Origin: Clostridiales bacterium
GTDB taxonomy: Bacteria; Bacillota; Clostridia; Christensenellales; UBA1242
Assembly: GCA_918285425.1 (NCBI GenBank)
Contig: CAKJZE010000021.1
Coordinates: 1-47,583 of the forward strand
Direction of reading: 5' to 3'
Length of the DNA stretch: 47,583 nt
Part shown: in pieces, positions 1 to 47,583 of the stretch
Layout of the letters: each line of letters starts with the position of its first letter
How positions within the stretch are numbered: position 1 is the stretch's first letter
Position numbers and translations under genes: made by a program
The notes under the pieces: generated by a model
What the model was told of the DNA's origin: nothing
Seen by the model: only the letters and a program-made list of their open reading frames with translations
Databases searched by the model: none

Positions 1-1
1 T

Positions 2-703
2 CCTCGTTTTGAAGAGTTGTTTGAAGCCAAGAAACCAAAGGGCGTTGCAGTAGTCAGCGAGGTAAACGGAAAAGTTACCGACATAAACGAAGCAAAACAA
101 ATGATAACAATTCAAAACGTAGACGGAACTGATGTTGTCTATGGCACACCATATGGCGCAAAGTTCAAAGTTGCCGTTGGCGACACTGTTGAACCAGGAA
201 CTGCACTTACCGAAGGTCCTCTTAACCCACATGATATCCTTAAAACAAAAGGAATTAAGGGTGTTCAAGATTACATGATTCGTGAAGTTCTTAAAGTTTA
301 TAAGAATAACTCGGTTGATGTTAACGATAAACATATGGAGATTATTGTTCGTCAGATGCTTCGTAAAGTTAAGATTGAAGAGTCTGGTGATACTGACCTT
401 CTTCCTGGTGAGATTGTTGATATCTTTAAATATGAAGAGGAAAACGAAAGAGCTCTTGAAAACGGTGGTGAGCCAGCAACCGCAAAACGTGTACTTCTTT
501 CAATCACTAAAGCATCTCTTGCAACTGACAGCTTCTTGTCAGCCGCTTCCTTCCAGGAAACTGTACGTGTTCTTACAGACAGTGCAATTTGCGGAAAAGT
601 TGATCCACTTGTTGGTCTTAAAGGTAACGTTATTATTGGTAAACTTATACCAGCTGGTACTGGACTTCGCAAGTATCGCGAAATGTCACCTGTTTCAAGG
701 TAA
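2..703 (+). CDS. rpoC: DNA-directed RNA polymerase subunit beta' (C-terminal fragment; 5' end lies off-window)
   Basis: The frame is open from position 2 ([14 protein letters not shown]...). The C-terminal beta' signature is recognised: [63 protein letters not shown] hairpin plus T-run follows. Confidence 0.9.
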
Positions 704-736
704 AAATTAACACATCTGCTGTGTTTCTACAAAAAA

Positions 737-785
737 AATCACACACTCGTTTACGAAAAAGTAAAGTCGTGCGTGATTTTTTTTG
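737..785 (+). terminator. Rho-independent terminator after rpoC
   Basis: aatcacacac (737-746) pairs with gtgcgtgatt (769-778) with one mismatch, followed by a run of T. Confidence 0.6.
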
Positions 786-982
786 TGAGCCTTGCATCTG
801 TGCCAATTTTTACCTTGAAACAATTTTTAGTGGGATTTATAGTTTTCACTCATTTATGAAAGTAAAATCGAGTGTGGGAATTTTTTATGCCTCGTCTAAG
901 TTATTATTTTTATCTTATTATAATTGACATGATATGAAAAGAATGATAATATGTAAAAGTAATTCTTTGGAGAAATTAAATT

Positions 983-1429
983 GTGATAAAAGGTAATAAA
1001 TTAATTTTAATGTCTATTTTGTCTTATTATGCAAGACAGATTTTTGATGGTGATAAAAGATATGAATTTAGAAAATCTCCAATTAAAGAATCGGAATTAA
1101 ACAAACCAATATTTATATATTCGGCAAAAGATGATAAAGCAATTATTGGAACAGTAAAAGTCAAAAAAATACTTTGCGGAACAATTGATCAGATTATGAA
1201 AATGACTGGTTATGACAAGCGTAAAGATGCCTTTGAAATTGTTGAATATTTTAAAAATTCATCAAAATGCTATGCTTTGGAACTTTATGATATACAAAAA
1301 TTTTCTCAACCATTGATGTTAAAAAAATTAAGATCAATTGATCCTAAGTTACAATTACCTCAATATTTTAAATATATCTATTCAAAATCACCAATTTATG
1401 ATGAGTTAGTTAATTATAAAAATAAATAA
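983..1429 (+). CDS. ASCH (PUA-like) domain protein, putative
   Basis: N-terminal pattern ILSYYARQIFDGDKRYEFRKSPI resembles the ASCH domain opening. GTG start in the track; ATG at MSILSYY is an alternative. AT-rich accessory context. Confidence 0.45.
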   Translation: MIKGNKLILMSILSYYARQIFDGDKRYEFRKSPIKESELNKPIFIYSAKDDKAIIGTVKVKKILCGTIDQIMKMTGYDKRKDAFEIVEYFKNSSKCYALELYDIQKFSQPLMLKKLRSIDPKLQLPQYFKYIYSKSPIYDELVNYKNK

Positions 1430-1440
1430 AAAATATAATA

Positions 1441-1467
1441 AAAAAAGTGCCGAGCGGCACTTTTTTG
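1441..1467. terminator. Bidirectional terminator between convergent genes
   Basis: A-run, then GTGCC-gagc-GGCAC, then T-run (aaaaaagtgccgagcggcactttttt). Confidence 0.7.
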
Positions 1468-1479
1468 TTCTTTTGAATA

Positions 1480-1698
1480 TTAATAATCTTTTAAACCAAC
1501 CAAATAATCTGTAGACACCCCAAAGAAAATGGCAATATTATAAACATTTTCCATGCTTGGAATTCTTTGTTTATTTTCCCATCTTATTATTGCTGTATCA
1601 CTTACTTTGATTGCTTGTGCAAGTTGCTTTGCACTAATATTTTTTTCTTTCCTCAAATCTCTTAATCTTTCACTGAAAATTTCTATCATATTTATCAC
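1480..1698 (-). CDS. XRE-family helix-turn-helix transcriptional regulator
   Basis: 72 aa. Typical HTH_3 pattern: RLRDLRKEKNISAKQLAQAIKVSDTAIIRWENKQRIPSMENVYNIAIFFGVSTDYLVG. Confidence 0.8.
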   Translation of the reverse strand: MINMIEIFSERLRDLRKEKNISAKQLAQAIKVSDTAIIRWENKQRIPSMENVYNIAIFFGVSTDYLVGLKDY

Positions 1699-1781
1699 CT
1701 ATACATAGAATATGACAAAAGTCAGTGAAATACTTGCAAACTGACAATAGTCATTATATAATAGTGTTAGAGGTTATGAAA

Positions 1782-2057
1782 ATGATACTTGACGGTGATA
1801 AAAGTAAAAATAATGCTGATTGTGTGGAATATAAGAAAAGACGAATTAATCCTGACATGGATTTAGAAAGGGTATTGCACTTTGTTGCCGAACAAAATGT
1901 GAAAAATGAAATAGAGTTTGAAAGAAAATTTGGACTTCCTGATTTTTTTATTTCATCATTGTTTGACAGGGACTACACATATCCCATGATCTACTATATG
2001 CGTCTTGCAGAGATTATGGAAGTCCAATTTACTGATTTATTCTTCTTTTTAAAGTGA
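1782..2057 (+). CDS. hypothetical protein (divergent from the XRE gene)
   Basis: ORF with AGAGG 8 nt upstream of the ATG at 1782. The track start at 1725 is non-ATG. No recognisable motif. Confidence 0.4.
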   Translation: MILDGDKSKNNADCVEYKKRRINPDMDLERVLHFVAEQNVKNEIEFERKFGLPDFFISSLFDRDYTYPMIYYMRLAEIMEVQFTDLFFFLK

Positions 2058-2179
2058 TTTTACTTAAACCATATGAGATTCATTCAATTACACAAAAAAT
2101 GATGCATAGGCAAGGCAAAAAAACATTGATAAATAAATAACGTTGATTAGGTCAAAAATTGCTTATATAACAAAGAAAT

Positions 2180-2232
2180 AAAAAATCGCGACACTCGATT
2201 TTATTTTCATAAATGAGTGTGTCGCGATTTTG
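2180..2232. terminator. Bidirectional terminator hairpin
   Basis: atcgcgacactc (2185-2196) pairs with gagtgtgtcgcgat (2215-2228) with a 2-nt bulge, flanked by an A-run and a T-run. Confidence 0.6.
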
Positions 2233-2264
2233 TAGTTAACGCAGTTGGATTTGTAATTTTTGAC

Positions 2265-3446
2265 CTAGTCTATAGAGTAGTTGTCAAAGTAGCCAGTGAT
2301 AAGCACTACTGGAGTTCCTTTGTCACCACTGCCACTGACAAGATCGCAGAGAGATCCGATAAGGTCGGTATAGTGTCTTGGGGTTGTGCCAAGTGATACA
2401 TTTTGATTTTTCAAATCTTTGTCTTTGTTGGCGATAAATTTTTTCATTTCTTGTGTCAATTTTTCACCTTTAAGGTCTTTAAATACGTTGTCAGATATAT
2501 ATTTAAGTTTGATCTCGTTTGGTGTTCCAAGCAGCCCATTTGTGTGGGCTGGGCTTACAACTGGGTCAGCAAGTTCCCAAATGCCACCAACTGGATCTTT
2601 AAATGCTCCGTCACCATAAACCATACATTCCAGGTTTACACCAAGGCGTTTTTTAAGTTCAAGTTGAAGCTCGGTAACAAATGCTTCGCCACCGCGTGGG
2701 AACAATTTAATGTTACCTTCTTTACTGCGGTTGCTGCCAAGCACGCCATACATTGGGTGATAGCCATGCTCGGCACTTTCGTCATTTAAAATTTCATCAA
2801 GTGAAAGAACCCTTTTTGCACCATTTGAAAGCAGTATTCTCTTTGTTCGCTTTCTTGAGTGTATATCAGCATTGATAACTTTGTCAGTATACTTTAAAAT
2901 CTCAAGTGGGTCATTTGAAAGAATAATTTTTGCTTTTTTTCCGCCTATTGCAAGGTATTCTTTGATATAGTCGACGCCGGTGAAAGGATGCTCTACACTT
3001 TTAACAAGGTTATAGAATTCTTCGCTTGTATATGCCTTGTCAAATTTGGTGATTCCAAGGTCGTAAAGTGTGTCGATTGAAACAAGAGGGTTGCCAACCT
3101 CGTCAAAAGGGTATGAAAGTTGAATGATAAGCTCGTCCACGCCTTGTGCAATGCCTTGAAGTATGCCCATAAATCTGTTGCGGGAAAGGATAGGGAAAAT
3201 AAGCCCCACTTTGCCGCCGCCCAGTTTGTTGCGAACATCACAAGCAATGTCTTCGGTTGAGGCAAAGTTGCCTTGACTGATTGCAACAACGGCTTCAGTC
3301 ACGCAAACTATATCCTTTTCTTTAAGTGTAAGGTTTTTCTCTTTTACAATATTTTCAATGCTTGTTGCAACAATATCAACAAGATCGTCACTATATTTGA
3401 TGACGGGTGTACGTACGCCATAGGCGCAAGTTCCATAAGTTCTCAT
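2265..3446 (-). CDS. CofE-like (coenzyme F420-0:L-glutamate ligase family) protein, putative
   Basis: 393 aa. The opening MRTYGTCAYGVRTPVIK...DIVCVTEAVVAISQG and the size resemble clostridial CofE-like proteins. Recalled from memory, not verified. Confidence 0.5.
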   Translation of the reverse strand: MRTYGTCAYGVRTPVIKYSDDLVDIVATSIENIVKEKNLTLKEKDIVCVTEAVVAISQGNFASTEDIACDVRNKLGGGKVGLIFPILSRNRFMGILQGIAQGVDELIIQLSYPFDEVGNPLVSIDTLYDLGITKFDKAYTSEEFYNLVKSVEHPFTGVDYIKEYLAIGGKKAKIILSNDPLEILKYTDKVINADIHSRKRTKRILLSNGAKRVLSLDEILNDESAEHGYHPMYGVLGSNRSKEGNIKLFPRGGEAFVTELQLELKKRLGVNLECMVYGDGAFKDPVGGIWELADPVVSPAHTNGLLGTPNEIKLKYISDNVFKDLKGEKLTQEMKKFIANKDKDLKNQNVSLGTTPRHYTDLIGSLCDLVSGSGDKGTPVVLITGYFDNYSID

Positions 3447-3666
3447 TTGAGTATCTCCCTTTAATTTATTACATGAAAATTGTAATATATTTGTCCTTGT
3501 TTTAGCAAATGATTTTAAATTTTAATTAAAATTAATATATGTATATTTTGCAATAATACAAAAGTACTTGCGCTGTGACATTTTCTGGGTTATAATAAAA
3601 ATGTTAAAAAAGATCCCTCGTCGGTGATTTGCACCTTGCTCGGGATGACAAAAAAGGAAAAGAAAA

Positions 3667-4257
3667 ATGTTAAATATTCAGGAAAATAAAGAAGAATTTA
3701 TGCGTATTGCACGCGAAAACATAAAGCGTGAAGGTGTGGAAGAGTTGTTGAAGTTTTTGGAAAGCACAGACTTTTTCACTGCCCCTGCTTCAACAAGGTT
3801 TCACCTTGCCGAGCCTGGTGGACTTTGTCAACACTCACTCAACGTTTATGACAGGTTGCTTCGTCTTTGTGTGGAAGAATATGGCGAAGAGATAAATGAA
3901 GAGGCTGTTGCCATCTGTGGACTTTTCCATGATGTATGCAAATGCTGCTATTATAAAGAGAGCAAACGCAATGTCAAAGAAAATGGTGTTTGGGTGGAAA
4001 AGCCTTTCTATACAGTGGAAGACCAACTCCCTTATGGGCATGGCGAAAAAAGTGTTTATATTATAAATGGATATATGAGATTGACTCGTGAAGAGGCTAT
4101 GGCAATCAACTGGCACATGGGTGGTTTTGATGCAAGAGCGCAGAACTCATCTGCGACCTATGCAGAGGCATACAGCAAATTCCCATTTGCAGTGCTTATG
4201 CACATTGCAGATCTTGAAGCAAGCTATCTTGACGAAAACAGAGGTGGTGAAGAATAA
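3667..4257 (+). CDS. HD-domain phosphohydrolase
   Basis: H...HD signature (LCQHSLNV ... GLFHDVCK ... LMHIADLEA). Its stop overlaps the gltX start. Confidence 0.75.
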   Translation: MLNIQENKEEFMRIARENIKREGVEELLKFLESTDFFTAPASTRFHLAEPGGLCQHSLNVYDRLLRLCVEEYGEEINEEAVAICGLFHDVCKCCYYKESKRNVKENGVWVEKPFYTVEDQLPYGHGEKSVYIINGYMRLTREEAMAINWHMGGFDARAQNSSATYAEAYSKFPFAVLMHIADLEASYLDENRGGEE

Positions 4258-5918
4258 TGGACTATAACAAACTTGCAGACTTATTATTTCCAAATGTTGA
4301 TAAAGACATTGACTTTTACCTCGCAAAGTTTAAAAAACGTGATTTGCCAAATGGGGCCGAAGTTACACGTATTGCGCCAAGCCCAACTGGATTTTTGCAT
4401 CTTGGCACAGTTTATGGTGCACTTATTGACTATCTTGCTGCGTATAAGACAAATGGAGTGTTCTATATGCGACTTGAAGATACTGACCAAAAGCGAGAGA
4501 TTGAAAATGCAGGACAAATTGCCTATGATATGCTGTGCTTCTATGGGCTAACACCTGATGAGGGCTATGCAGGTGACGGAAAACAAAGTGGGGAATACGG
4601 AAGCTATATTCAATCTAAAAGGGCAGAGATTTACCATGCTTTTGCAAAGCATTTGGTGAAAGTTGGCAGGGCTTTTCCATGTTTTTGTCAATCTGCAGAC
4701 AGTAAAGCGGACATTTTAAAGCGTCGCGAAGAACAATTGGAAGAAACTGATGACATAGAGGCAAAAGATCCTTGCCGTGACCTTACATATAAAGAAATTG
4801 AGGCAAATATAAACTCTGGCAAAAAGTTTGCTTTAAGACTTAAATCACAAGGTGACAGTGACAAGACTTTTGAATTTGTTGATCTTATAAAAGGCAAACG
4901 TGAAATTCGTGAAAATGTGAAAGATATTGTGTTGCTTAAAAGCAACGGTATACCAGTTTACAGTCTTGCGCACCTTGTTGATGATACACTTATGGGCACA
5001 ACAATTGTTGTTCGTGGGGAAGAGTGGTACCCTTCACTTGCAGCCCACTTGGAGCTTTTTGATGCCTGCGGGCTTCCAAGACTTAAGTATGCACATACTC
5101 CGGTTATTTGTAAACTTGATGAGAACGGTAATAAGCGTAAACTTTCAAAACGTAAAGATCCGGAAGCTGATGCAAGATATTTTGTAGTAAACGGCTATCC
5201 AAAGCAGGCTGTTATTGAATATCTGCTGAACCTTTTAAACAGCGATTTTGAAGGCTGGAGAGTGAAAAATCCAACAGCAGACTATCGCGATTTTGATTTT
5301 AAAATCAGTAAGATTTCATCAAACAACCCAATGTTTGACATTGTTAAAATGGGTGATGTTTCCAAAAATGTCATCAGCAGAATGACAGCACAAGATGTTT
5401 ATTTAAACGTGATGGAGTGGGCAAATGCCTTTGATAAAGACTTTGCAGACATTTGGAAAAAGAATAAGGAAAAAGCTTTGAAGGTGCTTGCAATTGGCAG
5501 AGAGGGGGAGCGTCCAAGAAAAGATTTGACCACTTTTGCAGATGCAAAGACTCTTTACAGCTATATGTTTAAAGAAACGCTGAACAAACAAAACTTGCTT
5601 TCATTTGATGGTAAAGTTGACAATGCTACAATCAAAGAATTTTTAAACAAATATCTTGCAAATATTGATCTTAATGTTGATAATCAACAGTGGTTCAATC
5701 AAGTTAAAGAGATTGCTGGAACATGCGGTTTTGCGACAGACAATAAAGAATATAAAGCAAATCCAAATGCATATAAGGGAAATGTTGCAGACGCTTGTGC
5801 AATAATTCGAATTGCAACAACTGGAACAAATCAAACACCTGATCTTTGCACAATACTTAAAATTTTGGGTGATGCTGAAGTTAAAACAAGATTAAAATTT
5901 GTGATTGATAACGTTTAA
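4257..5918 (+). CDS. gltX: glutamate--tRNA ligase
   Basis: Class I aaRS motifs: a HIGH-like motif in TRIAPSPTGFLHLGTVYGAL and a KMSKS-like KLSKRK. The GluRS-type APSPTG context argues against a GlnRS-type enzyme. Confidence 0.9.
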   Translation: MDYNKLADLLFPNVDKDIDFYLAKFKKRDLPNGAEVTRIAPSPTGFLHLGTVYGALIDYLAAYKTNGVFYMRLEDTDQKREIENAGQIAYDMLCFYGLTPDEGYAGDGKQSGEYGSYIQSKRAEIYHAFAKHLVKVGRAFPCFCQSADSKADILKRREEQLEETDDIEAKDPCRDLTYKEIEANINSGKKFALRLKSQGDSDKTFEFVDLIKGKREIRENVKDIVLLKSNGIPVYSLAHLVDDTLMGTTIVVRGEEWYPSLAAHLELFDACGLPRLKYAHTPVICKLDENGNKRKLSKRKDPEADARYFVVNGYPKQAVIEYLLNLLNSDFEGWRVKNPTADYRDFDFKISKISSNNPMFDIVKMGDVSKNVISRMTAQDVYLNVMEWANAFDKDFADIWKKNKEKALKVLAIGREGERPRKDLTTFADAKTLYSYMFKETLNKQNLLSFDGKVDNATIKEFLNKYLANIDLNVDNQQWFNQVKEIAGTCGFATDNKEYKANPNAYKGNVADACAIIRIATTGTNQTPDLCTILKILGDAEVKTRLKFVIDNV

Positions 5919-5934
5919 GGAAAAAGAAATAAAA

Positions 5935-5955
5935 GGCGGCGGTTGCCGTCTTTTT
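5935..5955. terminator. Terminator after gltX
   Basis: GGCGGC-ggtt-GCCGTC followed by TTTTT, with an A-run upstream. Confidence 0.7.
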
Positions 5956-6103
5956 ATCTTTCCATTTCTTGTTCTTTATCTTGGCTTGCAATCTTTTTGG
6001 CTTTCAAAAGATTGTCAAGGTTATGACCAATATCTTTGATTTTGCTGTTGTAAAGATTTCTGTAGGCGATTTCCACTGCACGTTTTGTTGATACTTTTTT
6101 CAT
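5954..6103 (-). CDS. possible small ORF (49 aa), not in the ORF track
   Basis: ATG at 6103..6101 to TAA at 5956..5954; product MKKVSTKRAVEIAYRNLYNSKIKDIGHNLDNLLKAKKIASQDKEQEMER. It ends at the bidirectional terminator, but no clear Shine-Dalgarno sequence is present. Confidence 0.25.
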   Translation of the reverse strand: MKKVSTKRAVEIAYRNLYNSKIKDIGHNLDNLLKAKKIASQDKEQEMER

Positions 6104-6244
6104 ATAGATATTATTAACTTGGGATTACTTTTTTTATACTATATAATATTTATTTTATTTGTAACTTATCTGTTTTTATGTTATAATTATTTTATCAAAT
6201 GATAAAAATGTATGTTCTTGCACAACATACTTTCAAGAGGAATA

Positions 6245-7075
6245 ATGAAAAAAGATTTGGAGTGGGGTAAAATAAGGTATTACTCGTCATATGGTGACGA
6301 TTTTTTCCACAATCCAAGGGTAAGAAACAAGAAGATAAAAGACAATTATCGCTATATCCAACGTGGTCTGTTTTTAAACTTTTTAAGAAATGTTTTTTAC
6401 TATCTTTTTGCAGTGCCAATTATTTGGATGCTGAACAAAGCGAGATATGGCGTTAAAGTTTATGGAAGAAAGAATATAAGAAAGATTAAAGGTGGCTATA
6501 TCATTATTGGCAATCACTCTTGTGTTTTTGATCAATGCTTTGCTTCGGTTATGGTGGCGTGGCCAAGAAGAAACTATATAGTTGCAAACAAGGGTGTTGT
6601 TGAAGTGCCTGTTGCAAGATACTTAACCAGAACATTGGGTGCGCTTCCACTTCCAGACGGTCCAAGAGGATTGATTAATTTAAGCAATGCCATAAATAAA
6701 ATAGTGAACAAGAAAAAAGATGTTGTCACAATTTATCCAGAGGCGCATTTGTGGCCATATCATACGGGGCTGCGTCCACTTCCACCTGCAAGTTTTCACT
6801 ATGCGGTAAAAAGTGATGTGCCAGTTGTGCCTGTCGCTGTCACATACAGGTATGCAAAGGGGAAGAACTATTTAAAGAAAAAACCAAAGGTGAATTTGAC
6901 TATTTTAGAGCCAATTTATGCCGATAAAGGACTTTCACCAATTGAGTGCAAAGCAGATCTTGCAAAGCGTACTGAAGACGCTTTAAGAAATGTGATTGAA
7001 ACTGATGATAATGTTGCACTTTATAGATATGTTTATAAAGCTGATGCAAAAGATGCAAAACATCATAATGATTAA
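6245..7075 (+). CDS. 1-acyl-sn-glycerol-3-phosphate acyltransferase family (PlsC-like) protein
   Basis: HX4D acyltransferase motif (GNHSCVFD) and a downstream IYPEAH block. The ATG at 6245 is preceded by AGAGGA. Confidence 0.75.
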   Translation: MKKDLEWGKIRYYSSYGDDFFHNPRVRNKKIKDNYRYIQRGLFLNFLRNVFYYLFAVPIIWMLNKARYGVKVYGRKNIRKIKGGYIIIGNHSCVFDQCFASVMVAWPRRNYIVANKGVVEVPVARYLTRTLGALPLPDGPRGLINLSNAINKIVNKKKDVVTIYPEAHLWPYHTGLRPLPPASFHYAVKSDVPVVPVAVTYRYAKGKNYLKKKPKVNLTILEPIYADKGLSPIECKADLAKRTEDALRNVIETDDNVALYRYVYKADAKDAKHHND

Positions 7076-7106
7076 ATTGTTATTTTAAAATAAATAATTA
7101 CTAAAG

Positions 7107-8393
7107 ATGGAGAAAAATATAGTGATAAATAATGTTGCAGATATTTCAAGAATTGTATTTCTTATAATTTTAGGTGTTGCGTGCCTGCTTTTTGCATACA
7201 GATTTATCTATGCAATGCTGGGGTTCGGTAAGCCCGTTAAGTTTAAAGATGCAAAAGAAGACCACCGTTTTGCAATTCTGATTCCTGCAAGAAATGAAAG
7301 TAAGGTTATTCGTGATTTACTTGAGGCAATTAAAGCTCAAAAATATGACCAAAGCAAAATTGATACCTATGTTGTCGTTAAAGATCCAAAAGATGAGACA
7401 ATAAAAATTGGGGAAGAATATAACGTCAATGTGCTGGTTGAGCCAAACCAAAAATGCAAGGGTGATGCTTTGGACTTTGCAATAAAACACATTTATGAAA
7501 AGCAAGAAAAATATGATGCTTTTGTCATATTTGATGCAGATAACATACCTAAAGAGGATTTTATTAAAGAGATAAATAAAGCTCTTGATGCTGGATATGA
7601 TATTGGTATGGGCTATCGCAACAGTAAAAACTGGAATGATAACTGGGTTTCTGCTGGAAGCTCTATGACATTTACATTTGTCAACACTCTTTCAAACAAG
7701 GGCAGAAGCAAACTGGGATTAAGTAACATTTTTTCAGGAACTGGCTATTTTGTCAATGAGTCGGTTATTGAACCATACAAATGCTGGCCATTTAAAACTT
7801 TGACCGAAGACTATGAGATTTCACTTTATGCAATTGTGAAAGATCTTAAAACAACCTATGTTGAAAGGGCGGAATATCTTGACGAACAACCAACCAGTTT
7901 TCCTGTCAGCTGCAAGCAAAGAAAAAGATGGATTAAAGGTTATTTTGCAGTAAGGAAAAAGTTTGTTGGTCAGATTATTAAATCTTTGTTTAAAAGCAAA
8001 GAAAACAAATGGTCAAAAGTTGAGCAAACCTTTGGGTTGCTTCCAATAATTGTCATTATTGCAGATGTGATGATCTATTTGGCATTGCAAATTGCATTTA
8101 TGATTTGGGCGGCAATCATAAATGTGTCGCTGTGGCCGTTTATATTGGAATTTGTCTATACTTTTGCTGCGGTTTATGTGGCACTTTCAATTGTCAGTAT
8201 TGTTGGCCTTGTGTCAGAAAGAAAACGAGTCAAATTCACTGCAAAAACTGTTGCAAATGTGATATTCTTTAATCCGTTGTTCACCATATCTTGGATTCCA
8301 GTTGCAATCGTTGCACTGTTTTCAAAAAATGTGGGTTGGACTGCTATTGAGCATACCAAATCAATTTCTGATAAACAAGAAAAGAAAGTTTAA
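7107..8393 (+). CDS. family 2 glycosyltransferase, processive type, membrane-embedded
   Basis: ILIPARNES, FDADN and the Q-R-x-R-W motif (CKQRKRWIKG), plus N- and C-terminal hydrophobic segments. Confidence 0.8.
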   Translation: MEKNIVINNVADISRIVFLIILGVACLLFAYRFIYAMLGFGKPVKFKDAKEDHRFAILIPARNESKVIRDLLEAIKAQKYDQSKIDTYVVVKDPKDETIKIGEEYNVNVLVEPNQKCKGDALDFAIKHIYEKQEKYDAFVIFDADNIPKEDFIKEINKALDAGYDIGMGYRNSKNWNDNWVSAGSSMTFTFVNTLSNKGRSKLGLSNIFSGTGYFVNESVIEPYKCWPFKTLTEDYEISLYAIVKDLKTTYVERAEYLDEQPTSFPVSCKQRKRWIKGYFAVRKKFVGQIIKSLFKSKENKWSKVEQTFGLLPIIVIIADVMIYLALQIAFMIWAAIINVSLWPFILEFVYTFAAVYVALSIVSIVGLVSERKRVKFTAKTVANVIFFNPLFTISWIPVAIVALFSKNVGWTAIEHTKSISDKQEKKV

Positions 8394-8458
8394 AAATAAA
8401 ATTATAAAAATATAAAGTTTAGTGCTTTATATTTTTATTTTTTGTAAATAATTTAAAT

Positions 8459-8770
8459 ATGCAGAATGATTTTTATGAAAGAGTTTATGACTTAATAAAG
8501 CTTATCCCGTTTGGCAGGGTGACAACTTTTGGCGAGATTGCAAGGACTCTTGGTCAATATAGTGCCAGCAGACTTGTAGGGCGTGCAATACAAAATATAA
8601 ATAAATTTGGTAACGTTCCAATCCACAGAGTTGTCTTTAAAAATGGTGGACTTTGCAAAAAGTTTGCACTTGGAGGTGTAAAAGCACAAAAGCATCTTCT
8701 TGAGAGTGAGGGAATAGAGATAAAAAGGTATAGAGTTGATTTGCAAAAATATGGATTTTATTTTTGGTAA
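8459..8770 (+). CDS. MGMT-family DNA-binding protein lacking the acceptor cysteine (ATL-like)
   Basis: 103 aa. IPFGRVTTFGEIA helix-turn-helix block. The position of the PCHRV active site reads PIHRVV. Confidence 0.7.
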   Translation: MQNDFYERVYDLIKLIPFGRVTTFGEIARTLGQYSASRLVGRAIQNINKFGNVPIHRVVFKNGGLCKKFALGGVKAQKHLLESEGIEIKRYRVDLQKYGFYFW

Positions 8771-8779
8771 GTATGAATA

Positions 8780-8813
8780 AAAAAAAGACCAAACGTTAAA
8801 GTTTGGTCTTATT
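8780..8813. terminator. Bidirectional terminator
   Basis: agaccaaac-gttaaa-gtttggtct with flanking A and T runs, between convergent genes. Confidence 0.6.
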
Positions 8814-8826
8814 ATTTATACTTTTA

Positions 8827-9696
8827 TTATTCTTCACATCTTGCAACTGCAAGTGCCAGACTGCCTGGCCCAATATGACAAGAAACGCTGAGTGAAAGTG
8901 GATCAACAAAATGAATTGGAAGGTTTGGGAAGGCCTTTTCAATTTCTTCTTTAAATTTCATTGCCTCTTTTTCATTTTGTGTGTGAGCAATATTGATGCA
9001 AAGTTTGCCTTGGCTGTATGGCTCAATTAAGGAAGTTTCCAAATCTTTTTTAACTGCAGCAATCATCTTTTGTTTTGCTTGCATGATGTTCATAACTTTT
9101 GCGAAACTATCAAGTTTGTCACCATGTATCTGAAGAATAGGTTTAATGCTGAAAAGTTTTGCAAGAGCCGCAGCAGCAGGTGTGACTCTTCCACCTTTTT
9201 TAAGATACTTTAAAGTTGGCACCATAATATAAATTGTGGCATCCATCTTTGTATTTTCAAGATACTCTTTAATTTCACTTGCAGATTTGCCAGCTTCAGC
9301 CAGTTTAAGTGCTTCAAACACACTTGCCTTTTGAGTTACTGAAATGCGTTGGTTGTTGACAACAAACACTTTGCCTTCATATTCCTCTTCAGCATAGCGA
9401 ATTGCACTGTCACAACTTGAGCTTAAGCCGCTTGACATAGGAATATAAACAATTTGGTCAAATTCATTAAGAATTTTGTTCCAAATATCAGTCAGCTCTC
9501 CATATGATGGTTGAGATGTGAAAATTTCAGCATCATGTTTAAGCTTGTCGTAAAAATCATCAGTTGACAGGCTGATGTCTTCATAGTATTCTTCACCATC
9601 AATTAAAAAAGGCATTGGTACAATGAACAAATTTTTATGCTCACCAGTGTCTTTTATTCCAGCATTGCTGTCGGTTAAAATTGCAATTTTAGCCAT
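8827..9696 (-). CDS. DegV family fatty-acid-binding protein
   Basis: Typical DegV opening MAKIAILTDSNAGI; length 289 aa. Confidence 0.85.
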   Translation of the reverse strand: MAKIAILTDSNAGIKDTGEHKNLFIVPMPFLIDGEEYYEDISLSTDDFYDKLKHDAEIFTSQPSYGELTDIWNKILNEFDQIVYIPMSSGLSSSCDSAIRYAEEEYEGKVFVVNNQRISVTQKASVFEALKLAEAGKSASEIKEYLENTKMDATIYIMVPTLKYLKKGGRVTPAAAALAKLFSIKPILQIHGDKLDSFAKVMNIMQAKQKMIAAVKKDLETSLIEPYSQGKLCINIAHTQNEKEAMKFKEEIEKAFPNLPIHFVDPLSLSVSCHIGPGSLALAVARCEE

Positions 9697-9799
9697 ATAT
9701 CCTCAACTTTATCTTGTGTTTTTATACTATTATTATATACAATTTTGTAAAAAAATCAATTATTTTTTATTAATTGCATCAAAATATGAGCTAAATGCT

Positions 9800-10675
9800 T
9801 TAACTTTTAAGCAGAAGGTCTAAATTTTTACTTATTTTTGAGCGTACTTTTCTGTCTGGCAAACAGAGTGGCAACTTCATTGTAGCCTTTATCATGTCAA
9901 GTCTTTGCATTATATACTTTATTCCAACTGGGTTTGGAGCAAGTGCCAAAGAGTCAAAAAGTGGCTTGAAGTATTTATAGGTTTCAGCTGCTTGCTTTGG
10001 TGAAGTGGGGAAAGTCTCTATTACGTCATGCACAAGGTCTGGCATAATGTTGCCGATCACTGAAATGCTTGCGGTTGCCCCAAGTGAAAGTAGGGGGAGT
10101 AAGAACTCGTCATTACCACAGATCAATGAAAATGTATCATTTGCAAGAGTGGCAACTTTGCAAATGTGGTTGAAGTCTGTACTGGCTTCTTTAACGCCAA
10201 TTATGTTGATGCGTGATGAAAGTTGTTGCATGGTGGAAAAGTCTATGTTAACCCCAGTGCGTGATGGGTTGTTGTAAATGATGATGGGGATATAACTGTG
10301 CTCTGCAAGCTTTAAGAAGTGTTTTATAATTCCACTTTGAGTTGGCTTGACATAGCTTGGTGCACAGACAAGCAGCGCATCAGCTCCGTCAATAAATCTT
10401 GCGTGGGCTTCGGCGATGGCTGCCTCTGTGCTTGTTTCTGTAAGCCCTGCAATAATTGGTACACGCTTGTTTACCTTTTTTACTACAAGTTGCATAATTT
10501 TGCGTTTCTCATAGCCGTCCAGCAAATGTGCTTCGCCAGTTGCTCCCAAAACAACAAGGCCGTCAGTGCCATTATTAAGCTGAAAATCAACAAGCTCTTC
10601 CAGCTTATTGAAGTCTATATCGCCATTTCTTTTAAATGGTGTAATAAGTGCTGTATAATTTCCAGTTATCTTCAT
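9800..10675 (-). CDS. dapA: 4-hydroxy-tetrahydrodipicolinate synthase (DapA/NAL family)
   Basis: TALITPF, GATGE, IIIYNNPSRTG and IIGVKEAS (Schiff-base Lys) blocks. The ATG at 10675 is preceded by GGGGG at good spacing. Confidence 0.75.
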   Translation of the reverse strand: MKITGNYTALITPFKRNGDIDFNKLEELVDFQLNNGTDGLVVLGATGEAHLLDGYEKRKIMQLVVKKVNKRVPIIAGLTETSTEAAIAEAHARFIDGADALLVCAPSYVKPTQSGIIKHFLKLAEHSYIPIIIYNNPSRTGVNIDFSTMQQLSSRINIIGVKEASTDFNHICKVATLANDTFSLICGNDEFLLPLLSLGATASISVIGNIMPDLVHDVIETFPTSPKQAAETYKYFKPLFDSLALAPNPVGIKYIMQRLDMIKATMKLPLCLPDRKVRSKISKNLDLLLKS

Positions 10676-10766
10676 TTTTGCCCCCAAATGAAAAAATTTA
10701 CATAATTTTCTGCTTTATTTTATGCAAATCTCAAATTTGTGGTTAAAAATAAAAAAAGTTTTGTTA

Positions 10767-10795
10767 TTGTCTTGATTTTTTGTAAATTTTATAAT
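10767..10795 (+). promoter_or_regulatory. candidate sigma-70 promoter for tRNA-Ser
   Basis: TTGTCT, 17 nt, TATAAT, about 58 nt upstream of the tRNA 5' end. Confidence 0.35.
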
Positions 10796-10853
10796 ATACT
10801 ATGAAAGTCTTGAAGCGGTCATCCCCCCTTTTGACCAATTTAAGATAAAGTTT

Positions 10854-10941
10854 GGAGAGATGGCTGAGCGGTCGAAAGCGGCGGTCTTGAAAACCGTTGA
10901 TGTGCAAGCATCCTGGGGTTCGAATCCCTATCTCTCCGCCA
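10854..10941 (+). tRNA. tRNA-Ser (anticodon UGA), CCA encoded
   Basis: Hand-folded. Acceptor GGAGAGA/TCTCTCC; anticodon stem GCGGT/ACCGT with loop CTTGAAA (anticodon TGA); long variable arm GATG...CATC; T arm TGGGG-TTCGAAT-CCCTA; discriminator G followed by CCA. Confidence 0.92.
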
Positions 10942-12460
10942 TTTGCGAATAATCCGAACCCTTGTGGTTTGGGTTATTCTTTTTTTGTTCAATATATTCA
11001 ATTTCTTTGTCAATAGCAGGTTGGTCTTTAATGTCAAGTTGAGTGCCCTTATCACCAGTTGCATTGTAATAAATTGTCATTGTTCCGTCATCAAAAAGCA
11101 CAACACGATTTACAAACAAATCAATCATTCTTTGTTTTGCCAAAGTGTTGTTTTCGTCTATATCTTTGAAAGAACATAAAAAGTCATAAACCAAATTTTC
11201 ATCAAGTGGTTTAATAATTGTTAATTGTCTAATTGAAATCTTTTCTTGTAGTTCTTTATTATTACTTTCAAGTTCTTTCATTCTTGCATTTGTTGTATCG
11301 TTAAAAACACCATTTTCAAGTGCACGCAAAAGATTTACAAGTTTCTTGTTATTCTCTTGCAATTCTTTATTCAAACTTTCAAGGATTTTGTCTTTTTCAA
11401 TGTCTTTGTTATAAACATTACACATAACTTTTGCAATTGAGTGTAAATTTGTATGTTGCAAAAAATATTTAGTCATAGATATTACTTTTGCTTCTATATT
11501 CTCTTGACTAATAGATTTTTTGTCGCAAATAGACTTGTTCTTTTTCTTTGCAAAGCATTTGTAATAATTGTATATCTTGCCAAGTTTACCTTTGCCACTA
11601 TCTCCTGTCATTAAAGCGCCACATTTGCCACAAATAAGTTTTCCACTTAAAATATAATTAACATCTGTTTTGTGGTGTGCAGAAGTGCGTTTTGAGGCCT
11701 TTAATTTTTCATTAACTTCGTCAAATATTTCGCTATCAATGATTTGTGGGAAAATGTTTGTATAGCAAGTGTCATCAGCAAACACACAACCTTTGTAATT
11801 TGGATTTCTCAAAACTCTTGAAACCGAGTTGATAGTCCATGCCTTGCCATAACTGTTTTTCATGCCTTTGTCTTGCAAAAGTTTGACAATATCTTTAATG
11901 AGCTTGCCACTCAAATATTCATTAAACATAAGGCGAACAATATTTGCTTGTTCTTCATTTATGGAAACTTTTAAATCTTTAACAACATAACCATAAGGAG
12001 TTGGACCACCAGTAAATTGTCCTTTAATTCTGCTTTCTTTAAGCCCACGCTTAACCTTTTGTGATAGTTCGGCAGAATAATACTCTGCAATACTTTCAAG
12101 CATACCTTCCAAAATAATGCCTTCTGGATTATCTGATATTTGTTCGGTTGCAGAAAGAAGTTTAACACCATTTTGCTTTAATATTGCTTTGTTCATAGCA
12201 CTGTCATATCTTGACCTTGCAAATCTATCAAACTTGTAAACCAAAACAAAATCAAAGCCCTTTTTCTTGCTGTCATATAGCATTTGTTGAAGTGCAGGAC
12301 GATTATCATTTGTTCCTGTCATAGCCCTGTCAATATATTCCTTAACAATAACCAAATCATTTCTTTCGGCATATTCTTTACAAACTCTAACTTGACCTTC
12401 AATACTTTGTTCAGTTTGATTGTCGCTTGAATATCTTGCATAAATAACAGCTTTTTTCAT
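10928..12460 (-). CDS. large serine recombinase (integrase type)
   Basis: 510 aa. N-terminal resolvase catalytic domain (AVIYARYSSDNQTEQSIEGQ), a recombinase domain, a Cys-rich zinc ribbon (CGKCGALMTG...YYKC) and a coiled-coil C-terminus. Confidence 0.9.
   Translation of the reverse strand: MKKAVIYARYSSDNQTEQSIEGQVRVCKEYAERNDLVIVKEYIDRAMTGTNDNRPALQQMLYDSKKKGFDFVLVYKFDRFARSRYDSAMNKAILKQNGVKLLSATEQISDNPEGIILEGMLESIAEYYSAELSQKVKRGLKESRIKGQFTGGPTPYGYVVKDLKVSINEEQANIVRLMFNEYLSGKLIKDIVKLLQDKGMKNSYGKAWTINSVSRVLRNPNYKGCVFADDTCYTNIFPQIIDSEIFDEVNEKLKASKRTSAHHKTDVNYILSGKLICGKCGALMTGDSGKGKLGKIYNYYKCFAKKKNKSICDKKSISQENIEAKVISMTKYFLQHTNLHSIAKVMCNVYNKDIEKDKILESLNKELQENNKKLVNLLRALENGVFNDTTNARMKELESNNKELQEKISIRQLTIIKPLDENLVYDFLCSFKDIDENNTLAKQRMIDLFVNRVVLFDDGTMTIYYNATGDKGTQLDIKDQPAIDKEIEYIEQKKNNPNHKGSDYSQMAER
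10947..10987 (+). terminator. Strong Rho-independent terminator immediately after tRNA-Ser
   Basis: A 14-bp stem, gaataatccgaacc (10947-10960) with ggtttgggttattc (10966-10979), loop cttgt, then TTTTTTT. It lies inside the 3' end of the recombinase ORF on the other strand. Confidence 0.75.
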
Positions 12461-12462
12461 TT

Positions 12463-13959
12463 CTATTCTCCTTTATTTCGCTTAATTTTTATCAATTGAG
12501 TATATAATTCAGGGTTTCTATGAACTATAATTGCCAAATTAATCCTAGCCCTTGTAATTCCTTGATAAAATAATTTACTGAAAATATAATCTGGATTAGG
12601 GTGTTCTGGTGAATGCAAACGACCATCAATATATTTGAAATTTTGTCCCATAATCATTACAACGTTATCAAACTCTTGTCCAATAACTACATGTGTATTA
12701 TTCTTACTTACAAATTCATCAATTTCATGTCTTTTAAATAATGATGGTGTAAAACTAATATACTGATAATTAATTGTTTCTAAATATTTTACTAATTCGG
12801 AAGCTTCGTTTTTTGTAGATACATAGTAAATTTTAATATGTTCATAGTTTGCGTCTCTTTTTACTTCTGCTAAATTAACTACATTTTTAATAAATGAAGC
12901 TAAATTATAGTTAGTTCTAATTTTATTTGATAAATGGAATTGTTTCAGCTGAGATAACTTATTTATTTTACCATCTATGTCATTTCTGTTTTCCGATTTT
13001 TGAATTAACTGGTCTGTTCCAATTGAAAATATTGCTTTAACATTGTGCTCTTTTACAAAATCTATTAACATTTGAAATTCAGATATATATAATCTTTGAC
13101 TTTCGTCAATTATAAATAAATCATAATTATTTAATTTGCAATAATTAAATTCTTTTGCTGATATTATATCACAATTTTTCATTTTTTTATTTAATTCAAA
13201 ATGGCCAGAGTTTAGTATCCCTGAATGAACAACACAAATCTTAAAATCTTTAGATAATTTTTTTGCAATATCATAAACCAACAATGTTTTTCCAGTTCCA
13301 GCATCTCCCAATATTTTAAAATATGTAAATTGTTTTCTATTATAGATATCATTAATTATATCATTTTTTATTTGTTGTTGTTGATTAGTTAAAAAATATT
13401 CATTATTTAAAAATTTATCAACATTGTTAAAAGGAGATACTAAATAACAAGCTGGTTTGATAATTTTATCTAAATCATTTTCAAAATAGTTATTGGTCAA
13501 ATTTATTATAGATATAAATTCATTTAAATTGGTTTTTTCAAGTTTTAATTGTTCATTTAATTTATAAAATTCATTATCTTTTGCTACAAAAGTAAAAGAA
13601 TACACCTTGCCTCTAACATTTTTCAAATAATAACTATTTTGGATTAATTGTTTTTCAATCTTCTCTGTTGATGTAAATTCTGATTTTATTTCTATATTTA
13701 AAACATAATCATTCAGTATTTTTATCAAGTCAAATTCTTTAGATATTTGGTCAATGGTATAAGAATAATAGAACCCACTCATATATGCAATATTACATTT
13801 AGAATGCATTAAATCAACCAGTTGATATAAATTTTCTCTTTCATATTCTTTAACTTTTATTTGTCTTTTTGAATTTGTTATACAATTTAAATAATCGTTA
13901 AATTCATCATTGCTTAGTGGTTTTGTTTTAGATAATAAAAACAAATTAATTGGAAACAT
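12463..13959 (-). CDS. PD-(D/E)xK nuclease-like N-domain fused to a P-loop/SF1-helicase-like ATPase (DUF2075-like)
   Basis: EFDLIKI...LNIEIKS (D...ExK); Walker A GDAGTGKT; Walker B LFIIDESQRL; C-terminal YQGITRARINLAII. Its TAG stop lies 2 nt before the recombinase ATG, and the recombinase RBS (AAGGAGAA) sits in its last codons. Confidence 0.7.
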   Translation of the reverse strand: MFPINLFLLSKTKPLSNDEFNDYLNCITNSKRQIKVKEYERENLYQLVDLMHSKCNIAYMSGFYYSYTIDQISKEFDLIKILNDYVLNIEIKSEFTSTEKIEKQLIQNSYYLKNVRGKVYSFTFVAKDNEFYKLNEQLKLEKTNLNEFISIINLTNNYFENDLDKIIKPACYLVSPFNNVDKFLNNEYFLTNQQQQIKNDIINDIYNRKQFTYFKILGDAGTGKTLLVYDIAKKLSKDFKICVVHSGILNSGHFELNKKMKNCDIISAKEFNYCKLNNYDLFIIDESQRLYISEFQMLIDFVKEHNVKAIFSIGTDQLIQKSENRNDIDGKINKLSQLKQFHLSNKIRTNYNLASFIKNVVNLAEVKRDANYEHIKIYYVSTKNEASELVKYLETINYQYISFTPSLFKRHEIDEFVSKNNTHVVIGQEFDNVVMIMGQNFKYIDGRLHSPEHPNPDYIFSKLFYQGITRARINLAIIVHRNPELYTQLIKIKRNKGE

Positions 13960-13979
13960 TTATTCTCCTTATAATATCA

Positions 13980-14124
13980 AAGTGGGTATCCCACTTGTGT
14001 AAGCAAATGGGAGTGGTAAAAAATGCAAAAAGAATTGTTGTTCAAAGTGAGTCACCGGAAACGCTTGTTTTTAGGGGCTTTTTCACTTTGAAAATAGCAT
14101 TTTGAACCTACTCTTATCCTGCTT
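13980..14124 (+). repeat. Left copy of the ~145-nt inverted repeat bracketing the R-M operon
   Basis: Matches the reverse complement of 18901-19046 at roughly 85 percent identity by eye. The outer end is the 17-nt palindrome aagtgggtatcccactt. Confidence 0.9.
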
Positions 14125-14164
14125 GGTAAAATTACACTCATATTATAACGCCAATTTAAGAAAA

Positions 14165-14204
14165 TTGCAACAATTTATTCGCAAATACAAATATTTTGTT
14201 GCAA
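14165..14204. promoter_or_regulatory. Perfect 9-bp inverted repeat (candidate operator for the HTH controller)
   Basis: TTGCAACAA (14165-14173) and TTGTTGCAA (14196-14204) separated by 22 nt. The right arm overlaps the predicted -35. Confidence 0.45.
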
Positions 14205-14227
14205 AATTAAAAATAAAGTAGTATACT
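14199..14227 (+). promoter_or_regulatory. candidate promoter of the R-M operon
   Basis: TTGCAA, 17 nt, TATACT, about 30 nt upstream of the HTH gene. Confidence 0.45.
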
Positions 14228-14256
14228 TATCATAGATTATTTAAAGAGGTCTAAAA

Positions 14257-14457
14257 ATGAGTATTTCGTATAACAAACTTTGGAAACTTTTGATTGATAA
14301 AAATATGACAAAAACAGATTTGAGATTGCAAGCTGATATCGCAACTTCCACTCTTGCTAAACTTAGTAAAAACGAACAAGTAAGCATGGAAGTTTTGCTT
14401 AAAATTTGTAAAACACTAGATTGCGATTTTGATGATATAATTGAGAGGGTTGATTAA
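14257..14457 (+). CDS. small HTH (XRE/Cro-like) protein, likely controller (C) protein of the R-M operon
   Basis: 66 aa (MTKTDLRLQADIATSTLAKLSKNEQVSMEVLLKICKTLDCDFDDII). First gene of the operon; its stop lies 1 nt before the methylase ATG. Confidence 0.75.
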   Translation: MSISYNKLWKLLIDKNMTKTDLRLQADIATSTLAKLSKNEQVSMEVLLKICKTLDCDFDDIIERVD

Positions 14458-14458
14458 T

Positions 14459-15370
14459 ATGTGTAAAGGAATTGCAAAACCATTTTTAAAATGGGCTGGC
14501 GGTAAAGGTCAACTGCTTAACAAGTTTGAAGAGATGTATCCACAGGAACTTATAAATGGCGAAATTGACACATACATTGAACCTTTTGTTGGTGGTGGTG
14601 CAGTTTTATTTGATGTCCTTCAAAAATATAAAATTAAAAAAGTGGTTATTGTTGACTTAAACAAAGAACTTGTAAATTGTTATCGTTGTATTAAAGCCGA
14701 TGTAAATGAACTTATAAAACATCTTAAAACTTTGCAAGATGAATTTTTATCACTGAGTGATGAAAAGAGGAAAGATTATTTCTTAAAAGTTAGAAATAGA
14801 TATAATGAAATTCATCTTAATGGGAAATATGATTTTGAAAAAGCCGCAGATTTCATTTTTTTAAATAAAACTTGTTTTAATGGTCTTTATAGAGTAAATA
14901 GCAAAGGTGAATTTAATGTCCCATTCGGTAAATATAAAAATCCATTGATTTGTGATAGCGAGAATTTAACTCTAATAAGCAAACTTTTACAAAATGTAGA
15001 AATAAGATTTGGAGATTATTCTATTTGTGAAGAATATGTAAATGGAAAAACTTTTATATACTTTGACCCACCTTATCGCCCACTTATAGAAAATTCATCA
15101 TTTGTTGGTTATGATAAATCTGGTTTTAATGATGACAATCAAAAAGAACTGGCTGAATTTGTAAAAAAACTTGATAAGCAAAATTGTTTAGTAATGCTTA
15201 GCAATTCAGATCCTAAAAACACTAATCCTGATGATAATTTCTTTGATGAACTTTACAAAGGATTTCAGATTGATAGAATCTTTGCAAAAAGAATGATAAA
15301 TTGCCAAGCAGATAAACGAGGAGATATAACTGAAATTGTTGTAAGAAATTACAAAAGGAGAAAATTTTAA
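14459..15370 (+). CDS. Dam/DpnM-type N6-adenine DNA methyltransferase (GATC class)
   Basis: PFLKWAGGKGQLL N-terminus, motif I EPFVGGGAV, motif IV FDPPY. The ATG at 14459 is preceded by GAGAGG. Confidence 0.88.
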   Translation: MCKGIAKPFLKWAGGKGQLLNKFEEMYPQELINGEIDTYIEPFVGGGAVLFDVLQKYKIKKVVIVDLNKELVNCYRCIKADVNELIKHLKTLQDEFLSLSDEKRKDYFLKVRNRYNEIHLNGKYDFEKAADFIFLNKTCFNGLYRVNSKGEFNVPFGKYKNPLICDSENLTLISKLLQNVEIRFGDYSICEEYVNGKTFIYFDPPYRPLIENSSFVGYDKSGFNDDNQKELAEFVKKLDKQNCLVMLSNSDPKNTNPDDNFFDELYKGFQIDRIFAKRMINCQADKRGDITEIVVRNYKRRKF

Positions 15371-16249
15371 ATGAGAAGTAAAACAATCAATGTTTTCTTA
15401 ATGGACGGAGACCCTACTTGCAAAATAAAATGCACATTGCAAAATTGGACTGGAATAGCTTATAAAATTCCAAGAACAATGCTAGAAGATTGCAAAGAGG
15501 GAGAAAAAGATATAGTTAAACATTTAAAACAGACAGGAATTTATTTTCTATTAGGAGAAGATTCCAATACAGGAAATAAAGCAATTTATGTTGGACAAGC
15601 TGTTTCTAGGAAAAATGGCGAAGGATTACTTTGTAGATTATTAGAACATAAAAGGAATATGAAGGAAAAATATTGGAATGACTGGAATGAAGTTATAGTT
15701 TTTACAACTCAAAATGATTCATTTGGTCCAACAGAAATTAGTTACCTTGAAAATAAATTTACTAATCTTGCTAGAAGTGCTGGAAGATATGAAGTAAAGA
15801 ATGGTAATGAGCCTAACCCAGGTAATATCACAGAAGAAAAAGAAAGTGAACTTTTAGAATATGTGGATTATGCTCGAATTATTATAGGAATGCTTGGACA
15901 TAAAGTTTTTGAACAATTAGTAAAATCAAATCCTCTTACGAATAAAGTTGATAGCCCTATCTTCTATTTTAAAGGCAAAATAAAAGCAACTGGCATTTTT
16001 ACCAATGAAGGTTTTGTCGTATTAAAAGGTTCTTCAATAAGTCCCAAGTTAAATCCAAGTGCACATAAATTCACAATTAAAGCAAGAGAAATGAACAAAA
16101 ACAAAATAGATGAAAATTATATTTTATTAGAAGATGTTTTGTTTACAAGCCCATCAGCAGCAGCCGGATTTGTAGGCGGTTCAAGTTTAAGTGGAAATGC
16201 AATGTGGGTAACAAGTTATGGCAAATCACCAAAAGATGTCGAATTATAA
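15371..16249 (+). CDS. GIY-YIG nuclease domain protein with a C-terminal DUF4357-like domain
   Basis: GIYFLLG...IYVGQA...RLLEH...ISYLE (GIY-YIG). C-terminal FVVLKGS...SPSAAAGFVGGSSLSGNAMW is recalled as the DUF4357 signature. Its ATG directly abuts the methylase stop. Confidence 0.7.
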   Translation: MRSKTINVFLMDGDPTCKIKCTLQNWTGIAYKIPRTMLEDCKEGEKDIVKHLKQTGIYFLLGEDSNTGNKAIYVGQAVSRKNGEGLLCRLLEHKRNMKEKYWNDWNEVIVFTTQNDSFGPTEISYLENKFTNLARSAGRYEVKNGNEPNPGNITEEKESELLEYVDYARIIIGMLGHKVFEQLVKSNPLTNKVDSPIFYFKGKIKATGIFTNEGFVVLKGSSISPKLNPSAHKFTIKAREMNKNKIDENYILLEDVLFTSPSAAAGFVGGSSLSGNAMWVTSYGKSPKDVEL

Positions 16250-16265
16250 AACATAGGAGAACATT

Positions 16266-17123
16266 ATGAAAAGAAATTTTAAAGAATGGTTAAATGATTT
16301 CACAGATAGTATTGCAACTTATGAATACTACACCGAATTTAATATAGTTTATAAAAACATTGATAAACTTAAAGTTGAACTTAACATTATGAATTCTCTT
16401 ATTGGTTCAAAGAATATTGAACAGGATTTTGATAATCTTTTCAAAAAATATCCAGAGATAAGGAAATGTTTGCCACTTCTTATTGCTGTTAGAGAAAATG
16501 AAATTAAAGTTATTGATGAAGGCGAAAAACTTAAATACAACTTCAAAACAATAGATGATATTGATTTACTAAAAAGGTTTATGAGAAAAACTGGGCTTTT
16601 TGACTTAATATCAAATCATTTAGTAAACAATCTTGTCGATTACACTACTGGAGTTGAAGTTGGACTTGGCTCAAATGGAAGAAAAAATCGTGGTGGACAT
16701 CTAATGGAAGATGTATTGCAAGGATATATTGAAAAAGCTGGATTTGTAAAAAATCAAACATATTTCAAAGAAATGTATTTGAGTGATATTGAGAAAAAAT
16801 GGAATATTGATTTATCAAAACTTTCTAATCTTGGCAAGGTAGCAAAAAGATTTGATTATGTTGTAAAAACAAAAAATTGTATTTATGCCTTTGAAACAAA
16901 CTTCTATTCAAGCAATGGCTCAAAATTAAATGAAACTGCAAGAAGCTATAAAATGCTTGCTGAAGAAAGTAAATATATTAAAGGATTTGCTTTTGTTTGG
17001 GTTACTGATGGTTTAGGTTGGCAAGGCGCTAAAAATAATCTTGAAGAAACATTTGATGTTTTAGATAACATCTTCAATCTAAAAGAATTGGAACAAGGTA
17101 AATTAAAGGAAATATTAAAATAA
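16266..17123 (+). CDS. DpnII/MboI-family type II restriction endonuclease (GATC)
   Basis: Long blocks match my recollection of R.DpnII: LNIMNSLIGSKNI, LVDYTTGVEVGLGSNGRKNRGG, GSKLNETARSYKM, WVTDGLGWQGAKNNLEETFD. Confidence 0.85.
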   Translation: MKRNFKEWLNDFTDSIATYEYYTEFNIVYKNIDKLKVELNIMNSLIGSKNIEQDFDNLFKKYPEIRKCLPLLIAVRENEIKVIDEGEKLKYNFKTIDDIDLLKRFMRKTGLFDLISNHLVNNLVDYTTGVEVGLGSNGRKNRGGHLMEDVLQGYIEKAGFVKNQTYFKEMYLSDIEKKWNIDLSKLSNLGKVAKRFDYVVKTKNCIYAFETNFYSSNGSKLNETARSYKMLAEESKYIKGFAFVWVTDGLGWQGAKNNLEETFDVLDNIFNLKELEQGKLKEILK

Positions 17124-17842
17124 TGCAAGAAGAATTTGAACTTGAAACTAACACCGTTTGGAGTTTTCCTAATCGTGGCAAATGGGCAACACATGATGCA
17201 AAATATCGTGGGAATTTTTCGCCCTATGTAGCAAAAAATATAATTTTGAGGTATTCACAACCAAACGATTATGTGTTAGATCAATTTGTTGGTGGTGGCA
17301 CCACTCTTGTCGAATGTAAGTTAAACAATAGAAATGCTATTGGAATTGATATAAACCCTAAAGCTGTTGAATTAACAAAAGAAAAACTTAATTTTGATTG
17401 CAATTTTTCAAACAATATAGAAGTTCAACTTGGCGATGCTTGTAACTTAAAAAATATTGATGACAATAGTATTGATTTAATTTGCACTCATCCACCTTAT
17501 GCAGACATTATCAAATATAGTGATGATATTGATGGCGATTTATCTCACTTAAAATACAAAGAGTTCTTGACTGCAATTGAAAAAGTTGCTAGTGAATGTT
17601 ATAGAGTGCTTAAAAAAGACAAATTTTGTGCTATTGTTATGGGAGATACTAGAAAAAAAGGCATGGTGCAACCACTTGGTTTTGAAGTTATGCAAAGATT
17701 TGTAAATGCCGGCTTTAAACAAAAAGAAATAATTATAAAAGAACAACACAATTGTAAAGCAACAGGTTTTTGGAAAACAAATAGTCAAAAATTTAATTTT
17801 TTACTTTTAGCACATGAATATATTTTTATATTTAAAAAATAA
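17123..17842 (+). CDS. second DNA methyltransferase (motif order X-I-IV, gamma-like)
   Basis: WSFP...THDAKYRGNFSPYVAKNIILRYSQPNDYVLDQFVGGGTT (motifs X and I), then CTHPPYADI (motif IV with His in the usual D/N/S position). Its start overlaps the endonuclease stop by 1 nt. Confidence 0.75.
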   Translation: MQEEFELETNTVWSFPNRGKWATHDAKYRGNFSPYVAKNIILRYSQPNDYVLDQFVGGGTTLVECKLNNRNAIGIDINPKAVELTKEKLNFDCNFSNNIEVQLGDACNLKNIDDNSIDLICTHPPYADIIKYSDDIDGDLSHLKYKEFLTAIEKVASECYRVLKKDKFCAIVMGDTRKKGMVQPLGFEVMQRFVNAGFKQKEIIIKEQHNCKATGFWKTNSQKFNFLLLAHEYIFIFKK

Positions 17843-17850
17843 GGAGAATT

Positions 17851-18894
17851 ATGGAGAAGAAATTTTCAAGTTCAAAAGGCCTTTCAAAATCGTTAATGTT
17901 TGAATGGGTGGTTCGAAGAATACTTGAAGAACAGTATGTTGTCAATACAGTGGATCAAACTTTAAATGGATTCGATTTAAAAACTGTTGATAATATCAAT
18001 ATAGAAATAAAATATACAACAAGAAGCAACTTGTTGAGTTTTGTAAATTCTTTAAAGTTTTTTATAGAAACTCATCCAAATTACGCACTCGAACGAATAA
18101 TTTTTATAACAAGTTCTATTTGTGAAGATGTATTTTCTAATCAAAATAAAAGTGATGAAGTTAAATCACTTAACATTATTTCATTGGAAAATCTAATCTA
18201 TTTATGTAAAGATAATGATAATTTACTATCTCAATTAAAAATGTGTTTAAATTTTTCAACAGAAAATATAAAACCAATACCTCTTGATGAAAACGTTCAA
18301 AAATTATTACAACCTTCAAAAAAAGAAAACTTTAAAAAAGTTGAGAATATTGATTATTATAATAAATTAATATCAATTCCTCATGGCCGAAATCATTTTT
18401 CGCAATATGAAAAATTCTGTGAGGATTTTATTAAAACCATTTTTCAAGATAATATTGAGGACCCTATTCCACAAAAAATTAACAATCAAGGCTTATATAG
18501 GTTTGATTTAGTAGCAGCATTAAAATCAGAAGCAAAAAGTTTTTGGAAATTTATATACGATAAATATAATTCATGTTTCATTTTGTTTGATTGCAAAAAT
18601 TATACAGGGACAATTGAACAAGAAGAAATTTATTCAACAGAGAGATATTTATATAATAATGCTTTAAGAAATGTAGGTATTATACTATCCAGAAAAGGGG
18701 CTTCTCTTCATGCCAAAATTGCCTGCCAAGGTATTCTTAAAGAACATGGCAAATTAATATTAGTTCTTGATGACAATGATATGAAAGAATTAGAAATCTT
18801 ATATAAAAATAATAAAAAAGGCATTGACTACCCGACTCCATCAGATTTTTTATTTGATAAGGCAAAAGACTTTTTGTTAAATTTAGACAAATAA
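17851..18894 (+). CDS. hypothetical protein with two PD-(D/E)xK-like motifs (restriction-endonuclease-like)
   Basis: GFDLKTVDNINIEIKY near the N-terminus and YRFDLV...FILFDCKNY in the C-terminal half. AAGGAG RBS. Last gene of the operon, ending 6 nt before the right inverted repeat. Confidence 0.5.
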   Translation: MEKKFSSSKGLSKSLMFEWVVRRILEEQYVVNTVDQTLNGFDLKTVDNINIEIKYTTRSNLLSFVNSLKFFIETHPNYALERIIFITSSICEDVFSNQNKSDEVKSLNIISLENLIYLCKDNDNLLSQLKMCLNFSTENIKPIPLDENVQKLLQPSKKENFKKVENIDYYNKLISIPHGRNHFSQYEKFCEDFIKTIFQDNIEDPIPQKINNQGLYRFDLVAALKSEAKSFWKFIYDKYNSCFILFDCKNYTGTIEQEEIYSTERYLYNNALRNVGIILSRKGASLHAKIACQGILKEHGKLILVLDDNDMKELEILYKNNKKGIDYPTPSDFLFDKAKDFLLNLDK

Positions 18895-18900
18895 AATAGT

Positions 18901-19046
18901 AAGCAGGATAAGAGTGGATTCAAAATGCCATTTTCAAAGTAAAAAAGTCCCTAAAAACAATAGTTTCCAGTGACTCACTTTGAACAACAATTCCTTTTGG
19001 CATTTTTACCCACTCCCTTTTTAGCAAGCAAGTGGGATACCCACTT
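18901..19046 (-). repeat. Right copy of the ~145-nt inverted repeat bracketing the R-M operon
   Basis: Reverse complement of 13980-14124. The outer palindrome aagtgggatacccactt (19030-19046) is followed here by a T-run, so on the plus strand it doubles as a terminator for the operon. Confidence 0.9.
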
Positions 19047-19171
19047 CTTTTTTTATATAAACTAGTGAAAATTTTTAATTTATATGTTATAATATGAACG
19101 GCACTTATCCGAGAGTGCCACGGATTAAAGTCAATTGTTGCTATATGCTTTTTGTATAATGCAAAAAGTGT

Positions 19172-19411
19172 ATGAAGAAAACAATTGATGAACAATGTTT
19201 TATTGATTGTGTAAATATAGATGAAAACACTGCTACTTACAACTTTAACACAAAAATATTAAAGCAAGGCAAAGTAAATATGTCCCAAAAGCAAATAAAC
19301 CATATCGGTTCTATTCTTGCAACTGACTTAAAAAACTTTGCAGAAAGTAATGGCGACTTTTCAAATCTAACAGCAAATGAAGTTTATACTCATTTGTTGG
19401 ATAATCAATAA
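19172..19411 (+). CDS. hypothetical 79-aa protein (gene X)
   Basis: No clear Shine-Dalgarno sequence. Its last 10 codons recur at 22493-22522 with only synonymous differences, which supports real coding. Confidence 0.5.
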   Translation: MKKTIDEQCFIDCVNIDENTATYNFNTKILKQGKVNMSQKQINHIGSILATDLKNFAESNGDFSNLTANEVYTHLLDNQ

Positions 19412-19511
19412 ACATTGCAAAGAAGAAGTTGAAAAAACTTCTTCTTTTTTTTGTTAGACTCTATAAATTTCTATTTAATTGTGCTATAATGATAATTAGT
19501 GAGGAGCACAT
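19370..19511 (+). repeat. 5' junction element, copy a (gene X 3' end + terminator + promoter + RBS)
   Basis: Aligns collinearly with 22481-22621 at about 70 percent identity by eye, up to the start codon of the downstream gene. Confidence 0.75.
19421..19452 (+). terminator. Terminator after gene X
   Basis: agaagaagtt-gaaaa-aacttcttct followed by a T-run. Confidence 0.75.
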
Positions 19512-21683
19512 ATGATTAATAAAATTGAGTTAAACAATATTGCTACATATAAGCATTGTGAAATATATCCTAAAAAAATTAATTATATTTATGGAGGTAA
19601 TGGCACAGGCAAAACTTCAATATCAAAATTTTTAGCAAATCCAGTAAATTATCCTACAAGCAATTTGACCACAGAAAATTATCCAATTGATATACTTGTA
19701 TATAATAAAGACTTTATAGAAGATAATTTTGATAAGGATAAATCAATAAAGGGAATATTTACAATTGGAGAAGAAAATAAAGAAATAGAAGAAAATATAA
19801 ACAAATTGTTAATAAAAAAAGAAGAAATCGAAAAACAAAAAACTATACGCATTAATAAAATTGAAGAATTTACCGAGAATGCAAAAACCTTGCATAACGA
19901 ATTTTGTAATAATTGTTGGACAATAAAAAAAGTTGCAGAACCATATAAAAAATCTATAAGTGGTGTTTTAAATTCTAGAGAAGCATTTGCCGAAATGTGC
20001 GATAAGAACTTTTTAAATACAAAAACAACGACAGAACTTGGTTCATTTGATGAAAGATACAAAATGCTATATGAGACACATATGCAAGTATATAATAAGT
20101 TTTCAGAATTAGAATTTACAAGATTATCTGAAATTGAAAACAATTCTCTATTAAATAAAAGTATCATAGCAAAGGAAGATAATCCACTGTCGTCTATAAT
20201 TCAAAAGTTAAACAATAGTGACTGGATTAAACAAGGTGTAGAATATTTAGATAGCACTCATAACATTTGCCCATTTTGTCAAAGAGAACTAACAGCCAAA
20301 ACGATAAAGGATTTAGAGAATTTATTTGATGAAGAATATGACAAAAATATGAATGAATTAAAAACACTAAACGATGAATATCAGAAATTATCAAATAGTT
20401 TAATTCTCAATATGGAAAATGTTGCTCAAACTTCTTATCAAATATTAGATTATTCAGGCATAAGTACATTATTATTAGAAATAAAGTCTGTAATAAAAGA
20501 CAATATAAAGCTTTTAAATGATAAAATAAAGTTTCCTTCAAATAAGATTGAATTAAATAAAACTAATAATTTATTGAACCAAATAAATTCTGTGATTAAA
20601 GAATACAATAGAATAATTAAAAGAAATAATGAACTATCTTCTAAGCAATTACAAGAAAAGAATAAGTTAAGCAATGATATATGGCAAGCGATTTCAAATA
20701 ATTATCTTTATGAAACCATAAATGAATATAGGAAAAAGAGTGAAGGAATTAAATCTGCGACTCATAAAATGATGATGGAAAGAGACTCTTATGCTCAAGA
20801 CATTGCCGAAATAGAAATAGAGATTAACAATTTGCAATCCAAAGTATCTACTATTGACAACGCGATTAATGAAATAAATAAAATATTAAAAGGGTTTGCT
20901 TTTACAGGTTTTTATTTGCGTAAAGCTAAAGATAATAGAAATTATGAAATAATTCGCGAAGATGGGAGTAATGCAAAAGATACATTAAGTGAGGGTGAAG
21001 AACGTTTTATTACATTTCTCTATTTTATTCAATTAATAAATGGCAATGTAGAAAATAAAAGAACAATAAATAAAAAAGTTGTAGTAATAGATGACCCCAT
21101 TTCAAGTCTTGATAGCAATATTATATTTATTGTAAGTTCTCTTGTAAAAGAGATTATAAACAATTGCATCAATAGCAACAATTTAATAGATCAAGTTATA
21201 GTATTAACACATAACATCTATTTTCATCATCAAATTAGTTTCAGACCAAAAAGTAATCAATTGTCACCTAATTTGTTTTCATTTTTTACAATCCATAAAA
21301 AAGATAATCTTTCAACAATTGAACAATCTCAAAAGAATTTGATTCAAACATCATATGAACTTTTATGGCAGGAAATAAAGCAGCCAGAAATAACAAGTAG
21401 GGCTAATATATTCAACTCAATGAGAAGAATTTTAGAATATTATTTTGATATTATTGGTGGGTTAGACTATGATAATCTTATATCTACATTTACCGGCGAA
21501 GACAAAATTATTTGTAATTCTTTAATTTCTTTTGTAAATGCTAATTCACATTCTATTGCAGATGATTTTGTTATTGGATTTAGTGAAGAAGATATAGACA
21601 AATATTTAGTTGTCTTTAAAAAAATATTTATTAATAGTAATCATAAAGCACATTACGAAATGATGATGTCTAGAGAATACTAA
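19512..21683 (+). CDS. RloC/PrrC-like anticodon nuclease (AAA_13-type ABC-like ATPase with zinc-hook coiled coil)
   Basis: Walker A GGNGTGKTS; long Lys/Glu/Asn-rich coiled coil containing CPFC; LSEGEERF signature; Walker B VVVIDDPISSLD; LTHN; C-terminal MRRILEYYF ... NANSH, resembling the PrrC Arg-Glu-His nuclease triad. Confidence 0.7.
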   Translation: MINKIELNNIATYKHCEIYPKKINYIYGGNGTGKTSISKFLANPVNYPTSNLTTENYPIDILVYNKDFIEDNFDKDKSIKGIFTIGEENKEIEENINKLLIKKEEIEKQKTIRINKIEEFTENAKTLHNEFCNNCWTIKKVAEPYKKSISGVLNSREAFAEMCDKNFLNTKTTTELGSFDERYKMLYETHMQVYNKFSELEFTRLSEIENNSLLNKSIIAKEDNPLSSIIQKLNNSDWIKQGVEYLDSTHNICPFCQRELTAKTIKDLENLFDEEYDKNMNELKTLNDEYQKLSNSLILNMENVAQTSYQILDYSGISTLLLEIKSVIKDNIKLLNDKIKFPSNKIELNKTNNLLNQINSVIKEYNRIIKRNNELSSKQLQEKNKLSNDIWQAISNNYLYETINEYRKKSEGIKSATHKMMMERDSYAQDIAEIEIEINNLQSKVSTIDNAINEINKILKGFAFTGFYLRKAKDNRNYEIIREDGSNAKDTLSEGEERFITFLYFIQLINGNVENKRTINKKVVVIDDPISSLDSNIIFIVSSLVKEIINNCINSNNLIDQVIVLTHNIYFHHQISFRPKSNQLSPNLFSFFTIHKKDNLSTIEQSQKNLIQTSYELLWQEIKQPEITSRANIFNSMRRILEYYFDIIGGLDYDNLISTFTGEDKIICNSLISFVNANSHSIADDFVIGFSEEDIDKYLVVFKKIFINSNHKAHYEMMMSREY

Positions 21684-21792
21684 CTATTGTTTTCACCCAC
21701 CCAGCGCCTACAAATATTCTAGGGTTAGGATTGGATTGCGCCCGCTCCGCCAATCGTAACCTAAATCGAACCACTCGATTTGGGTTTATTTT
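21684..21792 (+). repeat. 3' junction element R1 (conserved ~65-nt core + private terminator hairpin)
   Basis: Starts at the stop codon of 19512-21683. Core ...CCACCCAGCGCC..TAGGGTTAGGATTGGAT..GCTCCGCCA. Hairpin 21758-21769/21775-21786 followed by a T-rich tail. Confidence 0.85.
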
Positions 21793-21812
21793 ATATCTTA
21801 GGGGGTATTTCG

Positions 21813-22433
21813 ATGTATCATTTTGGTGTACTTGTTAGTGAAAATTAAAAGCTTACGAGAGAAAAATACATAAATTATTATAAAGAAAATAAGCAGCAAT
21901 TTACATTAGAAGATATTCTTTACAACTATGATCTTAATATTGATTATTACAATAATCTTAATAAAGTAGATTTTGATAAAGAATTAAATAGGTTTTTCAA
22001 TAAGTTTAAAAGATTTAGAGAAATATATGATTTACAAGAATGCAATTGTGACGGTTTTTATATAATGATTTTGGATAATTATAAGCAAGTATATATTGGT
22101 ATTGCTGATAATATTAAGAAACGTATTTTACAGCATTGGAAAAACAGTCCTAATACTATGATTGTTGGCACAAAAAACAACTCTAAATTATGCATCGATT
22201 CTTTCAAAGCATTGGATACAACAAGAATTTTTGTCTATACAAATGAACAATTTGCAATTAACGTAAGAAATGCTAATCTGATTATGGAAGATGAAAAAAA
22301 TAGTCATTTAATAAAACACGTTTCAGAAACCTTGGAAGATGAAGAAAATAAAATGATTAAATATTTTAACAACAAATATACATGTAATAGATTTGCACGA
22401 CTAATCATGAAATCATTCTATAGAGATTTTTAA
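21813..22433 (+). pseudogene. GIY-YIG nuclease gene interrupted by an in-frame TAA at 21846-21848
   Basis: AGGGGG RBS, then ATG at 21813 encoding MYHFGVLVSEN, then TAA. The same frame then stays open for 195 codons, through GFYIMILDNYKQVYIGIADNIKKRILQHW (GIY...YIG...R...H). There is no ATG/GTG/TTG between 21849 and the ATG at 22065, and that ATG lies inside the GIY motif. Confidence 0.7.
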
Positions 22434-22480
22434 AAATTTATTATTTGTCCAATTTTTAATTATTGTATTTATTAAAAACA

Positions 22481-22621
22481 ACAACAAATAAAGTTTATAC
22501 TCACTTGCTAGACAATCAATAAACACTGCAAAAGGAAGAACTTGAAATATAGTTCTTCCTTTTTTGTTTTCACTATGGACATTTAACTAAAAATATTGTA
22601 TAATAATTTTAGGAGATAATT
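22481..22621 (+). repeat. 5' junction element, copy b (relic of the gene X C-terminus + terminator + promoter + RBS)
   Basis: 22493-22522 encodes VYTHLLDNQ-stop, as in gene X. An upstream in-frame TAA at 22457 shows that only a relic remains. Terminator ggaagaact-tgaaatat-agttcttcc and a TATAAT box follow. Confidence 0.75.
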
Positions 22622-22981
22622 ATGAAAGATTTAAATTATAAAAGAGTAATTGCATATGCCAATTATTTGGTTTTATTTGTTGATGATGAAGATAGACAAT
22701 CCAAGATTATAGCAAAACTAAAAGAATATAATGACAAACTGCCTGATGGTAAACTAATAGATAAATTACAAAACAAATATTTATCTAAAAAAAATGATTA
22801 TTTTGAGATTGCAGAATTTTTATTGAAAGACATTGAAAAAACAAAGAATAAGGACAAATATTTGCCAACTATTCAACAATTATTAAAAGATATAGAAGAT
22901 ATTATTAACCCAAAAGATACCACTACTAAAATTGAAAGAAGTCCAGCCCAAAAGATTTCGGACTTATCAAGTTGGAGTTAA
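22622..22981 (+). CDS. hypothetical protein (119 aa)
   Basis: AGGAG RBS. Charged, helical-looking sequence with no recognised motif. Confidence 0.55.
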   Translation: MKDLNYKRVIAYANYLVLFVDDEDRQSKIIAKLKEYNDKLPDGKLIDKLQNKYLSKKNDYFEIAEFLLKDIEKTKNKDKYLPTIQQLLKDIEDIINPKDTTTKIERSPAQKISDLSSWS

Positions 22982-22982
22982 T

Positions 22983-23483
22983 ATGAAAAAAGGATGGAGA
23001 ATTGTAATATTAGTTGTTTGCATTCTTATAGCTATAGCAATACCAGTAATAACTATCATTCACTATTACAACATTGATATTGCTAGCATTTGGTCAACAT
23101 GGGGATTGCAAGAAGATAATACAACGATAAATTTGCCAGATACTGTAAACTACATAAAGCTATTATGGTATAAAAGTTCAATTTATATTGTTCCGCCAAT
23201 TTTCATTTTTATTGGATTAACTATCTTAAATCATAAACAAATAAACCTTAAAAAAAAGTGGTATTTTTATCTAATCCAAGGCTTTTCATTTTGGTATATA
23301 TCATTGCTTATGATTAAATTATTTTGTAATGAGATTTTGGAGTTAGATAGATGTTATAATATAACCTTCTTTAATGGTATAGAATCAATGCAATTACTTG
23401 TTGGTTATATAGTTTCGTTTATATTAAAAAGCAATATAGAATTAAACAAACCATATAGTGATGAAGTTAAAAAATTGAAATAA
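22983..23483 (+). CDS. hypothetical membrane protein (about 4 TM segments)
   Basis: The ATG at 22983 lies 1 nt after the upstream stop and is preceded by GGAG. Hydrophobic segments include IVILVVCILIAIAIPVITII, IYIVPPIFIFIGLTIL and FYLIQGFSFWYISLLMI. Confidence 0.6.
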   Translation: MKKGWRIVILVVCILIAIAIPVITIIHYYNIDIASIWSTWGLQEDNTTINLPDTVNYIKLLWYKSSIYIVPPIFIFIGLTILNHKQINLKKKWYFYLIQGFSFWYISLLMIKLFCNEILELDRCYNITFFNGIESMQLLVGYIVSFILKSNIELNKPYSDEVKKLK

Positions 23484-23590
23484 CTATTTTTAGCCACCCA
23501 GCACCAACATATATTTTAGGGTTAGAATTGGATAGCGTTGTTCTCGCCAAGCATAACGTAAATCTTATGAACTATGATTTGCGTTTTTTG
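23484..23590 (+). repeat. 3' junction element R2
   Basis: Begins at the stop codon. Core CCACCCAGCACC..TAGGGTTAGAATTGGAT..TTCTCGCCA. Hairpin 23555-23564/23576-23585 followed by a T-run. Confidence 0.85.
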
Positions 23591-23671
23591 TTTTTTAATA
23601 ATAAAGTAATTATACAATAAAATACTGAATTTAGAAATGTTTTATCATGTGGTAAACTTAAAACTTAATTA

Positions 23672-23700
23672 TTGACAAATTGCTAAAAATCCTGTAAAAT
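23672..23700 (+). promoter_or_regulatory. candidate promoter
   Basis: TTGACA, 17 nt, TAAAAT. Confidence 0.5.
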
Positions 23701-23726
23701 TTAAGTTGATATAAGGATAAAAGAGT

Positions 23727-24113
23727 ATGGATAGAAACGAGACTGAACCTATCGCAAAGGATTTGATAGATAAAGCAAGAGAGCTGATGAAAGATGTTAA
23801 TGTTACATTTGATGAAGATTTTTGGGCTTATACAGCATTTGATAGAAAATGGAGACGTAAACCTGAATTTTGCTGTGGCAAAAAGAAAGAGTTGCTTGAC
23901 CAAATTTATGATGTAATAGGCAATTTGGACTACAATTCAACAATACATCTATTTGCACATATAACATCTGCTGAAATTGCTGCAGAACTACAAATGAAAG
24001 CTAAAGACGGATGGAAAAATCCTGCTGCACTCGATAAAAAAGCGTGTATATTATTGAGAAATGTGCGATCAAAAGTTGAATACGAAAAGAGCGAAACAAA
24101 TATAAAAATTTAA
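23727..24113 (+). CDS. hypothetical protein (128 aa)
   Basis: AAGGA RBS. No recognised motif. Followed by junction element R3. Confidence 0.55.
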   Translation: MDRNETEPIAKDLIDKARELMKDVNVTFDEDFWAYTAFDRKWRRKPEFCCGKKKELLDQIYDVIGNLDYNSTIHLFAHITSAEIAAELQMKAKDGWKNPAALDKKACILLRNVRSKVEYEKSETNIKI

Positions 24114-24222
24114 AATTTTATTTAACCAAACCACTACCGATATATATTTGGGTGTTAGAAATGGATAACATCGGCTCCGCCAGAAATTGTCTAAACATTC
24201 TATGTTTGTACAATTTTTTTTA
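24114..24222 (+). repeat. 3' junction element R3 (most diverged copy)
   Basis: Core CCAAACCACTACC..GGGTGTTAGAAATGGAT..GGCTCCGCCA. Hairpin 24186-24198/24202-24214 followed by T8. Confidence 0.75.
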
Positions 24223-24278
24223 TAAGTGATTTTTAATATATTTAATTGAGGTATATAATTTTGGAAACAAAAATTAAG

Positions 24279-24734
24279 ATGAAAAATAAAGTGGGGCAAT
24301 ATGGCGTCATAAACAAAACTGGAAAAATTGGCAGTTCTGCTGTATTGTACAAAACTACAGATCCCGAATTTTGGAAAAATATAGAAAAGGGTATAAAATC
24401 ATCTGTAAAATCCGTAATTAATATTGGCTATGAAACATATAGTTCATGCCAAGGCCATAGAGGTACATTATATAATAAAAGGACTTTAACCGTTATTTTG
24501 TCAAATGAAGAAATAGATATTTGGATTTATTTTTTAGATACTTTAAATATTTTCTTTTTGACAGATCATCCAATTACATATCTTTTAATTCCAAAAAGTG
24601 ATAACAAAACAAATATCATGATTAATTTTGGAGATATTGAAAACAAAAAATGTGTAAAAATTAATCAGAAATATTTTAATAAGTTTGTGACAGTAATAAA
24701 TAAGCTCAAATTTGTTTGCGATGATATTTCTTGA
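24279..24734 (+). CDS. hypothetical protein (151 aa) upstream of the radical SAM gene
   Basis: ORF only. The start is uncertain (track start 24246 is non-ATG) and the RBS is weak. No motif recognised. Confidence 0.4.
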   Translation: MKNKVGQYGVINKTGKIGSSAVLYKTTDPEFWKNIEKGIKSSVKSVINIGYETYSSCQGHRGTLYNKRTLTVILSNEEIDIWIYFLDTLNIFFLTDHPITYLLIPKSDNKTNIMINFGDIENKKCVKINQKYFNKFVTVINKLKFVCDDIS

Positions 24735-24759
24735 CTAAATGTATCAGATGATGTATAAT
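24731..24759 (+). promoter_or_regulatory. near-consensus sigma-70 promoter for the radical SAM gene
   Basis: TTGACT (24731-24736), exactly 17 nt, TATAAT (24754-24759). Confidence 0.65.
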
Positions 24760-24785
24760 GTTACTGTTGTATTTGAGGATAAAAT

Positions 24786-25895
24786 ATGAAAAAATTTAAA
24801 AGTTTAAATGTATTAATAAAACCAACTAATGGTTGTAATTTAAGATGTAAATATTGCTTTAATAATGAATATTCTACAGAAATGTTGAATATGAATGATT
24901 TTAAAAAACTCATATCTTTGTTAACAAAAAGATACAATAGTATAAGTATAATTTGGCATGGCGGCGAACCTACATTGTGGGGCTATGAAAATTTTAAAAA
25001 GGCAAATGATATTATAAAAAAATATTCTAAAAAAACAAAATTTTATCAGTGTATTCAATCTAATTGCGTTCATATTGATGATAAATTAATTGATTTCTTC
25101 ATTGAAAATAATATTTCAATTGGTTCATCTTTTGATGGAATTGATAATGACAAAACAAGAGGTTGTACAACGCAATATCTAAATACGATTGAAAAGTTAA
25201 ATAATAAAGGTATGCATGTGGGTGCTATCTGTGTAATAACACAACAAAATATAAATTCATTGTTGGATAATTATAATTATTTTAAACAAAGAAACCAATC
25301 CCTTAATTTAAGACCTATGATTAATTCAGGAGAAGCATTAAAAAATGCAGATGTTTATTCTGTGGATATAGAAGCATATATAGATAGTTTAAAAAAACTA
25401 CTTGAAGTATGGTTTTATGATACAACTTGCAATATTAAATTGCAACCATTCGAAACATTTTTGAATATGTTATTATACAAAAAAACATCAGTTTGCTGTT
25501 ATAATTCTTGTTTAACAAAGTGGCTCTGTCTTGAATCAAATGGTGATATTACACCATGTAACAGATGGTTCCCTTCAGAATATAAATATGGGAATATTAA
25601 AGAAATAAAATCTATCAAACAAATTTTTAAATCTGAAGGTTTAAAAAATCTTCTTGTTAAAGCTATTAAAAGAAGAGAAAAGTGTAAAGAGAATTGTGAA
25701 TATTTTGATGTTTGCAATGGTGGTTGTAATAATGAAGCACTTGTAAGTGGTGATATATCAAATAATGATATGCCAACATGTAAAATATTAAAAGCAATAA
25801 TACCCGATCTTAAGATATTAATTTCAAATGTAGAGGATATAAATAAGATTAATCCAAAAATTAAAGAGAGAGTGGGAAAATACATTAATCAGTAA
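24786..25895 (+). CDS. radical SAM enzyme with C-terminal SPASM-type auxiliary cluster domain (peptide maturase type)
   Basis: CNLRCKYC (CxxxCxxC) at residues 17-24. C-terminal Cys-rich region: CCYNSC...CLESNGDITPC...CKENCEYFDVCNGGC. Confidence 0.88.
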   Translation: MKKFKSLNVLIKPTNGCNLRCKYCFNNEYSTEMLNMNDFKKLISLLTKRYNSISIIWHGGEPTLWGYENFKKANDIIKKYSKKTKFYQCIQSNCVHIDDKLIDFFIENNISIGSSFDGIDNDKTRGCTTQYLNTIEKLNNKGMHVGAICVITQQNINSLLDNYNYFKQRNQSLNLRPMINSGEALKNADVYSVDIEAYIDSLKKLLEVWFYDTTCNIKLQPFETFLNMLLYKKTSVCCYNSCLTKWLCLESNGDITPCNRWFPSEYKYGNIKEIKSIKQIFKSEGLKNLLVKAIKRREKCKENCEYFDVCNGGCNNEALVSGDISNNDMPTCKILKAIIPDLKILISNVEDINKINPKIKERVGKYINQ

Positions 25896-25926
25896 TTTTT
25901 TTTAAAATGAAAAACATATAAATCAG

Positions 25927-25956
25927 TTGACAAAATGATAGTTTTAATGGTAAACT
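25927..25956 (+). promoter_or_regulatory. candidate promoter in front of the precursor genes
   Basis: TTGACA, 18 nt, TAAACT, about 20 nt upstream of an AAGGAG RBS. Confidence 0.5.
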
Positions 25957-25978
25957 TTGCAAGTAAGGAGAAGAAATT

Positions 25979-26143
25979 ATGTTTAGTATTAAAAATTTAA
26001 TTAAAAAATATAAAAAGCAATCATTAAAATTAGCGTATGCATATAATGATAGTGGAAAACACACAGATCACGAAGATCATATCGATCATGATACACGTTT
26101 GGGTCACGTTGATCATGATGATCATACGGATTGGACTGATTAA
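25979..26143 (+). CDS. 54-aa putative RiPP precursor peptide 1 (His/Asp-rich core); not in the ORF track
   Basis: AAGGAG 7 nt upstream of the ATG. Product: MFSIKNLIKKYKKQSLKLAYAYNDSGKHTDHEDHIDHDTRLGHVDHDDHTDWTD. Its leader is shared with the next ORF. Confidence 0.7.
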   Translation: MFSIKNLIKKYKKQSLKLAYAYNDSGKHTDHEDHIDHDTRLGHVDHDDHTDWTD

Positions 26144-26174
26144 TTTCAAAATATTACATTATGGAGAACTTACT

Positions 26175-26300
26175 ATGTTTAATTTCAAAAAGCTATTAAA
26201 AAAATATAATAAACAAATATTAAAACCAGCTTATACAAATTGCAATTTTGAGCATGTAGATCACGATGCTCAATTTGGTCATATTGATAATGGCCAATAG
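26175..26300 (+). CDS. 41-aa putative RiPP precursor peptide 2
   Basis: GGAGAA RBS 8 nt upstream of the ATG at 26175. Product: MFNFKKLLKKYNKQILKPAYTNCNFEHVDHDAQFGHIDNGQ. The track shows it only as the tail of an 87-aa ORF starting at 26037, whose N-terminal part overlaps peptide 1 out of frame. Confidence 0.7.
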   Translation: MFNFKKLLKKYNKQILKPAYTNCNFEHVDHDAQFGHIDNGQ

Positions 26301-26346
26301 TATAATAATTTGGAATTGTTATAACAATAAAATCAAAAATAAATAT

Positions 26347-26378
26347 AAAAACAAGCATTTTTATATGCTTGTTTTTTG
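26347..26378. terminator. Bidirectional terminator
   Basis: aaaacaagcat-ttttat-atgcttgtttt with flanking A and T runs, between convergent genes. Confidence 0.75.
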
Positions 26379-26395
26379 TATTTAAATAGATTCTT

Positions 26396-27052
26396 TTAAT
26401 TGGATCTTATTTTTATTTTGTATAAAATAAGAGAAGTAAGATATCCAAAACTCATGACAATGATGCCGCATACAAATGCAATAAGCAAGCCTTTTTGTGC
26501 AAAGGCGTACCAATCATAGTAAAGGTCAACGCTGCCATTATTAAAGTGAGAGCATACAACACTGAGATAAAAGATTGCATATAAAGTGAGATGTGAAATC
26601 CCCCAAAGTGAATCCTTAAGTTTGAACTTTTGTGTGTTTTCATAAAAGACAAAGCTTATCAAATTAAGAACTGGTATTGCAAAGTGGTAAAAGAAGTTGG
26701 CGTTCGCGTACATAGAGAAATAGCCTTCTTCCACTATAAAGCCAAGGAACAGGGCAACCACAAGGAAGGTTATAATAAGGTCAACAGTTGCAATATATCT
26801 TAAAATGTTTATGGTTTTTGGAATAACCTTTTTTGTTTTGTTTTCACGCAGCAGAAAGATTATATACAAAAGGGAAGTGATACCGGCAAGCACATTGGAT
26901 TGAACGGTGAAAAATTTAAACAATTTGAATCCATGCTCAATTGGCTTGGTTGCAACAATATATATTTCGCCAAAGCAAAAAATACTTCCCACAACTGCCA
27001 TGACAAAAATTATAATATTTAAAACTAATGCTATCTTTTGTTTTTTATTCAT
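26396..27052 (-). CDS. polytopic membrane protein (Pr6Pr-family-like)
   Basis: Six or so hydrophobic segments. The FTVQSNVL motif is recalled from the Pr6Pr family. Confidence 0.55.
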   Translation of the reverse strand: MNKKQKIALVLNIIIFVMAVVGSIFCFGEIYIVATKPIEHGFKLFKFFTVQSNVLAGITSLLYIIFLLRENKTKKVIPKTINILRYIATVDLIITFLVVALFLGFIVEEGYFSMYANANFFYHFAIPVLNLISFVFYENTQKFKLKDSLWGISHLTLYAIFYLSVVCSHFNNGSVDLYYDWYAFAQKGLLIAFVCGIIVMSFGYLTSLILYKIKIRSN

Positions 27053-27227
27053 AACAAGTTAATTGTAAAATAAATTTCTTAAGCTTGTCAATAATAAAAT
27101 TGAAAAATTGTATTGAGTTTTTATGTATTGATTTAATTATAATATAAATTCAAGTTCTGATATTTTTATAAAAAACATGACAATACTATTATTTGGTGCT
27201 ATAATAAGGATCAAAGGTAATTATCAT

Positions 27228-27539
27228 ATGAAAGTCAGAATTGTATTATCAGGACTGGGTAGACTTGAAACATTTATTATTAAAGAAGAAAATTCAAGTT
27301 TTATTTCGCCATCAGTATCTAGAAATATTGATACTGAAAAATTTTTTATTGAATTTAGAGAGGTAATTAAAAATTGGCCTGAAGAAATGGAAAATGGCTC
27401 TGTTCAAGATGGTTTAAATTGTGTGATTATGTTTAAAGATAATGACGAGCATGTGTTTATGTTCAACAATAAATTCCCAGATAATTTTGAAAAATTAGTA
27501 AATCTATTAAGGAGTTATGAAAATGGCAGCATTAACTAA
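27228..27539 (+). CDS. hypothetical protein (103 aa)
   Basis: ATG at 27228 after AAAGG. Upstream promoter-like ATGACA, 17 nt, TATAAT. Confidence 0.45.
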   Translation: MKVRIVLSGLGRLETFIIKEENSSFISPSVSRNIDTEKFFIEFREVIKNWPEEMENGSVQDGLNCVIMFKDNDEHVFMFNNKFPDNFEKLVNLLRSYENGSIN

Positions 27540-28830
27540 AGAGGGTATAAAAAATATAAGAGAAAGCATAATTGGTGATGATAAAAAACAATTGATTCAG
27601 GATAAGATTGCTAAATATTATATATCTATTGAAGAGAGTAAAGGTAAACCTGTTTCTGAGGAAAGAAAAACAGAAATAAACAACAATGTTCAAAAAATTG
27701 TTCAAAATATCAAGTACACAGTTATACCTATCAATGTTGGAGAATTTAATATAAATAGTTTCATCTCAAAACAACAAGGTTTAACGACAGAGCAAAAAAC
27801 TGAATTATCAAGTAATGCTGAGAGTATAATGAGAACTTATAGCAGTAAAAGTCCAGTAAAAATTTTCAAAGACAATGTTGTCGAAGCTTTTGGCTACAAA
27901 AAGGAAGATTTATATATTAAAGAACCTGGAATGATAATGACAAGACCTGGGCCTAAATATGAAGAGTTTATGACTTTAATGAAAAATATAGTAGAGGCAA
28001 ATACCGATCCGACAAACAATTCTGGAATGGAACACGATATCAATGTTATTGCTCAAGAATATAATAAAAATCCTATGTCAATACAAAACTACTTTAGCCA
28101 ATTAAGGAATCATAATTCTGGTGGATATTGCGATCAAAGGGAATCATATGAACCGATTGAAATAGTTATCAATGCGGGTGGCAATACTGCAATTTCAACT
28201 GTAGTACATGAAACTATGCATGCTATGTCATATCATAGTTATCCTGATGGTTCTTGTAAGTCAGGCTTTAATACTTCAGCTGAAAAAAATCAATATGGAT
28301 ATAGAAAATATCAGCTTTTTAATGAAGTTGTGAATGAATATTTGACACAGAAAGTTATGGGTAATTTTTCTGATGAAGATTGCGCAAAGTTTGGTATACA
28401 TAAAGAAAGTAAAAACGTTTATCAACAACTTATACCTCTTGTAAGTGATGTGCTTGACAAAAATGAAAATTTACTTATAGATTGTTTACTTTCTAATAAT
28501 CCTATGAAATTTAAAGAGATCATAGGTCATGAAAATTTTGAAACAATTGTGGATAAACTTACACTCATTGATGGTAAATTCAATTTTAAATATTATGGAA
28601 ATGAAAATCAAACATTGATTGATCTTTGTGAAAGTAAAGTGAGTCAAAACCCAAATTTTCAAATAGGTGATGAAAAATTTTCAATATCATCTGTTAAAAA
28701 TAATCTTGATTTTTTTAAATCCACTTTTTCAGGAAATAAAGAAATAATGGAAGTATTAAATGCCATTTCAGACCTTGACAATACATGTAAAAAAGTCAAT
28801 AGTAACAATACAAGTTTTGAAATGGAGTAA
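27523..28830 (+). CDS. hypothetical protein with an HExxH zinc-metallopeptidase-like motif
   Basis: VVHETMHAMSYH. AAGGAG 8 nt before the ATG at 27523. Overlaps the upstream ORF by 17 nt. Confidence 0.55.
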   Translation: MAALTKEGIKNIRESIIGDDKKQLIQDKIAKYYISIEESKGKPVSEERKTEINNNVQKIVQNIKYTVIPINVGEFNINSFISKQQGLTTEQKTELSSNAESIMRTYSSKSPVKIFKDNVVEAFGYKKEDLYIKEPGMIMTRPGPKYEEFMTLMKNIVEANTDPTNNSGMEHDINVIAQEYNKNPMSIQNYFSQLRNHNSGGYCDQRESYEPIEIVINAGGNTAISTVVHETMHAMSYHSYPDGSCKSGFNTSAEKNQYGYRKYQLFNEVVNEYLTQKVMGNFSDEDCAKFGIHKESKNVYQQLIPLVSDVLDKNENLLIDCLLSNNPMKFKEIIGHENFETIVDKLTLIDGKFNFKYYGNENQTLIDLCESKVSQNPNFQIGDEKFSISSVKNNLDFFKSTFSGNKEIMEVLNAISDLDNTCKKVNSNNTSFEME

Positions 28831-28859
28831 TTTTAAATAGGATTAACAAGGAGTAAAAT

Positions 28860-29660
28860 ATGAAATATGCATTTATAAGTGGATCGGAAAGTGGGCTTGC
28901 AAAGGCATCAATAAAGAAGCTTTCTGAAGCGGGATTTACAGTGTTTTGTGCCGATATTGCCTATAAAGAAAACAAGCAAGAAGGTAATTTGCACTATATT
29001 AAAATGGATATCACCAAAGATGATGATATCATTGCGGCCTTGAATTATGTGAAAAAAGTGACTGATAAAGTGGACATAGTATCAAATTTTGCAGGGATTG
29101 TAATTCTTGGTTCACTTGTGGAACTGCCAATAAAATCGTTGGACAAAATTATGTCAATCAATTTACTTGGAACATATAAGGTAAATGCAGTGTTCTTTCC
29201 ACTTGTTCAAAATGCTGGTGGAAGAATGATCAACATTTCAAGTGAGTATGGAAAAATTTGTGGAATTCCTTTCCATGGCTATTATGGTATAAGCAAGCAT
29301 GCGCTTGAAACTTATAACGAGAGTTTAAGACGTGAACTTGTGGGGTCTGGTGTGAAAGTGATTTGTATTCGTCCAGGTGCATTCAAGACAAATATGCAAG
29401 CGGGGGTTACCAAACAGTTTGACGAGATGGTGGCAAACACAAAAATGTATAAAGCACAGCTTACAAAAATGCAGGGTATGATGGCTGATGAACTTGGTAA
29501 GGCAAAGCCAACTGAAATTTTTGTCAAAGTTTATATGAAAGCAGTGTTAAGCAAAAAACCAAAAAGATACTATAAGGTAAATAACAGTTTTAAAATGAAA
29601 ATGCTTAATTTGATGCCAGAGGGTATGACGGATTGGGTATTTAAAAGCTATTTCGATTAA
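28860..29660 (+). CDS. SDR-family oxidoreductase
   Basis: N-terminal ISGSESGLA glycine motif, NISS, and YGISKHAL (YxxxK). Confidence 0.8.
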   Translation: MKYAFISGSESGLAKASIKKLSEAGFTVFCADIAYKENKQEGNLHYIKMDITKDDDIIAALNYVKKVTDKVDIVSNFAGIVILGSLVELPIKSLDKIMSINLLGTYKVNAVFFPLVQNAGGRMINISSEYGKICGIPFHGYYGISKHALETYNESLRRELVGSGVKVICIRPGAFKTNMQAGVTKQFDEMVANTKMYKAQLTKMQGMMADELGKAKPTEIFVKVYMKAVLSKKPKRYYKVNNSFKMKMLNLMPEGMTDWVFKSYFD

Positions 29661-29675
29661 TATTGTGAGGTAAAT

Positions 29676-30242
29676 ATGAAAGAAACAGAGATTACAGTTC
29701 AAGTTTTTGATAGTTTTGAAAACATTGACAGAATATTGAAGCAAAACGGTTTTGAAAGTACAAGAAAATTTAAGTTACATGATAGTTATTTTACTACAAT
29801 TAGTGATGTGGCTGGTGTGGATTTTAAACATCTTATAGACAATTCAATTTTGGTAAGGGAAATTACTGATGATAAAATTGTTGGCCAGTTGATGTATAAA
29901 AAAAAGAACTATGATGATGCCGGCAATGTTATAAGTGAGGAAAAGACAAAAGTAATAATTGATGATTTTGATAAGACAGTTAAAATATTGACTTTGGCAG
30001 GGCTGAATAATTATGTGCAGGTTAAAAACAGCTCAATAGTTTATAAAGATGATAAAATGGAAATTTGTTTGCAAGTTGTAGAAAACCTTGGCATTTTTAT
30101 TGAGTATGAAGAAGATGAATCTGTAAAGAATTTAACAGAACAGGAAAAAATAGAAATTATGACAGGCAATTTGAAAAGTCTTGGATTAAAACTTGGTGAA
30201 GATTACTCTTGTAAAAAAGTGGAAATGCTTTTAAATAAATAG
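29676..30242 (+). CDS. CYTH-domain (class IV adenylate cyclase / triphosphatase-like) protein, putative
   Basis: Size and opening strand ETEITVQV are reminiscent of the CYTH ExExK start (degenerate here). Acidic C-terminal strands FIEYEE. Confidence 0.4.
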   Translation: MKETEITVQVFDSFENIDRILKQNGFESTRKFKLHDSYFTTISDVAGVDFKHLIDNSILVREITDDKIVGQLMYKKKNYDDAGNVISEEKTKVIIDDFDKTVKILTLAGLNNYVQVKNSSIVYKDDKMEICLQVVENLGIFIEYEEDESVKNLTEQEKIEIMTGNLKSLGLKLGEDYSCKKVEMLLNK

Positions 30243-30249
30243 ACAAAAT

Positions 30250-30286
30250 AAAAAGACAAAATGTTTATAAATTTTGTCTTTTTTTA
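30250..30286. terminator. Bidirectional terminator
   Basis: aaaagacaaaat-gtttataa-attttgtctttt. Confidence 0.7.
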
Positions 30287-30289
30287 CAT

Positions 30290-32641
30290 TTAATCATTAA
30301 AGTTCCAATTTTGGATTTCTGGCATATCAACCCCATACTCTTCAATGAAAGCTTTATGTTTTTTCAGTTTGCTTTGCATCGTATTTGCTATGGATTGTTT
30401 TTGCTCAATTGGTATATTAATGTGTTTAAGCAGTTTAAGCATTTGATGGAAACGGTCAACGCCATTTCTAACCCTCATGTCAAAAGCAGTTGTGATTGTG
30501 CCTTCTTCTTGGTAGCCTGATACATGCATGTTTTGATTGTGACGATTGTATGTAAGCTGATGAATAAGTTGAGGATATCCATGGAAATTGAATATGATTG
30601 GTTTGTCTGTTGTAAACAACTTGTCATACTCTGAATTTGTAAGGCCGTGTGGGTGTTTGTCGCTTGAAACAAGTTTCATAAGGTCAACAACATTGATAAA
30701 TCTTACATTTAAACTTGGCAAATATTTTTTTATAAGAGATACGGTTGCAAGACTTTCGATTGTCGCGGTATCACCGCAGGAAGCAATGACAATGTCTGGA
30801 TTTTTAGTATCATTGAGACCTGCCCACTTCCATTCTGAAACACCTTTTGCACAATGCTGTTTTGCTTCTTCCATATTCAACCATTGATAGCTTGGGTGCT
30901 TTGAAGCCACAATGACGTTTACATAATTTTTGCTTTTTGCAGAGTGGTCATAGCAAGAGATAAGGCAATTTGCATCAGCAGGAAGGTAAACCCTTACAAC
31001 ATCTGCAGTTTTGTTTACAATATGATCCAAAAAGCCTGGATCTTGATGTGTGAAACCATTGTGGTCCTGTTGCCAAACATTGCTTGTGAGTATGAGATTG
31101 AGTGAGGAGATTGGTGCACGCCAAGCTAGGTCATTTGACATCTTAAGCCATTTTGCGTGCTGTGCCACCATGCTGTCAACAACACGTATAAATGCTTCAT
31201 AGCTGTTGAACATGCCATGTCTGCCAGTAAGTATATATCCTTCCAAAAGTCCTTCGCAAACATGTTCAGAAAGGTAACTGTCAAAGATCCTGCCATAAGG
31301 GGAAAGGTTTTCATCACTTGAGATAATATCTGCATTAAACGTACGTTTTTCAACATCAAAGACATTATAAAGTCGGTTACTGCAGGTTTCATCTGGACTG
31401 AAAATTCTGTAATTTTTGTTTTTTGCGTTTAGGCGGAATACATCACGAATATATTTGCTGAGTTCAAGCATATCTTGAGTTTTAACAACTCCATGCCCTT
31501 TAAACTGTACTGCATAGTCGTCTATGTTTGGAGTTTTAAGTTCTTTAAGTAAAAGACCTCCGTTTGCATTTGGATTGGCCGTCATTCTTTGCAATCCTTT
31601 TGGACAGATTGATTGATATTGTGGTTTAAGTTTATAATTTTTATCAAACAATTCATCAGGTTTATAGCTTAAAAGCCAATCTTCAAGCAATTTTAAATGC
31701 TCTGGCTTATTCATCTTTATAGGTATTTGATGTGCACGGAAAGAATTTTCCACCATAAGTCCATCAACAACTTTTGGGCAAGACCAACCTTTTGGACTCT
31801 TAAGAATTATCATAGGGTAAACAGGTCTTGAGTAAGTTGTTTGAGCATTGCGTTTGATTTGAATAATTTGTTCAATGGCACTGTCCATGGCTTCTGCCAT
31901 AAGTTGGTGCATTTTCTTTGTGTCCGAACCTTCAACGAAAATAGGGTTATATCCATAGCCTTCAAAGAGTTTTTTAAGTTCGCTTTTTGAAAGCCTTGCA
32001 AGAACTGTAGGATTATTAATTTTGTATCCGTTCATATGAAGAACTGGCAGAACAACTCCGTCAGTTTGTGGATTTAAAAATTTATTTATATGCCAAGAGG
32101 TCGCAAGTGGACCGGTTTCAGCTTCGCCATCTCCGACAACTACAGTTGTGATAAGAGAAGGGTTGTCAAGCACCGTTCCAAAGCCATGAGCCAAGCTGTA
32201 GCCAAGCTCACCACCTTCATGTATTGATCCTGGAGTTTCAGGTACGCAGTGGCTTCCAATACCACCAGGGAAGGAGAATCGTTTAAATAATTTTTGCATA
32301 CCTTCACGAGATTGCGAAATTTCTGGATAAACTTTTGAATAAACACCTTCAAGATAGCTGTTGGCAGTAAGAAAATTTCCGCCATGTCCTGGGCCAGAAA
32401 TAAAAATCATGTTTAAATTGTATTTATTTATAACCCTGTTGCAATGGGCATAGATAAAGTTTTGCCCAGGGACTGTGCCCCAGTGTCCAACAAGTTTAAG
32501 TTTAACATCATTTAAACATAATTTATGGTCGCGAAGCAGTGGATTATCCTTTAGGTAAAGTTGACCTGCAGAAAGATAGTTTGCTGCACGCCAGTATCCA
32601 TCAAGATTTTCAAAATATTCTTCACTTGAAAATTGATCCAT
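30290..32641 (-). CDS. xfp: xylulose-5-phosphate/fructose-6-phosphate phosphoketolase
   Basis: 783 aa. YWRAANYLSAGQLYLKDNPLL, GHWGTVPGQNF, EGGELGYSL and GDGEAETGP blocks. Confidence 0.92.
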   Translation of the reverse strand: MDQFSSEEYFENLDGYWRAANYLSAGQLYLKDNPLLRDHKLCLNDVKLKLVGHWGTVPGQNFIYAHCNRVINKYNLNMIFISGPGHGGNFLTANSYLEGVYSKVYPEISQSREGMQKLFKRFSFPGGIGSHCVPETPGSIHEGGELGYSLAHGFGTVLDNPSLITTVVVGDGEAETGPLATSWHINKFLNPQTDGVVLPVLHMNGYKINNPTVLARLSKSELKKLFEGYGYNPIFVEGSDTKKMHQLMAEAMDSAIEQIIQIKRNAQTTYSRPVYPMIILKSPKGWSCPKVVDGLMVENSFRAHQIPIKMNKPEHLKLLEDWLLSYKPDELFDKNYKLKPQYQSICPKGLQRMTANPNANGGLLLKELKTPNIDDYAVQFKGHGVVKTQDMLELSKYIRDVFRLNAKNKNYRIFSPDETCSNRLYNVFDVEKRTFNADIISSDENLSPYGRIFDSYLSEHVCEGLLEGYILTGRHGMFNSYEAFIRVVDSMVAQHAKWLKMSNDLAWRAPISSLNLILTSNVWQQDHNGFTHQDPGFLDHIVNKTADVVRVYLPADANCLISCYDHSAKSKNYVNVIVASKHPSYQWLNMEEAKQHCAKGVSEWKWAGLNDTKNPDIVIASCGDTATIESLATVSLIKKYLPSLNVRFINVVDLMKLVSSDKHPHGLTNSEYDKLFTTDKPIIFNFHGYPQLIHQLTYNRHNQNMHVSGYQEEGTITTAFDMRVRNGVDRFHQMLKLLKHINIPIEQKQSIANTMQSKLKKHKAFIEEYGVDMPEIQNWNFND

Positions 32642-32954
32642 AATTCACCTCTGTTGTGATAATTATACACTATTGCAATTTGAATTAACAAATTAATTTG
32701 CAGAAATAATGAAATAATTTGCAATAAATATTGTTTTCAAAATACATAAATTAAGTTAATTTGTTTTATTCAAGCGGAATTTTGTATGTTTTTATCAAAA
32801 AAAGTGTCATTTTAGGAAAAAAATGCTATTTTGTTTGTCAGTCAATGAATTATTATGATATATTAATGTTGTTATCAAAGATAACTTTTATTTTTTATTA
32901 CATAACAAATATTTTTTAACACAAACTATAAAAAATAAAAATGGGGAGGCGACC

Positions 32955-35240
32955 TTGGCATCTGTTTACATGATACTTTCTGTAATGTTCTTTGCAGGGG
33001 TGTTGTATGTTCTTAATAGATTTGCAAAATCAAAGGCAAACATTTACTTTAAAGTGTTTGCTGTTTTGCTTTTTGCATTTTATATGGCAAGGATTTTTGC
33101 TGAAGACTATATTGACCAATTCTGGGGACTTGAAAATAATTTGTTTTCACCGGTTGCGACTGCATTTTTAGTGTTGCTTAAATGGCTTACCCTTGTTTCA
33201 ATAGGCAGTGCAGTTGTTGGGTGTTTCTTTAATATAAAAACTATAAACAACATTATTGCATTTCTTGGCAATTTTGTACTTTTGTTCAATATTATTTTTG
33301 CATCTTCTATTTTCAAGATGTTTGATGGCGCAAATTGGTCTTTATCTGGATACAGGGCTATTGAGTATATTTTGGAAATGGGGATTTTTGGTGCAATTAC
33401 CATAAATTACCTTATAACCAAAATAAAAACAAAAGACTGGCAAGATTTAACGGGACAGATTAAGTATTTCTTTATTGTACTTCCATGTCTTTTCCTTGCA
33501 ATGATGCCACTTTCAACACTTCAACTTTTATTTGGGCACAGTGGCAGGACAATTGAAGATTTTAACCTTATGCATCGTCTTGTTATGTATGGAATTGTCA
33601 TTGTCACAGTTGTTTTATTTTTGGCTTTTCGCAAAAAAGACAAACAAATCAGAGATTTTGCATTGACATTTATGGCACTTGCAGCTTTCTTTGCATTTTT
33701 CTATAATCACAACTATAAAGACTTGTCATACACAAACCTTCCACTTCACCTTTGCAATACTGGTGTTATCATGGTGCTTTTGGCGTTTGTGTTCAGAATA
33801 AGAGGTCTTTTCTACTTTAACTATTTTGTAAACATAATTGGTTGTATTGTTGCTATTGTTATGCCAGACTTTGCACCAGACATGTTTGCGGCTTCTGGTA
33901 TGCATTTCTGGATTTGCCATATCTATGTTTTGATACTTCCAATTTTGGCAAGATTGTTTGGCATGTTTTCTCGTCCTAACTTTAAGATGATGAGAATGGC
34001 AGTCTATATTTTTACCATTTATTTTGTGAGCATGATGTTTGCTAATGCATATATCAATAGTTTCGCAAGTGTAGACTATTTCTTCCTTTATGGTAACAAG
34101 ATTGTTGATAAAATTGGATTTTTAGGTCAAATTAAACTTAACTATGTTTGGCTTCCAGTTGTAAACGGAGTGACATATAAAGTCTTCTGGCTTTATGACA
34201 TACTTGTTTACGTAGGTTTTGTATTTTTGATGTTTATGATTTGGCTTGTGTTTGAATATTTCTATAAACTTGAAGATCACTATGCAGAGCTTTTGGCTCT
34301 TAAAAAAATAGATTCACTTGAAATAAAGGAGTTGAGAAAGAAGATGAAGGGAAGAAAGTTGAGCGAACCAGTCAATCCAGAAGGGAAAGACACATTAAAA
34401 ATATCACATTTCAGTAAAGTTTATGGATTGAATAAATTTAAATCAGTTGATGATTTCAGTTTGGAAGTCCATGGTGGAGAGGTCTTTGGATTCCTTGGCC
34501 ATAATGGTGCAGGTAAAAGCACCTTGATAAAGAGTATCGTTGGTATTCAAAGCATAACTGAAGGAAGCATTGAAGTTTGCGGCTATGACATAAAGCTGCA
34601 ACCATTGCAAGCAAAAATGCATATGGGCTATGTCAGTGACAACCACTCTGTTTATGAGAATTTGACTGGAAGAGAGTATATCAACTATGTTGCTGACCTT
34701 TACCTTGTAAGCAAACAGGACAGAGATGAGCGCATTGACAAATATTCAAAAATGTTTGAACTTACAGATGCACTTGACAGACAGATTAAGGGATACAGCC
34801 ACGGTATGAAGCAAAAACTTGTAGTTATTGCTGCACTTATTCATGATCCAAAAGTTTGGGTTTTGGACGAGCCACTTACCGGTCTTGATCCATCAAGCTC
34901 TTATCAAATTAAAGAGTGCATGAGGGAGCATGCCAACAAGGGAAACATTGTGTTCTTCTCTTCACATGTCATAGAAGTGGTTGAAAAAATCTGTGACAGA
35001 ATTGCAATCATACAAAAAGGAAAACTGCAAGGCGTATTTGATGTTAAAAAATTGAAAGAAAATGGCATAAATCTTGAAAAGCTTTATTTAAGTTTCATTG
35101 ACAACACTGAAGGTGAAGAACATGCAGAGCTTTTAAGTGTTCAAAAGAAAGCTTTTGAAGTTATGAGTGGCAAAAAGACCACAAAAGTAAAAGTATCTGC
35201 GAATAAAAAAGAAACAGCTGACAAAAAGAAAACAACATAA
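32955..35240 (+). CDS. fusion protein: ~450-aa polytopic membrane domain + C-terminal ABC ATPase domain
   Basis: Multiple TM segments, then GFLGHNGAGKSTL (Walker A), YSHGMKQKL (signature) and VWVLDEPLTGLD (Walker B). TTG start after GGGGAGG; ATG at 32970 is an alternative. Confidence 0.75.
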   Translation: MASVYMILSVMFFAGVLYVLNRFAKSKANIYFKVFAVLLFAFYMARIFAEDYIDQFWGLENNLFSPVATAFLVLLKWLTLVSIGSAVVGCFFNIKTINNIIAFLGNFVLLFNIIFASSIFKMFDGANWSLSGYRAIEYILEMGIFGAITINYLITKIKTKDWQDLTGQIKYFFIVLPCLFLAMMPLSTLQLLFGHSGRTIEDFNLMHRLVMYGIVIVTVVLFLAFRKKDKQIRDFALTFMALAAFFAFFYNHNYKDLSYTNLPLHLCNTGVIMVLLAFVFRIRGLFYFNYFVNIIGCIVAIVMPDFAPDMFAASGMHFWICHIYVLILPILARLFGMFSRPNFKMMRMAVYIFTIYFVSMMFANAYINSFASVDYFFLYGNKIVDKIGFLGQIKLNYVWLPVVNGVTYKVFWLYDILVYVGFVFLMFMIWLVFEYFYKLEDHYAELLALKKIDSLEIKELRKKMKGRKLSEPVNPEGKDTLKISHFSKVYGLNKFKSVDDFSLEVHGGEVFGFLGHNGAGKSTLIKSIVGIQSITEGSIEVCGYDIKLQPLQAKMHMGYVSDNHSVYENLTGREYINYVADLYLVSKQDRDERIDKYSKMFELTDALDRQIKGYSHGMKQKLVVIAALIHDPKVWVLDEPLTGLDPSSSYQIKECMREHANKGNIVFFSSHVIEVVEKICDRIAIIQKGKLQGVFDVKKLKENGINLEKLYLSFIDNTEGEEHAELLSVQKKAFEVMSGKKTTKVKVSANKKETADKKKTT

Positions 35241-35265
35241 AAATAAAAGTCGAAAGGTAAGGATA

Positions 35266-36873
35266 ATGTTTAACAGATTAAGTATTTTGACAAAAATGCA
35301 ACTGAATAACATGAAAAATAAAACACAAGTTAAAAGCAAAGGAAGTAAACTTGTGAGTGTTTTGCTGGAAATTTTGGCAGTTGCATTTATAACACTTGTA
35401 CTTAACTATTTCTTAAATACAATTAAAAGTTTCCACTTATTTGAAATTGATTTCAACCTGCTTTTATTTGTTTTATTTATCACACAATATATTGGAATTT
35501 TGACCACAACATTTGGTCTTGCAAAGTCACTTTATGAAAGTAATGACAATTCAATAATCTTCTCGCTGCCTGCACGCTCGTGGGAAATTTATTTAAGCAG
35601 ACTTGCAATTTTTTATCGCTCTGAACTTCATAAAGGGCTTTACTTTGTGATCCCATTTTTTGTGGCATTTGGCTTGTCTTTAAAACTTCAAATGGTATTC
35701 TTTATTTGGACTGCACTGTTTGCATTTTTACTTCCCCTTATTACGGTTTTAATATCTGCGATTTTAAGCTTGCCACTTATGATCTATAAACGTCTTTCAA
35801 AAAGATTTCCAATCATAAAATTAATTGTTGTGTTGACACTTGCTGGATTGATTATGTGGATTTTATACACAATCACAACTCATATACCAAAGCCACTTAA
35901 TATTTTGGCTATTTATGATAAATTTTCAGAAAGTCTAAATAATTTTATAGCGACAGCAGATGGTTATTCATTATTTTATTTAAATATAGTAAAAATCTTC
36001 TTTAATCAAGAGGTATTAAAAAATGTTGGAATAATTTTGGGAATAATTTTAGTGCTTGGACTTTTGGTTGCTGCAAATACTTTTGCATACTATGGCATTG
36101 TGTCAAACAACATTGACCAAACTAATAAGGGCAGAAGAAAAACTGCGAATAAGGTTACTAAAAATACATTTTGGGCATTCACAAAGAAAGAGCTTAAGTT
36201 GCAATTTCGCAATTCTGATCAAATGATCAACCATGTTTTATTTCTTGTTGCAATGCCATTTGTACTGTTTTTAGTAAATGAAATTCTTGCCGCCATCTCA
36301 ACAAATATACTTGGGGATAACATAGTTGTTACACTTGACATATTTATTGCACTTTTGATGCTTACAAGTTCAAACACGATGTCAGCAAGTGCCATCACAA
36401 GTGAAGGTTCGGAATTTGGGCTTATAAAAACTGCACCAAGTGACACAAGCAAAATGTGCTGGTCAAAAATTTTCATAAACTTTGCATTTTCGCTTGTCTC
36501 AATCGTGGCAACTATGATAACATTGTCCCTGATCACTGAAATCAAATCTCTTCACCTTTGGTTGATGTTTGTTATAATTTTCTGTGTCAACAGCGCGCAT
36601 ATACTTTGGTCATTTCAACTTGATTTATTGAATCCAAAGCTTAATGAGTATGCTGCATCAGGAAATTTAAACAACAACAAAAACATGAAAACGTCAATAC
36701 TTATCGGGCTTATCTTGGCAGTGCTGTTTTCAGTATTGACACTGATATTGCTTATCAACGGAAGTCCAGCAAATATTACAAAGCTTATGTTGGTGGCAAT
36801 CGCATTTCTTTTGGCAAAACTATACTTATTTGTATTAAACTTAAAAGTATATTTTTCGCATATAGAATTTTAA
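35266..36873 (+). CDS. polytopic membrane protein, putative ABC permease partner
   Basis: 535 aa, about 10 or more hydrophobic segments, immediately downstream of the ATPase fusion. Confidence 0.55.
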   Translation: MFNRLSILTKMQLNNMKNKTQVKSKGSKLVSVLLEILAVAFITLVLNYFLNTIKSFHLFEIDFNLLLFVLFITQYIGILTTTFGLAKSLYESNDNSIIFSLPARSWEIYLSRLAIFYRSELHKGLYFVIPFFVAFGLSLKLQMVFFIWTALFAFLLPLITVLISAILSLPLMIYKRLSKRFPIIKLIVVLTLAGLIMWILYTITTHIPKPLNILAIYDKFSESLNNFIATADGYSLFYLNIVKIFFNQEVLKNVGIILGIILVLGLLVAANTFAYYGIVSNNIDQTNKGRRKTANKVTKNTFWAFTKKELKLQFRNSDQMINHVLFLVAMPFVLFLVNEILAAISTNILGDNIVVTLDIFIALLMLTSSNTMSASAITSEGSEFGLIKTAPSDTSKMCWSKIFINFAFSLVSIVATMITLSLITEIKSLHLWLMFVIIFCVNSAHILWSFQLDLLNPKLNEYAASGNLNNNKNMKTSILIGLILAVLFSVLTLILLINGSPANITKLMLVAIAFLLAKLYLFVLNLKVYFSHIEF

Positions 36874-36887
36874 AAAGGAGAAAAAGC

Positions 36888-39800
36888 ATGAGTAAAAAAG
36901 CAATTGCGATAATTGTTGGTGTGGTAGCAGCAGTAGCAATTATCATCGTAAGTGTCATTGGTATCAATGCAAGACGTGATAATAACATCTATGTCACTGG
37001 TATTGATATCAGTAACGCATTTTACGAAGAATCGGTTAGTGATGGTGTGAAAACCAAAACCATCCACATTGATAACGAAATTATGAGTTATCAAATTGAT
37101 GGCTATGTTATTCCTAAAAATGCGACTAATAAGGATATAACATATACATCAAGTAATGAAACAGTTGCAACAGTAAGCGAAACAGGTCTTGTAACTTTTG
37201 CACAAAAAGAAAGTGTAAACATCTTGCTTGAGTCAAAAGATGGTGCCAAGAAAATTCTTGTTAAACTTGTTCGTGTTGTTGGAACAGTTTTAACTGCTTT
37301 TGATGTAACAATTGACGGTGATAACGTCAACTTTACAGCACCAGCAGGTCAGACTATGTACAGTCAAAAAGAGGGCGATACACTTGTTCTTTATACTGGC
37401 GCAGAGTATCAACTTGGTACTGATGCACAACTCAGTATTGTTGGGACAACAAGTGTTGCAACTTTATCAAACAAAGTTCTTTCAACTTCAGCTGCCGGAA
37501 CATTTACATTAAGAGTAGATGAACACGATGTTACAGTTAAAGTTGTTCCATTTGTTAACACATTTGATAAAGGTGCAAGCCAAACAGTTTTTGAAACAGA
37601 AGTTGCAAAAACTGAAAGTGTTTCAGAATATTTAGGCGGATATGGAGATAAAATCCTTGTTGTTGGTAAAGACAACGCATTCAAATTCAGCCTTGATACT
37701 GCTGATAACTATGGTCACGCAATTTCAGCAACTATTCCTCTTGCATACACTGCAAAAGAAGTTGTTTCAGCAGAGACTAAAACAGAAGTTGCCATTGATA
37801 CAATTGCTACAATCAATGCCGACTTTTCATTAACATTTAAAGCTGCAGCAAAAGGGAAAGTATATGAAATTTCTGTTGCTCCACTTTATAATGTTGCAAA
37901 TAGAGACGCAAAAACCTTTACAATCAAAGTTGATGATGGTGTCAATGTTTACACAAATGATGAACTTGTTGCTGCATTTGCAGATTTAAGCGTTAATAAG
38001 ATTCATCTTCAAGCAAACATTGTTGCAGAACTTAAAGCAAATCAAATCAGCAAAGAAGTTATTGGCGGACAAGAAGTTGACAGAGCTAAAAATATAGATC
38101 AGGCCAATGATGCTGATTCAGGTGCAGTTTATAAAAGATATGTTCCTGAAAATTATACTGGAGATGTTACTGAACTTACAGTTGAAGTAAATGGTAACTT
38201 CTTTGAAGTAGATGGTTCAGGCTTGCCACTTGTAAGTTATGCAGATAAAACATCTGATAATAAATCTATGGGTGGTGCATTGTCTTGGGCAGAAACTGCA
38301 GGATACAAGATTTCGTCAGTTCAAATCAGTCTCTTCAGAATTCAAGATTACAGAGATGTACAAGAAGAAAATGCTGAACCTATGGCAAGACTTGCTGCGA
38401 ATTTCACCAATTTAAAGATTTATGGTAATACTGCAAAAGGTCCAATTTATCCAGTTGATGCAAGTGGAAATGTGGTAGATATTGATGATAATGAATATAC
38501 TGCATTGATGGCTGATCAAGGAAGTGGTTATAATGGATTTATGGCTAAAAATGCTGTCATGAATTTTGAAAACGTTTCAGTTTCAAAGTTTGTTATTAAC
38601 ATCACAGCTTCAAGACAAAGATCAGAGGCGCATATGAACTATGTAAACAGCTTCGATGCTTGGGGTAATGGTGCTTATGCATATAATGCAGTTGAACTTG
38701 AAATGCAAAACACAAGACTTGCAAACTTTGGTGGTGGTGCAATCGCTGTTGAAGATCCAGACAAAACAATTGCAAGTGATGCTGCATGGAAAGACCTTAC
38801 AATCACAATTGGTAAAAATGTTGTAATTGATAACATGCTTGTTGGTGATGAAGGTTGGTTCATTGTCAATGGTTATTCAGGTGCAATTGTTACAGGTCTT
38901 AAAACTGGTATTAATACAGGTATTTCAGCAATGGGTAAAACAATGCTTGCACAACTTGAAATTGAAAGACCAAATGGACAGACAGAAAATGCGTCTGCAT
39001 TCAACTTCATTTGTCAAATTGCAACAGCAGGTGATACAAATAAAGCTTCTGCAGAGGGTGCGACAAGCTTCCAAGTAACATTTAAACTTTATGTTGGTGA
39101 TGATGAGGGTGGAAATCCAATCTATTACACAACAGAAAGAAAGAACCAAGCACTTGATACTGCAGATGATGATAACACATTCCTTGGACAAAATGTAATT
39201 GCTCAAGTACTTGGTGGACAATATTTGAATGCACTTGGTCAATATTCAAACATGGAAGAGTTTTATAAGCTTGTTGCAACAGTAGCAATAATTTCAAATG
39301 ATGTTCAAAATTATGCCACAGCGGCATATACCGCTTTAATGGCTGAAAAGACAATTGATGAATTTAGTTATGAATTTATGTGTGATTCTGTTGGTGCAGC
39401 ATGGAATGGTTATTTATTATATATAACGAATGGAAATACTAACTTAACATTAGATGATCTGGTAACTATCTTAACAGCAAATGATGGAGCTGCAGTTGTT
39501 CAGGGTATTCAATACCTTACACTTCAAGCAAAAGTTGGAGATGCTTTCTTAAGAGATATTGCATTTGAAGAGATGAATGAGTTTATTGAAGAAGGTATTG
39601 AAGCCATTGTTGGTCAATTGGAGGCTAATGGCGGTTATGCAAATAAAGACGCTATTAAATCGATTATGGTGTCTTATGATCCAGCTGTAGGTTTAATATT
39701 CGATCCAGTTGCAGAGGCATATAAGGCAGTAGTTGATGCTGGTGTTCCTGCTGCAGGAAGAGTTGCTGCAGTTAAGAGTGTATTGCTTGACCATGCAGAG

Positions 39801-40046
39801 ATTTATGTTGGTTTATGTCAAAAAGAAACCTTACAAGCTATGTTTGGTCTTGATGATGCAACTTATGCGGGATTAATTCAAATTGCTCTTGCTGCAAGTG
39901 TTACAAATGGTGATACTAATGCGCTTGAAGTTATTTCAGCAAACCCAATAAGAAAACATCTTGGTCTTATTGTGACATATGCTAATACTGGCGCAGAAAA
40001 AGACGCATTTGTTTACAGATCATCAACTGATGAAACTGATGACTAA
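36888..40046 (+). CDS. large (1052 aa) N-terminally anchored surface protein with a Big_2-like Ig domain
   Basis: N-terminal TM AIAIIVGVVAAVAIIIVSVIGI. The ITYTSSNETVATVSETGLVTF block is typical of bacterial Ig-like group 2 domains. GGAG RBS. Confidence 0.65.
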   Translation: MSKKAIAIIVGVVAAVAIIIVSVIGINARRDNNIYVTGIDISNAFYEESVSDGVKTKTIHIDNEIMSYQIDGYVIPKNATNKDITYTSSNETVATVSETGLVTFAQKESVNILLESKDGAKKILVKLVRVVGTVLTAFDVTIDGDNVNFTAPAGQTMYSQKEGDTLVLYTGAEYQLGTDAQLSIVGTTSVATLSNKVLSTSAAGTFTLRVDEHDVTVKVVPFVNTFDKGASQTVFETEVAKTESVSEYLGGYGDKILVVGKDNAFKFSLDTADNYGHAISATIPLAYTAKEVVSAETKTEVAIDTIATINADFSLTFKAAAKGKVYEISVAPLYNVANRDAKTFTIKVDDGVNVYTNDELVAAFADLSVNKIHLQANIVAELKANQISKEVIGGQEVDRAKNIDQANDADSGAVYKRYVPENYTGDVTELTVEVNGNFFEVDGSGLPLVSYADKTSDNKSMGGALSWAETAGYKISSVQISLFRIQDYRDVQEENAEPMARLAANFTNLKIYGNTAKGPIYPVDASGNVVDIDDNEYTALMADQGSGYNGFMAKNAVMNFENVSVSKFVINITASRQRSEAHMNYVNSFDAWGNGAYAYNAVELEMQNTRLANFGGGAIAVEDPDKTIASDAAWKDLTITIGKNVVIDNMLVGDEGWFIVNGYSGAIVTGLKTGINTGISAMGKTMLAQLEIERPNGQTENASAFNFICQIATAGDTNKASAEGATSFQVTFKLYVGDDEGGNPIYYTTERKNQALDTADDDNTFLGQNVIAQVLGGQYLNALGQYSNMEEFYKLVATVAIISNDVQNYATAAYTALMAEKTIDEFSYEFMCDSVGAAWNGYLLYITNGNTNLTLDDLVTILTANDGAAVVQGIQYLTLQAKVGDAFLRDIAFEEMNEFIEEGIEAIVGQLEANGGYANKDAIKSIMVSYDPAVGLIFDPVAEAYKAVVDAGVPAAGRVAAVKSVLLDHAEIYVGLCQKETLQAMFGLDDATYAGLIQIALAASVTNGDTNALEVISANPIRKHLGLIVTYANTGAEKDAFVYRSSTDETDD

Positions 40047-40075
40047 TCATGCTTAACTTTTTAAAATAAAGATAT

Positions 40076-40105
40076 AAAAAACGGACTGTGCAAGTCCGTT
40101 TTTTA
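40076..40105. terminator. Bidirectional terminator
   Basis: aaaaaacggact-gtgca-agtccgtttttt. Confidence 0.8.
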
Positions 40106-40149
40106 TTTGCATTAAGTAAAGTAATTTTTATGATGTGATATATAAATTT

Positions 40150-40845
40150 CTATCTTCTTGCGACTGACAGCGCAATAAGTGTTTGTGATGGGACATAGAA
40201 CATCCATGCAATGTTAAAGCCTGGGGAAATGATACTGTAAAGCCAAGAATCTGTTGGTATGTTTATATATGTGCCCGCTGCAATTTGAAGGCCTATGAAG
40301 GTATCGCAAAGCAAGAATAATAAAAGTCCAAAAGCAAAAAGTGGAGAAGTTTTAAATCTGATAAAAGCCAAAGCAGTGTTAAGCACAATATTTGTAAAGT
40401 AAAACACAGAAACAAGGCTTAAAAGGTCGGTTTTATGCTTTAAAATAAGAGCTGTAGCCGAAAGTGCTGCGGATGTGCAAACAATTCTTGTAATTATATT
40501 AAACCACATAAATTTTTGTGACTTCAGACCAGTCAAAAGCCTTGCAAAATACATCAGTTGAACGATTGAAAATGCTGTCATGCCAAAGGTGCGGTATTTG
40601 GCTCCAAAAACAACTAAAAACAAGTCAGCAATAACAGTGAATAAAAGCCCAAAAATTATTAGTATGGTTGGCTTATCATTTTTTATATGCAGAAGTGCGA
40701 AGATAAAGCACAGACATACAGCTGAATACTCGCAGGCAACAGTATTTCCCCTTGACCACAAAATCATATAAAACAAAATTGCTTGCACACACAGAAAGAT
40801 TGCTGTGGCACATATTTTAAGTTTGCTTTGTGAATTTCCTTTCAT
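40150..40845 (-). CDS. YhhN/lysoplasmalogenase-family-like membrane protein
   Basis: 231 aa, about 8 TM segments. The family call is from general resemblance only. Confidence 0.45.
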   Translation of the reverse strand: MKGNSQSKLKICATAIFLCVQAILFYMILWSRGNTVACEYSAVCLCFIFALLHIKNDKPTILIIFGLLFTVIADLFLVVFGAKYRTFGMTAFSIVQLMYFARLLTGLKSQKFMWFNIITRIVCTSAALSATALILKHKTDLLSLVSVFYFTNIVLNTALAFIRFKTSPLFAFGLLLFLLCDTFIGLQIAAGTYINIPTDSWLYSIISPGFNIAWMFYVPSQTLIALSVARR

Positions 40846-41006
40846 TTTCTTATTCCTTTGACCTCATTATACATATAAAACTGTTCTCTTGCAAGCAGTT
40901 TTTGCTTGATTTGCAACTTTAATACAAGTATATTTTATCAACCTTTCATTAAATATTTGCCAAAATATGGGTTTTGTGATAAAATAAAATTATATAGGGA
41001 GTGTGT

Positions 41007-41672
41007 ATGAAGTTTTTTAACAACAGCTGGGATCAGGCACTGGAAGATGAGTTCAATAAGCCATATTTTAAAGAACTTTTAGAGCGTGTGGATCAGGAAT
41101 ATAACAAATATCATGTATATCCACCACGCGAAAAGATATTCTCTGCGCTGAAACTTTGCCCTCTTGATCAAGTGAAAGTAGTACTTCTTGGGCAAGATCC
41201 ATACCACGAAAAAGGACAGGCACACGGTCTGTGTTTCTCTGTGCTTCCAGGTATAAAAGTTCCGCCTTCGCTGAAGAATATTTATAAGGAAATGAGTGAC
41301 GATGTTGGAACAACAGAGCCTGACCATGGTTGTCTTGTTAAATGGGCAAAACAGGGTGTTTTGATGCTTAACACAACCCTTACAGTGCGTGAAGGGCAAC
41401 CAAACAGTCACAGCACATATGGCTGGCAAACTTTCACTGATGAAATAATAAGAAAAGTCAATGCACTTGATACTCCAGTCGTGTTTATTTTGTGGGGCTC
41501 GAACGCTAAAGCAAAGTTACCACTTATAACAAACAAAAAACATCTTATACTTACCGCAGCCCACCCAAGTCCATTTTCCGCATTCAGTGGCTTCTTTGGG
41601 TGTCGTCACTTTTCAAAGACTAATGAATTTTTGATAAAAAATGGAAGGGAGCCAATTGATTGGCAAATTTAA
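41007..41672 (+). CDS. ung: uracil-DNA glycosylase
   Basis: VVLLGQDPYH, GVLMLNTTLTV and AAHPSPFSA motifs. Confidence 0.92.
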   Translation: MKFFNNSWDQALEDEFNKPYFKELLERVDQEYNKYHVYPPREKIFSALKLCPLDQVKVVLLGQDPYHEKGQAHGLCFSVLPGIKVPPSLKNIYKEMSDDVGTTEPDHGCLVKWAKQGVLMLNTTLTVREGQPNSHSTYGWQTFTDEIIRKVNALDTPVVFILWGSNAKAKLPLITNKKHLILTAAHPSPFSAFSGFFGCRHFSKTNEFLIKNGREPIDWQI

Positions 41673-41680
41673 GGAGAGTT

Positions 41681-43108
41681 ATGAAAAAACAAGTGTGTAA
41701 AATTTTGATGATTGTTGTTGCACTTATCATGTTGGTAAGTTCTTTTGCTTGCGTTTCTTTTTCAAGTAATACCATAGTTTTTGCAACAACAGACGAAGTT
41801 ACATATTCACTTGTACCAACTAATTTTAATGCTAATTTGTCAAAATATAACTTAAAAAACAGTAATATTGACATTTTTACGCCATTTAATTTTACAAGTA
41901 AAACCAGAATGACAGGGCGATCTTTCAATCTGGACCATGATGAAAACAATATTATAAACAATCAGTATGTAACTCTTGATCAGCAAGATCAGATTGACTA
42001 TAGGGAAAATTTAGCTCTTGAAATGTGGATTTATTTTAGCACCATAAATCTGCATGATCTGACGGTGACATTGACACTTGTAAATGATGCGACGATTACA
42101 TTTAATTTGACAAAAACAGAATTGAAAAATCTGCTTTCAAAAGGGCTTTTAGATGAATCACCATATGCATGGAATAAGTTTGTTTTTGCATTTGACGATG
42201 CACAGATTAGTGGCGAAATTTCAAATGGAACATATTTGTATGAGCCAAAGCGAATAACAATAAATTTCACTTCGGAATTTGAAGAAGAGCAGGCACCATC
42301 TTTTGCGAATTTGTTATTTTATGACATTAAGATTGTGCAGTCAGATCAAGATAAAGTCACTGTCACAGAAAAACAAGACTATACAATTTCGGGATTTAAT
42401 CACATAAGCAGTGATTTGGCTGACAAATTTGGAGTTGGTGATACGTATAAGGTTCCACTTCTTTCGGGTGTTGTAAACTATGCCTATTATGGGAAGGATA
42501 ACCTTTTGGACAATCACAATCCATACACTTGGCGCGTCAGAGTTGTAATTCCAGATGCGGACGGAACTGTAACAACCATAGCATTTGGTTCAACAATAAC
42601 ATTTGAATATGAAGGGGAATATAAAATTTACTATGAGTGTGTGCACCCTGAAGATGGTGTCAACCATGTTGTGTTATTTTCAAGAGAAAATATTTATGTG
42701 AACATCTTTAAGCCGGTTTATTTTTCACTTGCGTCACTTCGTGCGGAAGTGGGAAAAACCTATGTTGCCAGCGTGCAGACAAGCTCGCTTTTTGAAACTG
42801 TGTCAGATATCACTTATGAATATGACCAAAGTGCACTTCAGTTGGAAACTGGCGAAGATGGAGAAATTCAAATCACAGGTAAAAAAGCAGGGAAATACCA
42901 AATTGTTGCAAAGGTCACGGGGAAAAAGTTGACAAGCAGTGAGGCACAAGAATATCAAACCGAGTTTAATGTTGAGTTTAATGATATTGACAACTCACAG
43001 GCTGTTTACAGAATAATACTTTACGTCATTTTGGGCGTTATTGGCGTAATAATCTTGATAAGTGTTATAATTTTAGTTGTAAAATCTCGCAAAGTTGTGG
43101 TAAAATAA
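41681..43108 (+). CDS. hypothetical secreted/anchored protein (N-terminal signal-like TM and C-terminal TM)
   Basis: AAGGAGAG RBS. N-terminal ILMIVVALIMLVSSFACV. C-terminal VYRIILYVILGVIGVIILISVIILVV followed by KSRK. Confidence 0.6.
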   Translation: MKKQVCKILMIVVALIMLVSSFACVSFSSNTIVFATTDEVTYSLVPTNFNANLSKYNLKNSNIDIFTPFNFTSKTRMTGRSFNLDHDENNIINNQYVTLDQQDQIDYRENLALEMWIYFSTINLHDLTVTLTLVNDATITFNLTKTELKNLLSKGLLDESPYAWNKFVFAFDDAQISGEISNGTYLYEPKRITINFTSEFEEEQAPSFANLLFYDIKIVQSDQDKVTVTEKQDYTISGFNHISSDLADKFGVGDTYKVPLLSGVVNYAYYGKDNLLDNHNPYTWRVRVVIPDADGTVTTIAFGSTITFEYEGEYKIYYECVHPEDGVNHVVLFSRENIYVNIFKPVYFSLASLRAEVGKTYVASVQTSSLFETVSDITYEYDQSALQLETGEDGEIQITGKKAGKYQIVAKVTGKKLTSSEAQEYQTEFNVEFNDIDNSQAVYRIILYVILGVIGVIILISVIILVVKSRKVVVK

Positions 43109-43127
43109 TATAAGAGGACATACAAAA

Positions 43128-44405
43128 GTGAAGTATTCAGGCGAACAATATAACAGCGATAAGATACCTTACGACAGCAAACCTATTATCAGACAGGTTC
43201 CTTCGACAAGAAAGTATAGGTCTGAAAGAAGTGCGGGGCCAAGTAAGGCATTTGCTTTGATTTTGTTTATTTTGGTGCTGTGCAATGTTGTTTTGGCTGG
43301 TCTTGTTATTGCAGTTATAAGGAAATCACCTTCAGGTAATGGAAATACAACAATTAATATTGAAACATCGGGGTCTATTGATGTCACCGCTGTTGCAAGC
43401 AAATGTAAACCATCTGTTGTAAGAATACATGCTGGTATGCCACTTGGGGTGTTAAGCTCTGCAGATGTGGATTATGAAATGTTTTCCAAAATGCGAAGCA
43501 AGGGAAGTGGAGTTATATTCCAAGATAACAAAAGTGCTGGCGTTTGCTATATTTTGACTTGCTATCATGTTGTGCGAGGCTATGACAGTCAGGTCTATGT
43601 TATCTTAAGTGACTCGTTCACACCTATAAAGGCAAGCTTGGTTTCTTCAACTGGTTATTCAAGCAATTTTGACATTGCAGTCTTGAAAATTGAAACTCCG
43701 CTTTACACACAAAGTGCTGCTTGCCCTGTAGAGATTGGGGATAGTGCATTTGTGATTGAAGGTGATAAGTGTGTGGCATACGGCAACCCTCAAGGTACTG
43801 GTTTGAGTATAACAAGTGGTGATATAAGCAAGGCGATTGACCTTGTAACGGTCAACAGCGTGGTCAACAGGGTTATGAGAACTTCGGCAGCGATCAACTC
43901 GGGCAACAGTGGCGGCGGTCTGTTTGATGCGCAGGGAAAATTGATTGGCATTGTCAATGCAAAGACAAATGACAATCCGTCTGCTGGATCCTATATTGAC
44001 AATATTGCCTATGCAATACCAAGCAACGTGGCTTTAAGTATTGCAAGGAATATTTTAAGGAACAATAGGCCACTTCGTGCGGATCTTGGCATTAAATTGG
44101 GAATTGCTGATGTCAATGAAACATACGAGATCATTGATGGTCGCAAAATTCCAAAGCAAACCATTATTGTTACGCAAGTGGATTCAGGAAGTGAATTTAA
44201 AACAAATGATCAGGTGTTAAATTTCACCTATAGTGGAAACACTGTTACAGTAAGAAATTTGTATAGCCTTGATGATCATATCTTCAACTTTAATGTTGGT
44301 GAAACAGTGACATTTCAGGTTTTAAGAAATGGCAATGTGGTTTCAATTGAGGTTGTGATTTCAAAAATGGACGGTGCAGACACACAGACATGGTATAACA
44401 GTTAA
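43128..44405 (+). CDS. membrane-anchored trypsin-like (S1C/HtrA-like) serine protease
   Basis: Triad contexts LTCYHVV, NFDIAVLKI and GNSGGGLFD. N-terminal TM. GTG start after AAGAGGA. Confidence 0.8.
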   Translation: MKYSGEQYNSDKIPYDSKPIIRQVPSTRKYRSERSAGPSKAFALILFILVLCNVVLAGLVIAVIRKSPSGNGNTTINIETSGSIDVTAVASKCKPSVVRIHAGMPLGVLSSADVDYEMFSKMRSKGSGVIFQDNKSAGVCYILTCYHVVRGYDSQVYVILSDSFTPIKASLVSSTGYSSNFDIAVLKIETPLYTQSAACPVEIGDSAFVIEGDKCVAYGNPQGTGLSITSGDISKAIDLVTVNSVVNRVMRTSAAINSGNSGGGLFDAQGKLIGIVNAKTNDNPSAGSYIDNIAYAIPSNVALSIARNILRNNRPLRADLGIKLGIADVNETYEIIDGRKIPKQTIIVTQVDSGSEFKTNDQVLNFTYSGNTVTVRNLYSLDDHIFNFNVGETVTFQVLRNGNVVSIEVVISKMDGADTQTWYNS

Positions 44406-44482
44406 TAAAAAGTTAAAAAACACTTGCACAAGTGTGTAAAAATGTTTATACTTAATACGTAAAGAAAAATTGGAGGTTATTT

Positions 44483-44713
44483 ATGGTTGAAAATAAAGTG
44501 AAAGAGATTTTGGCAAAACAATTAAGATTGGATGCTGCAAAAATAACAAGTGAAACAAATATCACAACTGATCTTGGTGCTGACAGCTTGGATCTTGTAG
44601 AGATTCTTATGTCTTTAGAAGAAGAATTTAAGATTTCCATACCTGATGAGGCTATACCTGGCATTGTGACAGTTGGAGATTTGGTAAAATACATTGAACA
44701 AAACAAAAAGTAA
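44483..44713 (+). CDS. acpP: acyl carrier protein
   Basis: 76 aa. DLGADSLDLVEILMSLEEEF phosphopantetheine site. GGAGG RBS. Confidence 0.92.
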   Translation: MVENKVKEILAKQLRLDAAKITSETNITTDLGADSLDLVEILMSLEEEFKISIPDEAIPGIVTVGDLVKYIEQNKK

Positions 44714-44725
44714 TATTTAAAAAGC

Positions 44726-44752
44726 AAAAAATCCACGTTTGTGGATTTTTTT
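44726..44752 (+). terminator. Terminator after acpP
   Basis: aaaaaatccac-gttt-gtggattttttt. Confidence 0.8.
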
Positions 44753-44796
44753 ATTGCATATTTATTCACATATTTTGGTGCGTTGCACATCATTTT

Positions 44797-45049
44797 TTGA
44801 AACCAAACACCGAAGCGGTAACAATGCAGTTAACTCCCCCAAAGCTACCTTGTGGCGCATGACCGCGCCTGTTTAGTGCTGCTGCCGCAAAGCTCTGACA
44901 CGGTTCACAAGTGGCCATCCCACAAGACCTTGATATCATCATCACTTACACCATTCAGCCTTCCATGCTTGACCCCGAGAAATGCATTCAGCCCTGCTAT
45001 AGCGGATCTCAGGATAAGGGCACCGCTGGCTCCCCACCTAGTGCAACGC
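44797..45049 (-). ncRNA. ffs: signal recognition particle RNA, long Bacillus type (Alu domain + S domain); ends approximate
   Basis: The reverse complement reads GGGGAGCCAGCGGUGCCCUUAUCCUGAGAUCCGCUAUAGCAGGGCUGAAU..UCUCGGGGUC and ..GAACCGUGUCAG....CAGCAGCACUAAAC. This parallels my recollection of B. subtilis scRNA (GGGGAGGUAGCGGUGCCCUGUACCUGCAAUCCGCUCUAGCAGGGCCGAAU; CAUGUCAGGUCCGGAAGGAAGCAGCAUUAAG). GC-rich relative to its surroundings. Confidence 0.8.
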
Positions 45050-45055
45050 AAGTGT

Positions 45056-45084
45056 ATTATACATGATTATTTGTCTTTTTGCAA
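45056..45084 (-). promoter_or_regulatory. candidate promoter of the SRP RNA
   Basis: On the minus strand: TTGCAA (45084-45079), 17 nt, TATAAT (45061-45056). Confidence 0.55.
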
Positions 45085-45202
45085 GACAATTTTTTGTTTT
45101 TTTATGTCATCTTTATCAATATACAGGTCTTTGTATATATTTTTTCTTTTGTTTGACTTATATAATTTTCATGTGATAAAATTTATCTGTAAGGAGCATA
45201 AC

Positions 45203-45913
45203 ATGGAAAGTAATGCAAAGCGTTTTTTGGAAGCATATAACAAGCTTGACAAAGGCTTAAGAGATATCTATGGCATAAAACCATCAATAACTTTTTCTGA
45301 CTGCATAAGAAGGTCGGCTGCTGTGAACTCGGTTATCAAAAAATATGAGGACACTTTGATTGAATATGGACGTTTGCGCAACGCAATTGTACACAGTGAC
45401 AGCGAAGAAGTCATTGCCGAGCCAAACCTTGCAGTGGTTGAAAAAATTGAACATATTGCAAGACTTATTTGCACGCCTCCAAGGGTTATGGACACTGTTG
45501 CAAATCGTTCAGTATTTACTGTGGATTCAACAGTTTCATTAAAAGAAGTTATTGATCAAATGTTTAAAACAGGGTACTCTGTTATACCTGTATACAAAAA
45601 AGACACTTTGTTTGGGATTGTTAATCGTAAAGTTATTGTGGAATCTATTGGTGCTGCAATCTCTGCAGGGGTGGATCTTGACGACTTAAGCGAGATGTCA
45701 ATTGAAGAAGCTGTTGACCTTTCAAGTGGGAACAATTCTTTTGAAGTTGTTCCTGCAACTGTGACTATTGATACAGTTTTATACTTGTTTCAATCCAACC
45801 GTAAACTTTCTGTTGTTATTATCACAAAAAATGGAAACTATAACGAGAAACCTATTGGGGTTGTGACAACTGCTGACACAATTGATATGCAGACAATTTT
45901 GGACAACTATTAA
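45203..45913 (+). CDS. CBS-domain pair protein
   Basis: The ATG at 45203 is preceded by AAGGAG. CBS-like blocks YSVIPVYKKDTLFGIVNRKVIVE and LSVVIITKNG...PIGVVTTADTI. The track ORF start at 44852 runs antisense through the SRP RNA and is rejected. Confidence 0.75.
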   Translation: MESNAKRFLEAYNKLDKGLRDIYGIKPSITFSDCIRRSAAVNSVIKKYEDTLIEYGRLRNAIVHSDSEEVIAEPNLAVVEKIEHIARLICTPPRVMDTVANRSVFTVDSTVSLKEVIDQMFKTGYSVIPVYKKDTLFGIVNRKVIVESIGAAISAGVDLDDLSEMSIEEAVDLSSGNNSFEVVPATVTIDTVLYLFQSNRKLSVVIITKNGNYNEKPIGVVTTADTIDMQTILDNY

Positions 45914-45928
45914 TATCAGGGAATTATC

Positions 45929-46792
45929 ATGAAAATTGCAAGTGATTGGAAAGATTATGAAATAATAGCCACCGGTGATGGCGAAAAATTGGAAAGATGG
46001 GGGAATGTGTTTCTCCTTCGTCCTGATCCTCAAATTATTTGGAAGGCGGAACAAAATTTGTCAGCCTATCCAAAACTCAATGCTTGGTATCACCGAAGCA
46101 GTAATGGTGGCGGCGGTTGGCAAAACCTAAAAAAATACCCAGAAGAATGGACTGTTGGCTATAAAAATTTAAGGTTTTTGATTAAGCCTATGGGCTTTAA
46201 ACATACCGGACTTTTCCCAGAGCAAGCATATAACTGGGATACAATGATGAAATTGATTGAAAATGCCAAAAGGTCAATAAGCGTGCTGAATTTGTTTGCC
46301 TATACAGGTGGGGCTACTGTGGCTTGCGCAAAGGCGGGCGCTTCTGTATGCCACGTTGATGCGGCCAAAAATATGGTTGAAAGAGCCAAAGAAAATGCAA
46401 AACTTTCAGGTTTGGAATCTGCGCCAATAAGGTATATAGTGGACGACTGCAGAAAATTCATTGAACGTGAAATTAAGCGAGGACACAAATATGACGCCAT
46501 CATCATGGATCCGCCAAGCTATGGCAGGGGTGCAAATGGCGAGGTGTGGAAGTTGGAAGACAGCCTTTATGAGTTTGTCTGTCTTGCGGCTAAAGTGCTT
46601 TCAGATAAGCCACTGTTTGTTCTTATAAACAGCTATACCACAGGTCTGGGTGCCACGGTATTAAAGAATATTTTAAATCTTGCCGTTGGTACAAAACAGG
46701 GGAATTGTGAAGCTTATGAGTTGTGCATCCCAACTGATGAAAGTGGAGTTTTACTTCCTTGCGGTACAAGTGCGATGATGAAATTTGAATAA
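45929..46792 (+). CDS. class I SAM-dependent methyltransferase (RlmI/RlmK-like catalytic domain)
   Basis: LNLFAYTGGATVACAKAGA (motif I) and IIMDPPSYGRG (motif IV). Confidence 0.75.
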   Translation: MKIASDWKDYEIIATGDGEKLERWGNVFLLRPDPQIIWKAEQNLSAYPKLNAWYHRSSNGGGGWQNLKKYPEEWTVGYKNLRFLIKPMGFKHTGLFPEQAYNWDTMMKLIENAKRSISVLNLFAYTGGATVACAKAGASVCHVDAAKNMVERAKENAKLSGLESAPIRYIVDDCRKFIEREIKRGHKYDAIIMDPPSYGRGANGEVWKLEDSLYEFVCLAAKVLSDKPLFVLINSYTTGLGATVLKNILNLAVGTKQGNCEAYELCIPTDESGVLLPCGTSAMMKFE

Positions 46793-46805
46793 AAGGATTG
46801 AATTT

Positions 46806-47495
46806 ATGGAAATTTTATTTGAAGATAACCATGTGATTGTGGTGCTTAAACCTGCAAATGTTCCGTCTATGCCAGACGAATCAGGTGATAAAGATATGTT
46901 GACCATGGTTAAAGAGTATATTAAAGAAAAATACAATAAGCCAGGCAATGTCTATGTTGGGCTTGTTCACAGACTTGACAGGCCAACCGGTGGTGTTATG
47001 GTGTTTGCAAAGACAAGTAAGGCGGCGGACAGACTTTCAGAGCAATTCCGAGACCACACTGCAGAAAAAACATATTTTGCAGTAGTCTGCAATCCTCTGA
47101 AACTTAAACAGGCAAAACTTATCAACTATCTTTTGAAAGATGAGAAAAATAACAAAGTTTCTGTCGTTCCAATGAGTACGACTGACGCAAAAAAGGCGGA
47201 GCTTGACTATACCTGCCTTGCAGAAGTTGATGGCGTAAGTTTGCTTAAAGTAAAGCTTTATACGGGCAGGGGGCATCAGATAAGGGTGCAACTTGCGACC
47301 ATGGGAAATCCAATCTATGGCGACCAAAAATATGGTGGAGAAGATATGCTAAAAGCCAACCTCAATTTGTTTGCGGTGGAGCTGAAATTCTATCATCCAA
47401 CAACCAAAGAGCTTATGGTATTTCGTGCTTATCCACCAGAGGATCAAAAGTGCTGGAACAAGTTTAATTTGGAAAAGTTCTTAAATTTGAAATAA
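46806..47495 (+). CDS. RluA-family pseudouridine synthase
   Basis: HRLDRPTGGVMVFAKT catalytic Asp motif and GRGHQIRVQLA. ATG at 46806 (MEILFEDNHVIVVLKP). Confidence 0.85.
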   Translation: MEILFEDNHVIVVLKPANVPSMPDESGDKDMLTMVKEYIKEKYNKPGNVYVGLVHRLDRPTGGVMVFAKTSKAADRLSEQFRDHTAEKTYFAVVCNPLKLKQAKLINYLLKDEKNNKVSVVPMSTTDAKKAELDYTCLAEVDGVSLLKVKLYTGRGHQIRVQLATMGNPIYGDQKYGGEDMLKANLNLFAVELKFYHPTTKELMVFRAYPPEDQKCWNKFNLEKFLNLK

Positions 47496-47541
47496 ATATC
47501 AAAAATACTTATAAAAAATCGGGGAAAAACGCGTAAACCTC

Positions 47542-47570
47542 TTGACTTAAAATTAAAAATGTTTTACAAT
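47542..47570 (+). promoter_or_regulatory. candidate promoter for a gene beyond the window
   Basis: TTGACT, 17 nt, TACAAT. Confidence 0.45.
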
Positions 47571-47583
47571 AGCCATTGCATGA

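Follow-up and report, generated by a model that had tools for sequence, protein, structure and literature searches.

The window analysed here, a 47,583-nt stretch of DNA from a Clostridiales bacterium, carries a defence operon with restriction-modification (R-M) genes enclosed between two long inverted repeats. The question raised by this locus is whether the repeats are the ends of a mobile R-M unit or something else. Rather than transposon ends, they prove to be a pair of copies of an uncatalogued hairpin-plus-terminator element of ~150 nt, for which a role in the transcription of the flanking operons is proposed with a probability that we put at roughly 0.55.

Organization of the Island

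The window contains a serine-recombinase defence island integrated at tRNA-Ser, with two element junctions. Its features are as follows.

10854..10941, plus strand: tRNA-Ser(UGA) (ARAGORN; Rfam tRNA, 57.9 bits)
10928..12460, minus strand: large serine recombinase, 510 aa (Pfam Resolvase, Recombinase and Zn_ribbon_recom)
12463..13959, minus strand: AbiO/Nhi-type defence gene (PADLOC AbiO 1.3e-139, Nhi 7.9e-139; weak Pfam SLFN-g3_helicase)
13980..14137, minus strand: left arm, element copy (sequence, alignment, folding)
14142..14170, minus strand: predicted sigma-70-like promoter TTGCAA-17-TATAAT, 10/12 matches (promoter scan)
14199..14227, plus strand: predicted divergent promoter TTGCAA-17-TATACT of the HTH/R-M operon (promoter scan)
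14257..18894, plus strand: cargo slot 1, six-gene defence operon (Pfam, PADLOC, NCBIfam Dam)
14257-14457, plus strand: HTH_26 regulator
14441-15370, plus strand: Dam (D12) methylase (NCBIfam Dam)
15371-16249, plus strand: PDC-S14/DUF4357 gene
16266-17123, plus strand: DpnII endonuclease
17123-17842, plus strand: N6_N4 methylase
17851-18894, plus strand: 347-aa protein with Mrr-type nuclease domains (PF04471) in its more distant relatives
18888..19054, plus strand: right arm, element copy (alignment, folding, terminator scan)
19065..19093, plus strand: predicted orf79 promoter GTGAAA-17-TATAAT with extended -10 TG (promoter scan)
19172..19411, plus strand: orf79, conserved 79-aa protein (tblastn)
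19369..22565, plus strand: cargo slot 2, bounded by direct repeats (blastn, PADLOC, Pfam AAA_13)
19512-21683: PDC-S06/AAA_13 gene of slot 2
22065-22433: UzuA fragment of slot 2

The tRNA-Ser(UGA) gene, at which the island is integrated, and the recombinase ORF overlap at their 3' ends, and the same overlap recurs in other islands, with tRNA-Leu or tRNA-Ser. The recombinase bears a distant likeness to Ccr and XisF (its NCBIfam matches fall under the curated cut-offs), and at least 12 loci have one of its homologues, with 42-90% identity, beside the element. It is translationally coupled to the upstream gene, which an earlier note on this DNA had called DUF2075-like and which is an AbiO/Nhi-type defence gene according to PADLOC, not a recombinase accessory; this gene is an indel relative to the related island L003, being missing there and kept in the island L051. 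The same note had described slot 1 as a complete R-M operon; its six genes, from the HTH regulator to the 347-aa protein, go beyond a DpnII-type system.

The protein encoded by orf79 is the commonest downstream partner of the element (tblastn matches adjoin it in ~18 loci), and its homologues fall into no fewer than 142 protein clusters, none of them named. It had no match in Pfam, NCBIfam or PADLOC, and its AlphaFold2 model (pLDDT 70) matched no fold in the PDB. The direct repeats of slot 2 (19369-19451 and 22480-22565, 84% identity over 86 nt) each consist of the orf79 3' end and the orf79 terminator, and L051 has in this slot another gene than the window.

The Inverted Repeats

The ~145-nt imperfect inverted repeats, which had been estimated by eye as ~85% identical, are real: in a blastn search against the window, 13980-14124 and the reverse complement of 18901-19046 are 87.9% identical over 149 columns (E 7e-45), and the same pair (I1 and I2) was recovered by a repeat search. 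These are the only two copies in the 47.6-kb window, the remaining blastn matches being AT-rich noise of 10-26 nt. Mismatches and indels are concentrated at 13998-14010 versus 19017-19029, in good agreement with the cluster previously placed near 13998-14008 versus 19019-19029, and this stretch is the linker joining the outer 17-nt palindrome to the long inner hairpin. The outer tips are indeed these palindromes (AAGTGGGTATCCCACTT and its complement), while the inner tips are ...CTCTTATCCTGCTT. The distances given before were also correct, the arms lying 132 nt before the HTH start codon (14257), 6 nt past the stop codon at 18894 and, on the left, with the hairpin 20 nt from the AbiO/Nhi ATG (13959). 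Pfam confirmed that there is no transposase between the arms.

An observation that the earlier note did not contain is that each arm alone is an imperfect palindrome with a strong fold (z -4.6 to -6.5).

Read on the minus strand, the left arm consists of a conserved 5' extension (14137-14125), AAGCAGGATAAG, a long hairpin and the 17-nt hairpin (13996-13980), followed by a degenerate U-tract and immediately afterwards by the AbiO/Nhi ribosome-binding site. The promoter predicted 17 nt upstream of this arm points into the arm and the recombinase operon; it is conserved in L051 and lies inside a block common to the window and the islands L048 and L049. An alternative, antiterminator-like pairing of the left arm has -12.7 kcal/mol and z -3.3. 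The right arm has the same order: a 5' extension, AAGCAGGATAAG at 18901-18912, a long hairpin, a terminator hairpin at 19030-19046 and, at 19047-19054, C followed by seven T (the T-run is 19048-19054, and not T8 as had been reported). The terminator scan scored it as an intrinsic terminator, as had been proposed for the right palindrome, and it probably closes the defence operon, setting it apart from orf79.

Comparison of Related Islands

The backbone of these islands consists of the recombinase, orf79, the element and almost nothing else. In L003 and L051 both arms are present and the recombinase and orf79 flanks are as in the window, whereas the R-M cargo between them differs. The left arm is 96% identical to the copy L003_A; L051 keeps it with paired changes in the hairpin, which is weakened through these substitutions. 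L048 and L049 are one-copy islands with a homologous HTH-Dam-...-347-aa cassette and the right-hand copy only; the left arm is missing, and just inside its position, at 14138-14142, the sequence is again homologous to the window. The position and orientation of the right arm are identical in L048, L049, L050 and L051. In L014 the slot is empty and one copy of the element is present, and a single copy occurs in 11 of the 14 complete serine-recombinase islands.

The exact bracketing of a complete defence operon by 145-nt arms, with a large serine recombinase operon beginning 20 nt away, could be taken to mean that the arms bound a transposon-like R-M unit as its terminal inverted repeats, or are inversion or excision sites of the serine recombinase; transposon-like R-M units with inverted repeats have a precedent (PMC2853133), and the fact that L003 and L051 have these arms around different cargo agrees with such a model. 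However, it is largely refuted by the one-arm cassettes of L048 and L049, and the prevalence of one-copy islands, together with the cargo-free single copy of L014, speaks against it as well. No target-site duplication was found in the sequence flanking the arms, the recombinase's own site is the tRNA 3' end, and a single orientation of the cassette is kept in all relatives compared. The element also occurs beside tyrosine integrases and in conjugation operons lacking a serine recombinase. We regard this model as very improbable. What remains from the mobile-cassette interpretation of the earlier note is an exchangeable cargo slot edged by the arms, which are not transposon-like ends of an R-M unit. 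Both an empty site with a single repeat and other cargo between the same repeats, for which that note had suggested searching, were found (L014, and L003 and L051, respectively), while the inversion that it envisaged was sought in the relatives and found in none.

Nucleotide homology between the window and L003/L051 ends at the inner ends of the arms, the flanks being 79-96% identical, and at least 10 distinct cargo sets were found in the one slot. Together with the direct repeats of the orf79 3' end around slot 2, this is compatible with the arms being mainly portable homology for RecA-dependent swapping of cassettes between islands, which could coexist with a transcriptional role. The exchange of the pneumococcal DpnI/DpnII cassettes is a precedent for such a homology-driven swap. 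Nevertheless, most islands are one-copy, and in these a second homology block for the exchange must be supplied by the recombinase gene or other flanks. Homology alone does not explain the covarying fold, the invariant motifs, the U-tract and the strict orientation described below; as the principal function of the arms it seems improbable to us.

The Element Family

The family comprises ~45 sequences of ~150-170 nt (39 metagenome loci retrieved by a termini-only pattern, L003, and L048-L057). On the strand of the faced gene, a short conserved A/T-rich stretch is followed by AAGCAGGATAAG, invariant across the family at the 5' side, and by a long covarying hairpin with a conserved base (GG-AUAA-GG paired with CCCC) and a varying interior. 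Then come a small hairpin with an invariant upper stem of 7 bp (AAGUGGG nnn CCCACUU) and a covarying lower stem, and a U-tract, which is present in 37 of 41 copies when defined as at least 6 T in the 10 nt past the hairpin on the gene-sense strand.

Paired cells amount to 91.3% versus 84.6% in shuffles, the observed level being reached by 0 of 500 shuffles, and drop to 38-55% when the partners are slid. Thirteen pairs are altered on both sides, and the pair types in the lower terminator stem are CG:20, AU:10 and GC:9, these counts overstating the number of independent observations because the sequences are related by descent. Alternative pairing of the attenuator style is weak family-wide (mean z -0.97), the spacing of the conserved stretch upstream of the element is wrong for a sigma-70 promoter, and neither folding-energy nor wobble-pair counts identified the functional strand. 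The family is uncatalogued, with no match in Rfam, PLSDB plasmids, phage records or the searchable literature.

Genomic Contexts and Orientation

The element is located at the junction of variable cargo and a conserved backbone operon, and it is carried by tRNA-integrated serine-recombinase islands, by tyrosine-integrase islands and by a MobL-type conjugative element. In every case the terminator end faces the backbone operon, be it orf79, xis-int, T4SS pilin genes (pilin-VirB4) or the serine recombinase. The inverted layout of the arms in the window follows this family-wide rule, since each of the backbone operons is directed away from the cargo slot. The presence of the element alongside tyrosine integrases and a conjugation operon means that it is no dedicated site of the neighbouring serine recombinase. 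The distance from the small hairpin to the next start codon is 20-22 nt in the recombinase operon, 56-78 nt before pilin genes and 58-127 nt before xis; in these contexts the genes downstream must depend on read-through for their expression.

This distribution bears on the possibility that the element is an origin of transfer (oriT) or another DNA site recognized in trans, by means of which relaxase-less islands hitchhike on conjugative elements sharing the site. On the strand opposite to the genes it would read as hairpin, long hairpin and ...TTATCCTG/C, with the putative strand-specific nick falling in the TTATCCTGC motif; ...TTATCCTG/C resembles the IncP/MOB_P nick consensus, YATCCTG/Y, although the likeness spans just 7-8 nt and a literature search on this consensus yielded nothing relevant. 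One set of invariant terminal motifs, common to serine-recombinase islands, tyrosine-integrase islands and a conjugation operon, is what one reader protein acting in trans on three unrelated element types should produce; moreover, the islands have almost no backbone of their own, and the conjugative loci carry MobL relaxase, coupling protein and T4SS genes, all in the operon of the element. In pLS20, with its MOB_L relaxase, oriT lies within the conjugation operon and the template strand is nicked beside an inverted repeat (PMC5313138); the putative nick strand of the element is likewise the template strand, but the pLS20 nick sequence is unrelated to it. Among ~50 neighbour proteins scanned, no relaxase or accessory gene adjoins the element, the sole relaxase being ~6.6 kb off, in L020. 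None of the 16 concatenated element variants matched a PLSDB plasmid, and the U-tract conserved on the gene strand would have no function in an oriT. We therefore consider this explanation unlikely, though it is the least unlikely of the alternatives.

The same contexts invite comparison with cis-acting processive antiterminator RNAs, such as Tn916 canT, pLS20 conAn and HK022 put, in which case polymerase that has passed the element would ignore its own and later terminators, so that xis-int, T4SS or recombinase genes are expressed. The canT RNA of Tn916 lies between orf8 and xis, and the element occupies the same position, following an orf7/orf8-like pair and preceding xis, on whose sense strand it lies (PMC11658703). 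It also directly precedes long transfer operons, leaving no space for a new promoter, and the invariant motifs and conserved fold are in keeping with this function. On the other hand, canT requires 341-452 nt and is not detectably similar to the element, the orf8-xis region of Tn925/pCF10 having given no match to either a profile or a fuzzy motif. In the commonest, orf79 context a separate promoter is predicted past the terminator, and the element often just closes an unrelated cargo operon. Antiterminator activity thus appears rather improbable.

Proposed Role of the Element

We judge it somewhat likelier than the contrary that the element, a hairpin-plus-terminator module set just upstream of core operons by mobile islands of gut Clostridia, has an attenuator or insulator role. 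Integrative and conjugative elements of these bacteria place the module between cargo and backbone operon. In the window, the right copy would end the R-M/defence operon and protect orf79 against read-through, while the left copy would form a promoter-proximal 5' leader of the AbiO/Nhi-recombinase operon, its weakened terminator making this leader leaky and restricting recombinase expression. Action at the RNA level, as attenuator or insulator, is suggested by the U-tract, the orientation rule and the spacing, and restriction of recombinase expression by the left copy may be supposed from the promoter ahead of it, its degenerate U-tract and its alternative pairing. A plain terminator or insulator leaves unexplained the invariance of AAGCAGGATAAG and of the upper 7 bp of the small hairpin across unrelated mobile elements, which suggests recognition by a specific factor.

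Comparison with Known Systems

Like REP/BIME, ERIC, BOX, RUP and Correia elements, some of which serve as terminators or mRNA stabilizers, the element is an intergenic imperfect palindrome of the ~100-150 nt class. It differs from them in low copy number (two in the 47.6-kb window and at most two per 230-340-kb contig), which bears out the view that it is not a high-copy REP/MITE repeat, in termini that are not mutual inverted repeats, and in its fixed gene context and orientation.

Integron attC sites have ~60-140 nt. They share with the element a comparable length, an imperfectly palindromic nature, conserved ends with an interior conserved only in structure, and placement at the edges of exchangeable gene cassettes. 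However, IntI, attI, Pc and attC core sites are absent here, the copies are inverted or single and not direct with one per cassette, and the U-tract and gene-strand orientation rule indicate transcription.

SCC-type islands resemble ours in the large serine recombinase distantly similar to CcrA/B, site-specific insertion at the 3' end of a conserved gene, tandem arrangement (L037) and defence or resistance cargo. The target, however, is a tRNA 3' end and not rlmH, there is a single recombinase and not a pair, and the similarity lies far under the family cut-offs; SCC elements are not known to carry the element or orf79.

Furuta, Abe and Kobayashi (2010; PMC2853133) described transposon-like R-M units in which inverted repeats are accompanied by an 8-bp duplication and an empty site; they also reported R-M plus integrase units inserted into tRNA genes, to which the island of the window is closer. 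With the former it shares imperfect inverted repeats around an R-M operon and the lack of an internal transposase; it differs from them in that a short target duplication is absent, the repeats do not move with the cassette, related islands are one-copy, and the repeat family is bound to backbone operons and not to R-M genes.

As to canT, the tyrosine-integrase islands run regulator genes, element and xis-int on the same strand, with the element as structured non-coding sequence; unlike canT, it has 150-170 nt, not 341-452 nt, ends in a terminator, and resembles the canT region of Tn925/pCF10 neither in sequence nor by profile.

Finally, the terminator T1 of Tn916 (PMC11658703) and the terminators of the pLS20 conjugation operon (PMC10325885) are intrinsic terminators acting as insulators or attenuators. 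The element similarly has a GC-rich hairpin followed by a gene-strand U-tract, borders core genes, separates cargo from transfer or recombination genes, and has a putatively leaky version upstream of the recombinase. In contrast to ordinary terminators, conserved in shape only, it has a covarying hairpin of ~110 nt and an invariant 12-nt motif ahead of the terminator, and the sequence of its upper stem is invariant across unrelated elements.

Gene content of the island

The inverted repeat under study lies in the following group of features.

Features of the island in the window
10854-10941, tRNA-Ser(UGA)
10928-12460, large serine recombinase of 510 aa, its 3' end overlapping the tRNA
12463-13959, minus strand, AbiO/Nhi-type gene of 498 aa (PADLOC, E 1e-139)
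13980-14124, minus strand, left arm of the repeat
between the left arm and the six-gene operon, predicted divergent promoters
14257-18894, between the arms (cargo slot 1), six-gene operon encoding HTH_26, Dam methylase, DUF4357, DpnII endonuclease, N6_N4 methylase and a 347-aa protein
18901-19046, plus strand, right arm of the repeat
19172-19411, plus strand, orf79, an ORF of 79 aa with its own predicted promoter
after orf79, AAA_13 protein, identified by PADLOC as PDC-S06, related to PrrC and LmuB

The tRNA overlap, the recombinase and the defence genes therefore identify the locus as a small tRNA-integrated defence island. The 498-aa gene, called DUF2075-like in the earlier note, belongs to the AbiO/Nhi type by its PADLOC match and is not an accessory of the recombinase. 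PADLOC also recognizes the DUF4357 gene (15371-16249) as the phage-defence candidate PDC-S14 and a 122-aa ORF as a UzuA fragment, and Mrr-type nuclease domains were found in more distant relatives of the 347-aa protein. Exact-protein look-ups of the flanking AbiO/Nhi and AAA_13 genes matched no record. The AbiO/Nhi gene (12463-13959) is a clean indel relative to L003, a related island described below, and its ATG, like that of the recombinase, is preceded by the RBS-like AAGGAGAA.

The 510-aa recombinase is only distantly like the Ccr and XisF recombinases. Its ORF ends over the 3' end of tRNA-Ser, and in other recombinase clades (L014, L022, L035, L036) the ORF likewise ends over tRNA-Leu or tRNA-Ser; the 3' ends of tRNA genes thus seem to be the integration sites of this family. 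As for orf79, its structure model (pLDDT 70) gave an uninformative best match among PDB folds (E 1.8), while its predicted 5' UTR (19095-19171) contains, by eye, the palindromes GGCACT...AGTGCC and CTTTTTG...CAAAAAG. The window has a G+C content of 32%, and parts of the island backbone share 88-97% nucleotide identity with a Clostridia MAG. A large-type bacterial SRP RNA is located at 44783-45046 on the minus strand (Rfam RF01854, 139.9 bits). These three features are consistent with a low-G+C Firmicute as host.

The inverted repeat and the folding of its arms

The earlier note had described inverted repeats around the restriction-modification (R-M) operon. They are real and 88% identical: a blastn comparison within the whole window paired the left arm with 18901-19046 in reverse complement (149 columns, 87.9% identical, E 7e-45), and a repeat search recovered the same inverted pair. 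The other blastn matches of the left arm in the window were AT-rich noise of 10-26 nt, and the 47.6-kb window holds two copies of the element. The distances read by eye were correct (132 nt to the first gene of the operon, 6 nt past its last stop codon, and 20 nt to the neighboring minus-strand ATG, now known as the AbiO/Nhi start codon), whereas the T8 run reported after the right palindrome is actually C followed by T7. What the earlier note had missed is that each arm combines a long imperfect palindrome with the 17-nt hairpin and folds far above shuffled sequence (z from -4.6 to -6.5).

The two arms differ as terminators. The right arm, starting 6 nt 3' of the defence operon stop codon, was called an intrinsic terminator by the terminator scan (7-bp stem with 4 GC pairs, then CTTTTTTTAT), in agreement with the role proposed for its palindrome, and has the features of a Rho-independent terminator. 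The left arm received no call in the same scan, its U-tract being degenerate (TTTGATATTAT). It is preceded, 17 nt upstream, by a minus-strand promoter, TTGCAA-17-TATAAT (10 of 12 matches in the promoter scan), which is kept in L051, another island with two arms. A different hairpin is also possible in the left arm, in which CCCAUUUG pairs with CAAGUGGG (-12.7 kcal/mol, z -3.3) and which would form at the expense of the terminator. The small hairpin of L051 is altered on both sides to AAATAGG/CCTATTT, the pairing being kept with fewer G-C pairs.

A family of related elements

An 18-mer from the arms, representing their subtype, had one real match among 185,579 species-representative genomes, namely L003 in an uncultured Clostridia MAG. 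Its recombinase is 90% identical to that of the window (88% for the nucleotide sequence), and an inverted pair of the repeat separates the recombinase gene from an orf79 homologue. The interior of one copy is very different, although both ends and the stem are kept via compensatory changes. A pattern based on the termini only retrieved 39 metagenome loci and no match on viral contigs, and ten further loci were added via protein look-ups.

Read on the strand of the gene that it faces, the element consists of an A/T-rich conserved stretch of ~13 nt, the invariant AAGCAGGATAAG, a long hairpin at whose base GG-AUAA-GG pairs with CCCC, an invariant AAGUGGG-nnn-CCCACUU hairpin with a covarying lower stem, and a U-tract, at least six T being present in the 10 nt after the hairpin in 37 of 41 copies. 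In the 41-sequence alignment 91.3% of the named-pair cells hold standard pairs, against 84.6% in shuffled alignments, none of 500 of which reached the observed value; thirteen pairs are changed on both sides. Slid-partner controls gave 38-55%, a contrast that is inflated because the structure was derived from the same sequences. RNAalifold on a plain MAFFT alignment returned the terminator hairpin only; the basal stem was derived from a sequence subgroup and then tested on the family.

The invariant motifs share the 8-mer AAGYRGGA (AAGCAGGA, AAGTGGGA), a direct repeat ~130 nt apart, found in the window at 18901-18908 and 19030-19037. The A/T-rich stretch before the element is conserved as AAATTTAyAGnAA, with a spacing that is wrong for a promoter. 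We considered the conserved ~30 nt upstream of the element as the promoter of a small-RNA gene and do not claim it, because the TTG-to-TAnnnT spacing is only 13-15 nt. Folding energy was likewise considered as a guide to the functional strand: in 32 of 40 copies folding is more stable on the strand that begins with the small hairpin. The argument was dropped since composition-matched shuffles show a like bias (-3.05 vs. -2.73 kcal/mol); this bias is a composition artefact, uninformative on the functional strand. Counts of wobble pairs on the two strands gave no clear preference either. A chain of alternative pairings typical of attenuators (1:2 / 2:3 / 3:4) was weak over the family (mean z -0.97) and convincing only in the recombinase-leader copies.

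At gathering score, Rfam 15 recognized only tRNA and SRP RNA in the window and only tRNAs in twenty other member loci, and nothing significant at E<=10 in the left arm. The left arm and 16 concatenated variants had no blastn match in phage records or PLSDB plasmids, and the motifs occurred in no relevant context in the searchable literature. The element is uncatalogued in these sources and, in the compared loci, stands where cargo meets backbone in the mobile elements of gut Clostridia.

Genomic contexts and orientation

The element occurs in three kinds of mobile elements. In serine-recombinase islands, where the recombinase gene overlaps a tRNA-Ser or tRNA-Leu 3' end, the order is recombinase, cargo slot 1, element, orf79 and cargo slot 2, and the cargo varies (R-M systems, GNAT/APH enzymes, reverse transcriptase, PycTM, S_4TM, helicases and others). 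In two of these islands (L013 and L044) slot 1 holds a GNAT acetyltransferase, an APH phosphotransferase and a second GNAT, i.e., modifying enzymes of the aminoglycoside type; therefore the slot is not restricted to anti-phage genes. In tyrosine-integrase islands the order is second integrase, KorA-like gene, F13, element, xis and int, with Type III R-M, Gabija-like, MmeI-type and Abi_2 cargo further in. In the conjugation operon the element follows a MobL relaxase, a coupling protein and a 1476-aa surface protein and precedes a T4SS pilin gene, after which come a membrane protein and a VirB4-like ATPase.

In all contexts the end with the small hairpin points to a gene whose transcription leads away from the element. 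The distance between the hairpin and the following start codon is 20-22 nt in the recombinase operon, 56-78 nt at pilin genes, 58-127 nt at xis and about 111-125 nt at orf79; clear space for a separate promoter exists only before orf79, and one is predicted there in the window.

Copy number and cargo exchange

According to profile and fuzzy motif searches, 11 of 14 complete serine-recombinase islands carry a single copy per cargo slot, and contigs of 229-343 kb hold at most two element-bearing stretches and at most three copies (two in L037). The possibility that the repeat is a dispersed REP or MITE can be dismissed: there are two copies in 47.6 kb, and the element has a fixed context and orientation. 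Two arms are present in the window, L003 and L051/L053, and in each of them the second copy reads into the recombinase operon; in L035 and L043 a diverged copy reads toward another serine recombinase gene ~660 nt downstream. L037 (ERZ1643247 NODE-19, 229 kb) has tandem islands with direct element copies. Two or three islands follow one another in ~220-10927, where one island's recombinase gene directly adjoins the S_4TM effector gene of its neighbor, an arrangement reminiscent of composite SCC arrays.

The earlier note had foreseen empty sites with a single repeat copy and different cargo between the same repeats, and both exist. L014 reads orf79, element, recombinase; since no gene lies between its only element copy and the recombinase, the slot is empty. 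L003 carries between its copies a C5/N6_N4 methylase fusion and a putative HNH endonuclease, and L051 combines the same arms with different cargo as well. An inverted cassette, likewise envisaged, was not encountered: in the window, L048, L049, L050 and L051 the HTH operon always runs from the recombinase side toward orf79. The cassettes most like that of the window are those of L048 and L049 (HTH, Dam, restriction gene, N6_N4 methylase, 347-aa gene), with the restriction gene swapped to the IceA/NlaIII type and, in L048, an extra 377-aa gene after Dam. These two islands have the right-hand element copy only, and they are again homologous to the window from 14138-14142 onward, immediately inside the left arm, where a conserved block of divergent promoters lies.

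The homologous operons that run from HTH and Dam to the methylase and the 347-aa gene differ in gene content.

Stretches compared in the homologous HTH-Dam operons
window, 15371-16249
L048, 3453-5257
L049, 3054-3725
L051, 7789-9635

The restriction gene is DpnII in the window and IceA/NlaIII-type elsewhere, and the inserted gene is PDC-S14 in the window and a 377-aa or 411-aa gene elsewhere; the IceA gene of L051 is on the opposite strand. Genes are thus evidently swapped inside the operon. The second cargo slot, with PDC-S06/AAA_13 and the UzuA fragment, is bracketed by direct repeats (19369-19451 and 22480-22565, 84% over 86 nt) that comprise the last ~14 codons of orf79 and its terminator. 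L003 has one copy of this repeat, and slot 2 of L051 holds a different, 363-aa gene. This suggests that slot 2 cargo may be gained by recombination at the orf79 3' end.

Discussion

The first interpretation of the repeats was that they are the ends of a transposon-like R-M unit, or sites for its inversion. Published units of this kind have inverted repeats, an 8-bp duplication and an empty site (PMC2853133), and inverted repeats do bracket the R-M genes here. However, no target-site duplication is present outside the arms: the left flank ...TATAATATCA and the right flank CTTTTTTTAT... share no direct repeat. Nor were the arms seen to travel with the cassette, which has one arm in L048 and L049, while L014 keeps one copy without cargo. 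Together with the single orientation of all relatives and the contexts that lack a serine recombinase, this speaks strongly against both readings; what stands is that the arms bound an exchangeable slot. The arms are also doubtful as substrates of the recombinase, for the element accompanies tyrosine integrases and occurs in the conjugation operon as well, and the recombinase gene abuts its own tRNA target. Within copies, the ends AAGTGGG...CCCACTTG and CCTTATCCTGC are not reverse complements, so that the terminal inverted repeats of a MITE are lacking. Integron attC sites do not fit either: there is no IntI, the copies are single or inverted, and, in contrast to integrons, the cargo genes here are read from promoters of their own and occur in both orientations. 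On the sequence comparisons, the repeat is best described as two copies of a hairpin-plus-terminator module and not as the ends of a mobile R-M unit.

We infer that the element works at the RNA level, as attenuator or insulator. For the recombinase operon the left arm would be a leaky leader, and the right arm would be a full stop after the defence operon; the arms would be inverted because the two operons point outward. If so, the inverted repeat does not reveal a novel mode of R-M transfer but makes visible a conserved cis-element at the end of cargo and the start of core genes. This cis-element is common to several kinds of mobile elements in gut Clostridia and would give a handle on how minimal islands keep their recombinase quiet. 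It would also help in practice to define the cargo slots of small defence islands integrated at tRNA genes, the slots here carrying R-M, AbiO/Nhi, PDC-S06, PDC-S14, Gabija-like and CBASS/Pycsar-type effector genes.

A plain terminator does not explain why two motifs are invariant across unrelated elements, and this invariance suggests that a specific factor may recognize them. An origin of transfer (oriT) and an antiterminator RNA like canT are therefore retained as alternatives. A broader proposal, which we consider rather unlikely, is that the element is a control or transfer signal read by a factor of a helper conjugative element; it could be an attenuator that an antiterminator from the helper opens, or an oriT at which the helper relaxase nicks. 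Minimal defence islands, which comprise hardly more than recombinase, orf79 and element, would then be switched on or mobilized with MobL-type conjugative elements of gut Clostridia, and the motifs may reveal whether the islands depend on such helpers. This would explain why two short motifs are invariant across three kinds of elements while the rest drifts.

That the element itself is an oriT, with a candidate nick in the TTATCCTGC motif, seems to us quite improbable. Its template strand has, at the foot of the long hairpin, ...TTATCCTG/C, which resembles the MOB_P nick consensus; a literature search for the consensus found nothing relevant. No relaxase or relaxosome accessory gene is adjacent to the element in any context, and among ~50 neighboring proteins the relaxase search found only MobL in L020, three genes upstream, ~6.6 kb away. 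The oriT of pLS20 provides a precedent in being located within the conjugation operon and nicked on the template strand (PMC5313138), but the nick sequence of this MOB_L plasmid is unrelated to the element, and the U-tract would have no role in an oriT.

Reading the element as a processive antiterminator RNA of the canT type is, in our opinion, very unlikely, even though the position matches: in the four tyrosine-integrase loci that read KorA-like gene, F13, element, xis, int (L019, L026, L031, L042), it lies between an orf8-like gene and xis, on the xis-sense strand. Searches of the orf8-xis region of Tn925/pCF10 with nhmmer --max and fuzzy motifs revealed no homology. The element thus shares with canT of Tn916 (PMC11658703) the same genomic position but neither sequence nor structure homology.

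Follow-up and report, generated by a model that had tools for sequence, protein, structure and literature searches.

A GATC restriction-modification operon that is probably a mosaic carrying two accessory nuclease genes

Do six tightly packed genes on a clostridial contig encode one DpnII-type restriction system with two additional nuclease parts, or a core restriction-modification (R-M) unit in which separate defence genes have settled? In the 47,583-nt window, by which we mean the whole stretch of DNA that was analysed, all six open reading frames (ORFs) are present and co-directional where the initial annotation placed them, and its gene order, domain identities and tight junctions proved correct on ORF coordinates and domain searches. 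The features are as follows:

13980..14124, minus strand: left arm of a 145-nt inverted repeat, identified by self-complementarity
14165..14204, no strand: operator-like inverted repeat TTGCAACAA-N22-TTGTTGCAA, with a palindromic TTGCAA in each half
14170-14142, minus strand: promoter-like site, -10 TATAAT
14199-14227, plus strand: promoter-like site, -10 TATACT
14257-14457, plus strand: HTH gene, 66 aa, Cro/C1-type
14459-15370, plus strand: M1, ATG start, in-frame TTG at 14441
15371-16249, plus strand: p3 (GIY-YIG/DUF4357), PDC-S14 match
16266-17123, plus strand: R (DpnII-family endonuclease), Pfam DpnII
17123-17842, plus strand: M2 (second methylase), 239 aa
17851-18894, plus strand: p6, 347 aa, two PD-(D/E)xK motifs
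18901..19056, plus strand: right arm of the inverted repeat and 3' element, ending in an intrinsic terminator

We consider it fairly likely that the operon combines a controller-regulated GATC R-M system with two independently acting accessory nucleases, neither of them a subunit of a DpnII-type enzyme. Read in this way, it would be a mosaic of separate defence modules and not a single six-part machine.

The genes are spaced, 5' to 3', by +1, 0, +16, -1 (TAATG) and +8 nt, and for each downstream start a Shine-Dalgarno sequence lies within or just past the preceding gene. A terminator scan found no convincing internal terminator in the six-gene block; the sole terminator-like hairpin (18017-18036, within p6, called on both strands) is probably a chance occurrence. 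Upstream, the two TTGCAA hexamers form the -35 elements of two divergent promoter-like sites in a promoter scan. The operator-like repeat is unique in the window, with none expected by chance, and is kept 5' of the HTH gene in L081, L082 and five further surveyed loci (L093, L094, L096, L099 and L121), with operator and promoter conserved in DpnII-type and NlaIII-type operons alike. The HTH protein (Pfam HTH_26, E=1.8e-19) is 89-92% identical to the first gene product of the NlaIII/IceA-type operons L081 and L082 and 70-85% identical to its DpnII-type relatives. It is probably a C-protein-like operon controller, and probably binds the repeat over the -35 element.

The 145-nt inverted repeat flanks the block on both sides, its arms being complementary over 110 nt at 89% and 53 nt at 81%. 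The right arm begins 6 nt past the p6 stop codon and ends in the terminator (19030-19056; hairpin 19030-19046 plus T-run), whose stem is the only part of the conserved 3' element with structural support; L001, L081 and L082 each have one homologous copy of this element 3' of the operon. Read on the minus strand, the left arm is a copy of the 3' element with hairpin AAGTGGGATACCCACTT at its end, and since that hairpin lies 20 nt ahead of the AbiO/Nhi start codon at 13959, the arm is likely part of the AbiO/Nhi 5' leader. L094 carries a left-arm homologue at the equivalent site upstream of AbiO. The operon sits on a mobile defence island: PADLOC identifies neighbouring AbiO/Nhi (1e-139) and PDC-S06 (8e-231) genes, a large serine recombinase lies by a tRNA-Ser in the neighbourhood, and the downstream gene at 19512-21683 (AAA_13/PDC-S06) shows similarity to PrrC/RloC-like ATPases (PADLOC PrrC, 8e-13).

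Pfam, TIGR00571 and PADLOC matches bear out a core formed by a DpnII-family R-M system with its genes in M-R-M order; the biochemical roles that we give its genes are inferred from family membership. M1 (Pfam MethyltransfD12, 4.1e-63; TIGR00571 dam, 8.5e-86; PADLOC MTase_II, 6e-96) is presumed to be a Dam/DpnM-class N6-adenine DNA methyltransferase with a GATC target, and R, matched over its full length by Pfam DpnII (1e-101) and by PADLOC REase_II (2e-94), is presumably a DpnII-family Type II endonuclease that cuts unmethylated GATC. M2 (PADLOC MTase_II PDLC03376, 6.6e-111) matches Pfam N6_N4_Mtase (1.9e-32) in two swapped pieces, PDB 2zie aligns to it in the same manner, and motif I (FVGGGTT, residue 55) precedes motif IV (THPPY, residues 122-126). 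This arrangement makes it a circularly permuted member of the beta-class N6_N4 amino-methyltransferases. A DpnA-type identity for M2 was ruled out, M2 being a permuted form of that class. THPPY had been singled out as unusual, which holds against the textbook (D/N/S)PP(Y/F) but not within the M2 family, where HPPY is the conserved motif (124 of 131 representatives).

Comparison with relatives shows p3, set between the stop codon of M1 and the ribosome-binding site of R, and p6, after M2, to occupy cassette positions. The 80 p3 loci and 35 R loci that we surveyed were picked by sequence similarity and are not an unbiased census. Among them, the order M1-p3-R-M2 recurs in seven loci (L002, L004, L007, L008, L093, L099 and L107) and, as far as the contig extends, in L006, L043 and L121, and is retained across relatives with 49-91% M1 identity. 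The position between M1 and R is nevertheless a slot with variable content. Across 12 close R relatives (84-95% identity) it holds p3 in 4, Mrr_cat in 2, unrelated other genes in 5 and a 68-aa ORF alone in 1; in L089, whose M1, R and M2 proteins are 95% identical to those described here, an unrelated 440-aa gene takes the place of p3. Locus by locus, the slot contains a Mrr_cat/PDC-S02 gene (L092, L094, L102, L116), a 217-aa gene of unknown function (L096, L098), a 2TM-like gene (L095), a 115-aa gene (L119) or a DpnA-type methylase (L105, L117), while in L101, L106, L108 and L114 M1 and R overlap or lie ~10 nt apart. The M1 3' end keeps a conserved ...AAAAGGAGAAAAT(TT)TAA/ATG junction, and the junction AAAAGGAGAAAATAA(A)TG is unchanged regardless of the gene behind it. 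Because contents differ while flanks and coupling signals stay constant, exchange most likely proceeds by homologous recombination in M1/R and the M2 3' end.

Along its entire length, the p3 protein matches PDC-S14, a candidate family in PADLOC (4.4e-95). It comprises a small N-terminal beta domain (1-50), a GIY-YIG-like domain (~55-137), a helical linker and a C-terminal region (~195-292) containing DUF4357 (Pfam, E=7e-12, residues 244-286). Pfam detects no GIY-YIG domain in p3 even at E<=5, and Foldseek against the PDB did not detect the fold. An alignment of 25 homologues nonetheless shows invariant G56-I-Y58 ... Y73-V-G75 ... R80/R89 ... E127-N128, residues 56-137 are predicted to form beta-beta-alpha-beta-alpha (AF2 model pLDDT 86), Foldseek finds weak viral matches to phage GIY-YIG homing endonucleases (E 5e-3 to 0.1), and NCBI names the homologues GIY-YIG. 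PDC-S14 numbers >6,000 clusters; most often its genes close Type I or Type III restriction operons at the 3' end, and one subclade lies between M1 and R of DpnII-type operons. Upstream co-directional neighbours of p3 (n=62) include 21 ResIII/HsdR-like, 6 D12 methylase, 3 YgjP-like, 2 McrBC and 1 DpnII genes, and both hsdM-hsdS-hsdR-p3 and mod-res-p3 orders were confirmed. This company of three adenine-methylating R-M types could mean dependence on the host methylation mark and not independence. DUF4357 fusions are known in the Type IV enzymes GmrSD and McrB (PMC4619093, PMC5714182, PMC11090510), and GIY-YIG/URI-RAMA fusions are candidate modification readers (PMC4738411, PMC11037411); DUF4357 resembles RAMA only weakly (2 of 17 sequences, best E=0.0019), which does not establish equivalence. 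We take p3 to be, most likely, a restriction nuclease in its own right.

For p6, Pfam, NCBIfam and PADLOC return no match. Its N-terminal Mrr-like domain carries D42 and E52-x-K54, and its C-terminal domain D219, E247-x-K249 and Q257xxxY; D42/E52/K54 and D219/(E/D)247/K249/Q257 are invariant or near-invariant in 50 homologues. Each set lies on an alpha-beta-beta-beta-alpha-beta core (model pLDDT 87.8, pTM 0.85), and Foldseek matches include Rpb5-N, EndoMS/NucS, N.BspD6I, EcoT38I and AF1548. We agree with the initial annotation that both extra genes are nuclease-like, with no demonstrated role. The p6 family has no name and few members: even a profile search yields only ~95 clusters at 90% identity. 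Its closest relatives are the last genes of NlaIII/IceA-type HTH-M-R(IceA)-M operons whose HTH and M2 are of the type seen here, and the M2-p6 junction TAAGGAGAATTATG is identical in L082. In three operons p6 and a nearly identical HTH gene are inherited together, and the two could be functionally linked. Homologues sharing 45-48% identity are solitary genes on integrative or conjugative elements, relatives have added TIR, HNH, helicase or GGDEF domains, and p6 itself has no recognisable sensor domain. A tblastn search for p6 across the 80 p3 and 35 R loci found no copy, and the gene is not downstream of M2 in any other DpnII-type operon examined; DpnII-type relatives carry CBASS, GmrSD, OLD/Gabija-like ATPases, SIR2, reverse transcriptase, KwaB or PDC-S19 there. 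We regard p6 as most likely a stand-alone nuclease effector from a rare single-gene defence family. In the loci surveyed, conserved linkage to DpnII-type operons holds for p3, which recurs, and fails for p6.

An integrated multilayer system, in which p3, p6 or both would rely on the R-M enzymes for their function, is unlikely, though it is the alternative that survives best. It could take the form of a guard released once R or M is inhibited by an anti-restriction protein from a phage, the way PrrC works in EcoprrI, or of a nuclease that reads M1/M2-written m6A through DUF4357 as a self signal. PrrC provides a precedent for a guard within an R-M operon (PMC12707154), and the RAMA concept was itself defined through association with adenine methylases (PMC4738411). 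Translational coupling of p3 to M1 and R, its retained place in the M1-p3-R-M2 order, the adenine-N6 methylation common to its Type I, Type III and DpnII-type partners, and the recurrence of p6 as the last gene of operons that have two methylases and a ~90% identical HTH gene all point the same way. Against such dependence, unrelated genes fill the same slot in near-identical operons, the R-M enzymes found with p3 have no common protein surface, p3 is kept in L001 although the DpnII R gene there has been replaced, and most p6 relatives stand alone. An R-M-like gene lies within 8 kb in 40 of 80 p3 loci and was not seen in the other half, figures from a single-seed search of low sensitivity. The view of the locus as one integrated six-gene system finds only partial support: it keeps its six tight co-directional genes and named domains and loses ground to slot turnover and the separate occurrence of p3 and p6. 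A dedicated six-gene expansion is not borne out, given the variable slot, the mostly Type I/III association of the p3 family and the absence of p6 from the other DpnII-type operons examined.

It is improbable that p3 and p6 are selfish passengers, that is, free-standing homing-endonuclease-like or addiction-type nucleases that have entered the gene junctions of a selfish R-M operon, with no defence benefit to the host. Patchy presence at an identical intergenic site among close relatives, the mobile island and the status of GIY-YIG as the classic free-standing homing-endonuclease fold, with phage homing enzymes as the best p3 structural matches, would fit. However, the slot also takes non-homing genes (Mrr_cat, 2TM-like protein, methylase) and host-type translational-coupling signals frame the inserts. 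Moreover, p3 occurs at many unrelated loci, such as after hsdR or res, behaviour foreign to a site-specific homing enzyme, and is strongly conserved across phyla (52-93% identity), non-nuclease domains included. Among repair enzymes, UvrC and Cho contain GIY-YIG (URI) domains, and YgjP/SprT-like peptidases, which sometimes lie between hsdR and p3, suggest repair of DNA-protein complexes. That p3 and/or p6 protect the host as repair or restriction-alleviation nucleases, acting on self-inflicted GATC breaks or stalled complexes, is very improbable given the absence of repair-type partner domains, the fusion of DUF4357 otherwise to Type IV restriction enzymes (PMC4619093, PMC11090510), the uniformly defensive island and the TIR and HNH effector domains in p6 relatives.

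We propose that, in the mosaic that we favour, the HTH protein would bind its inverted-repeat operator over the -35 element, M1 would methylate GATC, R would cut unmethylated GATC and M2, a permuted HPPY-type enzyme, would add a second protective methylation. Expressed from the same transcript, p3 and p6 would act beside this core. DUF4357 may steer the p3 GIY-YIG nuclease to foreign DNA whose modification evades the methylation-sensitive R; its target could not be G-m6A-TC, because host DNA would bear that mark. The p6 protein would work as a stand-alone nuclease effector.

The operon resembles DpnII (S. pneumoniae dpnM-dpnA-dpnB) and MboI in its DpnII-family endonuclease, Dam/DpnM-class methylase and second methylase. 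The MboI genes are ordered M-R-M, as here, and, like the pneumococcal dpn locus, the operon behaves as an exchangeable cassette between conserved flanks. Unlike DpnII and MboI, whose GATC specificity we presume for this system, it adds an upstream HTH controller and two translationally coupled nuclease genes, and its M2 is not DpnA-type, having a permuted motif order and HPPY instead of DPPY. With PDC-S14, a bioinformatic candidate for which we found no experimental characterisation, p3 shares a full-length match, DUF4357 and a location in adenine-methylating R-M loci; whereas most members close an operon after hsdR or res, p3 and one subclade are embedded in a Type II operon, with M on one side and R on the other. 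Iyer et al. 2016 and Helbrecht et al. 2024 drew attention to GIY-YIG/URI-RAMA fusions. In its N-terminal domain p6 aligns with homologues assigned to Mrr_cat by Pfam, and D...(D/E)xK is retained in both of its domains. Like Mrr-type and other single-gene nucleases, the family is found on mobile elements and within defence islands, some members having TIR, HNH or helicase additions at the N terminus. In contrast to Mrr/Mrr_cat Type IV enzymes, p6 carries an additional nuclease-like domain at its C terminus (RecB-like QxxxY, no Pfam model), has no recognisable modification-reader domain and belongs to a very small family. An accessory defence gene embedded in and co-expressed with an R-M operon recalls PrrC in the Type IC EcoprrI locus, and embedded BrxU/GmrSD in Type I or BREX loci. 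Here, however, the host operon is Type II, the embedded proteins are DNase-type (GIY-YIG, PD-(D/E)xK) and not an anticodon nuclease, and slot content turns over among close relatives.

Six + strand open reading frames lie at 14257-18894, in the positions proposed by the initial annotation, and encode in order a helix-turn-helix (HTH) protein, the methylase M1, a GIY-YIG/DUF4357 protein (p3, 15371-16249), the endonuclease R, a second methylase (M2) and a 347-aa protein (p6, 17851-18894). Successive stop-to-start distances are +1, 0, +16, -1 and +8 nt, and the Shine-Dalgarno sequence of each downstream gene falls inside the preceding gene or just past its end, at these junctions:

M1/p3 junction: AAAAGGAGAAAATTTTAA, then ATG
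p3/R junction: TAGGAGAACATT, then ATG
R/M2 junction: TAATG
M2/p6 junction: TAAGGAGAATTATG

A promoter-like site precedes the block (14199-14227, TTGCAA-17-TATACT) and a hairpin with a T-run follows it (19030-19056); the single terminator-like hairpin within the block (18017-18036, inside p6) is called on both strands and is probably due to chance. Given the tight junctions, the Shine-Dalgarno sites and the promoter- and terminator-like ends, the genes are most naturally read as co-transcribed and translationally coupled. R belongs to the DpnII family (Pfam PF04556, 1e-101, residues 4-281 against positions 1-277 of a 278-position profile; PADLOC REase_II, 2e-94). The adjoining M1 is a Dam/DpnM-class (D12, alpha) N6-adenine methyltransferase (PF02086, 4e-63) that also exceeds the cut-off of 114.85 bits for TIGR00571 dam (8.5e-86), and the small HTH protein at the 5' end of the operon matches HTH_26 (1.8e-19). 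We infer that this core is a putative C-protein-regulated GATC restriction-modification (R-M) system.

Around this core the operon is a mosaic, and the positions between and after its core genes behave as slots with exchangeable contents. A metagenome scan with R yielded 35 loci, whose slot content was determined by tblastn and ORF extraction, followed by Pfam and PADLOC. Related loci, numbered here with the prefix L, come from gut Clostridia metagenome-assembled genomes.

Contents of the M1-R slot in related operons (R 84-95% identical to that of the window unless marked as further away)
p3: L093, L099, L107, L121
280-aa Mrr_cat/PDC-S02 protein: L092, L094; also L102, L116, further away
Unrelated 440-aa protein: L089, with M1, R and M2 proteins 95% identical to those of the window
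217-221-aa unknown protein: L096, L098
174-aa 2TM/PycTM-like protein: L095
115-aa protein: L119
Only a 68-aa ORF: L090

The 3' end of M1 is constant regardless of the insert (...AAAAGGAGAAAATAA(A)TG), and the ribosome-binding site located 13-16 nt ahead of the R start codon comes with each insert. Among more distant operons, M1 and R overlap or are separated by a gap of about 10 nt in four (L101, L106, L108, L114), and two others (L105, L117) carry a DpnA-type methylase between them, as in the classical dpnM-dpnA-dpnB arrangement. Proteins of about 180 aa occupy a second slot, between R and M2, in L090 (2501-3046), L099 (5867-6412) and L109 (5887-6423); this family has no Pfam match and a weak PADLOC match to SpbK, and in L103 and L110 related genes are found between M1 and R but encoded on the other strand. 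The gene after M2, where annotated, is variously CBASS (SAVED plus cyclase), GmrSD, an OLD/Gabija-like ATPase, SIR2, a reverse transcriptase, KwaB, PDC-S19 or DUF3800. L082 is an NlaIII/IceA-type operon that shares the HTH, the M2 type and p6 with the window; at its M1-R position lies a 377-aa protein (3453-4586) with weak EVE and weak PDC-S02 matches, apparently a Type IV-like passenger that occupies the corresponding slot in a system of different R-M specificity. The overall pattern fits allelic exchange, presumably through recombination in the conserved flanking genes.

The predicted DUF4357 domain at the C-terminus of p3 is borne out by a profile match (7e-12), and evidence for a GIY-YIG domain is indirect but consistent. 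G56, Y58, Y73, G75, R80, R89, E127 and N128 are invariant in an alignment of 25 p3 homologues, and the AlphaFold model (pLDDT 86) forms a beta-beta-alpha-beta-alpha unit over residues 56-137, with predicted strands at 56-63, 70-77 and 105-112 and helices at 86-95 and 120-137. Against viral structures (BFVD) the best matches are intron-associated or homing GIY-YIG endonucleases, all weak (E 5e-3 to 0.1), and NCBI names the p3 homologues "GIY-YIG nuclease family protein". The Pfam GIY-YIG model matched neither p3 nor 24 homologues even at E<=5, and Foldseek gave no PDB match to the p3 model, probably because that model spans several domains. PDB sequence searches with p3, p6, a p3 profile and a profile of the p3 C-terminal domain returned nothing meaningful.

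The p3 protein matches the PADLOC candidate family PDC-S14 over its full length (PDLC04925, 4.4e-95, residues 1-291 against positions 13-295 of 301), and its own family is strongly conserved and comprises 6,373 clusters at E<=1e-3. Three papers that mention PDC-S14 apparently concern genome or phage-resistance surveys. DUF4357 is also fused to the Type IV enzymes GmrSD and McrB (PMC4619093, PMC5714182, PMC11090510), and earlier work singled out GIY-YIG(URI)-RAMA fusions as restriction enzymes that might read methylation (PMC4738411, PMC11037411). Our searches give no more than a hint of a relation between DUF4357 and RAMA: the RAMA profile PF18755 matched two of 17 C-terminal domains of the p3 family (best E=0.0019), and the p3 C-terminal domain had no sequence match to MPND structures in the PDB.

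The survey of p3, in which one genome per species was scanned and the best 80 loci were kept, supports the proposed linkage to DpnII-type systems in the closest relatives but not in most other loci, which have Type I/III-like or other neighbours. Close relatives of p3 (62-93% identity) keep the order M1-p3-R-M2 of the window in L002, L004, L007 and L008; L006 and L043 reach a contig end and agree with this order as far as the contig goes, and L067 has the order R-p3. The closest relative of all (L001, 93% identity) reads M1-p3-X-M2, where X, a 179-aa protein (8897-9436) with a weak PDDEXK_11 match, replaces the DpnII-family R; either X is a different endonuclease for the same site or R has been lost. 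Further afield, the 62 co-directional upstream neighbours of p3 include 21 of ResIII/HsdR type, 12-13 with Type I R-subunit domains, six D12 methylases, three YgjP-like proteins, two McrBC and one DpnII, and explicit checks confirmed the orders hsdM-hsdS-hsdR-p3, hsdR-YgjP-p3 and helicase-mod-res-p3. A low-sensitivity single-seed search placed an R-M-like gene within 8 kb of p3 in 40 of the 80 loci; for the 41 loci that span at least 12 kb the figure was 25. With neighbours of Type I, Type III and DpnII type, p3 is not DpnII-specific and is instead a general passenger of adenine-methylating R-M operons of these three kinds.

The two PD-(D/E)xK-like motifs noted in p6 hold up in both alignment and model. 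Across 50 homologues D42, E52-x-K54, E187, R217-x-D219, (E/D)247-x-K249 and Q257 are invariant or nearly so, and the model (pLDDT 87.8, pTM 0.85) contains two nuclease-like alpha-beta-beta-beta-alpha-beta units bearing these residues, with D42, E52 and K54 on strands 43-45 and 50-54 and D219, E247 and K249 on strands 216-224 and 243-249. The top Foldseek matches in the PDB are all restriction-endonuclease-like, at weak E values of 2e-3 to 0.1 (the Rpb5 N-domain, EndoMS/NucS, N.BspD6I, EcoT38I and AF1548). Pfam gave no match to p6 itself at E<=0.01, Mrr_cat included, and has no model for its C-terminal domain, and NCBIfam and PADLOC profiles did not match p6 either; PF04471 Mrr_cat is present in homologues at 28-35% identity, over the aligned N-terminal region. 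More distant homologues add TIR_2, HNH, GGDEF, DEAD/ResIII or C5-methylase domains. The family numbers 84 homologous clusters, almost all unnamed, or 95 by a profile search that stayed at 95 unnamed clusters and reached no named family.

The initial annotation had treated p6 as part of an expanded DpnII-type system, a view that the surveys do not uphold: p6 accompanies none of the DpnII-type operons across both (80 p3 loci and 35 R loci). Its two closest relatives (72-78% identity) are the last genes of R-M operons with the order HTH_26, D12 methylase, (EVE-like), ICEA endonuclease, N6_N4 methylase, p6. The HTH proteins of these operons are 89-92% identical to that of the window, whereas their M2, though of the same HPPY type, is merely 36-37% identical. 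The window and L082 share DNA homology that begins about 45 nt ahead of the M2 stop, spans p6 and takes in the downstream element. Homologues at 45-48% identity occur as solitary genes on conjugative or integrative elements, and so do those fused to TIR or helicase domains. With its closest relatives in IceA operons, others solitary and none in DpnII operons, p6 appears to be a rare stand-alone nuclease family that has been recombined onto the end of this operon.

M2 departs from the DpnA-type methylases, which belong to the beta class with a DPPY motif IV before the FxGxG motif I. In M2, motif I (FVGGGTT) at residue 55 precedes THPPY at 122; the protein matches N6_N4_Mtase in two swapped pieces (1.9e-32), PDB 2zie (TSPPY) likewise aligns in two swapped pieces, and DpnA (5hek) aligns over motif I only. 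The motif order and the swapped alignment therefore identify M2 as a circular permutation of the beta class; true DpnA-type genes are present in L105 and L117. The His of THPPY had been singled out as unusual for this methylase. In a sample of 150 representatives at 50% identity, 131 of which align across the motif, His precedes PPY in 124 and Gln in six, so the His of HPPY is a trait of the family and not a peculiarity of this gene. A literature search for an HPPY methyltransferase motif gave irrelevant matches only. The HPPY-type permuted domain also occurs within giant proteins (1,100-2,100 aa) and in many fusions of 300-550 aa, as seen in the proteins P0299, P0306, P0311, P0330, P0334, P0347 and P0350.

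The block sits inside a low-GC island (10900-30000), with the following neighbours:

10928-12460: large serine recombinase, adjoining tRNA-Ser (10854-10941)
12463-13959, - strand: AbiO/Nhi-like helicase-nuclease (PADLOC 1e-139)
19172-19411, + strand: 79-aa ORF, conserved downstream in L093, L094, L096 and L097
19512-21683, + strand: AAA_13/PDC-S06 protein (PADLOC 8e-231) with PrrC/RloC-like ATPase similarity

An inverted repeat, TTGCAACAA-N22-TTGTTGCAA, lies at 14165-14204, where it overlaps the -35 element; it has no other copy in the window and is kept upstream of the HTH gene in seven related loci that include both DpnII-type and IceA-type operons. The palindromic TTGCAA in each half forms the -35 of divergent promoter-like sites (14142-14227), and the seven loci, which retain the operator half-sites, also share the - strand -10 (ATTATA on the + strand). 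Since the divergent sites share one operator-like palindrome, the HTH protein may control both the R-M operon and the divergent AbiO/Nhi-like gene.

A second, 145-nt inverted repeat (13980-14124 and 18901-19046; arms 81-89% complementary) exactly brackets the six genes, and recombination between its arms would flip the entire operon. Each arm is a copy of a conserved 3' element with the terminal hairpin AAGTGGGA(T/A)ACCCACTT; the right arm is the operon terminator, and the left arm, which has no T-run, lies in the AbiO/Nhi leader. A single copy of the element follows the operons of L001, L081 and L082, and the second inverted copy forms the AbiO leader in the window and likewise in L094. Rfam searches of the whole window, and permissively of 13900-19500, gave no match to the arms, and the terminator stem is the only RNA structure supported in the repeat. 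A small ORF in the arms (27-32 aa, ...IVVQSES...FFTLKxAF) was rejected as coding because the arms differ by an indel at its start, four of the six substitutions change the amino acid and the L082 copy codes for a different peptide.

The operon, its defence neighbours, the serine recombinase and tRNA-Ser together look like an integrative defence island. We found no att-type direct repeat of the tRNA-Ser end of 13 nt or more, and the block had no megablast match in plasmid or phage collections. GATC is depleted four-fold in the operon (three observed, 11.5 expected) and about two-fold in the island (23 observed, 45-47 expected), and is near expectation in the chromosomal flanks (25 observed against 28 expected, and 44 against 44), which suggests past exposure of the element, rather than of this host, to GATC restriction. 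Still within the island, 22065-28830 holds small + strand ORFs without Pfam matches (122, 119, 183, 128 and 162 aa), then a radical SAM protein (24786-25895) and unknown ORFs of 218 aa (- strand), 120 aa and 437 aa; this could be another defence or peptide-modification cluster. Elsewhere in the window, a bacterial large SRP RNA lies at 44783-45046 (- strand; Rfam, 139.9 bits); this RNA and the gut Clostridia origin of related loci are both consistent with a Bacillota (Clostridia-like) host.

We propose that p3 would act as a further restriction nuclease, directed against DNA that the methylation-sensitive enzyme fails to cut, and p6 as a single-gene nuclease effector. The main rival is that p3 and/or p6 depend functionally on the R-M system, either as PrrC-like guards or by using its m6A mark as a self signal; the persistent linkage of p3 to adenine-methylating systems speaks for such dependence, whereas the turnover of slot contents among near-identical operons speaks against it. 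That p3 is a selfish homing endonuclease, as its patchy presence at one conserved intergenic site might suggest, is unlikely because unrelated non-homing genes occupy the same slot and p3 itself occupies many unrelated loci.

Extending the proposal of p3 and p6 as added nucleases, a joint reading that we consider improbable would make this operon clade an expression chassis with fixed, coupled slots (M1-R, R-M2 and after M2), a defence hotspot in which diverse effectors are swapped by flank recombination. As the commonest passenger, p3 would be a new kind of restriction nuclease whose DUF4357 domain would read adenine-methylation or hypermodification status, taking the host's own m6A mark, in any sequence context, as the signal of self; the tandem nuclease p6 would found a new family of single-gene defence. 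The slot architecture, if confirmed, would itself provide a compact natural experiment, since the embedded gene is all that distinguishes near-identical operons: whether that gene acts independently, guards the R-M enzyme or reads its methylation mark can be asked directly. It also points to the very widespread GIY-YIG-DUF4357 proteins (>6,000 clusters), the rare tandem PD-(D/E)xK proteins and a large family of permuted HPPY methyltransferases.

Each component falls into a recognised class, whether DpnII R-M system, PADLOC candidate gene or PD-(D/E)xK nuclease. Accessory defence genes embedded in R-M loci have precedents (PMC12707154), with PrrC and BrxU as examples from Type I and BREX systems. 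With a PrrC-like guard p3 and p6 share their embedding in an R-M operon; PrrC, however, combines an ABC-type ATPase with an anticodon-nuclease domain, and both p3 and p6 lack an NTPase or HEPN/ACNase domain. In architecture p3 fits the Type IV restriction enzymes, as a nuclease joined to DUF4357, a domain whose reader role is putative, but those enzymes act without a methylase of their own and p3 usually sits inside an R-M operon. We came across no account of a small Type II operon whose slots are precise, exchangeable and translationally coupled. Such slots within a Type II operon seem new relative to these systems, as do the uncharacterised families of p6 and of the HPPY methylases.

What the first reader, a model, noticed from the sequence alone, without database searches (positions are those of the whole stretch)
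21684..24222. A recurring 3' junction element follows three consecutive unrelated cassettes, starting exactly at each stop codon
Immediately after the stop codons at 21683, 23483 and 24113 comes the same ~65-nt sequence: TAA-CTATT-TTT..CCACCCAGC-[var]-A(T/A)ATATT(C/T)T(A/G)GGGTTAG(G/A)A(T/A)TGGAT-[var]-(C/T)TC(C/G)GCCA. Each copy is followed by a different, private hairpin plus T-run terminator. R1 and R2 are very close; R3 is diverged but collinear. The two variable blocks flanking the GGGTTAGRATTGGAT core can pair with each other in R2 (CAAC/GTTG) and R3 (CCGAT/ATCGG), but only as GCGC/GCGC in a shifted register in R1, so structural covariation is suggestive rather than proven. Unrelated genes (an RloC-like nuclease, a membrane protein, a 128-aa unknown) sharing a precise downstream junction looks like a cassette system. 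The element could be a recombination target, a homology arm for cassette exchange, or a shared 3' UTR RNA module (stability, processing or sRNA).
Basis: seen in the sequence. Interest (0 to 1): 0.72.

Follow-up and report, generated by a model that had tools for sequence, protein, structure and literature searches.

The report
Island-end attachment-site scars at tRNA-Ser
The repeated 65-base element is the conserved right end (attachment-site arm) of mobile defence islands that a large serine recombinase inserts at the 3' end of tRNA-Ser genes, so three copies in a row mark three stacked, partly decayed islands, not an RNA module or an integron-like cassette site.

Summary
Three collinear copies (21690-21752, 23488-23549, 24121-24182, + strand) each follow a gene and precede a hairpin with a T-run.

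About 19 copies exist in total, all in Clostridia MAGs or metagenome contigs, and always downstream of and co-oriented with a tRNA-Ser gene when one is on the contig.

Every copy ends in (C)CTCCGCCA, the last 8 nt of tRNA-Ser. The window has tRNA-Ser(TGA) at 10854-10941, overlapped by a convergent large serine recombinase (LSR, 10928-12460). A related genome (L016) has the same tRNA and flanks but lacks window 10942-~26395.

In another species, five contigs share one flank at about 95% identity and diverge exactly at (T/C)CCGCCA. The left side is a complete tRNA-Ser in one contig, the element in three, and an unrelated island end in one.

The element's AGGGTTAGGATT is mirrored by an invariant inverted AGGGTTCGGATT beside the LSR. 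Together they form a 53-bp attP-like dyad. The tRNA T-arm carries the same motif 5 bp closer to the centre, as expected for serine-integrase attB.

No RNA structure, covariation or Rfam match supports the RNA reading.

Verdict: these are attR and inter-island junctions from tandem accretion, a new member of a known kind (compare Dehalococcoides ssrA islands and SCC).

The parts
10854..10941 (+). tRNA-Ser(TGA), the integration target (B arm of attL). Its last 8 nt are CTCCGCCA and its T-arm reads GGGGTTCGAAT.
   Evidence: Found by Rfam and ARAGORN. It is identical up to CCA to the tRNA of the island-free relative L016, and the sequences diverge immediately after.
10942..10990 (+). Recombinase-side island end (P' arm). 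It holds the inverted 12-mer AATCCGAACCCT at 10951-10962 (reverse complement AGGGTTCGGATT) inside a hairpin and T-run that now terminates the tRNA.
   Evidence: Conserved after CCA in all six LSR islands although the tRNAs differ. The 12-mer matches 12/12 at +10..+21 in all six. It is absent from the empty site L016.
10928..12460 (-). Large serine recombinase, 510 aa. It is convergent with the tRNA and its stop codon lies inside the tRNA.
   Evidence: Pfam Resolvase, Recombinase and Zn_ribbon_recom domains. Homologs at 71-95% identity lie against a convergent tRNA-Ser in the same way in L009, L010, L012, L013, L014 and L015.
12463..21683 (.). Cargo of the newest island: AbiO/Nhi-like gene, DpnII restriction-modification genes, PDC-S14, a 347-aa unknown, the 79-aa backbone gene, and PDC-S06 (AAA_13).
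   Evidence: Pfam and PADLOC matches. GC is 27% against 35% in the flanks.
19172..19455 (+). Conserved 79-aa island backbone gene with its terminator (the 'type B' repeat, copy B1).
   Evidence: 62-85% amino-acid identity in L009, L010, L012, L014 and L015. Repeat family D3/D8. Profile hits.
21690..21752 (+). Element copy R1, the right end (P arm) of island 1. The 12-mer AGGGTTAGGATT is at 21721-21732 and the core CTCCGCCA at 21745-21752.
21753..21795 (+). Hairpin and T-run after R1, a degenerate P'-type arm of an older island.
   Evidence: Terminator scan hit at 21758-21786. Inverted motif 8/12 at +12. Aligns with the P' family.
21850..22433 (+). UzuA-like (GIY-YIG) gene lacking its 5' part, a relic of older island 2.
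   Evidence: PADLOC UzuA match covers profile positions 162-246 of 277. The frame is open for 73 codons upstream of the first start codon.
22465..22570 (+). Remnant (B2) of the 3' end of the 79-aa backbone gene, with its terminator.
   Evidence: An equivalent remnant in L002 covers only aa 61-79.
22622..23483 (+). Cargo of island 2: a 119-aa gene and a 166-aa membrane-protein gene of unknown family, with a promoter-like site at 22576-22604.
23488..23549 (+). Element copy R2, the right end of island 2. The 12-mer is AGGGTTAGAATT and the core is TCTCGCCA.
23550..23598 (+). 'T2' hairpin and T-run after R2. The same hairpin follows copies L005a and L005b and a degenerate tRNA 3' remnant in L001.
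23727..24113 (+). Cargo of island 3: a 128-aa gene of unknown family, with a promoter-like site at 23672-23700.
24121..24182 (+). Element copy R3, the diverged GTGTTAG subtype also seen in L014, L015, L018 and L019. Its core is CTCCGCCA.
24183..24222 (+). Hairpin and T-run after R3.
24223..26395 (+). Distal part of the inserted block: a 162-aa gene, a radical SAM/SPASM maturase and two small His/Asp-rich ORFs. It is absent from L016, and no element copy or native tRNA terminator lies at its end.

Best explanation
The element is the conserved right-hand terminus (the P arm of attP) of a family of genomic islands that carry anti-phage defence cargo. A large serine recombinase (LSR) integrates these islands at the extreme 3' end of tRNA-Ser genes.

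In the excised circle, the element would join the recombinase-side end through the shared core CTCCGCCA. That gives an attP of about 53 bp: AGGGTTAGGATT - 14 nt - CT|CCGCCA - 9 nt - AATCCGAACCCT, with inverted 12-mers at the two ends. attB is the tRNA-Ser 3' end, whose T-arm (RGGGTTCRAAT) carries the same motif 5 bp nearer the centre.

Recombination within CCGCCA rebuilds an intact tRNA, which is now terminated by the island's own hairpin (attL). It leaves the element plus CCGCCA plus the former downstream sequence at the far end (attR), right behind the last cargo gene.

New islands entering at the rebuilt tRNA push older ones outward (tandem accretion). Deletions then strip the older islands down to 'cargo gene + element + hairpin'. 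That is what the three copies in the window are.

Shown here: the insertion boundaries, the LSR and tRNA association, the dyad, and the tandem arrangement. Inferred: LSR binding to the element, the exact crossover dinucleotide, and the order and mechanism of stacking.
For: 1. All 14 aligned copies end in (C)C(T/C)CCGCCA-like sequence. That matches the 3' end of the tRNA-Ser genes, and each is followed within 1-8 nt by a hairpin, as the tRNA genes are.

2. The window LSR and six homologs (71-95% identity) all overlap a convergent tRNA-Ser(TGA or GCT). The element, where present, lies on the tRNA strand 7-10 kb away at the other end of the cargo.

3. Empty site for the window. L016 matches window 10745-10941 at 94% and 26407-30241 at 85%, with only 158 nt between them. 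The sequences are identical through CCA and diverge immediately after.

4. attR at nucleotide resolution. L012, L018, L019, L020 and L021 share the same 220-nt flank and deaminase gene at 94-96% identity, and all diverge exactly at (T/C)CCGCCA. The left side is a complete tRNA-Ser in L021, the element in L012, L018 and L019 (with different cargo), and an unrelated island end in L020.

5. All six attL junctions carry the inverted 12-mer AGGGTTCGGATT at +10..+21, an 11/12 match to the element's AGGGTTAGGATT. The dyad centre falls on CT|CC of the shared core. The T-arm motif sits 5 bp closer, which is the published attB/attP rule for serine integrases (PMC3783163).

6. In L015 an element-like junction lies between one island and a second, frameshifted LSR, which abuts it just as the first LSR abuts the tRNA.

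7. Relics lie between R1 and R2: a truncated UzuA-like gene and a remnant of the 79-aa backbone gene.

8. Precedent: Dehalococcoides ssrA islands have a serine recombinase next to attL on the reverse strand, tandem islands, repeats of the target's 3' end with a conserved upstream motif, and units without an integrase (PMC3146451).
Against: 1. The conserved element extends about 26 nt (ACCCACCCAGCACCAACATATATTYT) beyond the predicted 53-bp site, and this part is unexplained.

2. Canonical serine integrases do not recombine attP with attL, so how new islands enter beside resident ones is unclear. SCC and the Dehalococcoides islands nevertheless stack.

3. The hairpins after R2, R3 and the L005 copies do not carry the inverted 12-mer at the expected spacing. 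Those junctions are probably not active sites.

4. The window's distal end (~26395) shows no element and no native tRNA terminator.

5. The tRNA in the 'empty' contig L021 is only 85% identical to the tRNA beside the L012 island, and their upstream flanks differ. L021 is therefore not the direct ancestor state.

6. L005 carries three element copies and four hairpins in 2.4 kb around single genes. That is more regular than random decay would predict.

7. All data are metagenomic. No excision product or enzymatic activity was observed.
Confidence: 0.75

Rival explanations
1. Serine-recombinase gene-cassette system. The short units (promoter, one gene, element, hairpin) are autonomous non-coding-site cassettes. 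Each has its own attP-like site and is captured one by one at tRNA-Ser by an LSR supplied in trans, which would be functionally analogous to an integron.
For: L005 has three single-gene units of 545-722 bp, each ending in the element plus the same hairpin type. The L002/L003 contig carries an LSR-less array right after tRNA-Ser(GCT). The window's R2-R3 unit is 633 bp with its own promoter-like site. Some junction hairpins keep a partial inverted motif at the right spacing: L004 8/12, L003a 7/12, L002 7/12.
Against: Relics of backbone genes and a truncated gene inside the window's 'cassettes' point to decay of full islands. Most array hairpins lack the inverted 12-mer. No circular cassette has been observed. 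Canonical LSR directionality argues against repeated capture at a hybrid site.
Confidence: 0.12
2. Homology arms. The conserved junction (element, hairpin and next promoter) mainly serves as a portable region of identity for RecA-dependent shuffling of cargo between islands, as proposed for the promoter/stem-loop (PeSL) junctions of T4-type phages.
For: Similarity often runs through the hairpin into the next promoter region: window 22480-22606 against L002 7582-7708 at 84%, and window 23547-23625 against L005 at 81%. The same CYTH-type gene is followed by the element in L005 but not in the window.
Against: The window's CYTH gene is core DNA shared with L016, not island cargo. The breakpoints against the empty sites fall at one nucleotide position in CCGCCA, which is a site-specific signature. 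Homologous recombination does not explain the dyad with the recombinase-side end.
Confidence: 0.08
3. Shared 3' UTR RNA module. The element is transcribed with the upstream gene and acts as a stability, processing or sRNA element.
For: It lies between a stop codon and an intrinsic terminator, so it is almost certainly transcribed. Two of the three copies fold somewhat better than shuffles (z -2.6, -1.7 and -2.0), driven by the terminator hairpin. The distal 26 nt have no assigned role.
Against: No Rfam family matches, even at E up to 10. The consensus fold is -1.95 kcal/mol with one compensatory pair. The proposed helix pairs in 40% of cells, no better than shuffles. Conservation is at the level of primary sequence, and the variable block is unpaired in most copies.
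Confidence: 0.05

Closest known systems
Dehalococcoides ssrA-specific genomic islands (McMurdie et al. 2011, PMC3146451)
   Same: The large serine recombinase is the first gene on the reverse strand next to attL. The target is the 3' end of a tRNA-like gene, which stays intact. Several islands are stacked downstream, each ending in a repeat of the target's 3' end preceded by a conserved island-specific motif. Some units lack an integration module.
   Different: The target here is tRNA-Ser (two isoacceptors) rather than tmRNA. The shared core is only 6-8 nt rather than 20 bp, and lies at the acceptor/CCA end rather than in the T-loop. There is a single recombinase with no DsiA partner. The cargo is anti-phage defence rather than dehalogenases, and the hosts are Clostridia.
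Staphylococcal cassette chromosome (SCC/SCCmec) composite islands
   Same: LSR-driven insertion at the 3' end of a conserved gene. Tandem 'cassettes' are separated by repeats of the integration site sequence, and elements without recombinase genes sit in the array (from general knowledge; discussed in PMC3146451).
   Different: SCC targets the protein-coding gene rlmH and uses CcrAB or CcrC. No relationship of this LSR to the Ccr family was tested.
Phage serine-integrase attP/attB sites (A118/LI integrase model, Rutherford et al. 2013, PMC3783163)
   Same: attP of about 50 bp with imperfect dyad symmetry. The distal (zinc-ribbon-domain) motif is present in attB 5 bp closer to the centre. The identical core is short. 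The integrase gene lies adjacent to attP.
   Different: Here the distal motif imitates the tRNA T-arm. The right half of attB shows no clear motif. The element is conserved about 26 nt beyond the expected site. Binding has not been tested.
Tandem accretion and cis-mobilizable elements (CIMEs) of streptococcal ICE/IME families (review PMC5704250)
   Same: An incoming element integrates next to a resident one. Deletion leaves att-flanked units without an integrase.
   Different: The described cases mostly use tyrosine integrases. According to that review, site-specific serine recombinases of IMEs usually insert inside dispensable genes, not at a tRNA 3' end.
Integron attC sites
   Same: A recurring site lies directly 3' of unrelated small genes arranged in an array.
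   Different: There is no tyrosine IntI. There is no R''-L''/L'-R' palindrome. The units have their own promoter-like sites and terminators. The site is tied to a tRNA 3' end and a serine recombinase.

Membership tests
Serine-integrase attachment site (P arm of attP, found at attR) | A large serine recombinase gene (Resolvase + Recombinase + zinc ribbon domains) belongs to the same element and lies next to the att site. | tested here: met
   Window 10928-12460. The same layout is seen in six homologous islands.
Serine-integrase attachment site (P arm of attP, found at attR) | The site lies exactly at the boundary between inserted DNA and host flank when compared with an unoccupied site. | tested here: met
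   For attL, the window and L016 diverge right after CCA. For attR, L012, L018 and L019 diverge from L021 exactly at (T/C)CCGCCA. Caveat: the L021 tRNA allele differs from the one in L012 (85% identity).
Serine-integrase attachment site (P arm of attP, found at attR) | attP and attB share a short identical core that contains the crossover dinucleotide. | tested here: inconclusive
   A 6-8-nt shared core (CTCCGCCA / CCGCCA) is present. The dinucleotide itself cannot be determined from sequence.
Serine-integrase attachment site (P arm of attP, found at attR) | attP of about 50 bp with imperfect dyad symmetry. | tested here: met
   AGGGTTAGGATT (element) and inverted AGGGTTCGGATT (recombinase side, 12/12 in six islands) span 53 bp.
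Serine-integrase attachment site (P arm of attP, found at attR) | The distal recognition motif sits 5 bp nearer the centre in attB than in attP. | tested here: inconclusive
   Met for the left half: the T-arm motif RGGGTTCRAAT is 21 nt from the centre against 26 nt for the element (rule from PMC3783163). No clear motif is seen in the right half of attB.
Serine-integrase attachment site (P arm of attP, found at attR) | The recombinase binds and recombines the site. | not testable with these tools
   This needs an in vivo or in vitro recombination assay.
Tandem-accretion island array (ssrA-GI / SCC / CIME type) | Several units lie in series downstream of one target gene, each ending in a repeat of the target's 3' end. 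| tested here: met
   Window: three units. L002/L003 contig: at least four junctions after tRNA-Ser(GCT). L015: two islands with two LSRs.
Tandem-accretion island array (ssrA-GI / SCC / CIME type) | Units without a recombinase show signs of derivation from full islands. | tested here: met
   Backbone-gene remnant B2 and a truncated UzuA-like gene lie between R1 and R2. A backbone remnant is also present in L002.
Integron (attC cassette array) | A tyrosine-recombinase IntI lies next to the array. | tested here: not met
   No tyrosine recombinase was found among the island ORFs scanned. The only recombinase is the serine type.
Integron (attC cassette array) | The site is an imperfect palindrome with R''/L'' and L'/R' boxes (RYYYAAC ... 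GTTRRRY). | tested here: not met
   Read directly from alignment A4. GTTAGGA fails the GTTRRRY consensus and has no complementary RYYYAAC partner at attC spacing. No consensus hairpin forms.
Structured cis-regulatory RNA or sRNA | A conserved secondary structure supported by covariation, or membership of a curated family. | tested here: not met
   no Rfam hit; -1.95 kcal/mol; pairing no better than shuffles.
MITE or dispersed repeat | Terminal inverted repeats and target-site duplication, scattered in many genomic contexts and in both orientations. | tested here: not met
   Only 3 matches came from two MAGs among 185,579 species genomes. There were 3 true matches in the JGI metagenomes and none in the viral, phage or plasmid sets. 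Copies are always co-oriented with tRNA-Ser.

The most novel reading that the evidence does not exclude
The short single-gene units (promoter, gene, element, hairpin) seen in L005, in L002/L003 and between R2 and R3 are not decay products. They would be a working cassette-capture system driven by a serine recombinase. Each cassette would carry its own attP-like site that imitates the tRNA T-arm, and would be inserted serially at tRNA-Ser. That would be a functional counterpart of integrons built on unrelated chemistry, and it would stock defence and housekeeping-type genes in gut and rumen Clostridia.
Probability: 0.12. Interest if true: 0.75.

Novelty: new member of a known kind. Interest (0 to 1): 0.4.

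Why it matters
- **Island boundaries.** The result turns an unexplained repeat into a usable marker. A 65-nt profile plus 'tRNA-Ser ... CCGCCA' delimits a family of defence islands and their stacked remnants in poorly studied Clostridia, at single-nucleotide resolution.
- **A candidate genome-engineering tool.** It points to a serine integrase with a compact, well-defined candidate attP (about 53 bp) and a universal, non-disruptive attB, the tRNA-Ser 3' end. The attP appears to imitate the tRNA T-arm with the 5-bp offset expected from structural work. That gives a natural test case for how these enzymes tell attP from attB.
- **An open mechanistic question.** The arrays show that serine-recombinase islands can stack, which canonical directionality rules do not readily explain.

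Tried and rejected
- **Known RNA family.** Rfam gave nothing at the gathering threshold or at E up to 10, for the window region and five loci.
- **RNA structure.** Single-sequence folds differ between copies on both strands. RNAalifold gave a negligible consensus.
- **Coding remnant or small ORF.** I considered a coding relic in the element, or a small ORF on the minus strand. Copies differ by indels that are not multiples of three, and substitutions show no codon pattern (read).
- **Promoter inside the element.** I looked for a promoter inside the element on both strands: TTTTCA-17-TATATT on the plus strand and TARAAT on the minus strand. The -35 boxes are not conserved, and promoter-like sites are not enriched in the region.
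- **Integron attC and Xer/dif-like site.** Both rejected on sequence architecture.
- **Degenerate tRNA 3' half.** The element has no T-arm pairing, and its spacing is 5 nt longer than in the tRNA. This spacing difference became evidence for the att-site reading instead.
- **Exact-protein look-ups.** Look-ups for three window proteins found nothing.
- **Chance hit.** The viral and metagenome hit L007/L008 matched only the search pattern.
- **Phage and plasmid collections.** No match to the element.
- **GC content as a boundary marker.** It did not discriminate island from host in L012, L014 or L015.
- **Native tRNA terminator at the window's distal end.** Not found.
Full report
**1. Checking the observation**

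The three copies are real. They align collinearly. A repeat search reports them as one family at 21671-21740, 23468-23537 and 24101-24170, with 76% and 60% identity to the first copy. A profile built from 11 copies scores them at E 1.7e-20, 1.6e-19 and 6e-16 and finds nothing else in the window. Each is followed by a hairpin and a T-run.

The family-wide consensus is AATTTTMACCCACCCAGCACCAACATATATTYTAGGGTTAGGATTGGATARC, then 6-7 variable nt, then CTCCGCCA. R1 and R2 share TAACTATT starting at the stop codon. The conserved part begins 6-8 nt later.

**2. The element elsewhere**

A strict two-block pattern matched only three places among 185,579 species-representative genomes, all in two 'Clostridia bacterium' MAGs from roe-deer reticulum and yak omasum. 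A second pattern found three true copies in JGI metagenomes and only a chance match in viral contigs. Phage and plasmid collections have none. It is therefore not a generic dispersed repeat.

Within these contigs the copies cluster:
- Three lie in one 11-kb contig (L002/L003).
- Three lie in a 2.4-kb contig (L005).
- Each follows a different small gene, including NUDIX, GNAT-neighbour, CYTH-like, pyrophosphatase and kinase-like genes.

**3. No support for an RNA role**

Rfam gives no match, even at E up to 10. The RNAalifold consensus of 14 copies is -1.95 kcal/mol with one compensatory pair. Conservation is of primary sequence.

**4. The link to tRNA-Ser and a serine recombinase**

Every copy ends in the same 8 nt as the 3' end of tRNA-Ser and, like the tRNA genes, is followed within a few nt by a hairpin.

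The window carries tRNA-Ser(TGA) at 10854-10941. It also carries a convergent 510-aa large serine recombinase (LSR) at 10928-12460, whose stop codon lies inside the tRNA. Between it and R1 lie:
- an AbiO/Nhi-like gene;
- a DpnII restriction-modification system;
- PDC-S14 and PDC-S06 defence candidates.

LSR homologs at 71-95% identity were fetched with their contexts. In all six (L009, L010, L012, L013, L014, L015) the LSR overlaps a convergent tRNA-Ser(GCT or TGA). Wherever the contig reaches far enough (L012, L014, L015), one element copy lies 6.5-10.4 kb away on the tRNA strand, behind the last cargo gene.

The tRNA bodies differ between genomes. The sequence right after CCA (NNNGNGANNAATCCGAACCCTT..., a hairpin, then the LSR C-terminus) is conserved. 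It therefore belongs to the island.

**5. Boundaries at nucleotide resolution**

*Left boundary (attL).* L016, a Clostridia MAG whose flanks are 85-94% identical to the window, has the same tRNA-Ser(TGA). After 158 nt it continues with the homolog of window gene 26396-27052. The two sequences are identical through ...CTCTCCGCCA and diverge immediately after. Window 10942-~26395 (15.4 kb, GC 27% against 35%) is thus an insertion at the tRNA 3' end. Window 26396-30242, including the CYTH and SDR genes, is core DNA.

*Right boundary (attR).* In the species of L012, five contigs share the same flank and dCMP-deaminase gene at 94-96% identity. All diverge at exactly one point:

| Contig | Sequence left of the breakpoint | What it is |
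|---|---|---|
| L021 | ...TCTCACTC\|TCCGCCA\|AGAGGG... | complete tRNA-Ser(GCT) |
| L012 | ...GGATAACACTAGC\|CCCGCCA\|AGAGGG... | the element, behind an LSR island |
| L018, L019 | ...GGATAGCACTGGC\|TCCGCCA\|AGAGGG... | an element variant behind other cargo |
| L020 | ...CCAACATT\|TCCGCCA\|AGAGGG... | an unrelated island end |

Replacement occurs at CCGCCA, not at the stop codon.

One caveat applies. The L021 tRNA is only 85% identical to the tRNA at the L012 island, and their upstream flanks differ. L021 shows what an unoccupied junction looks like, not the direct ancestor.

**6. Architecture of the site**

The element contains AGGGTTAGGATT, ending 20 nt before the terminal CCA. All six recombinase-side ends contain the inverted AGGGTTCGGATT at +10..+21 after CCA, matching 12/12. 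Joined through the core, these make a 53-bp imperfect palindrome centred on CT|CC of CTCCGCCA. This position is also the left limit of attR/attB identity.

The tRNA T-arm (RGGGTTCRAAT) carries the same motif 21 nt from that centre, against 26 nt in the element. Rutherford et al. showed that serine-integrase attB sites carry the zinc-ribbon-domain motif 5 bp closer to the centre than attP sites (PMC3783163). The element's vague resemblance to a tRNA 3' half is thereby explained. It appears to imitate the T-arm at attP spacing. LSR binding itself is inferred, not shown.

**7. Why three copies occur in a row**

The hairpins after the copies are not private. They align as one family with the recombinase-side arm and with the sequences after tRNA-Ser in L002. 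The hairpin after R1 keeps 8/12 of the inverted motif.

In L015 an element-like junction sits between one island and a second, frameshifted LSR. That LSR is 52% identical to the first and abuts the junction as the first abuts the tRNA.

All full islands carry a conserved 79-aa gene upstream of the terminal cargo (62-85% amino-acid identity). Between R1 and R2 only its last ~100 nt survive (22465-22570), preceded by a UzuA-like gene that lacks its 5' part.

I therefore read the window as tRNA-Ser | island 1 (LSR ... PDC-S06, R1) | remains of island 2 (R2) | remains of island 3 (R3, the diverged GTGTTAG subtype) | a radical-SAM peptide cluster without an element. The apparent age gradient fits entry at the tRNA. 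R1 has the best junction, and R3 is the most diverged.

**8. What remains open**

- The distal 26 nt of the element lie outside the predicted site.
- Most array hairpins lack the inverted motif.
- Canonical serine integrases do not use attL as a target.
- L005's very regular single-gene units could mean that mini-cassettes are captured as such.

I give that cassette-capture reading about 12%, homology-arm shuffling about 8%, and an RNA role about 5%.

**9. Comparison with known systems**

The closest described system is the Dehalococcoides ssrA-specific islands. They have a serine recombinase first on the reverse strand next to attL, tandem islands, repeats of the target's 3' end with a conserved upstream motif, and units without an integration module (PMC3146451). 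SCC composite islands and streptococcal accretion/CIMEs are analogous (PMC5704250).

The differences here are:
- the target is tRNA-Ser, with two isoacceptors;
- the shared core is only 6-8 nt, at the acceptor/CCA end;
- there is a single recombinase;
- the cargo is defence genes;
- the motif imitates the T-arm.

The review notes that site-specific serine recombinases of mobilizable elements usually insert within dispensable genes. A non-disruptive tRNA 3'-end target is therefore uncommon, but the kind of system is known.

**10. Verdict**

The 'recombination target' option is supported in a specific form. The 'RNA module' and covariation readings are not supported. This is a new member of a known kind, of moderate interest.

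Noticed in passing
window 19332-19456 and 22465-22570; L002 7549-7672; L009 1014-1130; L012 4216-4335; L014 5496-5604; L015 5647-5759: A second recurring junction ('type B') is the 3' coding end and terminator of a conserved 79-aa gene present in every LSR island, with no family match in Pfam, NCBIfam or PADLOC. Window copy B2 and the L002 copy are remnants that lack the 5' part. The protein could be a directionality factor or a regulator.
   Followed up: partly
window 24246-26300: A 162-aa unknown gene and a radical SAM/SPASM peptide-maturase-like gene (best matches to dynobactin/darobactin-type maturases, far below the family cut-offs) are followed by two small ORFs rich in His and Asp (25979-26143 and 26175-26300). 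These ORFs lie in a 196-nt tandem duplication. The set looks like a RiPP cluster at the distal end of the insertion and is absent from the relative L016.
   Followed up: partly
window 10928-10941; L009 7039-7094: The LSR reading frame runs across attL into the tRNA, so its C-terminal tail depends on the host tRNA. It is 510 aa here, with the stop in CCCTATC of tRNA-Ser(TGA), and 524 aa for the 95%-identical protein next to tRNA-Ser(GCT). The tail would differ again in the excised circle.
   Followed up: no
L020 1-140: A different island family, whose end (...CGAACTCGTATTCCAACATT) is unrelated to the element, is joined to the same host flank at exactly the same TCCGCCA position. More than one element type therefore uses this crossover site.
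   Followed up: no
L001 3380-5751 and 3060-3260 (minus strand): A more distant LSR (41% identity) is co-directional with, not convergent on, a degenerate tRNA 3' remnant (GCGGAGCGAATCCCTCCGCTTCCGCCA). That remnant is followed by the same 'T2' hairpin as after R2. An inverted T-arm-like GGGATTCGAAC lies about 100 nt upstream. The layout is unexplained.
   Followed up: no
L002 4554-4588 vs 4720-4755, and 4812-4862 vs 6399-6449: A 5' fragment of tRNA-Ser lies about 165 nt upstream of the intact gene. The tRNA's last 10 nt and its terminator are repeated 1.6 kb downstream (88% identity), bracketing a unit whose right end is not the element.
   Followed up: partly
L015 12101-21572: On the host side of the tRNA-Ser lies a run of repeated gene pairs: small ORFs of about 98-106 aa alternating with Cys_rich_CPCC proteins of about 150 aa, plus DUF4417. 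This is a separate repetitive gene array.
   Followed up: no
L009 6-203 and L010 70-342: An island with a 95%-identical LSR carries different cargo, including a PycTM-like (Pycsar effector-type) gene and two cytosine methylases. The cargo region of this island family is highly variable.
   Followed up: no

Follow-up and report, generated by a model that had tools for sequence, protein, structure and literature searches.

The locus described here raises a simple question: is a radical SAM/SPASM enzyme that is encoded just ahead of two tandem small open reading frames (ORFs) the maturase of a RiPP, and what would it do to its substrates? We analyzed the locus within the whole stretch of DNA in which it lies (47,583 nt; hereafter, the window). 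The original prediction had proposed a radical SAM/SPASM maturase with two precursors, each combining a conserved leader with a variable core, and conserved adjacency of the genes and the selection acting on them support that proposal. The locus is one member of a genuine family of small cassettes, not described before, that gut Clostridia and their phages carry. Our favored reading, which we hold with moderate confidence, is that these genes form a compact three- or four-gene RiPP module (a partner protein, a radical SAM/SPASM maturase and two precursors) in which each aromatic-x-Asp/Asn triad of a precursor would receive one His-to-Asp/Asn β-carbon crosslink, as in triceptides or dynobactin.

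Organization of the locus

The features of the cassette and its convergent neighbor are collected in Table 1. Both promoter-like sites, both small ORFs and their ribosome-binding sites lie where the original prediction had placed them, as do the 369-aa enzyme ORF, its CNLRCKYC motif at residues 17–24, and the segments CLESNGDITPC and CKENCEYFDVCNGGC. A gap does separate the enzyme gene from the first precursor gene, at 83 nt rather than the 84 nt given earlier.

Table 1. Features of the cassette and its flank, in window coordinates
Feature	Position	Strand	Remarks
151-aa partner protein	24279..24734	+	ATG start agrees with homologue N-termini; fusions to radical SAM/SPASM enzymes
Promoter-like TTGACT-17-TATAAT, 5′ of enzyme gene	24731..24759	+	11/12 consensus matches; consensus match only
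Radical SAM/SPASM peptide maturase, 369 aa	24786..25895	+	Pfam Radical_SAM and NCBIfam SPASM domain
Promoter-like TTGACA-18-TAAACT with TG extension, 5′ of precursor 1	25927..25956	+	10/12 matches
Precursor peptide 1, 54 aa	25979..26143	+	AAGGAG ribosome-binding site ahead
Precursor peptide 2, 41 aa	26175..26300	+	GGAG ahead
Bidirectional terminator-like hairpin	26347..26376	.	12-bp stem, T-runs both sides; closes cassette and convergent 218-aa gene
218-aa predicted membrane protein, convergent neighbor	26396..27052	-	No Pfam hit

The two promoter-like sites are the top-scoring plus-strand matches in the region, and such matches are frequent in AT-rich DNA of this kind (15 found vs 21.7 expected from shuffles). 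Terminator-like sites number four, against 0.6 expected. The stop codon (TGA) of the 151-aa ORF falls within the −35 hexamer of the promoter-like site ahead of the enzyme gene. In a 75%-identical relative (locus L001), the −35 TTGACA and the AAGGAG ribosome-binding site ahead of precursor 1 are both kept within a spacer that is just 57% identical.

The GC content of 0.22–0.31 across about 11–29 kb, compared with about 0.35 outside, bears out the AT-rich island reported earlier. We searched 21.5–31 kb for a second copy of the tRNA-Ser 3′ end, which might mark an attachment site of this island, and found no match of at least 12 nt. Genes for a protease, an exporter or immunity are missing from the window, in agreement with the original prediction as regards the first two. 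Among family loci, the gene for the convergent 218-aa membrane protein recurs in L001 alone, where it is syntenic (77% identity), and we reject it as a component of the system.

The precursor peptides

The two small ORFs encode peptides with a common leader and diverging cores. The leader of peptide 1 occupies residues 1–20 and contains the element L7-x3-Y11-x2-Q14, which recurs in peptide 2; the similarity noted earlier holds, with 13 rather than 14 of the first 20 residues identical. In a six-frame scan of the window, this leader motif was found at the two precursor ORFs only. No NCBIfam or Pfam model describes it. The diverging cores are equally real; what is diagnostic about them is a strict aromatic-x-Asp/Asn triad and not the His/Asp-rich tail of the earlier description. 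In peptide 1 the triads run consecutively as H28TD, H31ED and H34ID and then as H43VD, H46DD, H49TD and W52TD, with a further Y22ND, whereas peptide 2 carries H27VD, H36ID and Y20TN. Peptide 1 holds six H-x-[DN] triads, whereas shuffled versions of its core give 1.9 (p = 0.0004); peptide 2 taken alone holds two vs 0.6, which is not significant (p = 0.10). The DAQ-x-GHIDN core of peptide 2 is also present in the single precursors of other loci (L002 and P0125–P0130). The strictness of the triad points to three-residue cyclophane-type crosslinking.

Sactipeptides and ranthipeptides draw on Cys donors within the core, and their enzymes usually carry an RRE. Here the peptides contain zero and one Cys, respectively, and the enzyme lacks an N-terminal extension. 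The original prediction was correct that thioether chemistry cannot apply to the Cys-free peptide 1, and we reject sactipeptide and ranthipeptide chemistry for it.

Comparison with L001 indicates that purifying selection acts on both small genes. The leader of peptide 1 shows 10 synonymous and 2 non-synonymous changes, and the whole of peptide 1 has a pN of 0.16 and a pS of 0.75. For peptide 2, dN is 0.06 and dS is 0.81. For the enzyme gene, pN is 0.14 and pS is 0.71.

An enzyme–precursor family in gut bacteria and phages

Relatives of the enzyme (31–75% identity) adjoin a same-strand small ORF in about 17 independent contexts, and these ORFs share the leader motif L-x3-Y-x2-Q followed by a core of aromatic-x-Asp/Asn triads. 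The original prediction had made its case depend on conservation of the small ORFs beside homologous enzymes, and they are conserved there in many other genomes. Across family precursors, L7, Y11 and Q14 of the leader almost never vary. In the cores, 101 of 110 His residues are followed two positions later by Asp or Asn, vs 26% expected from composition, while position +1 is free. Some relatives place Tyr or Trp where His otherwise stands (e.g., YYDYSDYSD in L014 and YPEYGEYSEYLDYHDYSD in L175). Triceptides are defined by an ω1-X2-X3 logic (PMC11499958; PMC12912966), with which these replacements fit.

When 193 loci were scanned for the leader-plus-core pattern, matches appeared in just 19; each of these encodes a radical SAM enzyme at least 34% identical to ours, and each match lies on the strand of the radical SAM gene. 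Four relatives have no such peptide despite 30–36% identity (L010, L011, L012 and L016). Archaeal relatives (∼31% identity) instead co-encode an upstream substrate-like gene, whose Cys-rich product of 98–135 aa ends in NGFNGAWTYWP[FN].

Most of the family comes from Logan/ENA animal-gut assemblies and GTDB MAGs, and a JGI metagenome scan returned a single relative above 30% identity. Uncultured Clostridia and Bacilli of the gut serve as hosts, together with their phages; GltX relatives assign the host of the present cassette to an uncultured Clostridia lineage. Cassettes are often located on prophages, satellites, other mobile elements and defence islands, a phage- and mobile-element-borne distribution that the original prediction had overlooked. 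A full-text literature search returned no paper on His-x-Asp/Asn radical SAM RiPPs; the family may be an uncharacterised node in the triceptide or dynobactin networks.

The radical SAM/SPASM enzyme

The CX3CX2C triad of the enzyme lies at residues 17–24, and the protein has no RRE domain. Its SPASM domain scores 41 bits against the domain model, above the cutoff of 27, and contains cysteines C237, C242, C258, C300, C304, C310, C314 and C332, of which seven are invariant and the eighth nearly so among 30 relatives. A full SPASM domain without an RRE is what enzymes of triceptide systems have.

No curated family model claims the enzyme. The three best are DynA (NF041298; 175 bits, cutoff 450), anaerobic sulfatase maturase (anSME; TIGR03942; 166 bits, cutoff 349; E-value 4e-60) and the archaeal peptide-modifying family TIGR04083 (156 bits, cutoff 300), and a second anSME model, NF010321, gives 133 bits against 441. 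DynA is the best-scoring curated model in all 30 family members tested, none of which approaches the anSME cutoff. The models of named cyclophane synthases score lower still: 39 bits for XyeB (cutoff 450), 88 for GrrM/OscB (310), 50 for FxsB (370), 83 for YhhB (445) and 96 for AmcB (425). The PapB, StsB and SCIFF models reach 44–71 bits, far under their cutoffs.

The AF2 model of the enzyme (pLDDT 88.7) matches anSME first (TM 0.79) and ChlB second (TM 0.73). In the alignment to the anSME structure 4K36, the anSME sequence PC-D-F stands opposite PC-N259-R260 of our enzyme. The Asp that follows the auxiliary-cluster-I cysteine is the catalytic residue, which we take to be Asp277 of anSMEcpe (numbering after Goldman et al. 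2013). The enzyme also has an invariant Trp-His ahead of GGEP, where anSME has Phe-Gln.

Across loci, the residue at the anSME Asp277 position varies with the triad type of the precursor. An Asn-Arg pair is found in enzymes with HxD cores, an Asp-Arg pair in those whose cores contain HxN, a Gly-Arg pair in those with Tyr/Trp-x-acidic cores, and an Ala/Gly-Lys pair in the archaeal clade with Cys-rich partners. This covariation could stem in part from common descent within a few clades. The residue found here (Asn, Asp or Gly) is a candidate specificity determinant.

A partner protein upstream of the enzyme

The 151-aa protein, originally described as an unknown gene, is by its sequence associations an enzyme partner and a component of the system. 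Homologous domains are fused to radical SAM/SPASM enzymes of the family in both orders (P0279, P0293, P0286, P0309, P0313 and P0028), and in another locus (L190/L191) a homologue directly follows the family radical SAM gene; these fusions and this adjacency are what argue for partnership. Residues F31, E36, C57, G59 and H60 are invariant, the last three within a T-x-SSC[QE]GH motif, and the invariant Glu and Cys-x-x-His suggest a metal site or catalytic centre. Although the AF2 model is of high confidence (pLDDT 95), it has no significant match in PDB or BFVD, and the sequence has none in Pfam, NCBIfam, PHROG, PADLOC or PDB sequences. We regard the protein as a member of a new domain family.

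Comparison with known systems

The enzymes of triceptide systems (HaaB, HtkB, YhhB, MicB, ChlB, XyeB, GrrM/OscB and FxsB) are, like ours, RRE-less radical SAM/SPASM proteins related to anSME. Their precursors have cores of aromatic(1)-X(2)-X(3) motifs, often several per peptide, with His, Tyr or Trp as the first residue; the peptides described here share this architecture. In the characterised triceptide cases, a minimal pair of enzyme and precursor suffices. Unlike triceptides, the present family has Asp or Asn almost always as the third residue and arranges its triads back to back. It also has a new partner domain, sometimes fused to the enzyme, its hosts are gut Clostridia and Bacilli and their phages, and its crosslinks are predicted from sequence. 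The low scores on the named cyclophane-synthase models, and the relatives that lack a peptide, count against a triceptide-like reading.

Dynobactin and the darobactins (daropeptides) offer a second comparison. Their enzymes (DynA, DarE and DarW) link aromatic side chains to β-carbons two residues away, including a link from His, and again the enzyme and precursor are sufficient. The present precursors are unrelated to that of DynA and have no core of the W-N-S-N-V-H-S-Y-R-F type; the host is Gram-positive, and many repeated triads take the place of one bicyclic heptapeptide to decapeptide.

The enzyme shares with anSME (PDB 4K36–4K39) its fold, the three-cluster cysteine pattern and the lack of an RRE, but differs in having Asn259 at the catalytic position, Trp-His before GGEP, and a co-encoded peptide that is evidently its substrate. 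With regard to the TIGR04083 family, the archaeal relatives resemble this locus in that a substrate-like gene is co-encoded upstream; they pair Cys-rich partners with Ala/Gly-Lys enzymes, whereas here His-x-Asp peptides accompany an Asn/Asp-Arg pair. The His-Xaa-Ser system couples a radical SAM/SPASM enzyme to a peptide of repeated His-x-small-polar triads (HxsA, with HxsB and HxsC). It relies on a pair of radical SAM enzymes together with additional genes, and none of these is present here: the locus holds one radical SAM gene only, and the enzyme scores 64 bits against the HxsB model (cutoff 370).

Proposed mechanism and alternative explanations

We propose that the RRE-less maturase, with its anSME-like fold, recognises the L-x3-Y-x2-Q leader element of both peptides and acts on every aromatic-x-Asp/Asn triad of the core. 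A 5′-deoxyadenosyl radical would take a β-hydrogen from the Asp or Asn at position i+2, and the resulting carbon radical would add to the imidazole ring of the position-i His, at C2 as in the HAA, HTK and HNR triceptides or possibly at N-ε as in dynobactin. The auxiliary clusters would accept the electron. Each triad would then yield one three-residue ring, with a loss of 2 Da. Peptide 1 could acquire up to seven or eight rings, in two blocks of back-to-back rings, and peptide 2 two or three. The 151-aa protein would work together with the enzyme.

One alternative makes the enzyme an ordinary anaerobic sulfatase maturase, or a protein-modifying enzyme of some other kind, and treats the small ORFs as chance products of AT-rich DNA. 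Taken in absolute terms, its matches to TIGR03942 and to the anSME structure are strong, and the original prediction had itself allowed that membership in a non-peptide family such as anSME, with a sulfatase nearby, would speak against it. Yet 166 bits is far from the cutoff of 349, no curated family cutoff is reached, a Pfam scan of the window ORFs of at least 100 aa found no sulfatase domain, and the catalytic Asp277 is replaced; on these grounds we reject a sulfatase-maturase role. Chance small ORFs would also be hard to square with purifying selection and with conservation beside the enzyme in many genomes. We consider this explanation as a whole extremely improbable.

Two further alternatives keep the enzyme and its peptides together. 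The enzyme might modify Asp/Asn or His without forming a ring, for example by anSME-like β-carbon oxidation (dehydro or oxo, aminomalonate-type), epimerisation or methylation; in that case the His-x-Asp spacing would let the product bind metal. The nearest solved structure is indeed that of anSME, and His/Asp-rich sequences are typical metal ligands. However, the Tyr or Trp that opens the triad in some relatives is more readily understood as a crosslinking aromatic than as a metal ligand. Strict i/i+2 spacing around an unconstrained middle residue is the signature of a cyclophane, and the anSME catalytic Asp is not conserved; we judge such a modification unlikely. The other alternative retains the RiPP module but replaces the C2–Cβ cyclophane with a DynA-style link from an imidazole nitrogen to the β-carbon. 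DynA makes a Trp-Asn C–C link and a His-Tyr N–C link, the latter reportedly an N–Csp3 bond over three residues, His6-Tyr8 of dynobactin (PMC10288494), and its model outranks all other curated ones throughout the family members tested. The enzyme nevertheless falls far under the DynA cutoff, with anSME and TIGR04083 scoring nearly as high, and the His-containing three-residue motifs characterised in PMC11499958 and PMC12912966 are all linked from C2 to Cβ. We assign this variant a low probability.

Against the favored triceptide- or dynobactin-like module, the His motifs characterised in PMC11499958 and PMC12912966 are HAA, HNR, HTK and HAS, none of which pairs His with Asp or Asn at X3. A more elaborate version, which we think rather doubtful in its entirety, joins several elements: an undescribed crosslink from imidazole to the β-carbon of an acidic or amide residue, in uninterrupted fused three-residue rings, aided by a Glu/Cys/His partner of new fold. 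Carriage on prophages, satellites and defence islands, together with the lack of an exporter, would in this version mean that the product acts inside the cell, in phage–host or element–host conflict, or handles metal, and does not serve as a secreted antibiotic. Under the same version, enzymes of this type in some phages would modify a 1550-aa protein at its N-terminus.

Implications

The overall logic of the locus matches a known RiPP class. Should the prediction hold, the family would add to the cyclophane-forming radical SAM enzymes a branch not yet characterised, from anaerobic gut Clostridia and Bacilli and their phages. New features would include a simple sequence rule (the L-x3-Y-x2-Q leader plus aromatic-x-Asp/Asn triads), a candidate specificity residue at the anSME Asp277 position (Asn, Asp or Gly) that could be used for engineering, and a partner domain with no recognisable fold relative. 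Peptides in which one enzyme forms as many as seven or eight strained rings in a row would be of interest for macrocycle biocatalysis. That these cassettes recur on prophages, satellites and defence islands and lack exporters poses a testable question about the role that such peptides may play for mobile elements.

Cassette architecture and the small ORFs

As the original prediction had proposed, the locus encodes a real RiPP module of the radical SAM type. Four genes follow one another in tight succession on the + strand (24279-26376), each with a Shine-Dalgarno-like sequence 7-10 nt 5′ of it, and the two sigma-70-like matches 5′ of the enzyme and peptide 1 genes are the best + strand matches of the region. 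The sequence details of that prediction held overall, but for two counts: the leaders have 13 (given as 14) of 20 residues in common, and the first intergenic gap measures 83 nt (given as 84).

Features of the window and of loci carrying relatives of its enzyme
Feature	Position	Strand	Remark
Window: tRNA-Ser	10854-10941		start of AT-rich region
Window: large serine recombinase gene	10928-12460	-	overlaps tRNA-Ser
Window: AbiO/Nhi-like	12463-13959	-	E 1e-139
Window: DpnII-type R-M system	14441-17842		Dam-like and N6_N4 methylases
Window: PDC-S06/AAA_13	19512-21683		E 8e-231
Window: GIY-YIG ORF, 122 aa	22065-22433		matches C-terminal part of UzuA only
Window: 151-codon ORF	24279-24734	+	ATG 24279, stop 24734
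Window: sigma-70-like match directly 5′ of enzyme gene	24731-24759	+	11/12 consensus positions
Window: radical SAM gene, 369 codons	24786-25895	+
Window: sigma-70-like match directly 5′ of peptide 1	25927-25956	+	10/12, with TG
Window: small ORF 1 (peptide 1), 54 codons	25979-26143	+
Window: small ORF 2 (peptide 2), 41 codons	26175-26300	+
Window: 12-bp hairpin, T-runs both sides	26347-26376		ends cassette towards convergent gene
Window: segment extra relative to L001	27100-28854		1.75 kb
L009, L171, L188: 187-aa gene	5102-5662; 5101-5664; 4101-4664		directly 3′ of enzyme
L010, L011: Clostridia MAGs	3081-6596; 3072-6606
L169: family locus	1-3721
L174: viral contig IMGVR_UViG_3300029256_000096	1002-7568
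L175: prophage-like contig IMGVR_UViG_3300037044_000078	4850-10822
L190: 151-aa homologue between two radical SAM genes	3001-5812
L190: unannotated precursor ORF	about 2752-2950		5′ of radical SAM genes

Both small ORFs are real genes. A metagenomic contig (L001) encodes an enzyme 75% identical to the window's, with the same two peptides downstream. Between the two contigs the peptide 1 leader differs by 10 synonymous and 2 non-synonymous changes; pN and pS are 0.16 and 0.75 for full-length peptide 1 and 0.14 and 0.71 for the enzyme gene, and peptide 2 has a dN of 0.06 and a dS of 0.81. The intergenic spacers share just 29-57% identity, and the -35 box and ribosome-binding site 5′ of peptide 1 are conserved despite this divergence. 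Six-frame scans of the whole window found the leader motif in these two ORFs alone, and a 32-residue span holding at least three H-x-[DN] triads in peptide 1 alone.

Precursor cores are built from aromatic-x-Asp/Asn triads

The precursors share a nearly invariant leader motif, L-x3-Y-x2-Q, and a core of regular triads. Of the 110 His residues present in 24 distinct precursor cores, 101 have Asp (71) or Asn (30) at His+2, with Asp and Asn together making up 26% of core residues; His+1 is unconstrained (D, T, I, V, N, L, P, S, C or E). Peptide 1 contains six H-x-[DN] triads, where shuffling its core gives 1.9 (p = 0.0004); the six are arranged as two unbroken runs, HTD-HED-HID and HVD-HDD-HTD, the latter followed by WTD. 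Some relatives place Tyr or Trp at the first triad position, for example YYDYSDYSDSD in a Christensenella MAG (L014), YPEYGEYSEYLDYHDYSD in phage L175, and WDEWDEVDYGDTWDEYDNYTEWDE in phages L173 and L174.

Enzyme and precursor are coupled in other genomes

A protein search returned 240 relatives of the window enzyme at E < 1e-10, nearly all metagenomic. In every relative of at least 37% identity whose context was read, a same-strand small ORF adjoins the enzyme gene, 5′ or 3′ (assemblies L001, L002/3, L004-7, L168, L169, L170 and L171/172; L188/189; L008, a Mediterraneibacter MAG; and L009, a Bacilli MAG). Several relatives of 31-36% identity also have one: L190/191, where it is unannotated; L192/193, with two precursors in tandem; L194/195; L014; and the viral contig L175. 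The expected conservation of the small ORFs beside homologous enzymes is thus borne out. A peptide profile search added ~30 precursors, including a common subfamily with the core HENGHDNSGGHPDYHC[ND]QHDNTP, one 90% cluster of which comprises 82 members from 28 contigs. When 193 loci were scanned with a regular expression for the leader together with four or more aromatic-x-acidic/amide triads, 19 matched, all on the strand of the enzyme gene and all with enzymes at least 34% identical to the window's; the ~170 loci with more distant, anSME-like (anaerobic sulfatase-maturating enzyme) proteins gave zero matches. Across the family loci read, enzyme and precursor(s) are the only constant components, with no accompanying protease or exporter.

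Several relatives depart from this layout. Cores of an HxN-type subfamily read HENGHDNSGGHPDYH..., and a conserved 187-aa gene (start xxYVYHGS), unrelated to the window's 151-aa ORF, always lies directly 3′ of the enzyme. Viral contigs L173, L174 and L176 share one gene order: an Amidase_3 endolysin, a family radical SAM enzyme (36% identity) and an overlapping 1550-aa ORF, whose N-terminus carries a run of Trp/Tyr-x-Asp/Glu triads (MKMSNNFNEYNCWDEWDEVDYGDTWDEYDNYTEWDE...) and whose C-terminal part matches FAD_oxidored (E 4e-23); here a large protein may carry the substrate region as a fusion. In archaeal relatives at ~31% identity (L013, L015, L017 and L018, from Methanomethylophilaceae/Methanomassiliicoccales MAGs), the gene upstream encodes a Cys-rich protein 98-135 aa long whose conserved C-terminus reads NGFNGAWTYWP[FN]; these proteins are probably another class of substrate acted on by the same superfamily of enzymes. 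In L010 and L011 (32-36% identity) a precursor-like ORF is absent; the flanking genes encode a ~480-aa membrane protein and a 309-aa protein that begins MFGYFRPY and contains CxxCYC motifs, and this branch may have a different function. The IMG/VR viral contigs L177-L182 have tandem pairs of radical SAM genes (~29% identity to the query), followed by a conserved small ORF of 82-102 aa (start MPELTPRLGLKKP / MAEFTPRLKLRLF), and contain no His-x-Asp peptide.

Enzyme family and active site

The enzyme combines a CX3CX2C triad (residues 17-24) with a complete SPASM region and lacks an N-terminal RRE. Across 30 relatives C237, C242, C258, C300, C304, C310 and C314 are invariant and C332 nearly so. 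Neither the window enzyme nor any of the 30 family members tested reaches the cutoff of a curated NCBIfam model. For the window enzyme, scores in bits (cutoffs in parentheses) are 175 for the dynobactin maturase DynA (450), 166 for anSME (349), 156 for TIGR04083 (300), 125 for DarW (650), 112 for DarE (650), 96 for AmcB (425), 88 for GrrM/OscB (310) and 83 for YhhB (445). Its confident AlphaFold model (pLDDT 88.7) is closest to anSME (TM 0.79), then to the multiple-cyclophane synthase ChlB (TM 0.73). A sulfatase-maturase role is ruled out: the anSME score falls below its cutoff, and Pfam scans of all long ORFs of the window found no sulfatase.

A profile alignment to anSME (4K36) places Asn259, followed by an invariant Arg260, directly after the auxiliary-cluster-I cysteine. 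The Asn259 position corresponds to anSME Asp277, the proposed catalytic base. Across loci this residue pair tracks the precursor type.

Active-site pair and precursor type, with pair counts among the best 120 relatives
Pair	Precursor type	Loci	Count
Asn-Arg	HxD-only cores	window, L001, L002, P0004, L004, L168, L169, L170, L192	53
Asp-Arg	cores containing HxN	L008, L009, L171, L188, L190, L194	18
Gly-Arg	Tyr/Trp-x-acidic cores	L014, L175, L174	16
Ala/Gly-Lys	Cys-rich partners	archaeal clade	12 (AK), 10 (GK)

The fusion enzyme P0279 also has Asp-Arg; it is known from the protein alone and stands outside this comparison. Shared ancestry may lie behind part of the pattern. Such covariation is also expected if the triad is placed where anSME abstracts the beta-hydrogen, and it parallels the single-residue specificity switch demonstrated for HtkB D214 and HaaB H204 (PMC11499958).

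A partner protein

The upstream 151-aa ORF, treated in the original prediction as an unrelated unknown, is a partner of the enzyme: homologues adjoin or are fused to such enzymes. In L190/L191 a full-length homologue (34% identity) lies directly 3′ of a family enzyme. Searching 1.84 billion representative proteins exhaustively yielded only 50 relatives. Five of them are fusions with radical SAM/SPASM enzymes, and both domain orders occur: enzyme first in P0279 and P0293, enzyme last in P0309 and P0313, and a fragment in P0286. The enzyme portion of P0279 shares 39% identity with that of the window (E 4e-86). Likewise P0028, found as an enzyme relative, ends in a 151-aa-type domain (38% identity, E 9e-18), and its locus (L194) has a typical precursor upstream. 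Such partners occur in a minority of family loci (three of ~17 read).

Residues F31, E36, C57, G59 and H60 are invariant in the 151-aa family, which shares T-x-SSC[QE]GH as a motif. Structure prediction gave a very confident model (pLDDT 95.2) with neither a significant PDB match (best E 0.075, TM ≤0.37) nor an informative one in BFVD. The protein may provide a metal site, catalyse a second step or handle the substrate.

Genomic surroundings

An AT-rich region that starts at tRNA-Ser carries the cassette at its far end; the region is a defence island, with the elements tabulated above at 10854-22433. The window proteins are singletons in the searched collection. Judged by relatives of its GltX, the host belongs to uncultured Clostridia, the closest named proteins being 59-65% identical. 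L001 keeps the order enzyme, two peptides, membrane protein and short-chain dehydrogenase, the last directly after the membrane-protein gene; the extra window segment contains two overlapping ORFs (120 and 437 aa) with no family match.

Elsewhere the settings vary, mobile or chromosomal. In L175 a 45-aa Tyr-x-Glu/Asp precursor and the radical SAM enzyme lie directly 5′ of a holin, an endolysin and two serine integrases, the usual cargo position, and in other viral contigs (L174) the cassette follows an endolysin. The surroundings of L170 resemble a phage or satellite (terminase small subunit, HNH, D5 primase, VRR-NUC); L004 has Rep, integrase and PcfK genes as neighbours, L190 has a type I restriction specificity gene, and L188 adjoins a ribosomal protein operon. 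The L169 locus directly follows a ThiF-like/AAA ATPase/unknown/ClpP-like gene set that may itself be a separate conflict system.

Novelty and proposed chemistry

NCBIfam, Pfam, PHROGs and PADLOC hold no model for the enzyme clade, the precursor family or the partner domain, and a search of the available literature found no description of any of them; the clade may be an uncharacterised node already in published similarity networks. In triceptides, a radical SAM enzyme crosslinks the ring of an aromatic residue to the residue-3 beta-carbon, and the His motifs characterised in the papers cited here (HAA, HNR, HTK and HAS) are all linked His-C2 to C-beta (PMC11499958; PMC12912966). Their recognition pattern, omega1-X2-X3, recurs in these cores as an aromatic, any and a fixed third residue. 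The dynobactin enzyme is reported to join Trp to Asn through a C-C bond and His to Tyr through an N-C bond (PMC10288494). Judged by anatomy, comparison and covariation, the product most likely carries one three-residue His-to-Asp/Asn beta-carbon crosslink per triad, which would make the family a variant of the triceptide/dynobactin kind.

Follow-up and report, generated by a model that had tools for sequence, protein, structure and literature searches.

Triceptides are matured by SPASM enzymes of about 370 residues (XncB, OscB, MscB, YxdB, HaaB, YhhB, HtkB, ChlB, and MicB), each encoded beside a precursor that carries a repeated aromatic1-X2-X3 motif. His is accepted at position 1 of the motif (HAA, HNR, HTK, and HAS). 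In these cases a ring is closed between His C2 and a C-beta, in HAA by HaaB and ScaB, in HNR by YhhB, in HTK by HtkB, and in HAS by MicB (PMC11002830, PMC11499958, PMC12912966). Asp is accepted at position 3. YxdB joins Tyr C3 to Asp C-beta in YxD motifs, and OscB joins Trp C7 to the C-beta of Asp or Asn, as in Trp-x-Asp (PMC11002830, PMC11499958, PMC12912966). The motifs may be set apart from each other: YSK, HAS, and FTK of MicA are separated by spacers (PMC12912966). A pairing of His with Asp was not found among reported crosslinks, and no published His-x-Asp radical SAM RiPP was found in the literature; a JACS survey of 2022 (10.1021/jacs.2c00521) may list an uncharacterised HxD cluster.

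Other radical SAM systems share some of these features. DynA (NF041298) is a small SPASM enzyme that lacks a recognition domain. In dynobactin it makes a three-residue link from His N-tau to a C-beta (PMC11002830). Along with this C-N bond DynA makes one Trp-Asn C-C bond, and its substrate has no repeated unit. The sulfatase-maturing enzyme anSME (PDB 4K36-4K39; TIGR03942) has a three-cluster architecture and initiates its reaction by abstracting a C-beta hydrogen from a peptide, but it forms no crosslink. The PapB-type ranthipeptide maturases are also radical SAM/SPASM enzymes. They abstract the Asp C-beta hydrogen within a repeated motif and make Cys S-Asp C-beta thioethers. The His-Xaa-Ser (Hxs) system couples radical SAM maturation to a repeated His-x-small/polar tripeptide, and it needs paired HxsB and HxsC plus HxsD.

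Here we describe a gene cassette in a 47,583-nt stretch of DNA from a Clostridiales bacterium (GCA_918285425.1 CAKJZE010000021.1:1-47583), referred to as the window. The host is an uncultured, low-GC bacterium of the Bacillota. The cassette probably specifies a minimal RiPP, in which a radical SAM/SPASM maturase would install three-residue His/Trp-to-Asp crosslinks in two precursors. Very probably it is best filed as an uncharacterised triceptide-like crosslinked RiPP with a DynA/anSME-like SPASM enzyme.

The cassette consists of a gene for a 369-residue radical SAM/SPASM maturase (24786..25895, + strand; Pfam Radical_SAM 2e-16, with a SPASM domain), followed by peptide 1 (25979..26143, + strand, 54 residues) and then peptide 2 (26175..26300, + strand, 41 residues). 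The end of the enzyme gene (25895) and the start of peptide 1 (25979) are separated by 83 nt. One promoter-like site lies 5' of the radical SAM gene (TTGACT-17-TATAAT, 24731..24759, + strand, 11/12 consensus matches) and another between the enzyme gene and peptide 1 (TTGACA-18-TAAACT with a TG, 25927..25956, + strand, 10/12 matches). The former is a consensus match only, and the number of such sites in the region is not above shuffle expectation; TTGACA is also present at the matching place in the closest relative, a Logan assembly (L001). A bidirectional intrinsic-terminator-like hairpin (26347..26376), with a 12-pair stem and T runs on both strands, marks the end of the cassette and is shared with a convergent membrane-protein gene (26396-27052, - strand). 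Four terminator-like sites were found, compared with 1.0 expected. A conserved protease, exporter, or transporter was not found next to the cassette in the window or in the fetched homologue loci.

Peptide 1 is composed of the leader MFSIKNLIKKYKKQSLKLAYAYNDSGK (25979..26059, + strand), which carries the family motif L-x-x-x-Y-x-x-Q, and the core HTDHEDHIDHDTRLGHVDHDDHTDWTD (26060..26143 with its stop codon, + strand), which holds seven aromatic-x-Asp units, six beginning with His and one with Trp. Peptide 2 is composed of the leader MFNFKKLLKKYNKQILKPAYTNCNFE (26175..26252, + strand), with a Y-x-x-Q motif like that of peptide 1, and the core HVDHDAQFGHIDNGQ (26253..26300 with its stop codon, + strand), with two HxD units nine residues apart. 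The original prediction had read both cores in triplets, and translating the DNA again gives the same reading. From position 26060, CAC ACA GAT ... TGG ACT GAT TAA encodes HTD-HED-HID-HDT-RLG-HVD-HDD-HTD-WTD-stop; eight of the nine triplets begin with His or Trp and seven of those eight end in Asp. After NFE, peptide 2 reads HVD-HDA-QFG-HID-NGQ, ending at 26297 with the stop codon at 26298-26300, and the block H(I/V)D-HD(T/A)-x(L/F)G-H(V/I)D is present in both peptides. When the 27 residues of the peptide 1 core were shuffled, none of 200000 permutations reached seven in-register [HW]xD triplets, and 41/200000 reached seven in any register. Across all six frames, the window has a single place with at least three HxD per 30 residues. 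Tandem Repeats Finder detected no tandem repeat at the DNA level in either peptide gene, so the pattern is not a microsatellite artefact.

The gene order enzyme, peptide 1, peptide 2 is the same in L001, where the enzyme is 75% identical to that of the window. The L001 homologue of the peptide 1 core is HTDHNDHIDVDHRLGHTDHDDHTDW. The orthologue of peptide 2 lies at L001:1527-1667, and its core amino acids are identical despite synonymous changes. For peptide 1, the codons that differ between the window and L001 comprise 17 synonymous-only and 12 amino-acid-changing differences; for peptide 2 the numbers are 11 and 5. This excess of synonymous differences indicates purifying selection on the protein sequences, and peptides 1 and 2 are real protein-coding genes. 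Chance frames, or ORFs unrelated to the enzyme, might be suspected since both genes are short, the motif count of peptide 2 is not significant by itself (13955/200000 permutations), and a search of Pfam and NCBIfam gave no match for peptides 1 and 2 or for any of the 12 precursors searched. We consider this extremely improbable, given the substitution pattern, the Shine-Dalgarno sequences (AAGGAG 8 nt 5' of the ATG of peptide 1; GGAG 5' of the ATG of peptide 2), and homologues in 17 representative clusters, all of which adjoin the enzyme gene wherever the locus was fetched.

The seven closest enzyme homologues with obtainable DNA (P0002-P0008, 44-75% identity) were examined on their contigs. 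Each of the seven has one or two adjoining small genes that end in HxD units, and the adjacency of enzyme and precursor is kept in L001-L004 and L165-L169. Examples of homologue precursor ends are ...RCAHIDSDHLDFDAQPGHIDNDNHVDQNK; ...ACAHTDWFEHFDYGEQSDHVDYLDHTDHN; ...SHSDWHNDVDYQSGHTDHHCD...; ...AHTDFHIDSYFKDGECD...HHADSHHDF; and ...VHVDTYWDVPHLDVDTTAGHRDNDGHNDHTDYYED. In an alignment of 16 precursors, Y11 and Q14 of the leader are invariant, and Y-x-x-Q occurs in 17 of 20 family leaders. H34 and D36 are also invariant in the 16 aligned precursors, around a middle residue that is I, V, L, F, N, or T, a constraint that corresponds by sequence to the aromatic1-X2-X3 pattern. The close precursor family appears to be rare: a word-indexed search gave 15 clusters among 5.8 billion proteins, and an exhaustive HMM search gave 17 at E <= 0.001 among 1.84 billion representatives.

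Spacing between His and Asp was analysed in six distinct precursors chosen only by adjacency to the seven enzyme homologues, since picking precursors by motif would have made the enrichment circular. His followed by Asp at +2 was observed 22 times against 5.8 expected (z 8.1; 0/10000 shuffles), and pairs at +1, +3, +4, +5, and +6 were at or below expectation. As enrichment occurs solely at +2, the i,i+2 relation is under selection, and a pattern due to His/Asp richness alone is ruled out by this specific spacing.

The original prediction expected homologues to keep a continuous triplet register, and this did not hold. Such a register is confined to peptide 1 and L001, and homologues read, for example, HID-SD-HLD, HTD-F-HID, and HSD-W-HND. 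The spacing between successive units is 3 in 48 cases, 4 in 23, 5 in 16, 6 in 12, and longer in the rest. HDT and HDA, which had been counted as triplet units, are not conserved either; homologues have F, V, Y, S, A, or Q there. Loss of the register does not refute the mechanism, because the motifs of characterised triceptides such as MicA are independent and separated by spacers. The claim that the peptides are substrates for multiple His/Trp-to-Asp crosslinks thus survives the homologue comparison in part: the unit, the +2 spacing, and the link to the enzyme are supported, while the global register and the HDT/HDA triplets are not.

More distant enzyme relatives (26-42% identity) were found in gut genomes, metagenomes, an archaeon, and phages or viral contigs. 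Their precursors carry (H/Y/W/F)-x-(D/E/N) repeats. Several mix His with Tyr, Trp, and Phe, as in HYDEHTDRWVDE...HCDVHTDAD; YPEYGEYSEYLDYHDYSD; WDEWDEVDYGDTWDEYDNYTEWDEDD; and YFSEYYDYSDYSDSD, and two, of 115 and about 130 residues, have more than 20 units each. Residues other than His at position 1 are seen in WTD of the window and in YWD, WVD, YLD, and FTD of relatives. Trp, Tyr, and Phe are aromatic but are not metal ligands, so a ring-forming role for position 1 fits better than that of a pure metal ligand.

This bears on the reading that no ring is formed, and that the peptides are His/Asp-rich metal binders in which the enzyme performs epimerisation, Asp beta-hydroxylation or thiolation, or an anSME-like oxidation. 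The cores are 60-70% His plus Asp, and such peptides could bind metals whatever the modification, which counts against the crosslink reading. RimO methylthiolation is radical SAM chemistry at an Asp C-beta that proceeds without ring closure, and 3-CyFE enzymes can be promiscuous. Composition explains neither the exclusive +2 spacing nor the presence of Trp, Phe, and Tyr in place of His, and these two features together make a role in ring closure more plausible than simple metal chelation. The radical SAM epimerases YydG/EpeE are weak matches to the maturase (about 1e-4). Taken with the enzyme comparison given below, we regard a ring-free product as unlikely.

The maturase has its CxxxCxxC motif at residues 17-24, a start so near the N terminus that there is no N-terminal leader-recognition domain. 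Ten cysteines (C17, C21, C24, C237, C242, C258, C300, C304, C310, and C314) are invariant in 75 homologues, and C332 is at least 90% conserved among them. Arg125 and Arg296 are likewise invariant in the family and may touch the carboxylate of the substrate Asp, a role that would parallel D214 of HtkB and H204 of HaaB (WP_133931326.1) at the X3 pocket. The cysteines of both auxiliary clusters are present as a full set and align with those of anSME. The AlphaFold2 model has a mean pLDDT of 94.4. With Foldseek, the predicted fold matches anSME (TM 0.81), ChlB with its leader (9GM3; TM 0.77), and the sactisynthase CteB (TM 0.75); the matches to anSME and ChlB span the full length. The closest solved relative is anSME (4e-31; profile 4e-56; about 25% identity), and the sequence match to ChlB (9GM3) is only 1e-5. 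In sequence the maturase is closer to anSME than to ChlB, and anSME produces formylglycine with no crosslink. This counts against the crosslink reading and in favour of a ring-free one. The anSME model itself gives 165.9 bits, below its cutoff of 349. No Cys/Ser-x-Pro-x-Arg motif was found in the substrates and no sulfatase gene in the neighbourhood, which argues against anSME-like chemistry. The window clade has Asn259 where anSME has Asp277, after the third SPASM Cys (PC-N-R vs PC-D-F), and this also argues against the ring-free reading. Goldman and colleagues reportedly proposed in 2013 that Asp277 is the catalytic base for formylglycine formation.

Every curated NCBIfam family cutoff was failed by the maturase, and only the generic SPASM domain model passes (41.4 bits against a cutoff of 27). 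The highest curated scores are DynA 174.9 bits, anSME as above, TIGR04083 156.5, DarW 125, and DarE 112. Two features that define triceptides are present, namely aromatic1-X2-X3 motifs in the core and a radical SAM/SPASM gene adjoining the precursor. Membership of a characterised cyclophane-synthase sequence family was not found, as all five models score under their cutoffs (score/cutoff in bits: XyeB 39/450, GrrM/OscB 88/310, FxsB 50/370, YhhB 83/445, and AmcB 96/425); in this the enzyme is unlike those of triceptides and lies closer to DynA and anSME. The locus also differs from them in the His-with-Asp pairing, which is seen here in candidate units, and in having up to seven mostly contiguous units together with a conserved H-x-D-x-D-A-Q-x-G-H-x-D block. 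Two candidate families were rejected. The Hxs system was rejected because the HxsB score is 64 bits (cutoff 370) and position 3 is Asp, not Ser; the maturase is also the only CxxxCxxC protein in the whole window, in contrast to the paired enzymes of Hxs. The daropeptides were rejected because DarE and DarW score 112 and 125 bits against cutoffs of 650 and position 3 is Asp, not aromatic.

In a neighbour-joining tree the window enzyme falls in a His-dominated clade inside an aromatic-x-acid family, and W-x-N-type systems lie outside. Relatives within the enzyme's clade have precursors that are pure Y-x-D/E strings. These precursors occur with relatives at 27-35% identity (L010, L153, L154, and L172), which suggests that YxdB (WP_226048651.1) and the window enzyme may belong to one superclade. 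The comparison supports the view that the aromatic/His-x-Asp unit is invariably accompanied by a radical SAM/SPASM enzyme, and that this enzyme belongs to the crosslink-forming DynA/anSME-like lineage.

Among the NCBIfam models DynA scores best, both for the window enzyme and for six of the eight relatives tested (158-288 bits); anSME is marginally ahead in L010 and L047, and none of the eight passed a family cutoff. Since DynA joins His N-tau to a C-beta two residues away, the maturase might make a C-N bond from His N-tau to Asp C-beta and so give N-alkylimidazole rings instead of C2-linked cyclophanes. We find this quite unlikely. All scores are far under the DynA cutoff of 450, and the DynA precursors and the Photorhabdus host are unrelated. 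The His three-residue rings of characterised triceptides are all C2-linked (HaaB, YhhB, HtkB, and MicB), and the Trp, Tyr, and Phe found at position 1 in relatives must react via carbon.

A conserved block, H-x-D-x-D-A-Q-x-G-H-(I/V)-D-N, runs through the precursor alignment and contains the two HxD units of peptide 2. Its conservation suggests that more is under constraint than separate three-residue units. Two homologues have E-C-D or E-C-N as their third unit, not H-x-D. Both observations count against the three-residue crosslink reading. Another ring topology would use the second Asp of H-x-D-x-D to close larger rings, or would involve links between units or PapB-like Cys-Asp C-beta thioethers. 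Conservation of H-x-D-x-D and of the nine-residue H...H spacing is in keeping with it, as are the Cys residues that several homologues have 1-5 residues before the first HxD (RCAH, ACAH, and YCKAH; NCNFEH in peptide 2) and PapB model scores that reach 141 bits in relatives. With the window enzyme the PapB model reaches 71 bits (cutoff 340), and the cores are without Cys. There is no Cys in peptide 1 or in several homologues (P0149, P0152, and P0156), and His followed by Asp at +4 is not enriched (6 observed vs 5.3 expected). These other topologies are very unlikely.

We return to the preferred reading, three-residue His/Trp-to-Asp crosslinks. The maturase would recognise the L-x-x-x-Y-x-x-Q leader directly, without a separate recognition domain, and would cleave SAM reductively. 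Each (His/Trp)-x-Asp unit would have a hydrogen abstracted from the C-beta of its third residue, Asp. The Asp carbon radical would then add to the ring at i-2, two residues earlier in the chain, and an auxiliary Fe-S cluster would take up the electron as the ring rearomatises. Each unit would thus acquire one three-residue macrocycle, with a change of -2 Da. Up to seven rings are predicted in peptide 1 and two in peptide 2, and the non-conserved HDT/HDA sites could add one ring each. By analogy with HaaB, HtkB, YhhB, and MicB, the bond is likely to join His C2 and Asp C-beta; the alternative regiochemistry would use His N-tau, as dynobactin does. Leader removal and export would presumably complete the pathway.

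The setting of the cassette differs between the window and L001. The enzyme gene of L001 begins about 80 nt past the 3' end of a tRNA, of which 29 nt are present and are identical to the tRNA-Ser of the window. In the window that tRNA-Ser (10854-10941) lies 13.8 kb from the cassette. The interval has 25-29% GC and carries a large serine recombinase, a Schlafen-like helicase, a DpnII restriction-modification system, an AAA_13 ATPase, and small unknown genes. The two distances indicate that an island was inserted between the tRNA and a resident cassette. An att-type direct repeat of the tRNA-Ser 3' end of at least 12 nt was not found, and the only match was one inverted 12-mer. A repeated intergenic element had no Rfam match. 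Two neighbours of the cassette, the membrane protein and a short-chain dehydrogenase, are 77 and 82% identical to their counterparts in L001, so the cassette appears to have diverged in step with its surroundings. Elsewhere, the window encodes a large bacterial SRP RNA and a phosphoketolase that is 70-76% identical to proteins of gut MAGs, including Ca. Onthoplasma and Ca. Caccovivens. Four window proteins were matched in the protein collection, each a singleton in its 90% cluster.

Several relatives of the cassette are, by their gene neighbourhoods, carried on mobile elements. Two are inside phage lysis modules, in the orders holin-endolysin-enzyme-precursor and precursor-enzyme-holin-endolysin. 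One is between small terminase/HNH genes and a helicase, and others have resolvase, integrase, and Rep genes as neighbours. The family occurs only in uncultured gut Bacillota, some archaea, and phages, a range that standard isolate-based genome mining has covered poorly. A wider proposal, which we put forward tentatively as possible and not probable, is that a rare, often mobile-element-borne, DynA-related clade with no family model installs an undescribed His imidazole-Asp C-beta bond in as many as seven successive units, which yields a rigid imidazole ladder with free carboxylates. Uncultured gut Clostridia could thereby produce a peptide that binds metals or is active in another way, and relatives in phage lysis modules would release theirs at lysis. 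Such release, if true, would explain the missing exporter.

The cassette opens no new category of biology. It is a good bench candidate and a well-defined co-expression target. With its seven nearly contiguous units, peptide 1 would be unusually densely cyclised and would keep many free carboxylates and imidazole nitrogens. If confirmed, the reading would extend the crosslinks known from triceptides by a His-Asp pairing, and would bring in an enzyme clade placed between anSME, DynA, and the classical cyclophane synthases. Such a clade would be useful for understanding the choice of partner and bond type in these enzymes and for peptide engineering.

On the contig of a relative (L001), whose enzyme is 75% identical to the one encoded here, the 3' end of a tRNA precedes the enzyme gene (L001:1-112), and the 29 nt of this tRNA that are present are identical to the tRNA-Ser of the window. 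In the window, the tRNA-Ser and the cassette are separated by a 13.8-kb low-GC island, all within 10854-24780. Because the enzyme gene follows the same tRNA 3' end in L001 while the island intervenes in the window, the cassette is resident and the island is the insertion. The island carries genes for a serine recombinase (10928-12460, minus strand), a Schlafen-like helicase, an AAA_13 ATPase (19512-21683), and a DpnII restriction-modification system that includes two methylases (14441-17842). No att-like direct repeat was found for the tRNA-Ser island. An intergenic element of roughly 70 nt occurs three times on its plus strand (21671-21740, 23468-23537, and 24101-24170; 76% and 60% identity), each copy lying after small island genes and having a terminator-like hairpin 3' of it. 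The element core, TAGGGTTAGNATTGGATNGCG, occurs 2 times against 0.01 expected, and Rfam holds no matching family for the element.

Beyond the cassette, the genes for the membrane protein and the dehydrogenase, which are neighbours in L001, are separated by two ORFs of 120 and 437 aa (27177-28830), neither with a family match. A bacterial large SRP RNA (44783-45046, minus strand; Rfam RF01854, 139.9 bits) is consistent with a Bacillota host.

The precursor cores are conserved beyond their His-x-Asp units. Aligned homologues of the window precursors (26060-26297) also keep an H-x-D-x-D motif as well as a D-A-Q-x-G-H-(I/V)-D-N block, and the His-to-His distance is constant at nine residues. The third His unit is replaced by E-C-D or E-C-N in two homologues. 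Independent three-residue rings leave this extra constraint on the core unexplained.

Among the precursors of the enzyme's relatives, two are very long (L101:1644-1991, 115 aa; L086 about 1590-1990, about 130 aa), each with >20 H/Y/W-x-D units; they also contain repeated blocks, for example DYDDHSDWCRDRHDDWG. In a second branch of the family, aromatic-x-Asp cores stand behind another leader (I-E-F-x-G...N-x-x-L-R-R type); the loci of this branch include L013:4097-4595, from the MAG of an archaeon (Woesearchaeota), together with L132, L136, L149, L151, and L164, and in some of them the precursors are duplicated and downstream. Contiguous triplet strings are present elsewhere in the enzyme superfamily, since the precursors of L047:1563-1742 (Desulfospira joergensenii) and L161:448-618 consist of eight in-register W-x-N triplets (WNNWMNWMNWRNWVNW...) beside distantly related enzymes (about 23-27% identity).

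Related enzyme-precursor cassettes also occur as phage cargo. The gene order is holin-endolysin-enzyme-precursor in L171:663-3200 and precursor-enzyme-holin-endolysin in L172:2650-5292, while the cassette of L169:1232-5795 lies between small terminase/HNH and helicase genes, and those of L166 and L167 adjoin Rep, integrase, and resolvase genes. Product release at lysis could account for the absent exporter.
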